Shown piece by piece: positions 1-64,000 of a stretch of DNA of 64,000 nucleotides. Each line of letters opens with the position of its first letter. Positions within the stretch are counted from its first letter, which is position 1. The position numbers and the translations under genes were made by a program. Location of the stretch: NCBI GenBank assembly GCA_030704615.1, contig CM060733.1, forward strand, positions 61,628,001 through 61,692,000, in the 5' to 3' direction. The notes beneath the pieces are model-generated. The model did no database searches, was not told the DNA's origin, and was given only the letters and a program-made list of their open reading frames with translations. This DNA is from Takakia lepidozioides (lineage: Eukaryota > Plantae > Bryophyta).

Positions 1-259
1 AACCGATGCTTCAGGTATCACGTACCTTTGAAGAGCAAATACACTGTCTTGGACTAAAGCAAGTTTGTGGGCTCTGGGGTCATCTTCCGACTCTCGGCTC
101 TCGCCATTGTTGGGCAAATTTCAGATTTTGCTTTGGGGGTTTATTTCAGTTTTTGTTGCTGCTGATGCACCACTCGACATGCAAAGGACGTGACCTTGCA
201 TAGTGCAAAAACACACATGACCTTTCACAACTGCCCCTTCACACGCGACTTTCACCAGT

Positions 260-860
260 TGATCCCCGATCCCCCGATTCGAAACCTACCGTTTCCTCAT
301 CCCCTCACCCCGTGGTCCCCTCATCCCCTATCCCCGTCCAGCTCCCGACATTCCCTCCATGATCCCTTCGTCTCCCGGCCTGTTCCTCTGGTTCCCTGAT
401 CCCCTGGTCTCCCCGCCCGCTCCCCTATCCTCGTTCCCTGATCCCTTGATCTCCCCAACCATTCCCTGGTTTCCCTGATCCCTGTTCTCCCCACTAGTTC
501 CCCTAGTTCCCTGATCCCCTCATTTGCCTGGCCATTCCCCTGGTTCCCTGATCCCCTGATCTCTCCCGCTTGTTCCCCTGCTTCCCCGATCCCTAACCCC
601 TATACAATCCCTTGTCTTCTTCATCCCCTCATCCCCCCGACCGCCCTGAGCCTGAGCCCCCTGATCCCCCCCTGAACGCCTTCAGGCTCCCTTATCTCCC
701 TCATCCCCCGTTCCCCTGGCTAAGTCATCCCATGTGGCACCAACCCCCCCGGTTCCCTGATCCCTCTACCCCCTCGTTCAATGACCCCCTCATCCGCCAC
801 ATCCTTGGTTGTCTGATCCACCTCAAGGATCCCCTCACCCCTTCATCCCCTTCACAACAC
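260..860. repeat. Degenerate pyrimidine-rich tandem array (core TTCCCCTGGTTCCCTGATCCCC, ~40-bp period in 380-600)
   Basis: Recurrent CCTGATCCCC/GATCCC motifs are directly visible; the minus strand is G-run rich. Confidence 0.65.
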
Positions 861-3800
861 AGTGGACACCAAAGAAGGCACAAAGGGATTACAAAGAGGA
901 GGACAAGCTTCATTTTTTTTTTAGTGGGGAATGGAGATACAATAGCTACATCCGAGGCATGCACATGCAACAGTCTACGCTGTAAATCTGCATCATCCTA
1001 ATTATCCACTATCCATCCACAAAGAAAATCCTGCTTTGATACTGCATACTCACATGTAAACCAATTTGCTGTAAAAGTCCCCCCCCCATTTTTTTGTGAT
1101 TTTGGTCTCCAAGTATTTATGTATGAAAGTCATTACAAAGTAGCCACACTCCCAGCCGCTTGATTGTTGTGGCACCTCAGGTTCCAGCCACTCCCATGCC
1201 ATTATTTCATTCAACCATGTGATCCCCCCACCTCTGCACTTCTTCCATTATCTGCTCCCCCAGAAGTGCCTACCCTCGTCTCACCGCATGCTATCCCATC
1301 GGACTCATCTCCCTCCTCACATGAGTTTTCTTTTTGTGCTCCCCCCTCATCTGGTACTGCTTTAGTGTGTATCACTGCTCCCTCCTTTTCTGATCTCCCT
1401 TTAGCCCTGGCAGCCCCCACCTCTACTTCCGATTTTTTGTCTGCTCCCCCAGATCTGTCTTCTACGAAGCATGCATCCGTGTGTGACCCTGTTCCCCCCC
1501 TGTCTGCCCCTGACTTCCACTCTTCTTCCCCACATCTGTCTACTCTCTTGCATGCTACTGTGACTCCCTCTAGTCCCCCCCTCAGTGCTCCATCACCTGA
1601 GGTGTCATCCCCCAACGTTCTTCCCGATGTCATGCCTGTTCCCCTCCATGTATATGCTCTGTCACGGGCTGTTGTGTCTCTCTGTGGTCCTTTACTCTCT
1701 GCCCTTGTCCAATCACCTCCTTCAACTCATCCCAAGTTTGTGTGTACTTCCCACGTGGAGAGGGAGGATGTGCCAAGATTGGTGGATCCAACTACCAAGT
1801 CCAGGCGATTTGCAGCTGTTTCCATCCTCTGCCGCCGACACAGAGGTTGAGGTTATTTCAACGTTGGTGACCCCTGAACGCCAGTCATTGGCAGGGAACA
1901 CCGAATTGGCAACGGAGGGGTTTGTTCCGCCCATGTCAGTTTTCCCAGGTGCACCCCCGTATCATCCACAGGCCATCCCGTTGTTATCCGCACTCACAGA
2001 TAGTCTGGTCTCCCCCACAGCAGAGCGCTTACTCCAGCCCCTTGTACTGCTCCCATCGCTTCCACAGATCCTTGGAATTTGAATTGGGGGTCACCCTGGC
2101 TTCCAAATTCACCATGGGTCTGACAGTGCCTGCGCCTATGGTTTCTGCTCCAACCCCTGCACATGGGTTTGACCTCCGGCAACCATCATCTGGCCTAGTA
2201 GTAGATCGAACACGGCATATGATTGCTGCAAAAACTTCGGGATGCCAATTGAACCTGTAGGGCATGGAGCAGGGGGATCAGGAAGAAACAATGATAAGGG
2301 GAAGGAGAAGGGACACATGAAGGGCAAGGGGGAGCAGATCGGAGGGAGGGATCGGCAAGGGGAAGCAAAGACCCCTGAAGGATGAGGGGGAGGCCAAAGG
2401 CGTGCGCAAAAAATAAAGGGTGACGATGCGGGGGAGGGAGGAGAACCGTGCGAGCTGAGGGGAAAGTAAAGCTATCACAGAACAGGGAAGAACGGAAGGC
2501 GAAATCTGGCGGCCAGAAGTCACTAAGTAAGTGGGCCAGGGCTTCCAACGACCAAGGGGGGACCAAATTCATGGTGAGTACATTCACAGGGCTTATACGC
2601 ATGAGTAGGGGGATGATATGGTTGCTTGAAAACACCCTTAAACGTTAATTGCCTACTTGTGTGACTTCGTGAACTTGTGTTAAATGCATAAACCAAAATA
2701 GACTGAGGGAAAAGCTCCCAGAGGACAAGGGGCTGCCTTATTTTCTTCAAAGGCACTCCACAGGAGTCCATTCTGGTTCATGGATTATCTACGGTTGTCA
2801 AAATTGTATGGGGAAGCGGGGGATGGAGGGTGTTTTTGTTTTTGTATGCCAATATTTTGCAGCTATCCCTGGAGGAGAGTAATCGTTGCTAGTGGGTTGT
2901 GATGGACACACTGATATGGACGTCTTTGGAGGGATCAACCAAGGATGACCTTCACAGGATTTCCAAAGGGCTTGTAAATGATTGGGTAATTGAGAAGTGC
3001 CTAGGGAAGGATCCAAATAAGGTTCAGACATGGTTCATCCCCTTATGCTCTGGGTACATCCCTCAATCCTCCTATTTTGCAGCTTTGACCGACTTTGATT
3101 TGATTTGGAGAATGGAAATCATTAGTGGTGTCTGGCCTCAAACACATGTGCGTTCTGCAGGGGCCATTGGAGTTTGATGGTTTTTGATAAGTCAAGTTTG
3201 TTCATCTGAATTCCATGACATCATTCAGATCCCATAGCCGACTTGCCTTTGAAACGCGTCTTCGCACTTTTAGAGCATACCTACACAAAGCCGAACCGGA
3301 CTCAGTACCCCTGATCCCCCGATCCCCGACTGTAAAGTCTGCTCCCCCATTTATCTATTCCAATTCTGATCTTCACAATGACAGACTGTTGGAGAGGCAA
3401 AGCATGCACTTACTCAAAAGATGCACGTAGCGTCCCAAATCAATGTGCTCCCGCCTAAACAATAGATCCTCCCAGGCCCTGGCTACATGTCATATCCCTT
3501 TGGCATCGTTGCCCTTGCCACAAAACTTGGAAGTGGGCCGTTTTCGTTGCTTCAAATTCATGAAACGCTCGGGCACGCACCATGCAAAGAAATGCTCGGC
3601 AGGAGTCGATGATCTGCTTTTTGTCCTGCATTGTACCATATCTAAGCTGACCCTCTACCAGGAGCACTTCTTTCAACATACTCTCCTGATTCTGAAAATT
3701 CCCAAACGTCCGCCAACCTCCATGCAAGAAGAGTCCAAATCCATGGTAGGGCAGTTTGTGAGCAGTGCGGTACAAAAAGCATCATGATATGACGGGGCAG

Positions 3801-5305
3801 ATGCCGTGTCTTAAATCGGCCAAAGGATACAAGTGTGAAACAGGGGTCGAGGGTCCATGGTAGAAAAAACTGGAGGGGAACAGGGACGGAGGCAGTCGGG
3901 CTGGACATTGACGTTTCAGCCAGGCGGTGACAATGGCATTAGGATTCTCGGCAGTTCTTAGGAGAGGGAATTCAGGAGCAGACGTCGAACGTCCTGCTCC
4001 TCCAGCAATAGTTCAACAATATCAAACTGGAGATCTAGAGATGAGGGGGAGCAGAAGAGGGGGGAACAAAACAAGGGGGACGGACCAGATATGGGGCGAG
4101 CAGACCTGTTTGCAGCAAAGGGGGGGGGGGGGGAGGGGTAGACGATGAAGGGGGAGCAGAGAGAGACAGGCAGATGGGGGAACAAATTTCAAGGACATGA
4201 AGGGTGTTACGAAAGGAGTACTCTTCTTTCCCAAAAGGTAGCTCTGAAAATCTTCCAACTCCAGCCCAATGGATAGAGCATTTGCAGGTGCTCCATGCCC
4301 GCACTGATTTCCGCACAGCCTCAATTTCTCCCGTGGAAGCATTGATTTGCAGGCAAAAATGCAACACAGAATCAACATTTACAAACCGGGGCCAATCCTG
4401 GGAAACTATTGGGGGGAGCAGATGGCCATAAACTCAAAAGGAGATTGGGGGGTGAAGCAAACCTGTTCTTGTAGAAGCCATCTTCTCCAGCGGCGTTCAG
4501 CCCTCTCACTCGCATTGCAAACCTCCACTCCATGCGAAATTCACAAATGCATACCAGAATCTTCATCATTATGGTCAGCAAAATTGGAAGGGAGAAGTCC
4601 ATGTTGCATGAGTATAAATGTTCCAGGAGGAGTGATCGGGTGCGGTGTGTCGTGGTCGATGTCCATAGCCCCATCCCCTGCAAGAGGCCCCAAGCTCCCA
4701 AGGTGCTCCCCCTCGTCCTGATGAGTAGTCTGCTCCCCCACATCTGCGTGTCTTCGCTGTTTTCCGGACTGGCCCCCCTGACTTTGAGACGGATCCCCCC
4801 TATGTCCGATCCCCCCCATTTCTGCTGCTGGCTGCTCACGGCTGTAGGATACTTTTTCTTGGCTTTCTCCTCCAAGTGACAGCGAGTTCAGGCCGCACTT
4901 TGGCTTGTCTCTCACGGGCGGAGAGGTTAAGTAGTAACAATCTTAACCTTTTTTCCCCTTTCTTGGTTGGTTGTGCTCAAAATCGGTGTCGCACCCACTA
5001 CGGCTACTCTTCTTGTGAGGGGCAACCACTTGTGACGTTGCAGGCCCATCAGGCTTCCGTTTTCTTGCTCCTTTGGGCTGCTGCTGTGCCGATCAGTAGG
5101 GGACACGTCATCTCCTGGTACGCGCCGCGCTTCGGGGTTTGTACACCCTCTCAACCTCTCCACAAAATGAGTAACCTGCTCGGGAACTCGGTAGCGGGCC
5201 AGGGTTTTAGTGGCAACTCAACCTCGTCCCAACCATCGACCATGTTCAACCAAGGACAACACCTCCCCCATCAATGACATGCCTATTCACCTAACCTTAT
5301 CCTTC

Positions 5306-6263
5306 ATGGGCCGCACACAAAACTTGCACTTATAGGGATTCTTTGTTTCGCACCATCACGAACTCTGAGGTCCGCCTCTGCCTCCACTATCATCTCCTCC
5401 CACTCAGTTGGAGTATACCAGAAAGGAACCTTGTCCCCTTTCTAGGCTTGTGCCAAAAAACCAGCATACCTCATCAGGGGGAAACAACCTTAGGCCTAGT
5501 CTTCGCCATCGGCAATGAGCACACGACGCCAAATACAGAAAAGAAAAAGCAAGGAACAGAAGCTAGAGAAACAAGGAAAGAGCACACGGATTGCAACGAA
5601 TGAAAGGAAAACACAAAGCATAGACAAAAAAGAGGATATGAGTAGAGCAGCTGAAATACCACAACGAAGAGCCGCCACCGAAGAGTCGCTTTGCGAGGGA
5701 GACATTCCGCACGTGCAGGGTACCTAGGGGAGCGGGCACGTGGGCACGGGGGGGAGCAGGGGATCAGTCGATGGACACGTGGCGACAGCACCAAAGTGGG
5801 GATCACTGATGTCGACATGTGGGGAGATCTGGGCGGTCATAAGGGGAAGCAGGCATGGAGAGATGTGAGAAGGGGGAGCGAACCCCTAGCCACTCCCAGA
5901 ACATGGGGATCAAAGTAGGGGGCCAGACACGTGGGGGGATGTTAGTAGAGGGGAGCTGACATGTGCGGAGAGTACTGGATATGACATGCATGGCGATTCT
6001 GTGGTCAGGGAGGAGACACGTGGGCAACAAAGACAGGGGGAGCGGCGGGGGGCAGATAGTGGGGGAGCAAAAACTCGGGAGGGATTGGATATTTGGGGTT
6101 TTGCAAGTGACAGATTGAGGGAGGGAGACAACTCATGAGAGGAAGGGGACCAAAACTGCAGGGGCAGGGAACATGAGAAGAGACCGTTGTGTAGGACAAG
6201 TAAAACACCATGCTAGGTCAAAAAAGAAATCCCTATAAGTGCATGCATTATGAACTGGCCCGT
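5306..6263. mobile_element. Putative non-autonomous TIR DNA element (~0.95 kb)
   Basis: Perfect 16-bp inverted repeat TGCACTTATAGGGATT (5325-5340) / AATCCCTATAAGTGCA (6228-6243), extending imperfectly to GGGCC...GGCCC ends. Interior has several CACGTG motifs. No clear TSD. Confidence 0.4.
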
Positions 6264-6269
6264 ATACAA

Positions 6270-7305
6270 CCATCTTGGACTCTCCAACCTCCATCAATCC
6301 TATTCAGCTCATCCTGATGCACTTAAGCAAGAGACAGACAACCGTATCTGAATCTACTGAAATGCCTCCTACATTTGGCATACTTGTCCACGAGGGTATT
6401 GTTCAGAATGATATCTGGTACAATTCCAGCTTTTGCGATGCAACCATACACCTCTTTGCCCGTTTCTAGGGCTGACAGGCTTGCAAATGCACACAAACGT
6501 GATGTGGTTGGGCTTCACCCCTTCCTCCATCATTTGATCATAGGTCTCCAAAGCCACCATCCGTCCCTGTTATGCATACCCTGCAAGCATCGGGTGCCAC
6601 GACACCACATCTTGTTCAGCCATAGTGTTGGAAACTCCCTTCGCAGCCTTGGCGTCAATCCACTTTGGATAATGTGATGTGTGCACCTGCTTCCAGCTTC
6701 CAGACCTTTCATCATGATGACACTTAAGCAAGAGACAGACAACCGTATCTGAATCCGCTGAAATGCCTCCTACATTTGGCATACTTGTCCACGAGGGTAT
6801 TGTTCAAAATGACATCTAGTACAATTCCAGCTTTCGTGATGCAAAAGCACCTCTTTGCCATGATTATAGGGCTGCCAGGCTTGCAATGCACACCAAAGTG
6901 ATGTGGTTGGGCTTCACCCCTTCCCCCATCATTTGTCATAGGTCTCCAAAAGCCACCATCCCATGTCCCCTGTTGGGCATACCCTGCCAGCCATCATGTG
7001 CCACGCACCACATCTTGTTCAGCATAGTGTTGAAAACACTCCCTTCGCATCTCAATGCACCCACATTTGGCATACATGTCAGCAAGGCAGTGTTCAGAAT
7101 GACATCTGGTACAATTCCACTTTGACGATGTTCACCATGGGCCCTTTCCCCTAGTTTGCAGAGCTCCAGGCTTGCACATGCATTGCCAAACACAAAAATG
7201 TGATGTGGTTGGCTTCACCCCTTATGCAACATTTGCACATAGGTCTCCAAAGCATTCCTACACCACCCATGCGTGTAAATCCTGCCAACAATTATATTCC
7301 ACGTG
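6270..7305 (-). pseudogene. Fragmented PLS-class pentatricopeptide repeat (PPR) gene
   Basis: Several frameshifted motifs such as AGIVPDVILNNTLVDKYAKC, MAEQDVVSW and ALETYDQMMEEGVKPNHITFVCICK, repeated about 3-4 times. Confidence 0.85.
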
Positions 7306-9617
7306 ATCAAGATTGATCGTTGAGGATTCGGCGGCGCATCCCCGCGAGCGTACGCTAACCGCCTGATGATACCCCCTCCGTCGGGGACGGACCCCCTCCA
7401 CATGACGGTTGAGCCCTGCACCTTCCAATCGCGGGGACTGACCCCCCTCCCCAACACAACCCCGCTACGTGTTCCCCACGCACCACAGCCGAAAAACCCC
7501 CATGCAAACCTCACACCGACAAAAACATGGCCACGCCACGAACAGCGTCCCCTCAAAAAAAAAGAAAAACATCATCCATCCCCCACCCCCCCCCCCGCCC
7601 CCCCAAACACCCCCCAACCCCCCCCCCCCCACAAAACACAACCACCCCAACCCAAAACCCCCCCCCCCACACCCGAACAACACCACCAACAACCGCAACT
7701 CAGCAAAACGCCGCGAAACAACAAAAATACCCCCTCAACAAACCCCCCCCCCCGCACACCCCCCACCCACCCCCCCCCCCCCCATCGTCGCGCCGATCCC
7801 CCTCAACCGCATGCCGGCACCCAAGTCGAGTCCGTCCGACACCTCGCTCCCCAAGGACTCATCCCCTTGCCCTCTTCAACGTGATGTGGCCGTCCCCCCC
7901 GCCGTCCGATAGTTTTCGCGATGGTCCACTGCGTGGCGCTCCCACGGTCGTCCATCCCCCTCCCTGGTCTTGTCACCGATCTCCTGCTTTGATCCCTCTT
8001 CGAAGGATCCCCCAATCCCTTCCATTTCCAACGGTGGGTATCGCACCACGTGGACCTGCATTTGTTGTTCACTTCGTCGTGGAGGTAGGGTTCTCCATCT
8101 GGATTGAGCGAGGGTTTCCAGATGTCGTGCTTGTTCGTGCTCCTGCTTCGATGGGCTTGGATGACCTGCCAGGGCCTCAATCGTGTGCGCTCTACGGCGT
8201 TTTGTGATTCTCTTGCGACTCACGTCTTGCATACAATGCGTACAGGGGGTTTTTCTTCTTTTCTTCTTCTCTTCTCTTCTTTTCTTTTGTTGTTCTTTCT
8301 TGTTTGCCTCTTTCTTAATGTTTGTTGTTTGTTGTTTTGAAAGCTGACAGGATTGGCGTAGGCTGCACCAAATCCCATTTGCAGGGGGATGAGGATCTGT
8401 AACCTTAGTACCTTTCGCATATTAAACTTCAGCCTCAACTTCATGTTTGTTTTTTCATACTACTTACCTTGCTAGATTCAAATGTGAACATCTGTGTGGA
8501 GGTATAGGGGGCTGATACCCCATGGCTTTCCTAGACCTCTGCAAACGCCATTAAAGGTGTTAGTAAAATCATAGTAAGAAAACTGGAAATGGCAGGGGAG
8601 AGAGAGAAGAGAGTGTGTACAGAAAACACTAAGTACACTGGTCAAGAATAGAGAGGGAAGACTACTATCTCTTGTCGGGACATGGACAAGACCAAACAAG
8701 ATCTTTGTCAAATTAACGACAAATCAGCCTCATAACAAGGCACTATCTAACTTCACCTTCCATAGGCAGTATCTTACCTGATAAAAACTCATGTCATCTT
8801 CCTGAAAACAGTTGAGAAGCAAAAACATTGGCATGAATCCACTTTGGATAATGTGAGTGTGCACCTGCTTTCCAGCTTCCAGACCTTGTCAAGATGTCGA
8901 ACCTGGGAGCACTTGAAAAGGGGAAAGAGGTCCATGGTGACATCGTCAGAGCTGGAATTGTACAAGATGTTCATTCTGAAACCACTGCCCCTGGTGGACA
9001 TGTATGCCAAATGTTGGGGCATTGAGGATTGCGGTGGGAGTCTTCAACACTATGGCTGAACAAGATGTGGTGTCGTGGCACGCGGATTCTGCTTGCAGGG
9101 TATGCACGGCAGGGACGTGGAAACGCAAAGGGAGTATTTGACAATATGGCTGAACGAAATGTAGTGTCATGGAATGCGATGATCGCAGGATATGCCCAGC
9201 ATGGTTGTCATACGGAGGTCCTGCAACTATTTGAAGGAATGGAAAAGAACGGCTTGAAGCTGGACAGTATCACCTTTATATGTGTTCTCTCTGCATGTCG
9301 CCACACTGGCCTACTCAATGAAGGAAGATGCTATTTCGATTCCCGAGTCAGATCATTGGTGTCACTCCGACAGTAAAGCACTTTGGCTGTGGGTGGACCT
9401 TTTGGACGTGCGGGACAACTGGATGAGGCAGTGGACTGATTAATAAAATGCCAATAAAATCCGGATGGTGTGTGTGTGGGAAGGCCTTGCTTGGTGCCTG
9501 CAGAATCCATGGAAATTGGAGACGGATGAACGGTAGGCACATCTATCCTCAAGTGGGACATGAACAGGATGTCTTATGTGTTACTATCAAGGAGCAAAGT
9601 CGCTGCTGCATTGAGGT

Positions 9618-11443
9618 GAGGGCAACAAAGACGTGAGCAGAACCCGTGAGCAGATTCCCTTATCCGTGAGCAGATTTCCCCAAGCGATGGAGATTGTAAG
9701 CGTGGCACGGACCTAAAGCGAGGGGCGAGGGAACAAGTGGGCCTATTGCCGTGGACACAAACTCCACTACAACGGCGCAATCTTCTCTCCATCGGACCGA
9801 TGACAGACAGACTCATGACGACAAGGTGGCACGAATGTGCGATGAAAAACACTGCGAATGAATGTATCTATGATGAACGTAAAAGGGAATGAATGAACAT
9901 TGGATGAATGTTGGATGAGTGTCAGATGAAAAATGCCCAGATGAGTGAACCATGGATGACTGCAACAACATGTGCGAAGGGATCCATGTGTTGTTGAGTT
10001 TAAATAAGTGTATTTTAATTTGGCGGAAGCTTAAATATCCGGCCCAGAAGACCAGCCAGATTAAGCTGGCATCAAGCCCACCTTCATCTGGCACATTCAG
10101 AGGGGAAAAAAACAAAAAATATTAAAAATATATTTTTGTTTTTTTGTTTTTTGGAAAAAACTGCAAATGAACCCAACCCCTGCTTTGCAAGCCAAAAGAC
10201 CTGGCGTTACCCGCATGGATTTCTGGTCACGAAGGACATGACAATGAATCATAAGCCAAGCAAGTTGTAGATGTCATTCACCCCCAATAGCACACCAGAA
10301 GACCAGCCAGATAAGGTATCGTCAACGACACCTTAATCTGGCACATTCGGGGAAAAATAAAATATTATTATTATTATTATTATTATTATTAGAAAACTTG
10401 CAAATGAACCCAGCCCTTGCTTTGCAACAAAAGACCTGGCGTGTACCCAACATGGATTTTTGGTCACCTGGAAGAAAGACATAACAACGAATCATAACCG
10501 AGTAATTTGTAGATGCCATTCACCCACAATAGCACACCAAAAGACCAGCCAGATAAGGTGTCAGACTTAATCTGGCACATTCGGGAAAAAATAAAATAAA
10601 ATAAAAATTGGAAAACTTTGCAAATGAACCCAACCCCTGCTTTGCAAGTAAAAGACCTAGGCATTTACCCAACATGGATTTCTGGTCACATGGAAGAATG
10701 ACATGCCAACGAATCATAAATTATGTGGTCCGAGCAATTTGTACCATTCACCCAAATAACACATCAGAAGACTAGCCAGATTAAGGTAGATTAATCTGGC
10801 ACATTCTGGGATATATAAAATAAAAATAAAAATTGAAAAACTTGCAAATGAACCCAACCCCTGCTTTGCAAGCAAAAAAACACTGGCGTTACCCAGCAGG
10901 GATTTTTGATCACATGGAAGAAGGACATGACAACAAAGCTCTGCAAAAATCCTCTCCTTCGTTTTGGACTCCGACTCCAGTAGCAGTGGATTTCTTCGTC
11001 GGAAATGAATCAGCTGTTTTCAAACGATTTATATTAAGCACCAAAATGGCCTCTCACCTTCTTTGCAATTGTGTGTCAGCATCTCTCTCGACTTAGGATA
11101 CCTGATGAAAGGACAACCACAACCCTCTGCAGTTGACAGAGGTTCACTCTGGAGCTCGAGGGATTTGACAACCACTACTCAAAAATGCTTTTTAATTTTG
11201 CATTCAATCACAAACTACATTCATCCATGTGCCATTCGTCCAACATACATTCATCGCCCATTCAATCCATCATTAATCCGTCATTCATCCATACGATGAA
11301 TTGGTATGCATGTTATACTGACACTACCCGCAGTAATAGGTCCATCTAAGCCGAATAGGTGTCCGCGGTTATCGGTGAGCACATCCATAAGCGTGAGCAG
11401 AATTTTGCTCACGAAATTTTCTGCTCACGGTTTAGCAATCCCC
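9618..11443. mobile_element. Non-autonomous Mutator-like element (MULE)
   Basis: 9-bp TSD CATTGAGGT at 9609-9617 and 11444-11452. G-initiated imperfect TIRs contain repeated CGTGAGCAG (left) and CTGCTCACG (right). Confidence 0.8.
10046..10935. repeat. ~240-bp tandem repeat, about 4 copies, inside the MULE; includes an (ATT)n tract
   Basis: The unit AGAAGACCAGCCAGAT...ATCTGGCACATTC...TGCAAATGAACCCAACCCCTGCTTTGCAAG...GGTCAC recurs at about 10046, 10297, 10538 and 10766. Confidence 0.85.
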
Positions 11444-12734
11444 CATTGAGGTTGGCAACAGGGTGCACACCTTTGTCGTAGATGACAAGTTGCATCCCAG
11501 AATTAAGGAAATCCATGCTAAGCTGAGAAGATTGTCTGGGCAGATGAAGGAGGCAGGGTATGTGCCTGACACGCGCTTTATATTGCATGATGTGGGGGAG
11601 GAGGAGAATGAATTTTCTCTTTTGCCACCACAGTGAGAAGCGGGTCATTGGTTTTTGGGCTGATCAGCACAAACCCTAGGACACCTCTCTGTCTCATCAA
11701 GAATCTTCGAGTATGTGGTGACTGCCAGACCTCCACCAAATTCATCTGAAAGATTGTTGGCCATCATGTACCGTTGAGTGCATTTCCTGGGGGGTCTACC
11801 CGACATAGGTGGGAAGTCAGCCCATAATTGCACTTGACTGAAGGGGTGATTTTTTACTGATTCTGGTGACAGTGGATGGAAATCAGAGTGTTGTCCTGAT
11901 TCTTACAAAGATTATATGGAAAATAGTTGTTAGGACGCCAGGTTTTTTCAAAAAGATGGAATGGACCCTTTAAAGAGCGCAGCAAGACAATACCGCCTAC
12001 TACCATAAAGATATCAATTTAGATTAGAACACACAGGAAATTGCAAAAGGCTGTGGCAATGCATATAACAAACATATCCGAAATATACAAAAATGACAAT
12101 CATACATACCTTTCTGTGGTTTCCAGAATTCTTCCAATGTGAGCCTAATCTCTTTGTATGGTGGTTTCCTAAGGATAATCCAAATTTTGTGAAAAAGATT
12201 TAACCGCCGGCGCCCAGTCAGGATATTATTATTATTATTGACTTTATTGAGATTTGAAAAATTGTTGGGATGCTGGCAACTTGATCCTCGCTTTTAACAA
12301 AATATAAATAAATAAATAAAATTAAAAAAGGACCCCCGTTCCCCTTCAAGTTTTGCTAAAAAAAACAAAAAAAAAAAACTTCACTATCAAGGGGCTGATT
12401 TGATGATTGCTTTGAGCTCTTAACCCCACCAAAAAAATTAAAAAATTAACAAAAAAATAATTAAAAAATAAATTTTTTGTCATAAAAGTCACATTGAACA
12501 CATCATTGGGCACCTATGGTAGTAAATATGTCTTCAATTCTCTCTATTTCGTCACAATCCATTTGGTTTCTGTTTTACAACATAGAGAACATAAGGTCCA
12601 TGGAAACATGATGCGTAGTCTCTCTCATAAACCTTGAGCATGGCCCATCCGTCCGGACGTCCTTCTCAGAAGTCGTCACTAGTAGTGCGGAGCAACGCAA
12701 AGCCCTAGTGATGGTTGTATACCGTCCCTGGAGA

Positions 12735-13005
12735 AGACAACCAGCATGTAGCCTAGTGGGCACACATACCACGTTGGATATGGTTGTGGTTCAAAACCAC
12801 GGTCTAGTGTGTCATGAAAGTGTCCACTGTCCACCTTTCAGCTGGAAGGCATCATAATGAGAAACGGTTGTCCAGGGATATATATATATATACGCTTCCC
12901 GAAGGGAGCGTAACTTATGGTGTCACTTCACCACAAGGGCTACTGCCTTCCAGTTGAAAGGTGGACATCTTCATGACACACCAGACCGTGCTACATGCTG
13001 GTTGT
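12735..13005. repeat. Foldback/inverted-repeat relic with a central (TA)n; its right arm also pairs inverted with 24030-24113
   Basis: CACGGTCTAGTGTGTCATGAA...TGTCCACCTTTCAGCTGGAAGGCA is inverted to GCCTTCCAGTTGAAAGGTGGACATCTTCATGACACACCAGACCGTG. 12901-12975 resembles the reverse complement of 24035-24113. Confidence 0.5.
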
Positions 13006-13653
13006 AAAGGGAGCGTAAATTATGGTGACACACTTGGAGACGTGTGTCTCCTATGAGAAACGTGCCTAAGCAGTCTGTTTGGTTTTTAATAATTATTAGG
13101 CGAAAAAAACGGTAGTGTCATTCAAGATGAAGTGGACATGGTGCGTTCGTCTACTTCTATTTTATCCTCTTGACTTCCACCAGTTTGTTTCTATATATGT
13201 TGGTTAACCCTAAGCGCCCGGAGGGCAAGTTTGACTTTTTGCAAAAATGTGACCCCTGCGCGCAGAAAAATCCTTATAAATTGTTGAAAACTTTGAATTT
13301 TAAAATTTTGACCGCACATTACCTACTACAAGCACCTGTCAATTTTGGGGCCAATCAGATCTAAATCCACAAAACGTCACCGTTGAATGTGGGGCCCTTT
13401 TTTGGCCTCACTCACCAAAATTACCTTTTGTTTTTAACGTCAGTGAAAAATTGGCTCACGGGATGAACCCCAAATGGCTTGAATCTGTGAGGTGTTCATC
13501 TTGGTGGGTCCTTCCATCCAACCCAAAAAGAAAATTGGAAATTGGACAAAATTTGGGATGTTGACACTTGGTCAAACACTTGGTGGGTGAATTTGTAAAA
13601 TTGGGTTTAACAGTCGCCGACTCCCTGCTGCTTCGACCAACCAATCTTGCCCT

Positions 13654-13991
13654 TGTCATGGTTTTAGTCATGGTTATCTATAATTACCTACTTCTAGTTA
13701 ACTAGGACATTTTAGATATTTATATTTATATTTTGTGTGTTGGGACTTCATTTGGTCTCACATGCCAAGTGAGGTGTCGAACCTCACTTGGGACATGGGG
13801 CTAGGCTCATCTTCTTGTAGTTGAGCCTCCATGAGCCTCTCTCACCTCTATAGCTTTAGGTATTGAGAGGGAGTGTGGTGAGGGCTTTGTAGGGTGGATT
13901 CCCTTAGCAAGGGTGCCTTTGGCTTGACTTAGTTTATGTGATTGAGTGGTTCATGAGTGGTGTGTTCCTATTATGTTCACTTTCATTTCAT
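13654..13991 (+). repeat. Terminal direct repeat A (5' copy)
   Basis: Near-identical to 23386-23750 apart from a ~25-bp indel and scattered substitutions. Confidence 0.9.
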
Positions 13992-15328
13992 CACTACAAG
14001 AAGATGACCTTATGCTTGTGAGTGCGGAGTGTAAGGATAGTTTTGCACTTGTGTTGATGTACACCAAGGAGTGAGAGAGCTAGGGAAAGCTCAGATATCT
14101 CACAAGGCTTACAAGGTGTTGCAAGGGAGAGTGTTTTTGCATTGCATCAAGGAGGTGGAGAGCTCTTGAGTTACAAGACTTTGCAAGTGTTGCAAGGAGA
14201 AAGCATTATGTGCGCGGAAGCAAAATGTTTGAAAGTTTGAGATGAGAGCTAGAAGAAGGAGCGCCATCTCTTGTATCTCAAGTGTTATGACAACCATTTG
14301 CCAAGGAAGTGGCTTGTATGGTGAGAAGAATCATGCATTGAAGGTTTGTGGAAGTCTTATTACACACTAGGGTTTCAAAGCTTGGAAATGAAGCTCTTAC
14401 ATCACAAGAGGATCGTCTTGTGCATGGAAAGCATAGATGCTAGGGTTTCATGAGCTTTGCAAAGCACTGTGGAATGAAGGCGTGCATGTGATGACATGTG
14501 GCTAGCCACCAAGAGGCTATGGAGTGCTTGTTCTAGGTTCAAGGTTTCTATGATGTGGGAGAAGAGCCAAGGAGCGGCGCGAGCTTGGGCTTGAAGCACA
14601 GTGAAGGAAAAAGGCTGATTTCCCTTGTGAGAAAGGAGTTCATGTGTGGAGCATACTTTCAACCCATTTGAGGCTTGTATTTTCAGGTTTTGGAGTGCAA
14701 GACAAGAAGTAATGGGCTGATTTCTCTTATACGAGAGCGGCGCATGTATGGAGCATATTTTCTGCCATTGAGGCTTCTATTTTCAAGCTATGGAGAGCAA
14801 GAAAAGAAGGGAGAGGGCTGGTTTCCACGTAGGTGAAAGAAAAACACTTGTGGAGCATGCTCTCTAGTTGGGGTTTGCAACGTCAAGCTCTAGGAGAGCT
14901 AGGAGAGTGAAGGGACGGAGCGGATTCTCTTGTGTGTGAAGATACGCATGTGTAGAGCATGCTTTTGGCTTGAGCTTTGCAATTCCAAGCTTGAGAAGAG
15001 TGGCTCTTGAGCTAGCAAGTGAAAGGAGCTTGAACGACCAAGGCTTGAGAGGAGATAATAAGGCTTGGTGACTTGCTAAAGGAGGTAAAAAGCTTTGTTC
15101 TTGAGTTCCAAAGAGATGTGAAGCTTGTTGTGTGGCAAATGCATTGCTAGAGGAGTTGGACCAAAGCTTGGTTGCACCTTGAGGTGAAGAAGATCAAGAG
15201 AGCTTGTCTTGGTATCACATGGAACTCATGAAGGCTTGAGAAGATCAAACATGAAGCTCAAGGAAGCACAAACCCTAGCATGGGATGCACAAACCCTAGC
15301 ATGAGATGCACATGGAACCCTAGGTTCA

Positions 15329-15456
15329 TGGGAACAGTCACCAAAGTGTGGGAACGGTCACCGTAGTCTGGGAACCGTCATTGTAGTGTGGGAACCGTCA
15401 CTGTAGTCTGGGAACGGTCACCAAAGTTTTGGAACGGTCACTATAGGCTGGGAACA
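15329..15456. repeat. 20-bp tandem repeat, about 7 copies (TGGGAACSGTCAYYRWAGTS)
   Basis: GGAAC recurs exactly every 20 bp from 15331 to 15451. Confidence 0.9.
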
Positions 15457-15489
15457 TAGTGACATATAAAGACAATATAGGGCTTTTGG

Positions 15490-15900
15490 AGGATTTTCCT
15501 TTTGGAGGATTGTTTGGGGGATCTTTGGGGTCCTTTGAGGAGCTTTTGTAAGGCACTTTGAAGAGCTCTTGAAGAGGTATTTGGATAACTGTTTGGAGGA
15601 CTATTTGCGGTCCTTGAAGGCCAAGTTTTGGCAAGTTTTTGGAGCTTTTGAAAGGCTATGTGGAGGACCATTTGGGGTCTTTGAAGGCCAATATTTGTCA
15701 AGTTTTTGGAGCCTTTGGAAGGCTGTTTGGAGGGCTGTTTGGGGTCCTTGGAGGCCGATATTTGGCGAGCTTGAGGAGTCTTTGGCGACTTGTTGAAGGA
15801 CTATTTGGGGTCCTTGAGTGCCGAGATTTGGCAAGCTCTTGGGGCCTTGGTGTACTGTTTGAAGTACCATTGTGCAAGCTTTGGGAGCCTTAGTGAGATT
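15490..15900. repeat. Degenerate 67-bp tandem repeat in the retroelement leader
   Basis: TGGAGG...TTTGGGGTCCTTGAAGGCC...TTTGGCAAG recurs at 15594, 15661 and 15728, with weaker flanking copies. Confidence 0.75.
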
Positions 15901-16789
15901 GTTTGAGGGACATCTTGAGGGCTCTTAGAGAGTTATTTGAGAGATCTTTGAAAGGTCTTGTCTATTGCTTAAGTAAAAGAGTGTGGAGATAGGGTAGTGG
16001 GATGAGATCATGTTGTGACAGGAATTGCTTTAGTCTCTCTTCCTTGTAGTCTTCCACTCTCTGTAGGCCAAAACCTTTCCGTAGGTGGAGGCAAGAGTCA
16101 GTCCGGGTTTGGGCTAGGGTGTCTTGCGGAAGCGACATTGTGGAGTGTTTTTTGTGTGGGGGGTTTACTGTTTTGATTTTCTTGTGTTTGGATCCCCTCT
16201 ACACCTGCATGCTTGACTGTGCGCCATGTCAATTTTGTGTGGGCGCTTGTTTTCATAGGAGGTTGGTCCGGATTTGATCACCGGTCAATCTTAGAGCGTA
16301 CTGTCGGTGGTGAGGTTGGGGTGACGCCATTATTGTTCTCTTATGGTAAGGCTGGATTGATGACCAGCAGACCATATGAGTGCTTGCGGTGGATGCAGTG
16401 CAGGTGCAGGTTTATGTTATGAACCTAGTAGTCTAAGCCATTAGCTGCAACAGGTTCTCTAACCGGTTATCTTGTGGAAAGGGGGATTAGAGACAGGGGC
16501 GTGGAAGGGGCTGTTTCAGCACCTTGAGGGGCCGCCCATGGATGATTACCATGAGTTTAGGCGGGGACATGAGGTGGAGATTGAGGAATGGCGGGAGTAT
16601 TGGTCACCTGACTATATCTCCATCACCAAAGGCACATAAGGGCAGCGGCGACACCAGCAGCTACACCAACATCCCAATCGCAAGCACTAGTAGTGGGACA
16701 AGTGGTACAAGAGCTGGGAAATCTACTCAAGCTCCTGTTGCAGCACCAGCCCGTGCCTACCTTTAATCTAGTTGTGGAGTTCTTGATCG

Positions 16790-17400
16790 AGGAGTTGAGA
16801 AGAAACTACCAGGGGAAGTTGCGGAGCTTGTAAGAGTTCCAACGGAGGCCTACTGAGAGTTTGAGGGAGGCTTACACGCGCATGAGATGCTTGATAAATG
16901 TAACCCAAGCGGTTACGGAAGCTCAGGCAGTCCAATTCTGGTATGGGATATTGGACAAGGAGCTGAAGAGAAAGGTGCGGGATGCAACTCTCCTACAAGT
17001 GGACCAACTCACCTTAGCAAATGTGTTTTTGCTGGCAGAGCAGATAGAGCTCAATATGGTGGAGGAGCGAGTGGTTATGGTGGGGTTTGGCAATGAGACA
17101 CAACGAAGTGGGGCTCCTAGCCAACAATAACTACTACCCTAACGTGTTCAAGGCAACAAGGGGGCTCAGGTGAAGCCCAGGTAAGGACAGAGAGGATCTC
17201 AGATGCAGAGGTCTCTTCCTTCATTCTCGGGCCAACAACAGTTGGGTGTGACTTGTTGGGATTGTGAAGGACCCCATGTCAAGAAGGATTTCCCGGAGAG
17301 AGACAAAGGGCCTGCACAGGCACAGCCTACATAACTATAGTGTGGGCATTGTTGAAAGTATGGGCATGAGTAGGCCCATTGTTATGGCTTGCATCTTGAG
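16790..17400 (+). pseudogene. gag: gag: capsid-like region plus two zinc knuckles
   Basis: FQRRPTESLREAYTRMRCL...AVQFWYGILDKELKRKV (Retrotrans_gag-like). Knuckles CWDCEGPHVKKDF (~17254) and CGHC*KYGHE*AHC (~17341). Contains stop codons. Confidence 0.75.
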
Positions 17401-18339
17401 CTACGGCCAGGCCAGTTCCAAGGGAACAATGGTGGCCGAGGACGAGGCAATGTAGTCCAGAGAGGTAGAGAAGGCAGAGGTTGGGGTGTAGGTTGTAACC
17501 AAAACCAAGGAGCACAGGGTCAAGCTCAAGGTCATGACCAAGGCATGGTGGATAGACTTGCCCAGCTAGAGCAACGTCTTGCTGCCATGGCCACTACTCA
17601 TGTTGCGCCAGCTCCAAGGCTTGAGGTTCAAGCCCCACCTGCACAACCTCCTATGCCTAGGGAAGACCAGATTGGTATGGGCTTCATGTGTGGAACCGCA
17701 CGTGCAGGGCCATTGCATGTATTGGACTCTGCTGCTGCTGTCACTCGAGCAGCAACGCGTGCTCCTGAGCCAAGAGGAGCGGATGTGGATTTTGATCCAC
17801 AAAGGGGGGAAGCGAGTCGTCAGACAAGGCTTCCACAGCCTTTACATTGGCTGAGACAATGCCACCTATGCCATCAATGGCACCCGCTCGCCCAGGTGTG
17901 TCGACAGAGGTAGAGCTACGAGTACCATTGGGGAGAGTTGGTGTGGCTCGGGAAATGCCAGTGGGTGGTGCTGCAAAGCAAGGTGCAGCCAGTACATTGT
18001 TGGGAGCAGCTACGGCGGTTTGCCAAGCTCCATTGTTTTCTGCAATGACCATTGCAGTGCCGGGAATTTGGCCAGCTGCTGTGTTCAGACTAGCAGCTAC
18101 ACTCTGTGAGACGAGTGATTCATCTGCATTATCTGCGGGGATAGCAGATAAGGTGCAGTCTATGGATGCCTTGGATTCGTGGGTGAAGTCAACCACAGCT
18201 GCGCCATGGCAAGCGGCAGCTGCAAGGTTGGAGGAGTTGTCAGCTAGGCCAGCCATTGAGCGCAGCATGGTGACTCCTGGAGTAGTCTTGGTGGACAATC
18301 AAGATGAAGTGTTTCAGTTGGGTGGCCCAACCGGGAGGA

Positions 18340-18720
18340 GGTATAGGCCATTGCGGGTCTTGTTGGACTCGGGAGCATAGCCTTTGATGTTGGGGAGAGC
18401 AGCAATTGCAGGCTTGGGCCTTACAGAGACGGACTTGGAGCCTTGCCCTTTCCAAATTCAAACATCTTTGGGTGGTTCAAAGAAGGTGCGAGGGCCTTGG
18501 CGCCAGGTGGCGACCCGCGGGGTTTGTTTGCGACGGCCCGACGTTGCAAAAAGGTGTTGCGGGGTTGGCTCTTTATTCGATTGCAGCGGGATCATCCTAC
18601 GGACGGCTTAGTCATGAGAGCTAAAGCCATTGTTACGGACGCGATGTCCTATGATGTGCTTGTTGGTGGGGCTGTGTTGTACCCATGGGATTTACTTTGG
18701 ACTTTTGGGAGGAAACGATA
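18340..18720 (+). pseudogene. Retroviral-type aspartic protease
   Basis: Catalytic motif RVLLDSGA followed by a stop, with SYDVLVG further downstream. Confidence 0.75.
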
Positions 18721-19129
18721 TTCTACCGGCCGGAGCGGCAATTAGGGGATGACCGACGTGCACTGCTCCCAGTGCGGTTTATTGGGAATGTAACGGTGGA
18801 TCATAGGAACATGATGCCAACATTGGCTGCATTCTCAGGTGTGGTGGCTTGGGGTGGTGAGCTCTTGGAGGGCAATAGCCATGCAAATGATAGGCCACCA
18901 TCTGATGAGGACAAGCAATTGGCATACAAGGCTGAGTTGCTTCCTCATGTTCCTGTGCATAGCTCACTGTGGGGTGCAATTGGGGATTTACAGTGAGTGG
19001 CAAACTAGTGTGTGCAACAAGCATGGCAGGAGGCCTTTCCATCGATAGGTGAGGGGAGTTTCAGTGACATCACCTGGACCTCCTCAGTTAGCTCCATTAG
19101 ACACAGTGCCTATTATCTGGCAACAACCT

Positions 19130-20090
19130 GACTCAGGCATTTGTTTGCTAGACCTGTTTGGAGGCATGAGCACTGGGCTTGTAGGAGTGTTGCAAGTAGG
19201 AATCAAAGTACGCAAGTACTTGTATGTGGAGAAGGATGAGATTGCTCGGCGTGTTTCCATGCGCCATGTTGCCTTGCTCACACATCAATATCCCGAGTTG
19301 TTGCCTCTCTCAGCAATTCAAGGGTACTAAAAGGCCTTGCCAGCAGACATTACCATGCTGGGCGGCGGAGGATTTGGATTGGCATGGTCCCATTGACTTG
19401 GTGATAGGAGGGTGCCCTTGCCAAGGACATTCTCCCGTAGGTCATGGTAATGGTTTGCATGATGCACGATCGCATCTGTTTTGGGAGATGCTGCGAGTGT
19501 TGCGTGACTTGCAGGTGAGGCAAGTGCAACCTCCAGCTTACATCCTGGAGAATGTTCATCTCATGGGGGATTCTTGGGCTAGGGTTATGGCCAGTGTACA
19601 TCAGATCCGGTCATGGATTGGACCAGCTGTATTGTTGGATGCAGCTGCAGTGGGTTCACGGGCACATAGGCCTAGGTTGTGGTGGACCAATCTTGCACCA
19701 CCAGAGTTGCTCAAGAGAGCCTATGATTCCATTCATCGGCCACCCAACCTCACGGTTGAGGGCATTTTGGACCAAGGGAGACAACCACAAAGAGTGCAAA
19801 ATGATGACCGTCCACCTTTGGCGGTGATCAATCGAGTGGGGCAACCACGTGCGGCCTTGCCTACACTCATGAGTTTTCCTTCAACTCATGCTTTTCGAGA
19901 CAATGGTCCAGGGTTGATTTGGGACAATGTGCTACAGCAACTAGTGGAGCCTGGTGCAGATGAGCGAGAGTGGGCAAATGGGGTGTGCCACGGGCACTAT
20001 AGCTATGCCAACTCTGTTAGAGGAATCATGACGCCAGGTGTTGGGTCAGACAATGGATCTCAATTGCTTGACATGGGTCATTGGCTTGTG
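19130..20090 (+). pseudogene. C5 cytosine DNA methyltransferase domain (DNMT3-like) within pol
   Basis: Motif I LLDLFGG (19151), II YVEKD, IV PIDLVIGGCPCQ (PCQ 19416-19424), VI ENV (19548-19556), VIII AHRPRLWWTNL, IX EREWAMG and X RQVLGQTMD, in canonical order. One stop (19328-19330) and frameshifts near 19365 and 19975. Confidence 0.92.
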
Positions 20091-20599
20091 CATGGCTGAG
20101 CAACAGATGCAAGCATTGGTGGCTACTTCTGCACTTCCATTGGATATTGCACCATCTCTGCCAACCGGGACGGTGGAGGCAGTGAGTGGGGGCGAGCATA
20201 AGATCATGGGGTGCAAACATCCATGACAGATGTAGGATGAGATGCGCAAAGAGAGAGTCATTGGATCTCTCAAGCAGCAGTATGAGGAGTGGGGAGAGCC
20301 ATACACTGAGGATCAGTTGGAGGCCAAGGTGGCTAAGGTTTTTGAAGAGGTTGAGAATGTTTCTTGTTCAAAGGATGTTCTCAAGGTGGCTATGGCGGAA
20401 CAAGTGGAGGCTACGCCACAGTTAGGGTGGGCGGACAAGGCCCAAGAGGTTGCTATCTAGCAACCAAAAGATGCGTCTCCTACTTCCAAGCCTGGTGTAC
20501 CCAAGGTTACAGTCATTGTGGACAATTGGGAACCAGATGTTGGACCTACAGTCACCGGAGGAGAGAGATGGAGGATCCAGCGATTTCTAAGGGCTTATA

Positions 20600-21410
20600 G
20601 AAATTGTTTTGCCTTCGGTTGAAAGGATTTGGGGAGTTTGAAGGGCCGGGAGATTCGCAAGTGATACGCCAATTTTTCGAAGGCCCTACATGTATAGTGA
20701 CATGGAGAGGTCTTTGATCGAGTCATGGACTATGGAATTGTTCGAAGCTGGATTGGTGGAGTTGTCAGGCGGGGAGTATGCCTCGGCAACGGTGAACCGT
20801 CAGACTAAGTCCGATAGATATGCTATGCCAACTCCAGAGGAAATCTTTGATGCCATTGGGCATGCGAAGGTGTTTAGTACATTGGACTTACTATCGGGTT
20901 ATCACCAGTTGCCAATCAAAGAGGCTGACAAGCAAAAGACGACATTCTGGGGGATTGACCAGCATGAGAAGGATTGTTTGTACCAATGGCGCTTCCTACC
21001 ATTTGGGAAGAATGCTCCAGCAGAGTTTCAGAGGGTCATGGATAGGATTCTTGTAGGGCTAGACTTCGCCCGGTGCTATATTGATGACATCATCATCTTT
21101 AGTGCCACGGTTGAGGAGCATGAGAGACACCTTCTGGTGTTGTTTGAGCGCTTGAAGGTGCATGGATTGAAACTGCACCCTGGCAAGTGCAAGTTCTTCC
21201 ATGATCAGATTGAGTATCTAGGCCACATGATATACCCTGGAGGATTGGGTGTTCAACAGACAAAAGTGGAGGCTATTGCACGCATTCCACGCCCCATAGA
21301 TGTAAGCAAAGTTCGTGCTTTCATGGGGTTGGCAAACTACTATCGTCGGTTTGTCAAGGGATTTAGCAGCATTGCAAAGGCTCTTACCAAGTTGATCAAG
21401 GTGGGTTAGG
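20600..21410 (+). pseudogene. pol: Reverse transcriptase (gypsy type)
   Basis: YAMPTPEEIF, FSTLDLLSGYHQ, LPFG-KNAPAEFQRVMD, YIDD (21077-21088), KCKF, YLGH and FMGLANYYRRFVKGFS. Confidence 0.95.
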
Positions 21411-21900
21411 AGTGGCAGTGGGAGGAGGAGCAGGAGCAAGCCTTTGAGGAACTCAAGGCTCGGTTGACTTCTGCGCCTATACTGAGGCGGCCTATTCGGA
21501 GGCGGCCTATTCGGGGGCGGCCTTTCCATCTACATACGGATTGGAGTATGCTGGGGATTGGAGCAGTGCTCATATAAGTGGATGATGAGGGAAGAGAGTT
21601 CATAGTGGCATATGCTAGCCGCTTGAACAATGATGCCGAGGCAAAATATAGTTCCTATGAAGGGGAGTGTCTAGCTGTAGTATGAGTAGTGGCACATTTT
21701 AGATGCTACCTCTATGACAATCTCTTCACCCTTGTCACGGATTACCAACCATTGAAGTGGGTGATGGAGTCAGACAAGCTTATAGGGAAGCTTGCACGGT
21801 GGGCACTTATGCTTCAAGAGTACGACTTCCAGGTGGTGCATTGAGCCGGAATAGTCAACCGGGATGCGGATGGATTGAGTCGCAATCCATGCACAATTGA
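21410..21900 (+). pseudogene. RNase H domain
   Basis: LHTDWS, AYASR, EGECLAVV, VTDYQPLKW and NRDADGLSR, with several in-frame stops. Confidence 0.9.
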
Positions 21901-22259
21901 GCTTGATGATACAAGAGCTCATTGGCATGGTGAGACAGACGAGGAGATGGTGCCAAGATGGCACACATCTGCCTTTTTGGGCATTCTAGCAATGGGAGCT
22001 CAAGCTGGTCCATCCAATGTGATTGGTCATAGAGATAGTGTGCATGGCAATCCAGAGATCAGTGAAGAGCTTGGTGGTGCTAAGGATGTGCAAGAAGATG
22101 CAACAGTGTTGGCCTACCCTCGTACTAGAGAGACAGCAGCCAGTGTGACTGCTAAGGAGAGAGATCGGATCCTACAACGAGCCAAGAGGTTCAAGTGGGA
22201 GGGGACTCACCTACTCCGAGTATGGGAGGATGGACAAGTGAGGATTGTGCCTCATCCAA

Positions 22260-22800
22260 CATAACCAGCGCGATTGGTACGCCATGCCCATGAGGAGTTG
22301 GGACATTTTGGAGTGCGGCGCACTCATAGTTTGCTGCAAGGACAGTATTGGTGGCGGGGCATGCACACGGATGTACAGCAGTTAGTGGCAATGTGCATGG
22401 TGTGTGATAGAGTGCGGGCTTCTTTCAATGCATCTACTCCACAATTGCATCTTTTACCCATTATGGATTTGGGCTAGAGTTGTTCAAGAGAGTCATGCCT
22501 ATGGCTTTTGAGAACCTTGCTATTGCCCAACACCGAGACATATTGAGGTACGCCACTATACGTGGAGGGGGGTATCGGCCAGATGTTTGGCGATTCCATC
22601 CTGGGGACTATGTGTATTTGCAGCAGACAGTGTCTACGACCTTGGATGTCACAACAGGTCGTATGATTCTAAGGGTCCGGGAGGTGTTGCCTTCAGGAGT
22701 GTTGATTCTGGAGGGTCGAGATGACATGGTATGGAAGGACCATGTGCGCAAATGTGCGCCATGTCACCTTTCACATGTGGATGAGATAATATATCCTAAC
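22260..22800 (+). pseudogene. Integrase N-terminal HHCC zinc finger joined to the C-terminal part; DDE core absent
   Basis: HEELGHFG...YWWRGM...CMVC then LLPIMDLG* runs directly into ELFKRVMPMAFENLAIAQHRD...FHPGDYVYL. Confidence 0.85.
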
Positions 22801-22824
22801 CTTGCAGTGGTACCTACAGGGTTG

Positions 22825-22965
22825 CGTTGCATGCTATGTGGGCATGTTGGTGGTGCCGCGACCATGTTGGTGTGTGACAAATGCTCAAGGGGGTGGCACA
22901 TGGGTGCTTGACACCGCCACTTGAGGAGGCTCCTAGTGGAGAATGGTTGTGTCCACGATGCCTTG
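22825..22965 (+). pseudogene. C4HC3 PHD finger at the pol C-terminus
   Basis: CMLC...MLVCDKCSRGWH, then after a 1-nt frameshift CLTPPLEEAPSGEWLCPRC. Confidence 0.9.
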
Positions 22966-23287
22966 AACAGAGGTAGTGGGGCATGACAGTGGCGAGGTTG
23001 ACAAGTGATCCAAGGTCTAGCTAACGGGAGTTCAATGCCATGGACACCCAATTGAAGCCATGGATTGCAGGAATGCGAGTAACGATGGGGCTACTTTTGC
23101 ACCCGGCCTCTTGATCTATTGACTTCAGATACTGGGACTTGGGCGATTGATGACCAAACGATGATCTTATTGGGATGGATACTTGTCAGCTATCCGGTGT
23201 TAGAGGGATCTGCAGCACATCCATGACATAACCTGGAAATTTGTGTGATTTCTTTCTCTTGTGTCTTGGTTGATAACTTTCGTGGCT

Positions 23288-23297
23288 AGGAGGGCGA
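23288..23297 (+). promoter_or_regulatory. Putative polypurine tract
   Basis: AGGAGGGCGA lies just upstream of TGTGGTATAG, the start of repeat B. Confidence 0.5.
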
Positions 23298-23298
23298 T

Positions 23299-23822
23299 TG
23301 TGGTATAGCTTTCTAGGATTGTGTGCTTAGATTGTGTGGTGGACAACGATGTATGTTGTGGTATGATGCTTAGGTGCACGACGGCTGTCATGGTTTTAGT
23401 CATGGTTATCTAGAATTACCTACTTCTAGTTAACTAGGACATTTTAGATATTTATATTTATATTTTGTGTGTTGGGACTTCATTTGGTCTCACATACCAA
23501 ATGAGGTGTCGAGCCTCACTTGGGACATGGGGATAGGTTTTCCCCTTGTGAGGATGGAGGAGATTTATCTTCTTGTAGTTGAGCCTCCATGAGCCTCTCT
23601 CACCTCCATAGCTCTAGGTATTGAGAGGGAGTGTGGTGAGGGCTTTGTAGGGTGGATTCCCTTAGCAAGGGTGCCCATGGCTGGACTTAGTTTATGTGAT
23701 TGAGTGGTTCATGAGTGGTGTGTTTCGATTATGTTCACTTTCATTATCATTGTGGTATAGCTTTCTAGGATTGTGTGGCGGACAACGATGTATGTTGTGG
23801 CACGGTGCTTAGGTGCACGACA
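23299..23822 (+). repeat. 3' terminal repeat block B-GC-A'-B'
   Basis: B 23299-23383, GC, A' 23386-23750, B' 23751-23822. Confidence 0.9.
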
Positions 23823-24333
23823 CCCTAAACCCCAGATCTGATCAATCCCTCTCACACACGTCTTTGCCGACGTGGAGTCCCTTCTCATTTTTTTTTAATT
23901 TTTTTTTTGGTTAAGATCTCAATCCTGTCACACCTTTCGTAACATGGCTGGAGACCCCTTTTGCGCCGTGCGGGCGCTTAGGGCACAAATCGCCTCACTC
24001 ATGGTTGTGGGTCCATCCAACATGTTGGATGTGATAAAGGTGTCCACCTTACCACCGGAAGATAGTAGCCTTTGGGGGCAAAGTGACACCATAGTAAGTT
24101 AGGCTTGCTTCAGTAATGCCTTCAATTTTTATTTTATTTTTCAAGGCACCACAAACACCACAACTCCTAAATCAAATCCCACCTGAATTTTGATCCTCTT
24201 CATAGCAAGTGTTGATTAAGCAGTTGTTCTTTGCTTCACCTTCCTTATCATCCGTATCGCTCAGCTTGTCTCTTTTACTGTCATTGCCATGGTAGGTTGT
24301 GTTTTTCCTTCTCGCTCTCCGTGTGGTAGCCAC

Positions 24334-24668
24334 GAGTGTTGGGCGGTTATTTGATTTTTTTCATAACCAGGTTCCGGTTGCTTCAAATTTTATGGAACTA
24401 CTAACCTGTGGTTGCGGTTATTAAATTTTTTATGGCCAGACTCTAACTTGCGGTTGCGGTTACTTGTAAAAATCTCAAATAATCGGTGGTTTTCAGCGAG
24501 TATTGGGCGGTTCTTTAAAAGGTTCTTTGCTTGGTTATTTGAATGCCTGACCTCCGCCAGTTCCTAACTGGACCGGTTACTTCATTTTTTCACCTTCGCT
24601 GGTCATATATATACATATAACTGGATAGTTAACCGTCGGGTATTAGAGACAAATCTAAATAACCGCCC
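24334..24668. mobile_element. hAT-like MITE
   Basis: Inverted GGGCGGTTATTT / AAATAACCGCCC ends, many internal CGGTTA motifs, and flanking direct repeat GGTAGCCAC (24325-24333, 24669-24677). Confidence 0.55.
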
Positions 24669-26761
24669 GGTAGCCACTCTGCAAGCCTTAGCAGCTTTTC
24701 TTAGGTTATTTTTCTTGCTTTCCACGGCATTTTCAGGGCTAAATGAGAAACTGAGAAGAAAAATGCACAACAGGGCTCAGTGCGGCCAGAAGGTGAAGAC
24801 ATCCTGTGCATTGGCCTGTGGGTCCGGTGTTCAAACCCCTGTGTGTGTGCTGTCCCTCTCTGCCTTCAGGCTTGGGCTCATCAACGCCCAGTTCACTTGG
24901 GCTGGTGTTTCCTTGGAAACAAAAGAAAAAAGAAGAAAACTTTCAATAAAACCAAATTCTTCTTTTCACTACTATCCCTGCATAGTTACTGGTTCACTAG
25001 TGCTATGTGATAATGTTAGAAAAGTCAGGAGAAATTTCCATCCCTTTGATGTAAAAGTCAGGGAGGTTCGCAAGCGTTTGCCAAAGTGATGCCCTACTGA
25101 GAAAAGCATGGAAAAGTGGTGCTGTGGTGTCACTCTATTTTTCAATACTCAGAGAAATTTGATTTGAATCCAACATAGCCCCTACTAGTAGGGCACTTTA
25201 AACTGGGCAAGCAATCTTTTTCATGTGTGGTAATTAACAGCAACTGAACAAAAACACATGGCACCCTCTCAAGTCTCAATTGGTAATAACAGTTAACCGT
25301 TATGATGCTGCCATCCGCTTTCCAATCCCCCTGTAGTCAACATTGCCGTCCAGTTTGCATGTCAGTTTATGCTACATCTTGATTAATGGCGAGAGTGTAC
25401 GAATGTGGTGATAGCGTGTGACAAGATGTTGAAGTTGCAAGTGCTTCATTTAGAGGGAGCAATACTTAACCAGTAACCAGTTAACGGTTTTTCAGACCAG
25501 GCCTACTCCGAACTTTGTGCAACCCGAGTGTATAGCTGTGTGCGTTTAGTATGCTATTGTCAGTAGTATAATCAATCCCCGAGCTTCATGTCATATGTAT
25601 CACAGCAAGTTTGCCATCAAGACCTCATGTCATCGTATTACGGAGTGTCAGAATCAATCATCCCCCAATAACTTCATGCCATCTTGACATGCAGGTTTTT
25701 CAGAAGAGGCCTTGATCATTGTGCACCAAGTTGGTCAGGAGCCTCAAAGTGTAATTTCCATTATATCGGAATCAATCCCAACTTCGCAGAGACTTCAGGA
25801 GAAGGCTTCATTGTGCAATATGGGTACCCCAGTCCAAGTTGACATTCCATAACAATGCCAAGAGTCCTGTGACTTGTATTTCCACCTGATACTTGGAAGG
25901 ATTCCATTCTTGTGATACTACCAGACACGACCTTAGTAGTTATAATAGAACATGATGTACTACTCCTCTAATTAACTAGACATATTGTCAGACTCCTCGA
26001 GTAACTGGATTCAAGTTAAATTCAAGGGCACTAATACGGATACTCTCATGTCATACACTAGAGACATCATAGGATTGTGCTCTTAGCATACCAATCACAG
26101 CAGAAGGATCAGGGCTTATCCCATAAATCCATCACAGCCAAAGGAAAAATGTGGAAAAAATCTCTCCTTTTCTCTGATATGAGGCCCTCTCTTACATGTA
26201 GCACGTGTGGTATCTTCTGGATAAGACTGGAAGATTGCCTGTTGTGACTCGTGAGTATCAATCCCTCTTGAGTGCTCAGTTCCAAAGCTTTGTGTTTAGC
26301 TGTTTGAACGTTTTAGTGTCGTCTCAAAGCTCCTGTCGCAAGCTCCTGTCGCAATACGATGCTGCACAAGAGATATGCTGATTTTCAGACGTTTCGATTG
26401 ACAAATTAACACTGGTTACCTTTTCCATATCAAATGTCTCACCAACACTTCAAAGGGATCATGCCGTACATTGATAATATTGTGCACTTCTTAAAGCTAG
26501 AAGTCCTGTGAAACCAATACTGGCTAGTTCTCATTCACGGCAGAGGCTCATGTATTTTGCACGTGCTTATTAGTTAGAATGATCGGCTAGAATGTCATGT
26601 AAGTTCCCCCCCAGGAGGCTAATGCCTTCTAGTTCTTCTAGGACTAGCAGTATAAGTTGTCAGTCTCAAGGGCGGTCGACAGTCTTATTGGGATTGATGA
26701 TGTGGACACATTTTGTCAGGCAGAGACAATGGCTAGAATAGCATGCAAGTTTGCGGGGCCT

Positions 26762-27170
26762 TCATTCTGCAACACGTGGACCTTGGGGTTTCGGAGCCCG
26801 AGAGTTTGAGCTGGTCACAGTGTGAACACAAATACAGCCATGTCGTAAATCTAGCTGGTTTGAGTCTATCAATCCATGAGCTCACTCAGAGGTTTTGATT
26901 TGACATGCAAGATATATAGCATGGCGGTATCAATTCGTTTGTCTGTTCTCAGATGGTCAACTAGATCTACTGAGGATTTACGACATGGCTGTATTTGTGT
27001 TCACACTGTGACCAGCTCAAACTCTCGGGCTCCGAAACCCCAAGGTCCACGTGTTGCAGAATGACAAACATCTTGAACAGACAAACGAGTTGATACCACC
27101 GTGCTATATATCTTACATGTCAAATCAAAACCTCGGAGTGAGCTCATGGATTGATAGACTCAAACCAGCT
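26762..27170. repeat. Interleaved double inverted repeat P-Q-P'-Q'
   Basis: P 26762-26851 is the perfect reverse complement of 26975-27064 (90 bp). Q 26853-26955 is the reverse complement of 27069-27170 with a few mismatches. Confidence 0.9.
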
Positions 27171-28926
27171 TGAGACACAAACGGCGTTGTCCGTATCCTC
27201 TGTCCAAATCTTTGGCCGTGCAATCTCAATGTCGACAAACAAATACGGCCGAGTCATATGTCAATTTCAAGACCTCCAGTAGCAAACACATGATGGAATG
27301 TGTGTTGACAGACTCAAATAGAGTGTGCAGACATGGGCCTTCTTACCGGGCCTCCGAGTCAAGCCTTAGAAACAACAGAGTCTTACATCACGCTAATTCT
27401 GAGCATGTCCAAAACATGGAACACAAAGGGGGCCTCGCACACTTCAAAACGAGTTTCTCTTATATGCAGCATGTGGGCCTTCTTGTCAATTGCTAAAACT
27501 TCTATTATAACCCCTGGGAATGTAATATATGGTCTGGCTTGGTCCATTCATTGCAATCTGGCTTCCTGCAACACTTGATTATGGTCATGAAACACCTGAT
27601 GGAGAACTCATTATTCTCTTGAAAATGAGGGAAAATTCTTCTGATTCACAAACTAACATTGTTAAGTGGTGGAGTGAGTCAATGCAAGAAGGATGGAAGG
27701 CTCATGCCTAAGCAAACCACTTATGGTGTCAATTCACCCCGAAGCTGGATAAGTCGATGCAATTTCAAAAAGGGAAGGAGAGCCGTCTTGTACTAGAGGA
27801 AGTTAGTGGAGTCTGATGAAAATTACGTAGACAAGAAGGAGACTTGCGTTACAGGGACTGCTATGCAGTTTGAGCCAGAACCACTTGGCTCCTCTGGCAT
27901 CCTCCCTATACCTAGAATTTTGAGAGAGAAGTCTTTGGGACAGATGTGGACTTGGTGCTAAGATTTTCACTCGAAGCTGCTGTTGCAAACTGGCAGATAC
28001 CCATCCTCACAACAAATTTATGTAATCTTAGCAGCCTGAGTTTGTAAGTTTGTAAGAGTCTTCTGATCTGTATCCATGAGTGACAATTGAGCCAAAATGA
28101 GGCTGTAACAAGTGAACAGATATTATCTGTGACTCCGGTAGCTCACTCCGGTAGTGTAACTGACCTCGGTGTAACACAGTAATGACAGCATTGCGGATTT
28201 CAATAACGAATACAACTGCATAGCCACCTCTCACAGGTAAGGTATCATCATAGACTATAGGTGAGTCAGTTCTACTCTTCCTATACCACAGTTTGAAGGA
28301 AAAACTGCACCATATCGTCATTCCAAAATTGACAAACTGAAGATTGCAACTTCATCACATGTTCTTATGAGCTAGTGATGTTCAGGCCCCTTCAGTGACT
28401 AATTCAACTGTTAAGTCCTTCCTCATTTGCGCTTGCAGTATGAGATACTGTTCAGGCATGAATCTTCTCTGGAATAGCCTGGCACATGGCACCTACCACA
28501 TGGTTTTACTCCGCATGCGAGTACACAGAAGATTTTTGGCAAGATGGCAGCTCTAAAATGGAAAATACATCCTACTCTTGCCCTCCATTCTAAGTAGGTG
28601 GATACACCGGGTTCGGTGAAGCAATCATTTTTTAGGCAACCATAACCAAGGTGGGTACATCAACAAGTCACTGCCATTGTAGTGCTTTCATCAGCTTTCA
28701 TCCACCACCCTGCTTTGTTGGTTTCTTTTTTGGAGGGGGAGCACACTATCCACCACAATCCACTTGGAAAAAGGGCAGTACACGCTTGTGGAAGGAGACG
28801 GAGAGCACTGTCTACAACTTGGTAATTCTGCTGCATCTTCGTTTTTCATGTCTAGACCAGCTCTAGACAGGTGAAAAATGTCTCAGCAGTTGCTGTTCAA
28901 GAAAATACTCCATACTAAGAAGTTCC

Positions 28927-29017
28927 TGGGCCTGACCTGCCTTCATAAACTGGTATTTCACCCTCTTTGGCATATCTGCCCGGTCTTTGCTGGAGTTATC
29001 GAATTAACTTGTCAAAC
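28927..29017 (-). pseudogene. Tandem duplicate of the last CCT exon of the CONSTANS-like gene
   Basis: Same TTGCAACAG acceptor. Reads FDKLIR*, then out of frame KDRADMPKRVKYQFMKAGQA. Confidence 0.8.
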
Positions 29018-29039
29018 CTGTTGCAAGAGTCACCAGCAC

Positions 29040-32000
29040 TTAAAAGCTCCTTGTGGCACCAAGGGGGTCATAGTCATAGGCTTGGCCTGCCTTCACAAAC
29101 CGACCTTTTACCCTCTTCCGAATATCTGCTCGGGCTTTGCGGGATTCGTATCGAATTCGCTTATCAAACCTGTTGCAACAGTCAGTAGGTGAATAGGTCT
29201 ATGGTAACTGTGCCAGTGTGCATGCTACATTAGTCAGTTCCACAATGTCAAGACCCATGACCTGTATGATGCCATACAGCATAGAAGACTAATATTACTT
29301 GGTAAACAATACTAAATGCATACTAAATACGTGCCTGGTCGGTAAGAGGATGCCATTCGACCTAGAAGACTGAGAATACAGACAAACACCAGAGTCTATC
29401 TACTGACAGCACGCTTCTCAAGTAAGATCAAATTACCTACAGCTACAATACCTTAAACGTGTTGACTAACATGGTTAGACTGACAACTACTAAGCTCTTG
29501 TATTGAGATGCTGCATGAAAATCTTCCGGAACCAGGAGAAAATGGGACTACAGCGTGTGAATACTACTACCAAGAGATCCATAGAAATCCAGAGACTTTG
29601 AGTGAACACTTTTGAGACATCGAGGAGAAGATTGAAAAAATATGAATTGAGTCGTTACGTACTTGCGCGTCTTTTTCTTCTCCTTGTAACGAAGCATTGC
29701 AGAATCCCTCGCTTGGGCAAGAGCTTCACAGTCAGGGCTAGTTGGGCCCCATGAAGGCTCCCCACTCAGAAACATGGACGATGCACTGCAATCATGGTAG
29801 TCATTGCTATCTCCACTCCTTCCTGAAAGTGACACTGATAAGCTTGAGCCAGTTGGCCTAGACATAAACTGGAAGCCCATGCTGGCCACTTTGCTAGGTA
29901 CGACAACACTCCCTGAACTTATTCCTGAAGGTTGAGGTGGCCGGGGCCCTGGTCCTGCAGGTCTAACAACATCAATCTGCAACTTGGGAGTGCCATTGCT
30001 CATGCCAACAGTTGCACGCACCTGCAGATGAGTTCAACATCCCACCATTGGACTTTGTACCAGTATCTCAGAATATGAAACCATGCAGCGTTCTTCCAAG
30101 GCTATTTACAAGGGCTGCATATGCATAAGAGCCCCACAGTCTTGAAAAATCAAGCTCCCACCTACTCAGGACTCTGGAGAGACTGTATTTATTGGACATG
30201 TGCTTGGAAGCATTACGATGTACCATTGAGGTACAGCTACCCCACGCCATAAACCTTCTAATGCCAGTAAATGCCCAGCATTGCCACAATCTTGTACACA
30301 GTCAACAACAATCGGGGTACAGACACTTGGATATTGATTAAGCCCCTGATATCCTCAAGTTAGAACCATCATGTGATCCCAGAATTCCTCCTTCAACCCC
30401 CTTACAGGTGGGCTACATATGATTGAAATTACAATGTTAAAAGGGCCGATGTGGGGAGGGAGAGAGAGATGATGATATGTTTACTGGACATTGCTTGCTT
30501 ATAAAACTTCACCAAACAATGTGTGAACTTGTAACAGGGTAAGAGTGGTGGAATGTACACCAGTTGATTCAAACAGCTCTGCCTCAGGGATGCTTTGCAT
30601 GTGACCACATTCATCATCAGCAGATCTGTCTCCCACGGAAGAGCATGCAGCCCCTATGTTGTCAAATGATGAGGCTGAGGGAGCTTGAGTACTAGAAAAG
30701 ATATCTTCATAGTTGTCAAATGTAAGATCAACATCTGCCATACTGAAGCCCTCACATGGATCACTGTCTTCTCCTTCACAAATCCCAAGATCCTGCATGT
30801 TTTGACCCCATAGCTGCCACCCAAAACAGGAAAAGTTTAAATTCAAGTTCAAGGAAACATGGAAGGTAATACTTCTTGACACAACACACGAGCCCTGGAG
30901 AGACTTCCAGAAGTTCAGAAAACTCCACCTGAAAATGCAAAGCAATTGCTTCAAACAAACATATCTTATTCTCAAATTATCATTTACCACTGTCAGATGC
31001 AAAAGACATTGACAAGTTTTGCAACCTGACTGCCTTGGATCACTGCGCTACAACGCCAGTACGTATCCCCTCCTCGAGAGAGACCATCATTTCCACCCTC
31101 AGACTTGAGCTGCTGGGTCTCTGGTGTTACAAGAGAGCCTGAAACAGCCATCTGCTGCAGATCCTGTGAAGACAGCTCGTCCGGGTGTACATGATTGGGA
31201 GACAACTGTGGCTGCGTCTGCGGCTGCAGCTGCTGCTGAGATGGTAGCCTCCGAGGCTCAGATGGAGACTGGAAGGAGTGTGAAATCTGCTTGGGTAATT
31301 GGGGTGACATCATCCCTTGCATCTGCACGTGCAGGGTGGACTGAACTGGATCTTGGTGTTGCAGCGTCTGGAGCTGCTGCACAATGGCCCGCGTAGACTG
31401 CTGCTTGCTTTTCTTCCCTACATTCACCTGCTGCAGTCCCAGAAAAGAGGTGCCCATGACTCTGTCAACAACTGATGACACCCATTTCTGGCAATGTCAG
31501 AGAAGATTACATTACATTGCATTGCATTGCTGCTATAAAAACCATCATCAACAGAAGTCAAATGAACAAGAGGCGACTTACTGGGAACAGACACTTTACA
31601 CAAAATACAGAGACCTCATTTCATAGGATACAACAATGTAAAGATCAAGTCAGTTGCCATTTTCCACAGTATACTTCATGTTACTGTGGCATGGTATTAA
31701 ACCACAATGAATTCTCAAGATTCTTTAACTTGCCTTCACTTAACACCCTTGATGACGGACTGATCCCGTGTCTCCATTATAAGTGACAAAGGCTACATAT
31801 ACGATTACCTTTGCAAAAACTGAAGTTCCAACACCAGGTGTGGCTGGATTCAATGCCAGCTCCGCAGCTGGTGCTCGCATATCTGCGACAAATTGAAACC
31901 TTTGAGGGGCAGAGGCCCAATTGTTTGTGGAACTGGGCCCTACACTTGTCTGAGGCCCCGCATCTGGCTGCGGTGATGGATATGTGCCAGTGTTTCCAAC

Positions 32001-32426
32001 CCACTGATTGTTGCACCCATCTCTTGCATGCATGCCAGAAAAGGTAAGAGTGCCTCTCGAGGAACCAGAGCCAGGGGTTGCTCTGGTCTCACTCAAATCA
32101 CAGGCCCAGAGGCAGGCAAGCTCAGCAGCAGATGGACAACCTGTGAAGCACTCAAACGAGTGGCGCTTATGCTGAGATGCCACAGGGGAACTTCCATGAG
32201 TTTCCCAATCACAACTTTGACAAAATGAGGTATTATGAGCAGAGCAGCGCACTGTTGCAGGCCGTAGGTTACATCCATCGCACAGAAGAGTTCGAAGATG
32301 ACGCTGGGAGAGCGCATTTGCTGCATGCACATGACGGTCACAAGACAGACATAGACGGGCTGAATCTGCTCTGCAATAGACTGTGGCGCGTCCCTCCCCA
32401 CAGAAATCACATCCTGCTTCCATCAT
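29040..32426 (-). CDS. COL: CONSTANS-like B-box protein (two B-boxes plus CCT; COL9/10-type)
   Basis: Exons about 32426-31809, 31487-31026, 30813-~30550 (donor uncertain), 30021-29663 and 29169-29040. Motifs CDFC...[48 protein letters not shown] and [17 protein letters not shown]|[26 protein letters not shown]...YDYDPL. Confidence 0.95.
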
Positions 32427-34203
32427 ACAAGATTAACTCCAGCCTAGTGCTCTCACAACCTAGCTTTGCCTCAAAGCTGCTGTTGTTTGAGCTTCCAAAC
32501 ACCTGCTTACCCACTATTCCAGGCAAGTCTGTTCTACTACTTCAAAACCACCCATGCGCCTCCTCGTCGCATGCCTTCGACTGCCGGACGCTGCAGTCTT
32601 TCATCCTCGCTCGGCTCACTCCTGTCACCTCGCAGTTGCCTACCGAAAGTAACATTCCTGGCAACCGTTCTAATTCAGTAGTACTCCAACATTATTACCT
32701 GGTCCACTGGCAGCAATCTATCAAAACCTAGTAGACTAGACTTGTCTAAACTAGAAGCACCCAGAAGATAGAGTCGAGGATGACGACCTTGGCGAGACGT
32801 TATGTACCTGCATCGAAGCGCTTTATTAAATGGTTATGCAGGAGAGGAACGGTATAACAAAAACTCTGCTAACGTACCTCAGCGCATCCTACAGTTACGT
32901 TGAGCCAGGAGCCCTACCGTTAATTGCCCAGTACCTTGTTATCCTTCCACACAGAGCAAGCCTCTTCCAATACTACACCTCAAATACTCACGTGACCTGT
33001 TACACAAGCACAAGCAGTCTGGTCCAGTCTTTAGAACTATATTAGCTTCCATGTGAATCCCAGTTTGAATCAAACATTCAGACTCCTCATAATCACTCCA
33101 TCGGAACAGAAAAACTGGGGTTCGATGGCAAAGTCCTTCCAGCTAAGTCCTCAAGGCGAAAAAGCGCAATTTTTTGCGTTTCCCCAACAGCTGAGTGCTT
33201 GGTTTCATATATAACTTGCAAATAAGCTTACAGTATTTGGTCAGTAATCTTCCATCCAAGGGCTACAGCACTTAATGCGTAGTAAACAGTGGACAGCTCG
33301 CCAATCAATGTTTTGAAGGTGGCTAACTACTGAAGGATAGACATCCAAAGCCCTGCACAGTAGCACGTCACAGTTGTCACATCTTGGTAATTACTAAGGG
33401 AAGCTTGAGGCTCTTTAAATGAAAAGCGCTGAAACTAAGTCTCATAGTAGAAAGAAATTTTTTCGAGCCATAAGCTGTTCTCAGAACCTTCCCCTAACAT
33501 AACTACATTATCAAAGGGCAGGCCTCTCAAAACCGCCTCCCTGTCCCCTCACATCACAACATAGTAGAAGGACGCTCAAAAAAATGCCTCTGAAAAAGAT
33601 CCGAGGGCCAAAGACGGCATGCTTTCAACTATCCTTACCTACACCAAATGCAGGGTACAACAGCTGCACCTAAGTAGGTATATGGACCAAAAGCCGAAGT
33701 GTTGTTGGCAGCTACGGCACACGCACAAGCTCCCGGGGTGAGGCAGCATCCAGCAGCTGGATGAGATTGAGAATGCGATGGAGGAGCGAGAGCGCAGAGC
33801 GAGGCAGCGATGGAGAGACGCAGAGCAGCGAGGCAGCGAGCGAGACAGAGAGCAAGAGTCCGTCGCTCTACTCTCAAAAGCAAAAAGTGCAACCTCGCAC
33901 GCGCTAAAGCGAAACCCTGCGGATGAACGATTTCCATCCTTATTGTATTCTCATTCATCTATTATGTAAGATTATTTTTGTTATCATTCGACAATTAACT
34001 AATTGGTTTTTCCTAAATGAATTTATGTTTCTAGAGGCAAGAACATTGGCTTAACCATCGCAGTGATGGATGGCGTTTGGATGAAACATGGCCAATAGAA
34101 GTTCTTTCATTTATCTTTTTTTTTTTTTCACGGAAATCCTCGAAATTAAATTAAGGAAAAAATAACCTCTACGGAGCCCCGAAGGCTTAAAAGAGAGGGA
34201 GGG

Positions 34204-34980
34204 ACTGCAACTCTGTAGGCTATGCCTGTGCCGACCTTTTGCTCTTAACATGGGGTCATCCACAATCCCTCCACAATCCCAACATGTTACACCCGACTGT
34301 TGTTGGCTTGAGAATGAAGGAAGAGACCTTTGCATTTGAGATCCTCTCTGACCTTCCCTGGGCTTTATCTAAGTCCCTTGAGTACGTTGGGGGGTTTGTT
34401 GTTGTTGGCTAGGAGCCTCACTTCATTGTGCCTCCTTGCCAAACCCCACCATGACCACTCGTTCCTCTACCATATGAGCTCTATTCGCTCTACCAGCAAA
34501 AAAAACACATTTGTTAACAATGGTAAGGAAATAGCTTGCACTTGCGGCGTGAATCTCTCAGAGTTTGAATCAACCTTCCTCAGAAGACACAAAAGGTGAA
34601 GGTGGCCTGAAGTGCCGCACACCTCGTCTCGTGTACCCACTAGTATCGCTAGTGCTCGTACTGGCACTTCCCTCAGCAACTAGTGACACCTCTGTGATGA
34701 AAAACTCACAACCCAACCAGCTGTCAACCTGTCTCTAATCCCTCTTTCCATAGAATCTGTTGTGGCTTATGGTTTGGAATACTAGGTTTCTAGCATAGGC
34801 CTGCACCTGCATCCACCGCAGGCACTCCTATGGTCTGTTCGTCATCAACCCTAGCCTCACCATAGGAGAAACACCGGTGGTCTGCTGGTCATTAGCCTCA
34901 CCACTGACAACACGGACCTAAGATTGACCGGTGATCAAAATTCGGACCAACTAAACTATAGAAACAAACGTCAAATTGAT
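34204..34980 (-). mobile_element. Second, internally deleted fragment of the same DNMT-gypsy family (leader plus gag pieces)
   Basis: The reverse complement matches 16240-16500 (GATCACCGGTCAATCTTAG, GCGGTGGATGCAG) and 17020-17340 (NVFLL.E.IEL, MQRSLPSFS.QQQ.GVTCWDC). Confidence 0.85.
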
Positions 34981-36739
34981 GTGAAAAATTAGGGACAACT
35001 CTGATAAAAGAACGAAACAGGCCAATATGTCTTGAAGAAGTAGGTACCCTCACCACATTGACATGAAGGCAGCTAGCTTTTCTTTCACCCAAGGAGGATT
35101 CAACCAACCATCAACCCAAAATATCTCTTATGTCCGCTGCTTGTGTCTGTAGTAGGGTGATCTTGGCTTGGTCTATGAGAACTCTTGGGTGCAACTACAT
35201 TTCAACAGAGCCTCCTAAGACCAAGCGGACCTTCCCAAGTAGTGAAGAGCCCACTTTTGCACAAACTTCATCACATTGTACATTAAGAAAGCCACACCTT
35301 GCCATTGTGTCCCACCATTGTAGGATCTTTCAAAAACTCATGCCGCAGAACTTTGTGCCCAAAACACCCATCAACAGTTTGACAGGTTCATTTGTGGAGT
35401 AGCTTTCAATAACATTCATACAAGTCATCGTGGCTCCATTTGGACTTTACACGATGGGGAACACACTAACATCCCCAACCTTATACAGATTCTAAACAAG
35501 CTTGTGCATGACAAGGCTGCCCCTCTAATCAGGTCATTGTGAATCATACTCACTTTCATCTGCAAGCTTTGAAGGAGCTCCACCATCTACACCAGAACGA
35601 GAACCGCACTATCATATGTTTGCACCATCAGCAGACTGTTCTTGACCTTGTGGCTTGGCAATTAGTTTTCCTTTATGCAGATTGCGAGCGCAGGAGAAGG
35701 CAGGAAGACACTGCCATCTCCGCCACTTAAGCCTTGTTCCTCCTTGTATCCTTGCCTGATCGTGTGTATGTAGCGGAGAAGGGACAGTGAGGGGCAGAGC
35801 AGAGAGTCTGATACATAGGTTGTCCACGTCCGTGTGGTCATAGAAAGTAAGATTGAAGATAGAAAATGAGAATTGAGGAAAGAAATACAGGATTTTGGGG
35901 CACATTAACTTTCCGACCAGATCCTCACGTGATTAAAAACTTACATAAGTTTTCTGATCAGACAGGCGTCATAATATAATCTGAACTGGAAAAGTGTGCC
36001 ACCCATAAAAAAACCCCTGTAATGAGGTCCTTTCTATTTGTTGTCAATCATTTCACTTATGCAAATTAGCGACTGGCGAGTAAGAAGTAAGAAGCACCAC
36101 ACTGCATACAACTCCTTTCCTCCTATTCTCAAGGCAGACCAAGATTTGGATGAGGAATGCCTCCAAGAATGTTCACCGTGGCAAGGACTCTGCTCTCAGC
36201 TTTGATTCAATTCTAGTTGTGTCACCAAGTTAGATCATGTAATCTGCAACGCATAGAAGCTTCCACCACTGAAGAATCATGTGAGAAAATGCAAAACGAA
36301 GTGACACGCACTGTAGAGAAATCTCACACTAATGAAGAACAGATCACAACGTCAGGTTAATCTCCACTGGAGAACAGTGGTCCCTTGAATTTGATGTACA
36401 ACGAAGAAAAAAAACTAAGTCTGCATAAAAAGTCAACCGCAAGCATGGACAGACATACGCTACAACTGCCACTGTCCAAATCAAGCTGTGACATTCCCTT
36501 AAAGAGTCCAATGATGGGCGCTCTCGTATGTACATATATGATCTGGCTCAACTAGGCCACTCTCAACCACAAACAAAATTAATCATGAGGCTAGAAGCTT
36601 CACAAGGTCAGACCCACACACAATACCTTGAATGGACTGGCTTTAGGACAAATCCTGCCCGTTACTACCCTCCCACAAGGTTTGTTGATTTTTGCATGGC
36701 AAATGACAGCTCTCACAGGCACTGGTAAATGGAAGTGAA

Positions 36740-39700
36740 TCACTTAGCAAGCCAGTAAAGAAGAATTAAGATAGAACATAAGGATGCCACTGTGCCTATG
36801 ATGATGGTGTCCTGTGATTTTCTTCGTCGAATGGCTGTCAGCAAATTATTCACCTGCAGCATGCCCACCCCCACGTCACTACATTCTGCACCAGACTATC
36901 TCTGGACTGCTCCCATCTCGACCTTCTTCTACAGTATCCCATCCATAAGAATGTCTTCAGCAGTGAAGGAGTGGGTTCTTGCCCATTCTGTCTGCTACCA
37001 CTCTATTAACTGTAGCAGACCTACAGTTGATATGTTTTGAGCAGACAGCATCAGCTAATAGCCAAGTCCCTCTTTTAGTGCAGTCCACAAGTTGTCCACA
37101 AGTGGGGCTACTTGGGCTCTAAGGCTGTACCTATGCAGCCACAAATGCACACGCACATTCAAAACCTGGAATCAGACTTCCACTTGTTTGTAGATAGCTG
37201 CTATAATGCAATAAGCAAAGTTGGTGAAGCCTGACCTCAAAAGGTTACTGAATACAACTTCAACATAAACCAATACTTTTGGAGGTATGGAGCAAACCAT
37301 GGGAAGTTTCATGCCAACCGTACTAATTTTAGTACTTATGTCCCCAAACGTGGACCGCTGAAAGGTTAAGGCATTGAAAGCTGCCTGAGCCTGACCTATG
37401 ACCGTATCCATCTGCATATCCCATCCCCACCACGAACTTTCTCCTTCAGATCCCCAACTCAAAATGTACTGGTTCAGAGCACCACTCCAACCTCCTTTTT
37501 TCCTCTCCTGTCCCCCTTCAATTGAAATATGCAAATACAACCTGATTTGTACATATGATTTGCACACTCAGCAACTGTACCAGACGCAGTTGGACAAATT
37601 TGCGAGGCGATTCACAGCAGTGTAATAATACATGAACCTCTCTATATCTTTCCTGTAGTGAATGAGAAAGGTGGTGCCCTTGTGAAGCACCGATGTCTCC
37701 AAGCAAGGAACTCATCTTTCATGCAGCATTGTTAATAAGCTCCTGTGACTTTCAGCATCTCCAAATTGATTCATTTGGAGACAACATGGCACTAGCAACC
37801 GTCTGATCCTGGTTGTAAGACAAACTTAGAAGACTGTAAGATGGCAGGACTATACCTGGCCTGTGGCTCTATTGATTGTTGCTTGCTCTCGCAAGAGAGT
37901 ATGCTGACCCGGTCCCACTCCCCCATCTTCCAAAAGACTTCTTCTTTCATCACTTTTGCTGAAGTGCTGCAGTAGCTCTGCATGCTCTCGATTGGCTTTC
38001 ACATTTATTCGTATCCTCCCAAACTCCTGATAGGCCCCACATACCACCACTACATCAAAACACTGCTGAAGGCAGGCACCATACTCAATGTAAATATTGG
38101 TTAAGATAAAAGCGTGTCTAGTACCATACTGCTGCGAAAAAAAAATTAAAGCACTGAACTCTCACCAACTAATACTCACAACTTGCACTATTTTACTAAG
38201 CTACTGGTGGAAAACCAAACTGCTGAGTTGCAAGCTCACAAAATTGAAGGCTCCATCAACAATTCTCTCTAAGTGCTGGCCCTCGCAAAAAATGACTTAC
38301 CCAGATGCAATATCTTCCTGGGTAAAACCTTCTCTTCTCAGATCTGGTATGCTGTTAGACTACTAGCTTGCAGTTGCGTATCTTTATTGGAGACACCAAT
38401 TTCCAAGTACATGCATCATATTCACCAAGACTTCGATTGGCTTAACCATAATATTGGATACTTTGACAATATCTTAATAAATATGTACCTATTGTCAACT
38501 TTGTAATACTGACTTTGATCAGAAATCTGGCAAGATAATATGATGCATGTAGTTACTTTATTTCGGATTGAAGATTGTACACTCTATCTCACCAAATGCC
38601 TGTCCCTGCTTGGAATAGCTACACAGGGAATTACACCAAATGACTACAGCACCCCTGCATCCACCCCCATCTTACCTGGCTCAGTTCGTGCAGTATGTTT
38701 TTGTGACGAGCCAATGTATGCGAGAGAACATCAGAGCTTGCATTGGAAACCCAAGTCTGCATATGCTTGTTAATTTCATTGAGCTGCTGCAGCAGCTTCT
38801 CTATATCAGCCTCACTTCCATCTCCGTGGTTTTCACCTGGCAGTCCATTTCCAGCCCTCCGGAAAGATGCCAACTTCAAGTCTAGCTCACTTTCCAGCTT
38901 TCTGGCCTGCAAAAGTTTCAAAAAAGCGTCCAATAGACTATGATTTCAGAATTTCCTTCTCACCAACAATCCCACCTCTCCCATTATATACCAGATTCAG
39001 ATCTAAGTATGAAGCCCTTCAGATTAGACAGCCCCTCACTATGTTTCATTAACTCCCAAAAATTGACTTAGCCCCCCAATCAGCGATTGCCACTAGGTCG
39101 TGGATCTCCATAGCTAGAGAACAAACCCTGAGAAGGAAAAACAGGAGCATGATTATTCCCACAAATGGACATGAAATTGAGATGTAAAGATCCCACAGTC
39201 ATGCAACTGGGCATTGAGGGGGGGACCTATTCCATCTCACAAATTAGAACCTGAAAACATCATCCGAGATCCAGATCAGTGCACCGTTTCAATTAAGAAA
39301 TGTGGATTGAGTTGCATGGCAGACCCCTGGTAAGAGATCATACGAAGATTTCTGTCTCTCAAGAAGCGGCAAGAGCCGTTAAGTGAAGAAACAACTGATC
39401 AGAAAGGCAGTAAAAGGACGCATAAAGCCGAGTGTACAACCACCGTCCGATCAAGAAGAAGGTAGAAACTAGAGACGCGCCGAGAAACTTGACGCAACAG
39501 ATCTCTAGCAAGAAATTCGAGAGACACGGGGGACATAACGGGCCCTTGAGCCGCACACTTCCAGCCTCATGACCAAACCGGAGGTAGATCGGGGACAAGG
39601 AAAATCCCCTGGCTTCAATTACACAGTTCCCCACTCAAGGATGGCTCGCTAGGGAGCAAGACGAGCATGGGAGAGCACGAGGGGGTTGTACCTGCTGCCT

Positions 39701-39780
39701 GAGGCACAGCGTACCTGCTTTCGCAGGTCGTCCCAACCTCCTGTTGCAGCGTTTGCCCCCCACCCCGCTCCCAACGCCAT
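36740..39780 (-). CDS. GOS1: Golgi SNAP receptor complex member 1 (Qb-SNARE, GOS1/GOS11-like)
   Basis: Exons 39780-39715, 38906-38676, 38026-37856, 37411-37298 and 36853-36740, all GT-AG. WDDLRKQ|ARKLE, HTLARHKNILHELSQEF, QRSTF, and a C-terminal TM segment RRRKSQDTIIIGTVASLCSILILLYWLAK*. Confidence 0.93.
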
Positions 39781-40146
39781 CGCCAGCTTTCCCTCACACA
39801 CGCGCTTCCCTGCCCTGCCCCTCCAGCACCACAGATCGCTGCGACCTCGTCTGCACACTCTTCGCTGCCATGAACCCAGACGAGGAAGACGACGACCATC
39901 AGTGCCCAGTACTATATACGGATACGGATACGGATACGTATTGTGATAGTATGTGTCGTTGCCGGGCAAGGGTGGGAAAGGCCTCTTCTTCTTCTTCTTC
40001 GCTCGTCGACTCTCTTGTCGCTCTTGTCTCTCTGATCTCTCAATGTCCGGAAGAGCTGCCGGGGTTGGCTGTGCATGTCACAAGAGCTCGAGGTTGGGGG
40101 GTGCCGGGGTTCTTTCCATTCAAAAAGGGTGTGATAGAGGGTGAGG

Positions 40147-43100
40147 ATGGCGGGAATGGAGGTAGATGACGGTCCTGCCAAGGCCGGCAGCAAGCGACAC
40201 TACCCAGGGGTTGGGGGGCGGGGGCAGCAAGTTTGTAAGTTTTGGCAGAATGGGAGATGCATCAAAGGTGATGCTTGCCAGTGGTTGCACCCGGGGAACC
40301 CAGGCCCTACAGGCCGCGGCGCAGGAGGTGGTGGGAATGGACTCTATGTGAACGACGGGAGGGGAGGGTGGGGATCCACAGGTGGCAGTGGGTTTTCCAG
40401 TGGGAGGCAAAGAATTTCGTCGGCTAGATGGGGTAGGCCGCGCATAAGGCAGCGAGAGGGTGTGCAGCGGAGCACCAAGTGGAAGCCGTGTTTTAATTGG
40501 CTGAAAGGTCATTGCCCACACGGAGAAGATTGCAATTTTCTCCATACTCACTCCACCGCCCCCGATGTGGAGATGATGACGCAGCTGGATGGCCATGAAA
40601 AAGTACGGTTTGTAGCTTGCTACTGTCCCTCTTGTTAGGTTTCGCTTTGGCTCTCCTTTTCTTTTGTCTTTGTGGCAGCAGGTTCGAGGCTAGGGGTGCT
40701 GGTTTTGCTATCTGTGGCTCTTTGCTCTCACGCCCTCCTTCGCTCCTCTCTTCCGCATAAATGGATATTCGTTCCAATGGGTGCCGTGGGCTTTGGCAGG
40801 CTGTCAGAGCAATAGCATTGCCAGCAGGATCTTCCCAGCTTTACACGGGTGGACAAGATGAAACAGTGCGAGTGTGGGACTGCACTACGGGCATGGTAAG
40901 CACTACATATTCCCTTTCCTCCAGTGTATGTTGCTCTTGTCAAACCAATGAAGATAGGGTAAAATAGGGTAAGATAGGGTTTGACGAAGGGCTGCCGGGT
41001 TGTTGGCTTCAGTGTACCGGCGTGGTGCAGATGGGAGGAGATGTGGGTGCTTTGCTAAGTGCACCTGGATGGTTGTTTATCGGCCTCATCAATGAGGTGA
41101 AGGTAAATTCTCAGTCCACATTTACTATAGACTCCCCAGCAATGTCCTATGAGCTTGTCCTTAAAAGTTTGCTGCAATGGGCAGTTGACTCATGAAGATT
41201 TTGCTGTTTTGCCGGTTTATCCAAGCTGGTTTCAAGTTTTTCCCTTCTAACGCTGAGGCACCTGGGTGGACAGACATGGAATATGCAGACATCAGCACAA
41301 CAGAGCTTGAGTGGGCCCAAAGGCCAAGTACATGCTCTTGCCGTCAATAGTGACGGCGTTCTTTTTGCTGGCACTCAAGTAAGCTGCCTATTTCTCCAGA
41401 AGTGATCTCTCTCTGTCCGTCTTTTTGGGGGGCCTGGTTCATGTTTATGACAAATCTTCTGTAATAGCATTGCTCTTCGTACGTGTTACTTTCTACCTTG
41501 TTTCCTACCTTGCAGGGTTTAAAACCCCAGACCTGGCTTTGGAGAGTTGGTATCATTTTCAAGTGTGCCTCAGTTGTATGATGGTCAAAGCTCACGGGGA
41601 GCAATAAATGAATGCATATGTTTCCTTCTCGTTTTTTCCCCCTCCTCACCCCTTGGTGATGTATGCTCAGGATGGGAATATCTTGGCGTGGAAATTCAGC
41701 CCCACCACAAACTCCTTTGAGCCAGCTGCATCTTTGTCTGGCCACACTGGCCCTGTAATAACACTCCTCTTCACCAGCAACCGCCTATACTCCGGTTCCA
41801 TGGACAAATCAATTCGGGTACGTACCTAACTTATTACACCAAGTTGAAGGTTTTCCGTCATATCTTGTGGCCTGTTGCAGTGCTTCTGTAAATTAACAGG
41901 GAACTTGAAATAAAGCTAAAAGTGTGCGAACAACTCTGGGATGGCAGGTTTGGGAACAATCAACAGGGCAGTGCATACAAACGCTCCATAGCCATGCAAA
42001 TGTGGTGATGGACCTTCTCTGTTGGGAGCAGTTCCTTCTGTCCTGCTCTCTTGATGGGACGATTAAGGTATGTGAGAAAGCGTTGTTATTGGATTGCCTC
42101 TGAAAAACTGCATCTGTCGATAATGATATTGGCAAAGGTTCACTGTGTTCAGAAGCATGTGTCATGTTTGGTGGTGAAAGCATATCATTTAGTTGGACTC
42201 CATGGACTGTCGCAGGTTTGGGCGTCCAATGTTGCTGGTCAATTGGAACAGACCTTCACGTTTCCTGAGGATGAAGGTGTAGATCCACGCAATGTAAGAT
42301 TTTCCAACTCTCTTTGTTGGTCTTCTTTTGAATTCCCTTGTGTCGACCCAGCCTCCCTCCCTCTACACACATTATTTGAAGTTATGTACGCAGAGTTTGT
42401 TACTCTTCCCCTACTATGGATAATCCACTAGTTCAAGTCTCTACCACCCCAGGATATCTGGAAAACCCGGATCAATTTTTTGTATCAAGGTAAGTCTTAC
42501 TACCAACGTCAGCCCCTGACAGAGGTAGGTTCTGTCCCTTTGTGTTCCGCTCAAACTGGGCGCGGGTCAATGGCCACAAGGCTATGGCAAACAACGTCTT
42601 ATGAGTACATTCTCTACCACCCCATGGCTGCCAGCCAACCATCAAAACATCTTCCTGGTTCCTGAGGTAATAGGAGAACCCTTTGATCCTCCTAAAGCTA
42701 TTATCCTCCCAAAGCAGGCTGGTCAAAGATCATCTTAGAGAGATACTTGCAATAGAGTCAGCTCAAACCAAATCCCAGTGCTCCAAAAATGTTGGAGCAC
42801 AACACTGCCTTAGGGATTATGGCGGCCCTCTTCCAGGATGTTTGAAAATTTCAACATCATGTCTTTTATGGTTATGAGAGACAACTGCATCGTGATGGCT
42901 TTGTGCCTTTCTGCAGAGTTGTCCCCTTACGACTTCTGAGTGGTTCCCAGATCCTTTCGGTCAGTGGACACAACTGATTTGTGCAGGAGTGAAGGATTAA
43001 GATAGAGTAAGATTTGTGCAGGTTGTGAAGGATTAAGGTAGAGTAAGATTTGTGCAGGTTGTGAAGGATTAAGGTAGAGTAAGATTTGTGCAGGTTGTGA

Positions 43101-43793
43101 AGGATCATTTGCTTTCTCATGCTAATTACTACATGGTCGAGTGAAGATACTACTGAGATGGTTCGTCCTTCGCAAAGGTCTTTAGCTTATGAGGACCTGG
43201 AGCACCAGGCCAAGCAATATTTTGGGATTCACCCTCATGTATGTCCTCTAGGCTAGAGTCAACTATGTTGGGTAAGTAAGGGCCTCAATCTGGTGTTACA
43301 TTGCTCATCATGCATGTTTTGTTTTGCAGGGAGCTTTAAAAATGTGTGGATGCAATGATGAAGCAGGCAAGCCAGTGTTGCTCTGTTCGTACAATGACAA
43401 CACTGTTCGGCTCTACGATCTTCCCACGTAAATATTGACCTTCCCTTTTCTAAGACGAGGATATGCGATTGTATGTGGGGGGCAAGTCTGTGAAAGACGT
43501 CAGTTGGCAAAGCTATGCTGCTGTGGACAGCTACTTCCCTGGAAGTTTTGGCATGGTGGAAGTAACAGAGAGCATCTAGTAGCTACTTGAATGCTGTCCT
43601 GTATTAGTATCTTGTTCTTAGTATATTCTTCTCTTGATGATGCAGTTTCAGCGAAAGAGGGCAGCTGTTCTCAAGGGAGGAGGTGCGGGCACTCGAGAAA
43701 GGGCCTGGGGGTCTCGTGTTTTCAGGAGACAGCCGTGGTGTGGTTAAGGTCTGGCGTTGGACCGGAGTTCAGCTGCCGCCTGCTTCTGGTTGA
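40147..43793 (+). CDS. ZFWD: CCCH zinc finger plus WD40 protein (ZFWD family)
   Basis: Two C-x7-C-x5-C-x3-H fingers (CKFWQNGRCIKGDACQWLH, CFNWLKGHCPHGEDCNFLH), then WD40 exons at about 40800-40895, 41013-41102, 41274-41378, 41671-41817, 41948-42067, 42216-42293, 43330-43427 and 43646-43793, with GT-AG boundaries. Confidence 0.92.
42452..42610 (+). mobile_element. LINE 3' fragment in a ZFWD intron
   Basis: Matches the reverse complement of 56415-56570 (YQGKSYYQRQPLTEVGSVP). Confidence 0.75.
42976..43104. repeat. 36-bp intronic tandem repeat (~3.5 copies)
   Basis: GATTTGTGCAGGTTGTGAAGGATTAAGGTAGAGTAA repeated. Confidence 0.9.
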
Positions 43794-43827
43794 AGTGTCC
43801 TTTTTGATTCGCCACTAGTAGTTCCTC

Positions 43828-44090
43828 TGAGAGGGAAAGATGCTTTCCGGGGCAAGATATTGGACTCTCTAGCATTGCTCCTGTGGATATACGCAACTTC
43901 ATTGAGTTTAAGCCAAGTTGCCAATCAGAGCTGCCACCTAGCGCCGGTTGAAGCGGCTTCTTTGATGCGCCACCTCAGAGAGAAAGATGGCCTCTTTCCG
44001 GGGCAAGATATTGGACTGTCTAACATGGCCCCCATATCTTCTGTCAATCTACGCAACTTCAGAGTTTAAGCCAAGTTGTCAATCAGAGCT
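43828..44090 (+). repeat. ~105-bp direct duplication in the ZFWD 3' region
   Basis: GAAAGATG...TTTCCGGGGCAAGATATTGGACT...ACGCAACTTCA...GAGTTTAAGCCAAGTTG.CAATCAGAGCT occurs twice. Confidence 0.8.
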
Positions 44091-46703
44091 TATCGGGGGC
44101 TTACCTTTGTTACATTATCTGGTCTCAAAAGATTGCAACCAACTGAGGGTCTTACAATTTGAAGCCGTTGCCTAGCCTGGCTTTCTCTGCAGAAGTTATG
44201 TTCAAAATTGAACTGTTTTGTTACTGTATTTTATTTGGGCATCCCCTTACGGGTGTTTACCAGTCAATTTCTGTCTCTTTCACTGGAGATGAAGGAGATT
44301 CAGGGTACGGAAAAAACGTTACCCTTGTTTGTTCCTCAGAAATAAAGAGTCGAAGGGGGTGTAACCCTTGCGGATATTCCATGTAATAATGTGAAGCTAA
44401 AATGACTACGTCTGATGAGTGCAAGGTCTGAGAAAACCATTCAGGACTCTGTTTGTCTCCCTTCCTTTGCAATGGCTTTGACTGATCTTCTGTAAGTTAT
44501 GCTGTTTGGCAACTTAAGGCTTGAGCACCTGGACTTGGGTTTTTCCTCACAACCAATCAATACTTCACCTGAGAATTTAGCCAAGCCCTTTCCTTCCAGC
44601 TTCAAGCCTATGAAGCCTGGATGTGTCGTGGTCAGGTTCAAGGATGTGGTTGTGAGTTGGGCATGGGTGCAGGTTCTGTTTCTGTACATGGGATGTGCTC
44701 TTAGAACCAGTGATAAAACAAATAATTTGAATGACACTGTCCTGAGGCAGATAAACATGTTGATCCTTTCACTCCATAATCCAGTGGTACTGACACAAAC
44801 TCAAGAAGCGTTTGTATCTATCTACATTTATTCTTGAACCAAATGTACCTGTTCAAGAGATCACATATAGCATTGGCCCTTCCACCGAACGATCAGAGCA
44901 AGGCCAAATCTTTGTGCCTCTGGGCAGTCAAGCTCCCTTTCGCCTTTGCTCTCGAAGGCTGATTTCTGTCCAGGCTGAGGAAGCCTTTGCATGCTTTTGT
45001 TGCCTTTTGTGGGACCTATGGCGTAGAGAAACTGTCTACCTAAGACGAACCTATACTTCGACACAATCACATTTATAATTCTTGTTTTCTGTTCCTGTTG
45101 CTGTCACACGTGAAGAGGTTTGGAACTGCTTCATGGCATTTGAGAAAACCTTTGGAAACCTTGCCAGCATGCTGAAGCTACATTGGGCTTTTATCTTTCA
45201 TGTCGCTGCGGACAGGAACTGTAGCTTCTAAGTGTTGCTTTGTTTATGGGGTCAGTACTAGTTTGTGGTATTCGACCTTGCTTGGCTCTTCTTGGTGGTC
45301 ATATGGCACATATATTTGTTGGACTCCGAAAACGTTGCTCATCAGACCAAGCTGCCCATTCCATGTTCCCCGTTGCTCATCTTGCACTTTCCGGCATCTG
45401 ACGATGCATCACTCTAGATTGGGAAATTGTAGCTACTTCGTTCATAGTTCATACGCATTAGACAATGATTTAGGGTTGAAACTACTGCACACTTCCTCAA
45501 CACCGCTCTCTCCACCTGTCCACAGCCCCAAGGTCATGGCAACTGAACTCCAAAACAGTCATTTTTGAAATCGTTGCAATCCACCACTCTGCCATTGCTT
45601 GTGTTCAACATCACGCTCTATCCCTCTTTCACTGGATGGTTCTAGAGACAAGGGTTTGGCTTCTGGAAATGAAGAAGCTTGGCCCTTCTGGAACAGTTCT
45701 CTGCATTGACAATATAAGACAAAACGGGAAATTAAAGTTACTCGATGCCATATTTGAGACCCTCCTCTTCCATGCCTTTCCGCCAATACGACCCTCCCTG
45801 ATTTGGCCAAAACAAGGAAATCTAAACACACGTCTTCTGCCGGGATCCATAAGTTTGCATACTGTTACACAATACTGCAGCCACAACTCCACAATCCAGC
45901 TACAATTTAAGACGGAAGTCTGACTGGCTTTGGACAACTAGCTGTTGTCTTGATCAAAGAGATCGCTTCATACCATAATAGCTCGCATCCAACCCTTCAA
46001 GCCTCTTTCATTCATAGCAAAAACGCTGGAAAGTTCGCGTGCAATATTGTGAGCAACTGAAGTTTTACCTAGAGATGATTTTCTTCATGATTATGAGCTG
46101 TCCACTGCAGTTCATACCTCAACAAGCAAAGTGTCGTATCATAAGCTCATCTGAAGTTGGGCTTTGTTGAGGCTTCCTGCTATTGCCTTGGGACTCTCTT
46201 CTGTAGCACACAGCTCTTGGCTCCTGTTATCCCCAGCTGCTCCCACTTTTGTGTCCGGCTCAAACCCCTAGGCATCTTCCGCCCATTTCAATTGCCAATA
46301 TTTCCTCACGGCCTACGAAACAACTACTGACACCAATAAGGTGTAAAAGAGAACAAACTAAAAGGTCCACCCTTGGAAGCCATAGATAACGAGCCCAGTT
46401 CTGCATTCAAACATTGAAACAATAGTGTATATGTAGATTGTACCCAATATGGGTAGTTTGATCTGGGAAGCATAGTTGGCGAGCGACGACAAGGGAGAAG
46501 GACTGCTGACATTTGAGGTCGTCTTCGATGACGAGTACACTCACTTTCATGAGGACCCACCTGCAGATCTTCTTGGTCAATTGTGCTCTCATCAACTTTG
46601 TCTATACTGGTAGGTGCTCTCTCTTTGGACGCTACAGCCTCTAAGTCAGTAGGGTTGGGGTGTTTGCTGGAACAATTCTAGGCTGTCATTGTCAGCTGCT
46701 CTG

Positions 46704-46855
46704 GACATTCAGAAGAATGGCGGCTTTCAAAGCTGCAGGTACTGAGCTCATGGTGATGAAGTCCATTGCATGTAACCTTGCTTTGTCATCTTCTAGATAC
46801 CGCTGCTGCTGGTAGGTGCCAGACTGTACACACCTTCAACGCCGCCCTCTGGCAT
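46704..46855 (-). pseudogene. Inverted N-terminal segment of the COMT-like gene
   Basis: ATG at 46855, then after a frameshift LEDDKARLHAMDFITMSSVPAALKAAILLNV, typical of the start of the OMT dimerisation domain. Confidence 0.75.
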
Positions 46856-46939
46856 GGTTGTTAATGTCCACGAAAAATCTAGCTTGACGTCAATCGCAGC
46901 ATTAACACTTGACTTACACAGATCCACGCAGAGATTATC

Positions 46940-47290
46940 TTTTCTCCCAGATACAAACACTCCTTGAGTACTTCTCCCTCAGTAAATGTGGCCAGAAGGC
47001 GGACTGGCTTATACAGGGAAGAAGGAACGTCTGTTTCCAGAAAATTGTCTGATGAAAATGAAGTTAGGCAGAAAACTTCCCTGGACTTGTTTCCAGTCTG
47101 TGACATGGGGGAGGACATCATGGATGAGGTCCCTCAAGGGTCTACCCACTCTCGGCACCAGACTGAAATTTAAACTCAGGGCAGGAATCCTACCTTTGAA
47201 TAGCAAACAGAAGCAGAGAGGAAAGGGAGAGTGCAATTGCACCCATATCTGTTACCTGTTTTTGGATACTTTCCTGTTGTCACATTGGCA
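46940..47290 (+). mobile_element. LINE 3' fragment
   Basis: LSDENEVRQKTSL...LKGLPTLGTRLKFKLRAGILPLNSKQK, homologous to 56775-57050 (-). Confidence 0.75.
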
Positions 47291-47305
47291 GTATCATGTC
47301 AAAGT

Positions 47306-48420
47306 CAAACTATAGCCAAAGCTCGACCTGGTGCCAGTCTCACAGCTGAAGAGCTCGTCCTGCAAGTCATGCCGGGAAAACGTCTCAATTCTGTCTACTT
47401 GGATCGAAATCTCCGTGTGCTAGCGAGCCAGGATTTCTTCAGTGAAACTGTGGTGAAACAGTCTGATGGTTCCCAGACGGATCGTCGTTATGGGTTACTG
47501 CCGGTGAGCAACTATTTTGTCAAGAACGACGAGGGGGTCTCGCTCGGACCGATCCTTTTGATGAACCAGGACCAGATTTTCATGGAATCGTGGCAGCAAC
47601 TCCATGCCACAGTTTCGGACGACAGCAGTGAACCCTTCAAGAAAGTATATGGATTGAGTGCATTTGAGTATGGCACTGGAGATCCGCGTTTTGACGCAGT
47701 GTTCAACGCAGGGATGTCCGGCCATTCACGCATCTACATGGAGCTTGTCCTGGGTGCCTACCAAGGCTTCTGTGATGTGAAGCGCTTGGTGGACGTAGGG
47801 GGAGGCTTGGGCTCCTCACTCAGCCTCATCATTGAAAAGTACCCCCATATTCAGGGTGTAAACTTCGACCAGCCCCATGTTGCAGCTGCCCCTTCCTATC
47901 CTGGTCTGTCTGAACAATTTCTCCAGCTTTTGTTGCATGTCCCTGGTTTGTGCTGTAACCATCAGAATTGTTGTAGCTATCTCGTGTACAATGCTGAGAA
48001 AAGCTGTAGCTCAGACAAGGGAGGGGGATGATGCCAGATGTGGAGCATAAAGGTGGCGACATGTTTGAGAGTGTACCATCGGGTGATGCCACCTTCATGA
48101 AGGTCCCGTGTTGACCCTGTGCCAATATTCAATCTGCTTTACCCTTGTCTTTAAGAATTAGGTACTGTTCATGCTCGTTCATGCTGCGAAATCTTTTGCC
48201 TTGACGCTGGAGAGTGGGTTCTGGTGAACCATTGTAACAGTGGATACTGCATGACTGGAGCGATGACGATTGCGTCTGAAAGATGTTGAAGAACTGCTAC
48301 ATGCACTCCCATCCAATGGAAAGGTTATAACAGCTGTAACAGGGGTGCCTGTGGATGTTGATCATGGGGCAGGCGCTCGAGTGATCTTCCATATTGACCT
48401 CATCATGGACCTCCATGCAA
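47306..48420 (+). pseudogene. COMT: Caffeic acid O-methyltransferase-like (class II OMT) pseudogene
   Basis: IAKARPGA, RYGLLPVSNYFV, LVDVGGGLG, GVNFDQPHV, VEHKGGDMFESVP-GDATFMK and WILHDWSDDDC. The N-terminus is displaced and the last exon is frameshifted and truncated. Confidence 0.85.
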
Positions 48421-50129
48421 TCAGGATCTACCACATGGGGCCGTGGTGCACTTAGTGGGGATCAATCTGGAAGCTCTGAGTAGCCACCGGAACATGTTTA
48501 GCTGTAGAATTGGTCAGGACAAGGATAGAAGTTAATTCTGGATAACCGAAGAATGCGAGCAGGGAGCAAAAGGGAGACGAGAGGGAGACCATGTCTGGTC
48601 AGAAGATTGTTGTACAGTATGGTGGTGCATTGAGCACGCAATGAAAAGCCCTGTGGATGGAAAAGCAATATGTGAGACAAGGAGCAGTCAGTACTGTCAA
48701 TGATCTGTTGTTTCTGCATGAGAAGGCCTACGATTTGAGCAATTTCCCTTTCTTTCTCTGTTCTCTTTGGACCCTATTTCTTGTGAGCCTTGCCAACTAT
48801 TCGAGATGCCAAGCATTAGATGGGGCCCTGGAGTTGAATGCGAGGGAGCCGGTTCAGCCAGCGTGGACCCCCGCCACCCCTGCCCACCCTCCATCGCCCG
48901 CACACTGCGCGGCAGCTGCCGCGCGGCACGCCCTCCCGCGCCTCATGTGGGGACATGACGCATGCCCTGGCCATGCCCTCTCATCCCCCCTGCATGCCTT
49001 CATCCTGGTACATGCATGCTTCCATTGCATCCATATCATTGCATTGCATGTAGAGTAAGACGGGACGGTGTGTTGTTGGCAGCCATCGCGAAATGTCGCT
49101 ATCGATTTTTGATGGCGTTGGCGTACTGCGTCCCGCCATGCAGGTTCAGTTTGTGGACACGAATGGACAATCGGGCTACGAAGCAAGATGTTTTAGCCGT
49201 CTTCAATGGTTGCATCGCTTCATCTCCAAGTGTGAATTGCGTGCAGGTCCTTATTATTGCTTGATATTTCTCTTCTGTGTTCTCCGGATTGTGATTGTGC
49301 TCTTCTTCCAGGATTTAGCGCGTGAGTGAGTTCTGCATCAAGCATCCGAAACCAATCATCTGAGCAGGTTGCATGTTATATTTGCTTGGTATGTGAAGGA
49401 ACAGACCTGGATTGACTGTTGTTTCCATAGTTCACTTGCGAGCTCCAGGGACGTGCACATATGCGGCCATGAGCACCTAAGATATGTCATTATCTGCAGT
49501 CCTTCCATTTTGTTTTGGGGTTTAGGGTTTAGTGTAAATGACATGCACACCATAGAGGTATTGGGGGGTTCAATGGCCATGCGGGCAATTTGAGGGTTCA
49601 AGCAAGTGAGTGGCATGTGGATTTATGCTTGGCATTGTCTGTGTAGGTTTGCACGCTGCTGCAATTGTTGGCAGACGCAATACTCACGATGAAGGAGAGC
49701 AAAATGATAGAGAACCGGAGGGAATATCGCCAGACTTATGAAACTGATGAATACGAGTCCCTCATATGCGAGGCTTACATGATGGCAAGGGTCGATGAAC
49801 CTGGTGCGTCGACAATACAGATGCATACACTGTGATCTGTTTTTCGCCGATAAAAAAAAACTGAACTTGCATAGGGTGGATGGTTGTATAAAGCATGGGG
49901 AAGGTGAAGGGCCTCTCACACCAAGCCAGAAGGCTATTATGGAGGATGTCCTCAGGTGCCATGGACTTATCTGGGAGGTAGACTTGAGTAGGCCCTGCAG
50001 TGCACACACATGCATCGAGCTGACATTACCTATGTGTAGGCAGACTCAACAAGGAATGCCCACAGAAGGCAAACTCAAGTAGGGCACCCGGGCTTCCTGT
50101 AGGCATCGCTACTTGAGTTTGCCTCCCAC

Positions 50130-51547
50130 ATAATGGCTTCTTGTATGCCCAACATGGATGCAGAATGGATGCTTTGGAGACTATGAGCAAATGATCCGGG
50201 AAGGGGTGAAGCCAGACCAGGTCACTTTCCTTTGCGTTTGCAATGCGTGTGCAGAGAGGGCAGCCCTGAAAAAAAGCAAAGAGGTCCATGCTGACATTGT
50301 GACAGCTGGAATTGTACCAGATGTCATTCTGAACAACACCCTCGTGGACATGTACACCAAATGTGGGAGCATTGAAGATGCAAAGGGAGTGTTCGACAAA
50401 ATGGCTGAACGAAATGTGGTGTCATGGAACACAATGATAGGAGGATATGCCCAGCATGGATGCGGAATGGAGGGTTTGGAGACCTATGAGCAAATGATGG
50501 GCGAAGAGGTGAAGCCATATCAGGTCATCTTCATTTGCGTTTGCAATGCATGTGCGTGCCTGGCAGCCCCGGAAAAGGAGAGGTCCATGCTGACATCATG
50601 AAAGCTGGAATTGTACCAGATGTCATTCTTAACAATTCCCTTGTGGACATGTATGCCAAATGTGGGAGCATTGACGATGCAAATGAAGTGTTCAACAGTA
50701 TGGCTGAACGAAATGTGGTATCATGGAATGCCATGATGCAGGATATGCCCAGCATGGTTGTCATAAGGAGGCTATGCAACTATTTGAAGGAATGCAAAAG
50801 GAAGGCTTGACGCCGAACGGTATCACTTTTATATGTATTCTCCAAGCATGTAGTCATGGGGGTCTAGTGGATGAAGGTAGACACTACTTTGATTCCCTGC
50901 ATCGAGATCATGGCCTGACTCCTACAATGGAGCACTTTGGGTGCATGGTGGACCTCCTTGGCCGTGCAGGGCGATTGGATGAGGCTGAGGACGTCATCAA
51001 CAAAATGCCGGTCCAGCCAAATGTTGCGGTGTGGAAGGCCTTGCTTGGTGCCTGCAGAATTTATGGGAATGTGGAGGTGGCCCAATCTGTGGCAAAATCT
51101 ATTCTCAAGTGGGATCAACAAGGACACCACAACTTATGAATTGTTATCACTTATATATGCTGTAGCTGGCAAGTGGGACGATACTGCAAAGGTGAGGAAA
51201 ATGATGCAATTCAGAGGTATAAGAAAGCAGCCAGGTCGCTGCTCCACTGACTTTGGTAAACTGGTCCACATATTTGGTGGTAGATGACAATTGTATCCAC
51301 AAATTAGGAAATGCATGCTGAGCTGAGAAGATTGTCTGGGCACATGAAGGAGGCCGGGTACGTGCCTGACGCACGTTGTATTGCATGATATGTAGGAGCA
51401 AAAGAAATTTCTCTTTGCCACCACAGCAAGGTGGCCATTGCTTTTGGGCGGATGAGTACGGCACCAGGGACACCTCTTTGATTCATCAAGAACCTTTGAA
51501 TGTATGGTGACTGCCACAGCCATCAAGTTCACCTCAAAGATTGTTCG
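50130..51547 (+). pseudogene. PLS-E-DYW PPR pseudogene truncated by a CACTA insertion
   Basis: P/L/S motifs, then EHFGCMVDLLGRAGRLDEAE, VWKALLGACRIYGN, KQPGRC and GYVPD, and a degraded DYW ending at KIV. Multiple frameshifts. Confidence 0.9.
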
Positions 51548-53539
51548 CACTACAACAAAAAGCGGCTTTTACGTCTCTGTGTTATGACTGCAAATGCAGT
51601 CATGGAAGCCATTTACGACTTCCTGACTCTGAAGACGTAAAGACCTAGTCAGTTGTGACATGGCAGATATGACTCTCCAGGCTGGCTGTCACGTGGCGCC
51701 AGAGCAGCTGTGGGGGTAGTCATACACGCTGGCATTACTGAATGACTGAACGGACAGTGTAGTCCATGTCAGCCGCGGTGTCAGACAGACACGTGGTGGC
51801 GACAGAACACGCCACGTGTCAGACTGCGACGCCAGCTCTCACTGCCAGCTATGACAGCGGACGAGGGAATTAAACGACAGCACGTGTCGCGTCATAGAAG
51901 AAACGCGTGGTGCGACATATCATTGCCACGTGTCACTGTGGGGGACGGGGCTTCGCAGTCACATGTATGTCTTCATGGGGGGAAATTTGGGGTCAACACG
52001 TGGCAGCATCTGGGGACACCATATGCCACGTTCGTGTGTGCCCACGTGCTGGACTTTCGAGAGCTGTGGTGGATTCTTGCCAGTCATACCTACGACTGGC
52101 GCAGTACAGTATATTCCATGAACAGGGGATTCCATGAGGACGTTGTAGTCCCAGGTGGTGCCACGTGCACAATCCTCTAAACCTCACGTGCTGCTTCGTA
52201 GACATACATTTGACTGGACGTTCTGCATATGGAGTCATAGGACCAACTGCGCGGGGACCTTAGGGGGTCACGTGTCGGAATGTAATATGCTCATACACAT
52301 ATCATATTGGGTTCGGTACTCATGGTTATGACTCTAGACGGACACGTGGATATGCCACAGAGGCAGCCAATAGGGTGCCACGCGCATGTGCCATACAACA
52401 TCACAATCATGTATACAGCAAGACTTTAGGCACAGAAGTGCACAAAAGTGGCATAGACGTAATTCTGAAAGACCACAATAGCAGCAACATCACCATCCAG
52501 CATCACCATTATCAACCACATATGAACAGCAACAACATAACCAACCATAGTGTGTGCAATGGGACATACCACCTACCACCACATTGCTCATTAATGAGGC
52601 ATAAGTTTGCAACAACATGCATGAGAAAATCCAACATGTGATTGCTATCAAAATTGGACAGTCAATTCAGAGAAACTGTCACTACTATAAGTTACCGTAG
52701 TTGCCAAATCCGGATGAGGCACAGGTGGAAATCCCCAAGAAATCCACGATGCTAGCCGACCTGCCTCATCTCTTTGTCTGCAAGGTCTTCACTAGTTTGT
52801 CACTCCACACAGTAATGTAACCTACACTGTCTCCCAACTCAGTGTGATGAGGCTTCATGGATTTGTTGTGATATGGTAGAGGGGCATTGGGAATGCGGAC
52901 ATCATCAATGTGGATGGCCACATAGCCTTCTGGCACAACAGGGTACCCTTCACTCACCTCCATCCCTTGGAGACCAGCAATGCGGCCAGATCTGGCTGTT
53001 GATCGCGAAACAGTGTCTATGAGCTTGACATGGTCTCCCACCACGAACTGCCATCCAGCCCAAACATGGCAGATTGCATGAGAATTGTGGAACATGGATC
53101 GTGGAACGTATTGTGTCTACAAGGTCTACAAGGAGCTAATAACAATTTGTCTATCCAGGTTGGGAAGGGGAGAATAGCAGATGCATACACTTACCCCATT
53201 CTGCGAATCAAGGATCAGTGGTGTCGGCTTCCTCAAAGGGTGAAGATGTGCTGCCCTTTGATTTGGGGGGCCTCGTTCGTGGCCAAGCACCTACAACCAA
53301 CCAACAAGCACCAAAAATGTATATTATCTACACTGGGAACTCAAATTACACTAACACAATAAGATGCACCCAAACTGTCAATGCCTACAGTTGACACTGC
53401 GACGGTAATTTGACAAACTCTATCACAACATGTTTTACTGCCACAACTTAAGCACAAATGAGGCTGGCAATGGCACAAGGGAGTCACACAAAAATGCCTC
53501 TAATGTCTGGCATTGTGTACCACACTACAAAGTATGTTA

Positions 53540-54170
53540 CCTGGCGAGGCTGAATGGCTCGAGGGCTGATAGCTTGTTGCCCAAATGTGGGTTGCCCTTT
53601 GAGATATTCTGGAATGCTCGGAGCCTTAGCTGCCCCCTCCAAGAAGGGCCATAAGCTGGTCAGAAGGAAATTATCATTGTGCGCCTCTACAGAACGACTT
53701 CTCCAAGGCAGTGGGAAAATGGCGTTGTATGCTAGATTTTTTGACCCCTTGTGCGGTGTGTCGTCAACAAGAAGAGTGGTTTCGGGATTCCAGACACAGT
53801 TGTCCCGCCACACTGTAGATAGGTTCTTCAGAAACCGTGGTTTCATGGGCAGGCTCCCATCCATGTCAGTGGACTGCTCACAATATCCCCATCCCACTTG
53901 AATGCAAGGTCACGGTGCCCATGGAAAAGCCAGTCCACTGTGGGTAGGAAGTTACGTGGTTGCATACAAGACCATGCTGCCACTTCAAAGTGTTCGAAAC
54001 ACTTGTCCAAAAAAGCTTTGCAACCAGGCCTTACAACGACCATCTTGCTACCACATAATTTGTGCTCAAAGCCATTTGGAACCACAAACGCATTACGCTC
54101 CCGACATGGACGCACTCACACAGCAATCCATTAATATCTAGGATGAGCAAATGCTTGCCCTTCTCCACTA
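53540..54170 (-). pseudogene. FCP1/SCP (NIF) HAD-like phosphatase domain
   Basis: HLLILDINGLL, VVRPGCKAFLDKCFEHFEVAAWSC, FLKNLSTVW and ETTLLVDDTPHKGSKN, with two frameshifts. Confidence 0.8.
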
Positions 54171-55329
54171 TTGTGTGCACGACATTCTCCGACATTAATT
54201 GAAGGTTGGGAGTGGAAGTGACAACCGTTTGTTGCTGGGTAATATCTGCCCGCGGGGAAACAAGGTCAATGTCCAGGGTTGTCTCAGATGCCCCACCGCG
54301 ACAGCAGTAGGCCGGAGTTCTGCATGCGCCTCCACTACCGCACAGTGTGACAGAACTGCACGAGGACGCGTAAGTTCCTTGGTAGGGGTGTCGTCCCCTC
54401 CACCTGGGCCAACATGCTCCACCTGCACATCATCCTCGAATGCATCAACGGGAGTGACGTTACCTGGTGACATGCCAGGCAAGTCAAACCTGTCCTCCAG
54501 ACGTCTTGGCTGAAGGGCCAGCGATGCACGAGCTGTTTGCTATGGATGAGCCCACTAAGGCAGGTGAGGAAATGCTGATCCCAAATTTCTCAGCCATGGC
54601 CTTCTGGTACATCATCACATGCGATATTGTAGCCTTCAAATCCATCATATCTTTGTGTTGTGCGCCTGTGCTCTTTCCATATCCTCCACTTTGCGAGCAA
54701 TTGCTGAATACCCAGAGGTCCTTCCTGCCAGGTCCACGCAAGTCCATGAACAACATGAGAACATCATGCCGTTGGTAGGGAAAATGCCTAGAACAAAATA
54801 ATCGACAAAAAATAGGAGAAAGAATGATCACGTGGATCTCACCATCCGCTCGCTGGTCAATGTTCTGCTTACTGAACCTTCCTAGATTTCATGCAACGAT
54901 GGACTTCGGCCTCGCTCCTTTGCCTGCATTTGTCATGTACCAGCTCAGTATGCTAGCATGGTCAACCTGACGAGCGACATACCATTCTGTGACAACAGTG
55001 ATTGAACAGAGGTTTGTCAGACATACTGTTGGGATGCAACCAATATTGGTATCCCCGCGCCCACTAACCTAGTCACTATGTCTGCAGTAATACAGAGAGC
55101 TGAGTGACAAATGCAGCTAATGCAGAAGAGTAATCACCAGCACCAACACTACCCTATGTTAATGACCACAAAAAGTCATGTTAACACTCACACTCACTCT
55201 CACTATTGCAGTTTCAAATACTGCCCTGACATCATCATTGCACGACCAACTCTGATCAGACCCTCCTCTATCCACACTTACAGATTGGTATGTAAAATGA
55301 GGACCCACCCACTTCACAACTTTGCCAGG

Positions 55330-57125
55330 TTCGGGTAATCCGGGTTTTCTAGTAATCCAATAATCCGGGTTTTCCAGATATCCTCTTAGAAAACCCTTCA
55401 CACAAGCATCAATCTGCTGTGTGTGTGATTTGCCCAAAAACTAGGCCCTCGGAAGGCCTGGGCTTTTGGCTCAGCCTCTCAACTTTCAAAGTTGGTGAAC
55501 AGGGTACAGGCACAATTCCCTTGATTGAATTGAAGAAGCGTCTCTTTGGTGAGAGAACCCCGGACAGTGTATCAGAAAATGAATACTGTCTTCAGATTGC
55601 CCACACAACGGGACAATTGCACTCTCCCTTTCTCTCTGCTTGTGTTGCTGTTCAAGGTTAGGTCTTGCTTCCTGCCTGAGTTTAAATTTCAGTCTAGTGC
55701 CGAGAGTGGTAGACCCTTGAGGTCATCCAAGATGTCCACCCCTGTCAGGACTAGAAAGAAAGAAGGTCAGGGAAGTTCTCTGCCTAACTTCATTTCACCG
55801 ACAATCTCATGGCAACAAACATGCTTCAACACTACAGCCTTTTAGGCTTGAGATTTATCCAGCAGGGTCAAGACTTGCGGATCCAGGTCCAGGTCCTTGA
55901 GAATCTTTTCTACTCTCTTCTGCCAGGACTTAGCCTGTTTGACAGGGCGGTCCTGTTTCCAAGATATAGAGTCGATCAACTTAGGATATCTGGTGTTGGG
56001 CATATGTTGCAGCTGACCCCACCATCTGACCTTGAATTCATCTCGTCGGGAGCTTAAGGATGGAATGCCAAACTCACCCCGAACAACCACATTGGCTGTT
56101 TTGGAGCATGCTGACATACACTCCTTAAGCACCCCCACTTGAATGGATTCTAGAGACTTAGCCTGGTTGGAGCTATCAACCCATATAGCAGATCTGTACT
56201 CCAAGGCAGGTCCCCCCTTAAAGAAAAGCCTACAAGCACCTTGCGACAAGGTGAATGAACACTTTAGTCACTCCACAGGCAACACCCCTTCAGAAAAACC
56301 TGATTGCCGGGGACATAATTTGGAGAATTCAATGACAAAGCCTGGTGGCACTTCGTACTTCCCTCCTAACATGGTGTAAAATGGGGGAAATGGACACCCC
56401 ATTATACATTGTACTCATAAGACGTTGTTTGCCGTAGCCTTCTGGCCATTGACCCCACGCCCAGTTTGAGCGGGAACAAAAGGAACAGAACCTACCTCAG
56501 TCAGGGGTTGACGTTGGTAGTAAGACTTACCTTCATATAAAGATTTAATCCGGGTTTTCCAGATATCCTCTAGAAAACCCTTCACACAAGCATCAATCTG
56601 CTGGGTGTGATTTGCCCCAAAACTAGGCCTCAGGAGGGCCGCGGCTTTTGGCTCAGCCTCGAGAGTTTCAAAGTTGGTAAACAGGGGTACAGGCACAATT
56701 CCCTTGATTGAATTGAAGACACGTCTCTTTGGTGAGAGAACCCCGGACAGTGTATCAGAAAATGAATATTGTCTTCAGATTGCCCACACTACGGACAATT
56801 GCACTCTCCCTTTCCTCTCTGCTTTCTGTTTGTTGTTCAAAGGTAGGCTTCCTGCCCTGAGTTTAAATTTCAGTCTACTTCCAACTTGTGGTAGACCCTT
56901 GAGGTCATCCAAGATGTCCACCCCCATGTCACTGACTGGAAACAACTTCAGGGAAGTTCTCTGCCTAACTTCATTTTCATCAGACAATCTGATGGCAACA
57001 GACATGCCTTCAGACACTACAGCCTCTAAGTCAGATTTATCCAGCTGGGTCAATACTTGCGGATCCAGGTCCAGGTCCTTGAGAATCTTTTCTACTCTCT
57101 TCTGCCAGGACTTAGCCTGTTTCAC
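55330..57125 (-). mobile_element. Nested non-LTR retrotransposon 3' fragments (two tandem copies)
   Basis: PALEYRSAIW...LESIQ...VRGEFG...RWWGQLQHM...RYPK (post-RT region) and KRVEKILKDLDLD...SRLKFKLRAG. 55370-55940 duplicates 56550-57125. Confidence 0.8.
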
Positions 57126-59699
57126 ATTATAAACAACAATCAGCCAAGGCAAAGAGGGCAAAAAGGCTGGTGTGTGAACTTACAAGCCGAGCCTCAACAG
57201 ATGCCTTCCCACCACGTCCTGTTTTTGAAGGCTTCTTGATTGATGAATTTGCAACCTTCATGAGGGCACTTTTTGCGTTGAATCCTGCTGTCTGCCAATA
57301 CGATACCAGCCTGTCCCAATGAGCTTCCTTCAGATGCGCAGGCCTCCCCTCGCCTGCCTTGTACATTGCATGGATCTCGTGTCTTTGGGTTTTCAAGGCA
57401 ATGCCAAGTGTCTTCCTCATGTGCTCATAGTCAAGACCACGTGGCGTGTACGCAAATGTAGAGTTTAGAATCCTATATATTTCTTCAATGACAGATTCAT
57501 CCCTGCGCTGCAATATGCATTGACATGTCACACAAACGCCACATCTGGCCTTGAGGGCTGCATGCCAGGTATTGCGTGCTGGTCCAATGGGCTCTCCAGC
57601 TTTGTCAACCGGAAGCACTTGAGGGGGAGTCCATCTTCGTCTCGCGCATCATGGTTTCGGATTGCCTCTGCCCTGGCACGCCTGTTCGCCCGCCTCAAAG
57701 CATTAGCTCGCTCCTTCTTGGTCATAGGGGTCTTCCTTTGCCACCTCAGGTGGTGGGCAGCTGGGGGTTGCCATGGGGAATGGGGGGCGGGACAGTATCG
57801 CCCACCGTATGGCCCAAAAGGTTCGTATGGTGGACGTGTAGATGCCGGGTAAGCATGTGGGTCTAGGAGGTAAGGGGGAATAGGTGGAGGAGAATGGGCA
57901 TATGGCTGCTGTGGGTAACCACCTGGAGGGGGCTTGTATTGGATGTGCGGGTTGTAAGGGCCCGCAGCGCCATACTGATCGGGGGTGGGGTAGGCATGTG
58001 GGTAATGTGTGTACGGAGGGTACTGTGGAATAGGTCGTGGAGGTGGTCGTTCTGCGCTTGGGGACTTGTTTGTAGCAGGGTTGACTTGTTTGAACAACCC
58101 CCGCCCCGATGGACTGCCCACCACAGCTGCAGCGCCTTCGATGGAAGCTCGCCTCTTGGCCTGCACAGAAAAAAACCAATTCAAACATTAAAGTCAATCA
58201 AAGCATTCAAATGAAATCATGGCAACTTAGAACAAATTAACGCCGTGCACCTGCCATTTTAAAGCTTTGATTGTACTCATCCTCCTATGAGCAGGTCCTC
58301 ATCCCCTCAGACTCATCAGGTGCCCCACACTTCTGTTTACCCATTCAGAAAAGTGGGGCTGAGCCAAATCTACATGGCCAATTCCAAAGCCTACCTAGTG
58401 GGGAGACCTCAAAAACCATTGGCATGCTTGTATCAAAGCGTGCATACAAGTACTTGCATCAGTGGGTAGATGGACTCATTTGAATGGACATTGCATTTTA
58501 GTTGTAAACAGAAACATCACTATGTATCAACCTCTTAGTAAGAGCCTTTGACTTTAACCCAAACTATGTACACGATGAAGATATAGCAAAAGGGTTGATT
58601 TCCTATCCCATTGTGGGGTTTCACTGCCTATATGCTCGGGCATCCCTTCCTTCCTACATCCCAATTTTTCTAGCAATGCCATCTCCCCAATGTGAAATTC
58701 CCAAAGTGAGAACTTTCCAAATGTGATTGCATTCAAAGTTGTGCCACGTCCACTGCCAGATTTTCTGTGGCTTCCACCTTTCAACCTCTTCTGTGTGGGA
58801 AGTGCATTTACATCCTGGAATGCTAAGAAAGTCTCAGACACGTTCTGTACATTTGCATGCTTCCTTCATGGGTATGCTGAGCATGTGAATGCATAGAAAT
58901 GCTGAAGATGTGGCGTCATAGTGAGGAGGTGCTTACAGATGGTGATTTTGCCGGCGACGGGCGTTTCTGGGGAAGCGAGGGTGCAGGAGCTGGGTGGCGA
59001 AGAATATCTTCGCTAGAATCGCCAGTGTGCTCGCCCGCAGGGACACACAACAAATCCTCCTCCTCGTCTTCGTCTACATACTGTCGTGCCTCGTCGGCCA
59101 TTGTTTCTAGCCTTCCACTGCGTCTGGGTGGTCCCGTGGGTAGTGGAGGTCGACGGCAAGCACGCTTTGGTTTCGGAGCAAGAAGCCTGCAATCCTCGCC
59201 CCATGAAGAAATTAACCAATCCGCTCTCTTCATGGTGCGCCATGATAGTGTGGAGACAGGCGTCGCCTCACAACCATCATTCTGTGTACTTAGCAATGCA
59301 ATCCCAACACTGGGAATGTAGAAAAACTCGTAAACCCAAAAGACAAGGATGCGGGCAATTTCAGGCTAAACCGTAGACCTCTCACATTTTAAAAAAAAAC
59401 CCTAATGACAAGCCCCTGCAATGCGATGTCTACCCAAACTAAAGTATTCGGGTCAGTTGAGCACTCCGGTTGAGGTGGAATGCTCTCCTGCGAGATTTAG
59501 GCCACAACACTAGGGTGAGCCGCCTCTCAGTATACTCACAGTGGGTGCGAACCAAACAACTCCGCCTCAACCTCTTTGTTGCGAGCAATGCAGGTCTCCC
59601 TTAGCTTCTCATACGCAGTCAGAGGACCGCACGGGGAGGGCCTGACCATGGCAGTCTGACATCAGCTGCAAAGACCCTTGCACACCCCCTGTGTAAGTA

Positions 59700-62600
59700 C
59701 AATGTATACAACGAGAGCGGGGTTTCGGCTAACAGCTCAACGACTCCGTGTGCGCAGGAAAGATGAGAAACTGTGGCGACTAGAGGAGGCGCATGCCATT
59801 GCACAAGGGCACCGCAAAATATTGTGCAACTGCAAAATATGCCATGGAGGGATCTCGCAGTTTCTACCGATGGCCAAAAAACACCTAACAAAGTATGGAG
59901 GGACCCAAACCTTCGACAGTGTACAGTCCCGGTACGCCTTGCACGACGCACGCACTCTGACATGCTCGCAGCACGCCCGCGCATGTCCGCATTTTGGACA
60001 GTCGTGGGAGTGACTGGAGTCCGAACTACGTGTCGTTCTTCCGTTGGATGTATTGGAGTCATGGAGTCGTAGTGATGGAGTCATGTAGTCGGTAGTGCGT
60101 CAGAGTAGTCATGTCCATGACTTCATGACCGTGGATCATGGACATTTCAACTACGTGGTGTTCTTCCATTGGTTGTACTGGAGTCATGTAGTCAGGGTCA
60201 TGACTACATGGTCGTTGTTGACTGCCATGTGTGAAGGCAATATGCATTTTGGGCTTTTGGCAGTTTGTTGCCATGTGTCATGCCTTCAACGCACTGCCCA
60301 CTTGGGCATATTTGTTGAGAGCTTTCACTTTGTTGTCTGTGCAGATAGCTGTCTGTATGTGGGGATGTCTCCCTCTATCACAGAGGGTATGTTTGTTTTG
60401 TTTTTTTCGATGAAAACTGTGTTCCTACTTTGCCGTATTATATGAGAGTAGTTTTCATTTGTGTTTGTGTCTGAGCTCCACAAGCTGCTTCGAAATGAAG
60501 TCTGTGGCCGACCAATTTCGTCTCCTGATTCGCAAGTGCGGGGGAGACTTGTAGCATTCACCTGTATTGAACTAGTGCAATTCTACAAAGTGTTTGCTTA
60601 CATGACAGTGTTTAAATGAAATTTCATAATCTGGGAGTTTTGAAAAAAGCCTGTTCATCGTATCCCAATTTATGATTTCATTTGCGTTCACAGGGCTACA
60701 TTACATCCGACTCTGAAGTGGAGGCTGAATGTAGCCTAGAGAGTGTTGCAAACGACGTCAATTTGGATGGACAAGACGGCAATGGGCTACGGGGCCAGAT
60801 TGCCCGTGCTGTGCAAGATGCATTTGAAATATCAGATACCCTCCGGGAGAATCCACACCTGCCCCAAATGCCCTTCACTTGGACAATGATGAGGCTGTTG
60901 AGAATGGCGCAAATCCCTCTGAAATGCCTGATGGGGAAAATATGGGCGGAGAAGAAGCAGGCGCGCCAAATGATCTTCACCATGGAAAACTCATGCGAGA
61001 GTCCCAAATCCCCTTATACGATGGGAGCGTTCACAACCGATTGACTGCCACATTGATGTTGCTCAATTCTTGCGCCACTCACAGATGTACCAACGCATTT
61101 GTGGATGAGTTATTTTCATTGTTGAGGCTGGAGATTTTGCCCAAACAAAACACCTTGCCAAATCGCAGTATGAGGCCAAAATATGATCGCCATGATGGGT
61201 CTAGGATACAAACAGATCCATGCCTGTGAGCGTGGATGTGTGTATTGTTTCGTGGAGACCTCAAAAAGGCTGCTAATTGCCCCAAGTGCCCATAGTCGTC
61301 GATACATGGACGGCCGTGGGAAGGTGCCCAAGAAGGTGTTGCGATACTTTCCTCTCATACCTAGATTGAAACGGATGTTTCGAGTTAAGACGCTGGCAGA
61401 GCTCATGAAGTGGCACAACAATCATAGAAGTGCAGATGGCATGGTCCGGCATGCTGCAGACAGTAAGGCTTGGTGCCATATTGACAACACATGGCCGGAT
61501 TTTGCTTCAGATCCAAGAAATCTGCGTCTTGGATTGGCACTGGATGGGGTCAATCCTTATGGCACCAAATCCACTTCTTGGTCCACCTGGCCCATCATGG
61601 TGCTCAATTATAATCTACCTCCATGGTTGGTAACGAAGAAATTTTTTGTCATGTTAACACTCCTCATTCCTGGAAAGGAATCTGTGACAAGTGAAAATGT
61701 GGATGTTTACCTGCAACCACTAGTGGAGGAGCTAACGACATTGTGGGTGGGAGTTGCAGCCGTGGATGTGGCAGCCATTGAAGGAGAGCGGGCTTTTAAC
61801 ATGCGTGCAGTCCTCATGTGGTCCATACATGACTTCCCCGCCTATGGCTTGTTATCAGGTCAGGTTCACCAAGGGTACTGTGCTTGTCCAGCATGTGGAC
61901 CTCAAGTCGATTCCATTCCCAGCTTGTAAGAAATTGATATTCCAGGGGCATCGACGCTATCTTCCCCACAATCATGCCTATAGAAGATCCAGACTTTTTA
62001 ATGGGGCGCGAGACATGAGACCTGCTCCACATACAGTGACAGCCACCGAAATCAAGGAGCGTGCACGACATTACAAACAATGGATTGATGATGGTGGGAC
62101 TGTAGGCGCACAGAACGATCCCTCCAAGCTCCATGGCGTAAAACGATTGTCCATTCTGTTTGACTTGCCTTACTGGGAGGTGCGATTACCACACATGTGT
62201 TTTGGGAACAAAACAGTGCATTGGTTTTTCATTGTGCATGATTGTTGTTTACTGAACCTGTGCTGTAAACATCATTCATGACTGCATTGCAATGTGCCTA
62301 ATTTGTTAGACCACATGGTGCAGCATCTTATCATCCGCCACACTTTTGATACCATGCATTGCGAGAAGAACGTGACGGAGAACATAATCAAGACTATTTT
62401 CGGCGAGAAGGACACGATGCAAGTTCGCCGCGATATGGAATTGCAGGGCATTCGAAAGCCTCTTTGGTTACGACGCCATCCCACCAGAGTGGATACATTG
62501 GTAATGCCTGATGCGCCATATGTGCTCACAAAACCAGAGCAGCGGGTGTTCCTGGAGATTATCACGAATCTGAAAGTACCCACTGGCTATGCCTCTGCTT

Positions 62601-63990
62601 TCAAAAAACATGTGGTCAAACAAAAGTTGAGCCAATTGAAGTCACATGATTATCACGTGCTAATGCAACAGATCCTCCCACTTGCTCTACGTGGGTTGAT
62701 GGCGCCTGGGGTTCGCAATGCCATACTAAGAGTGTCCGTGTGTTTCGCAAGCTTTGTGCAAAATTCATTGATCCCACCGAGCATGAGGAATTGAAGAAGG
62801 AGGTGGCAGTGACTCTTTGTCTTCTGGAGAAAGAGTTCCCACCCTCATTTTTTGATGTTATGACACATTTACTTATCCACTTGGTGGATGAGGTGGATTT
62901 GTGTGGACCTGTAGCTTCTCGGTGGATGTACCCGGTGGAGAGAGCAATGAAGGATTTTAAAGGGTATGTGCGAAACTTGGCGAAGCCTGAGGGCAGTATG
63001 GCGGAGGGCTACGTGTTTGACGAGGCATTGGGATTTTGTACAGAGTACTTGTCTTCTGTTGATGCTACTAGGCGGAGAGAGTGTGGGATGCAGGAGAGGA
63101 GGAATCAGTGTCGGGCTGGGTATTGGAAGGAGTTGGTCGACCACGGAGGTTGACCCTCGAATTGTTGCAGCTTGTCCACGACTACGTCATTCACAACCAT
63201 CCAGTTTGAGCATTATGTTGGGGTAAGTGGCAAACGTTCTGGTACCTGCTATGCATGGGTATGCTTTGTATAGGTGTGTGCAGTAGTTCTTCCATCGGCT
63301 GCAGGGGTTGCACTAGATAAATTTTGTGGTTGTGCGTGTGTTGGCAGGTCCTATGAGGTGGGAGAAATGCAGGTTGGAGACTGAAAATGCTACTAACCAG
63401 AACAAGATCCGTGCTCTCCCTCACTTTGCAGAATGGCTGGTAAAAGCAGTCCGCCAGCATGTGTCAAGTGTTGCCAACCATGCTACTGATTCAGCCTGCA
63501 AGGAATTGTTGGACATGTCCAAACCCCCATCAGTAATCGCAACATCATACAAGAGCATGTCGGCTTATGGAAACCACTTCAGGGTTACTTCAGATGGACT
63601 CAGCCCCTTTGTGACATATGACTCGGGGGTCTCTACTGTTTTCCAGCATGACAGTACTTGCATTGACCGTGAGCAGGTGGTGGAAAGCGTACGGTATGTG
63701 GGGTCATAAAGGAGATTTTAGAATTGGATTATGGCTCCACAAACACCACGGTGCTATTGTGTTCATGGGTACGTGCACGACGTGTGGGCTCTCAGCCTGT
63801 GTCAATGAAGCAGGATGAGTCTGGCTTCACATTGGTGAATTTCTCCCACTTGTTGCCTCCACTTGAACAGCCTTTTGTGCTCCCATCACAGGTCGAGCAA
63901 GTTTTTTCTCTGAGTGTGTGAATGAACCGAGATGGAACGTGGTGCTGGAAAAAAAACCCCAGGTCACGCAGGGCTGTTTCTGATGTGAGC
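59700..63990 (+). pseudogene. CACTA transposase (TnpD/Tnp2: transposase-associated, Transposase_21, DUF4218 and DUF4216 regions), frameshifted
   Basis: ILCNCKIC...KHLTKYG; RNLRLGLALDGVNPY, YNLPPW, DFPAYG, DTMHCEKN, LKSHDYHVLMQQILP, FPPSFFDVMTHLLIHL, RWMYPVER, PEGSMAEGY and PFVLPSQVEQVF. Confidence 0.93.
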
Positions 63991-64000
63991 ATTTGCAACG

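Follow-up and report, generated by a model that had tools for sequence, protein, structure and literature searches.

The question raised by this locus is whether a cytosine methyltransferase lying between the protease (PR) and reverse transcriptase (RT) of a Takakia lepidozioides retrotransposon belongs to that element, and what it may do there. In the 64,000-nucleotide stretch of DNA analysed (the window), the whole element occupies 13654..23822 (10,169 bp) on the + strand, as do all features given below. It has TG...CA ends with imperfect 7-bp inverted termini, and is flanked by the target-site duplication (TSD) CCCT at 13650..13653 (junction CCCT-TGTCATG at 13654) and 23823..23826 (junction CACGACA-CCCT at 23822). 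The TSD-bounded termini of the original prediction are thus real, but they lie outside the interval 16790..22965 first delimited. The coding order is Gag-protease-C5 methyltransferase-RT-RNase H-integrase-PHD and, with the order Gag-PR-RT-RH-IN, the TG...CA ends and 4-bp TSDs, the element is of the Ty3/gypsy type.

A long 5' leader with 20-bp and 67-bp tandem arrays (14008..16350, the right boundary being approximate) precedes a degenerate gag (16499..17844; tblastn with Marchantia P0002, E 1e-75), which contains two zinc-knuckle-like motifs (17254-17289 and 17341-17382) and probably begins some 150 bp upstream of 16499. The broken aspartic protease (18243..18690; LLDSGA at 18360-18377, with DSGA at 18366-18377) is split by a short foreign stretch near 18490-18570; PF13650 was matched by the protease of relatives P0018 and L060. 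Downstream of the methyltransferase (19130..20070) are located RT (20654..21400; PF00078, E 8.5e-27; YIDD at 21077-21088), RNase H (21410..21900; PF17917 and PF17919), the integrase zinc-binding domain (22265..22474; PF17921, E 1.8e-16) and the C-terminal part of the integrase with a PHD finger (22477..22961; PHD at 22828-22961, frameshifted near 22904). The PHD finger matches PF00628 weakly in the window copy (E 3e-4) and at E 2.6e-10 in L060. At 22474/22477, directly after the zinc-binding domain, about 188 residues are gone, including the three catalytic-motif regions of L060, whose ORF2 has Ty3 Gag-Pol as its best PDB match (E 3e-98) and carries the DDE integrase core (rve, E 1e-13) deleted here. 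As originally predicted, the window copy is dead: stops and frameshifts occur throughout, the methyltransferase frame is interrupted by a stop at 19328-19330 and shifted near 19363 and 19980, and the integrase core is lost.

The ends are unusual, since Ty3/gypsy LTR elements have two complete colinear terminal LTRs, whereas this family has split repeats in the layout A1...B1-A2-B2 or A...B. In the window, A1 (13654..13993) is identical to A2 (23386..23749) at 323/337 aligned bases and B1 (23298..23383) to B2 (23750..23822) at 69/74. The predicted primer-binding site directly after A1 (13993..14007) lacks a TGG tRNA-type site and is the exact complement of 13807..13821 inside A1, a predicted self-primer at what would be the 5' end of the RNA; this 15-nt match was equalled at 0/200 control positions. 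Among 21 copies, the sequence following A is exactly complementary to A over at least 10 nt in 11 and over just 8-9 nt in four, while six have no exact match of 7 nt; the paired sequences differ between the window copy, L051 and L060. A polypurine tract (23288..23297) stands immediately 5' of B1, and the internal B/A junction CACGACG-GC-TGTCATG (23377..23392; CACGACA-GC-TGTCATG in relatives) is the predicted integrase site. A CACGACA-nn-TG site after purine tract and B is also present in L060, L086 and L087, the last representing a sister group with its methyltransferase located after RNase H. Inserted copies end at CA-nn-TG inside what would be a B-nn-A terminal repeat of the cDNA, with 4-bp TSDs in the 12 complete elements examined (9 perfect, 3 with one mismatch).

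The purine tract before B1, the self-pairing after A1 and the palindromic CA-nn-TG together suggest an LTR with the integrase site inside it; insertion likely involves cleavage at this site within the repeats, not at the tips of the cDNA. The RNA would prime itself in the manner of Tf1 after A1 and the plus strand would start from the purine tract before B1, giving a cDNA with the terminal repeat B-nn-A; the DDE integrase would then cut the palindromic site, most likely in circular or end-joined cDNA. Only the A...B-A-B form would carry the repeat that strand transfer requires at each end of the RNA and could remobilize, the A...B copies being presumable dead ends. A symmetric two-repeat circle should, however, also yield the mirror form A-B-A...B, and its absence (none of 24 distinct 5' ends has it, while A...B-A(-B) occurs at 8 distinct 3' ends) counts against such a circle. 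That absence is accounted for if the ends are of the DIRS/PAT type, with A1...B1-A2-B2 inherited whole, the B1/A2 junction a mere circle-closing template and the A...B copies derived from recombination between B1 and B2 after insertion. The layout does equal the split-direct-repeat form described for DIRS (PMC8969392; PMC5890265, Fig. 4c legend), SymbioDIRS-Dnmt3 and other DIRS/PAT elements being arranged as A1-internal-B1-A2-B2 and the former also having a Dnmt3-like domain (PMC5890265; PMC8969392), and three of seven A2/B2 junctions are identical or one base apart (L008, L074, L051). In contrast to the tyrosine recombinase and general lack of TSDs described for DIRS (PMC8969392), the RT here is that of Ty3, the integrase is of the DDE type and insertions carry 4-bp TSDs; the purine tract and self-primer indicate ordinary LTR reverse transcription, under which B2 would stay uncopied; and some A2/B2 junctions look freshly joined, with a 17-nt filler in L043 and primer-site bases kept in L063. 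DIRS/PAT-type ends are accordingly considered rather unlikely, although they keep an appreciable share of the probability; membership of DIRS/PAT itself was rejected on the presence of the DDE integrase and the TSDs.

All the C5-methyltransferase motifs named in the original prediction were found on the + strand between LLDSGA and YIDD, in the order I (LDLFGG, 19148-19165), II (YLYVEKD, 19217-19237), IV (GGCPCQ, 19407-19424), VI (YILENV, 19539-19556), VIII (AHRPRLWWTNL, 19662-19694), IX (EREWA, 19962-19976) and X (GQTMD, 20044-20058). The proposed profile check gave a PF00145 match at E 1.5e-11 and 44.8 bits (cut-off 22). The order is non-permuted and, among PDB sequences, DNMT3A is the best match (E 2.4e-10, against E ~0.1 for DRM2), which agrees with the DNMT3-like, not DRM-like, assignment made at the outset; membership of the DRM family was rejected, as circular permutation is absent and DRM scores 45-58 bits with the same profile that gives DNMT3A 85-93. 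A structure model of P0027 (pLDDT 89.9) had only DNMT3A/B/C among the Foldseek matches listed (best E 1.4e-19), which suggests that the domain folds like DNMT3A; in catalytic motifs and fold, the family methyltransferase is closest to DNMT3. Although a host DNMT3 gene is the likely source, the case is weakened by phage methyltransferases that score nearly as high, five of them reaching 67-82 bits. Capture from a phage or bacterial DNMT3-related enzyme would also fit the 0.96 score shared by phage clusters in the Atlas and the reported uptake of prokaryotic-like adenine methyltransferases by retrotransposons (bioRxiv 10.64898/2026.05.21.726589). This origin is nevertheless improbable: DNMT3A ranks first among solved structures by sequence, profile and fold, no more than 73 bits was reached in 158 further loci from bacteria and viruses, and the published tree groups the Klebsormidium domains with Dnmt3 (PMC5890265).

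The position of the enzyme in the polyprotein bears on its possible role. In 50/55 distinct loci an in-frame stop is found at the homologous place between methyltransferase and RT, followed by CAR in 47; in the window it is TAG (20458-20460) followed by CAA CCA (20458..20466). The methyltransferase thus ends a Gag-PR-methyltransferase frame and, being set apart from RT-RH-IN-PHD, is likely made at the Gag level. Intact copies, which the original prediction had envisaged as a single Gag-PR-DNMT-RT ORF, do exist, but as two ORFs in the same frame (L060 and L086), ORF1 encoding Gag-PR-methyltransferase and ORF2 RT-RH-IN-PHD. The context UAG CAR YYA, present in the window copy, L001, L055, L060, L078 and L086, is that of the Type I stop-codon read-through motif of tobacco mosaic virus (PMC3542737); unlike in the virus, the predicted read-through would govern how much Gag-PR-methyltransferase is made relative to RT-RH-IN, and the commonest family context, TAG CAA CCC ATG, has CCC in place of YYA and is also compatible with re-initiation. 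Of the 50 loci with the stop, just 7 show exact CARYYA after it; nor is the stop universal, as the deeper relatives P0167, P0232, P0334 and P0335 carry methyltransferase and RT on a single predicted protein.

On balance, the dead copy in the window is best explained as a member of a Ty3/gypsy family whose DNMT3-like enzyme, at the end of the Gag-protease frame, is probably packed in excess of RT and probably methylates new cDNA before or during insertion. ORF2 would be reached by reading through UAG CAR YYA, leaving the methyltransferase abundant and released by the protease; the PHD finger may read unmodified histone H3 tails and aid site choice, and the methylated cDNA would join the genome pre-marked like host repeat DNA. 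Such self-methylation is inferred. SymbioDIRS-Dnmt3 domains methylated CG in yeast, which is counted as support, whereas the Klebsormidium domain gave no methylation there, a result called inconclusive by its authors and counted against (both PMC5890265). An integral and active enzyme could instead act in trans, chiefly on integrated DNA, whether the insertion site or copies of its own family, for instance to throttle the family and spare the host; output at the Gag level would far exceed the need of one cDNA. DNMT3 enzymes pair an ADD domain with the catalytic domain, a pairing that PHD plus DNMT3-like domain resembles, but the PHD finger is on the other ORF. In Ty3, proteins fused to Gag and protease enter the particle by default, where the fusion would place this enzyme too. 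Slowing of transposition is one option listed in PMC5890265; methylation of integrated DNA as the main function is judged unlikely.

That the domain is integral and heritable in a Ty3/gypsy family, as originally predicted, is borne out by its relatives, although it is not simply a pol domain since it ends the Gag-PR-methyltransferase frame. Among 80 metagenome loci, all retrieved via the methyltransferase so that copies without it lie outside the sample, the protease is upstream in 47/57 with enough flank and RT downstream in 57/61. The methyltransferase is present in relatives from Marchantia, Calypogeia, Sphagnum and Riccia; in those from Marchantia, Calypogeia and Closterium it stands before RT, both domains lying on a single predicted protein in Closterium P0232. 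Coleochaete P0315, an RT-RH-IN-PHD protein, falls in the same RT clade. Unbroken PR-methyltransferase ORFs occur in P0004, P0008, P0018, L060 and L086. Clustering at 50% identity gave 146 representatives, 126 of them with a full-length domain; of these 126, the catalytic Cys is kept in 125, Glu in 126 and both Arg in 125. With dN/dS of 0.13 (L060/L055) and 0.17 (L001/L002, L001/L003), the methyltransferase is, by its substitution pattern, under purifying selection; the sibling pair L002/L003, near 0.9, is at odds with this constraint and is taken to reflect post-insertion decay. Distances in the methyltransferase and RT trees correlate across 15 elements (Spearman 0.90; 0/500 permutations as high). 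A one-off capture, nested insertion or functionless passenger, for which nothing specific speaks beyond the broken window copy and the foreign stretch in its protease, is very improbable in view of the shared position across dozens of loci and in several named genera, the continuous ORFs, the conserved residues, the low dN/dS and the co-divergence with RT; the one-off reading is refuted. Neither of the outcomes that the original prediction had named as refuting it, a missing PF00145 match or a segment with insertion boundaries of its own that other copies lack, was encountered.

The closest known element is KnitGypsy-Dnmt3 of Klebsormidium nitens, compared here by its published description and not by Klebsormidium sequence (PMC5890265); no named Klebsormidium protein was among the matches of the relative searches. 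In accordance with the kinship proposed originally, both have Ty3/gypsy domains, a non-permuted Dnmt3-like methyltransferase, purifying selection and DIRS-like repeats (PMC5890265). They differ in that its authors report one Pol ORF, where the family here mostly has the stop, and in that this family extends to land plants (liverworts and mosses) and other streptophyte algae; the PHD finger and TSDs seen here, like the predicted self-priming and the predicted internal integrase site, are absent from the passages compared, and 'PHD' occurs 0 times in the main text (PMC5890265). Self-priming as described for Tf1/Sushi and Tcn1 likewise dispenses with a tRNA primer site and pairs the sequence after the 5' repeat with the inside of the repeat, but those elements have ordinary LTRs, in contrast to the permuted repeats, PHD finger and methyltransferase found here (PMC7175516, PMC6317226). 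Tcn1 represents a chromovirus clade (PMC7175516, PMC6317226); the tree contained no Tf1 or Tcn1 reference, and chromovirus membership (Tcn1, Chlamyvir) was rejected because a PHD finger and no chromodomain is present at the integrase C-terminus in L060, P0022-P0025 and others. The text of the REXdb paper contains neither 'PHD' nor 'methyltransferase'. DAM-LTRs and EpiLTRs are also LTR elements with DNA methyltransferases, but these are adenine methyltransferases or DNMT4-related domains with chromodomains, not DNMT3-like; the passages of that preprint on Gypsy-DNMT3 cite it as 'streptophytes' only, naming neither Marchantia nor land plants (bioRxiv 10.64898/2026.05.21.726589).

The Gypsy-Dnmt3 kind was therefore already known from Klebsormidium, and land plants, the conserved stop, PHD and TSDs are added here, together with the predicted self-priming and a predicted integrase site inside the LTR; of these, the stop and the PHD finger, like the split repeats, also go beyond the original prediction. 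In the literature searched, retrotransposon-borne cytosine methyltransferases were reported from algae and protists only, with no land-plant report found. A wider picture, offered tentatively and at a little under even confidence, is that of an old and little-described green-lineage Ty3 clade, from algae to mosses and liverworts, in which the integrase site moved inside the LTR, insertion proceeds from circular cDNA at the palindromic CA-nn-TG, a leaky stop supplies the DNMT3-like enzyme at capsid level, copies arrive methylated, and the enzyme switched between two polyprotein positions. According to a review (PMC11054761), the retroviral precursor was shown to be linear DNA and not the circle junction. 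Insertion of circular cDNA via CA-nn-TG, if true, would be a route rejected for retroviruses, and the end structure would provide a natural example of a retroviral-type integrase working at an internal junction. Tools that seek two LTRs would miss or mis-trim such split-repeat elements. Several predicted Marchantia 'genes' are elements of the methyltransferase-bearing family, and bryophyte DNMT gene counts may include them. The predicted leaky stop implies an unusual enzyme dose, and, Marchantia being a model liverwort for which genetics and methylomes are available, the role of a methyltransferase carried by a transposon can be tested there.

The element in the window is a dead Ty3/gypsy copy on the plus strand, where the duplicated CCCT is followed by TGTCATG at the left end (13654) and preceded by CACGACA at the right end (23822). 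The original prediction of termini bounded by a target-site duplication was thus sound, but the coordinates proposed for them were too short. All motifs of a C5 methyltransferase are present on the plus strand in the order I-II-IV-VI-VIII-IX-X, placed as predicted between the DSGA of the protease (18366–18377) and the YIDD of the reverse transcriptase (RT; 21077–21088), and the reading frame carrying motifs IV–IX matches PF00145 at E 1.5e-11. Downstream of the methyltransferase frame, Pfam recognized RT, RNase H, an integrase zinc domain and a weak PHD finger. The copy is indeed inactive: it carries stops and frameshifts, and it has lost about 188 residues, among them the integrase core. Both the element and the observation of its methyltransferase are real. 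A short stretch unlike the relatives (18490–18570) breaks into the protease region and is skipped by one contig of sequencing run X1, and the long 5′ leader holds two tandem arrays (15329–15468 and 15498–15929) with units of 20 bp and 67 bp. At 34240–34951, on the minus strand, the family has left a further decayed remnant that comprises leader and gag start and is 73–82% identical to 16262–17270.

Searches with the methyltransferase recovered proteins of Marchantia, Calypogeia, Sphagnum and Riccia, the long Marchantia proteins having the domain order Gag-protease-methyltransferase. In 80 metagenome loci, chosen by the presence of the methyltransferase and mostly of one family, the protease was found upstream of it in 47 of the 57 with enough 5′ flank and RT downstream in 57 of 61; the readable exceptions are due to deletions, truncations or insertions in those loci. 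A profile search with a cut-off of E 1e-30 gave 360 representatives. Among the matches listed were 146 new representatives, whose 126 full-length domains retain the catalytic Cys (125), the Glu (all 126) and both Arg (125). For the methyltransferase, dN/dS came to 0.13 and 0.17 when diverged, nearly intact copies were compared, and to about 0.9 for a pair of siblings. When contigs of four runs were mapped onto the window, the summed depth in run X1 (which is not a copy number) was 78,000–104,000 in methyltransferase bins, 104,000–314,000 in protease and RT bins and 1,449 in the last flank bin; depths of similar magnitude over methyltransferase, protease and RT, all far above the flank, are consistent with the domain being part of a many-copy family. 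Run X8, which may be RNA, was left out of the evidence. No joint bypassing the methyltransferase was present among the best 15 of 190 joints in these contigs. The domain as a nested insertion was rejected, as was a one-off capture, and the methyltransferase is almost certainly an integral domain of the element.

As to its place, the predicted integral character holds as a family trait, but in the window lineage the enzyme is a Gag-side product, with a stop codon between methyltransferase and RT (TAG CAA CCA at 20458–20466 in the window) that recurs at the homologous place in 50 of 55 distinct loci (39 TAG, 11 TAA). The five loci without it lost the stop by substitution (three) or carry an insertion (two), and four deeper relatives have methyltransferase and RT within one predicted protein. 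Complete reading frames, for which the prediction had suggested a search, were found in two metagenome contigs, each split by one in-frame TAG into ORF1, encoding Gag, protease and methyltransferase, and ORF2, encoding RT, RNase H, integrase and PHD finger: L060, with 1369 codons in ORF1 and 1047 in ORF2 separated by TAG CAG TTA, and L086, a circular-looking contig of 9.2 kb with the context TAG CAA TCA. CAR follows the stop in 47 of the 50 stop-bearing loci; the exact CARYYA context occurs in seven, and the main family has TAG CAA CCC ATG. This context resembles UAG CAR YYA, given in the available text of PMC3542737 as the read-through consensus of tobacco mosaic virus, and ORF2 may therefore be made by read-through. 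Our literature search found no published report of CARYYA or read-through in retrotransposons. Re-initiation is the alternative route to ORF2; under either, the methyltransferase is part of what is made on the Gag side.

DNMT3A ranked first among solved structures by sequence and also by profile, where it scored 85–93 bits as compared with 45–58 for DRM and up to 39 for M.HhaI, and it was likewise the top solved structure by fold (best E 1.4e-19) for a confident model of the relative protein P0027 (pLDDT 89.9). On the same profile five phage enzymes reached 67–82 bits, and the highest score among 158 further bacterial and viral loci was 73 bits. A scan with one alignment yielded no relatives among 29 candidate viral contigs, and scans with another gave just ordinary prokaryotic or viral methyltransferases, except for L086 (CADCWO010000201.1) and L087 (JBAVTE010000030.1). 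These are complete or near-complete eukaryote-type elements in bacterial metagenome bins and are probably mis-binned eukaryotic DNA. A DRM origin was rejected; the enzyme is predicted to work like DNMT3 and likely descended from a host DNMT3 gene.

The phylogenies were computed with FastTree only and without named reference elements; the RT tree excludes six cluster members that are near-duplicates, as well as proteins with fewer than 330 residues covered. In the RT-RNase H tree of 161 sequences, a single clade of 81 (support 0.98) holds all methyltransferase-bearing elements and contains two sister groups. The first, with the methyltransferase before RT, contains the window element, Marchantia and Closterium P0232, and RT proteins of Calypogeia and Coleochaete are placed inside it; the label "no methyltransferase" on RT proteins of the clade probably reflects an ORF2 beginning past the stop. 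The second comprises 37 proteins with the methyltransferase between RNase H and integrase and forms a single clade (0.93) in the methyltransferase tree. It includes P0022–P0025, part of P0154–P0287 and L087:3061–10362, amounts to a large Ty3-PHD sister group, and keeps the catalytic methyltransferase residues; its hosts are GC-rich, possibly green algae. In the separate trees proposed for the two domains, methyltransferase distances follow RT distances in both groups (Spearman 0.90 in the first and 0.47 in the second; 0 of 500 permutations as high in each). The simplest reading of these sequences would be one acquisition followed by a move of the methyltransferase, with a weakly supported root on the five phage enzymes. 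P0350, which falls outside the clade, is a Ty3 polyprotein in which an adenine methyltransferase (Dam, PF05869, E 1e-7) separates protease from RT and a PHD finger separates RNase H from integrase.

In the available description (PMC5890265), KnitGypsy-Dnmt3 shares Gypsy domains, a non-permuted Dnmt3 and DIRS-like repeats with the window family, but has a one-ORF feature that the window lineage lacks. Compared by description, the family works like KnitGypsy-Dnmt3 and is probably of the same clade; it is not filed outright as a member, because it differs in that feature and is likened by description only. Our literature search (mainly of openly accessible papers, with Repbase outside its scope) found no paper on land-plant elements of such kind, their stop or an internal integrase site, and the split-repeat literature, judged by listing, gave none on the window family. 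The available text of a 2026 preprint (bioRxiv 10.64898/2026.05.21.726589) mentions "streptophytes (Gypsy-DNMT3)", with land plants unnamed there.

The ends of the window element consist of split repeats on the plus strand: A1 (13654–13993) at the left, and B1 (23298–23383, followed by GC), A2 (23386–23749) and B2 (23750–23822) at the right. The full A1...B1-A2-B2 layout also occurs in L043, L051, L056/L058 and L074. At the loci that A and B probes picked up, eight distinct 3′ ends are of the B-nn-A(-B) type, 11 run from a purine tract and B straight into host DNA, and five are deleted or rearranged. Both end forms carry 4-bp target-site duplications (of 12 complete elements, nine have a perfect one and three a single mismatch). 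B1 is preceded by a purine tract, and the B/A junction reads CACGACA-nn-TGTCA, where nn is usually GC or AT and a 10-bp palindrome often results; the contig end of L087, from the sister group, bears the same signature (purine tract-B-CACGACA-GC-TG). The bases 3′ of A1 are complementary to mid-A over 15 nt in the window, 17 in L051 and 16 in L060, with differing sequences; such pairing spans at least 10 nt in 11 of 21 copies and is absent from six. It matches Tf1 self-priming as described in the accessible part of PMC7175516. The stretch CACTACAAG after A1 belongs to the primer site, and its reading as the end of a CACTA transposon was therefore rejected. Repeat B is inverted upstream of gag in L013:6005–6120 and L023:6015–6130, where no A repeat was found.

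With a self-primer and a purine-tract primer, ordinary LTR reverse transcription would give cDNA with B-nn-A at both ends, but inserted copies end at nn, so integrase would have to act at an internal site. Cutting of a one-repeat circle, or of both sites of linear cDNA, would produce A...B; an end-joined two-repeat molecule cut at the left site would produce A...B-A-B, its A2/B2 junction being the join of cDNA tips. Membership of DIRS was rejected. A DIRS-like alternative, in which A1...B1-A2-B2 is inherited whole, is kept alive by the missing mirror form, B ahead of A at the 5′ end (0 of 24 distinct 5′ ends at the probed loci), which internal cutting by integrase leaves unexplained. L060 and L086 (purine tract-B-A-primer site) were rejected as true circles or mirror forms, because an identical contig results when A1 and A2 are collapsed in short-read assembly. 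Filler at A2/B2 in L043 and primer-site bases retained in L063 are compatible with newly made joins. Of the seven A2/B2 junctions, three are near-identical. The rearranged copy L063:8350–13213, with an inverted internal piece, a junction keeping primer-site bases and a perfect target-site duplication, resembles an autointegration product.

Host genes in the window are a B-box gene with a probable CCT end (CONSTANS-like; 29548–32432, minus strand), a CCCH zinc-finger gene (40138–40635, plus) and PPR genes or fragments (50134–51136, plus, and near 6300–9350). The PPR and B-box genes point to a land plant as host, and the element's neighbours in the RT tree suggest that it is probably a bryophyte. 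Decayed frames at 61174–63706 (plus) resemble a CACTA-type transposase region, with no Pfam match in the one frame scanned, and two interleaved inverted repeats of 90–99 bp lie at 26762–27173.

The PHD finger of the family best matches those of CHD4, PHF12, PHF21A, KDM5, UHRF1 and AIRE, fingers that in many cases recognize unmodified H3 tails. The overall mechanism, from self-priming to internal integration and methylation within the particle, we consider fairly probable. Through fusion to Gag and protease the enzyme would enter the particle, where the cDNA would be the first DNA it encounters; in the available text of PMC5890265, de Mendoza et al. likewise proposed cDNA as the target of the methyltransferase.
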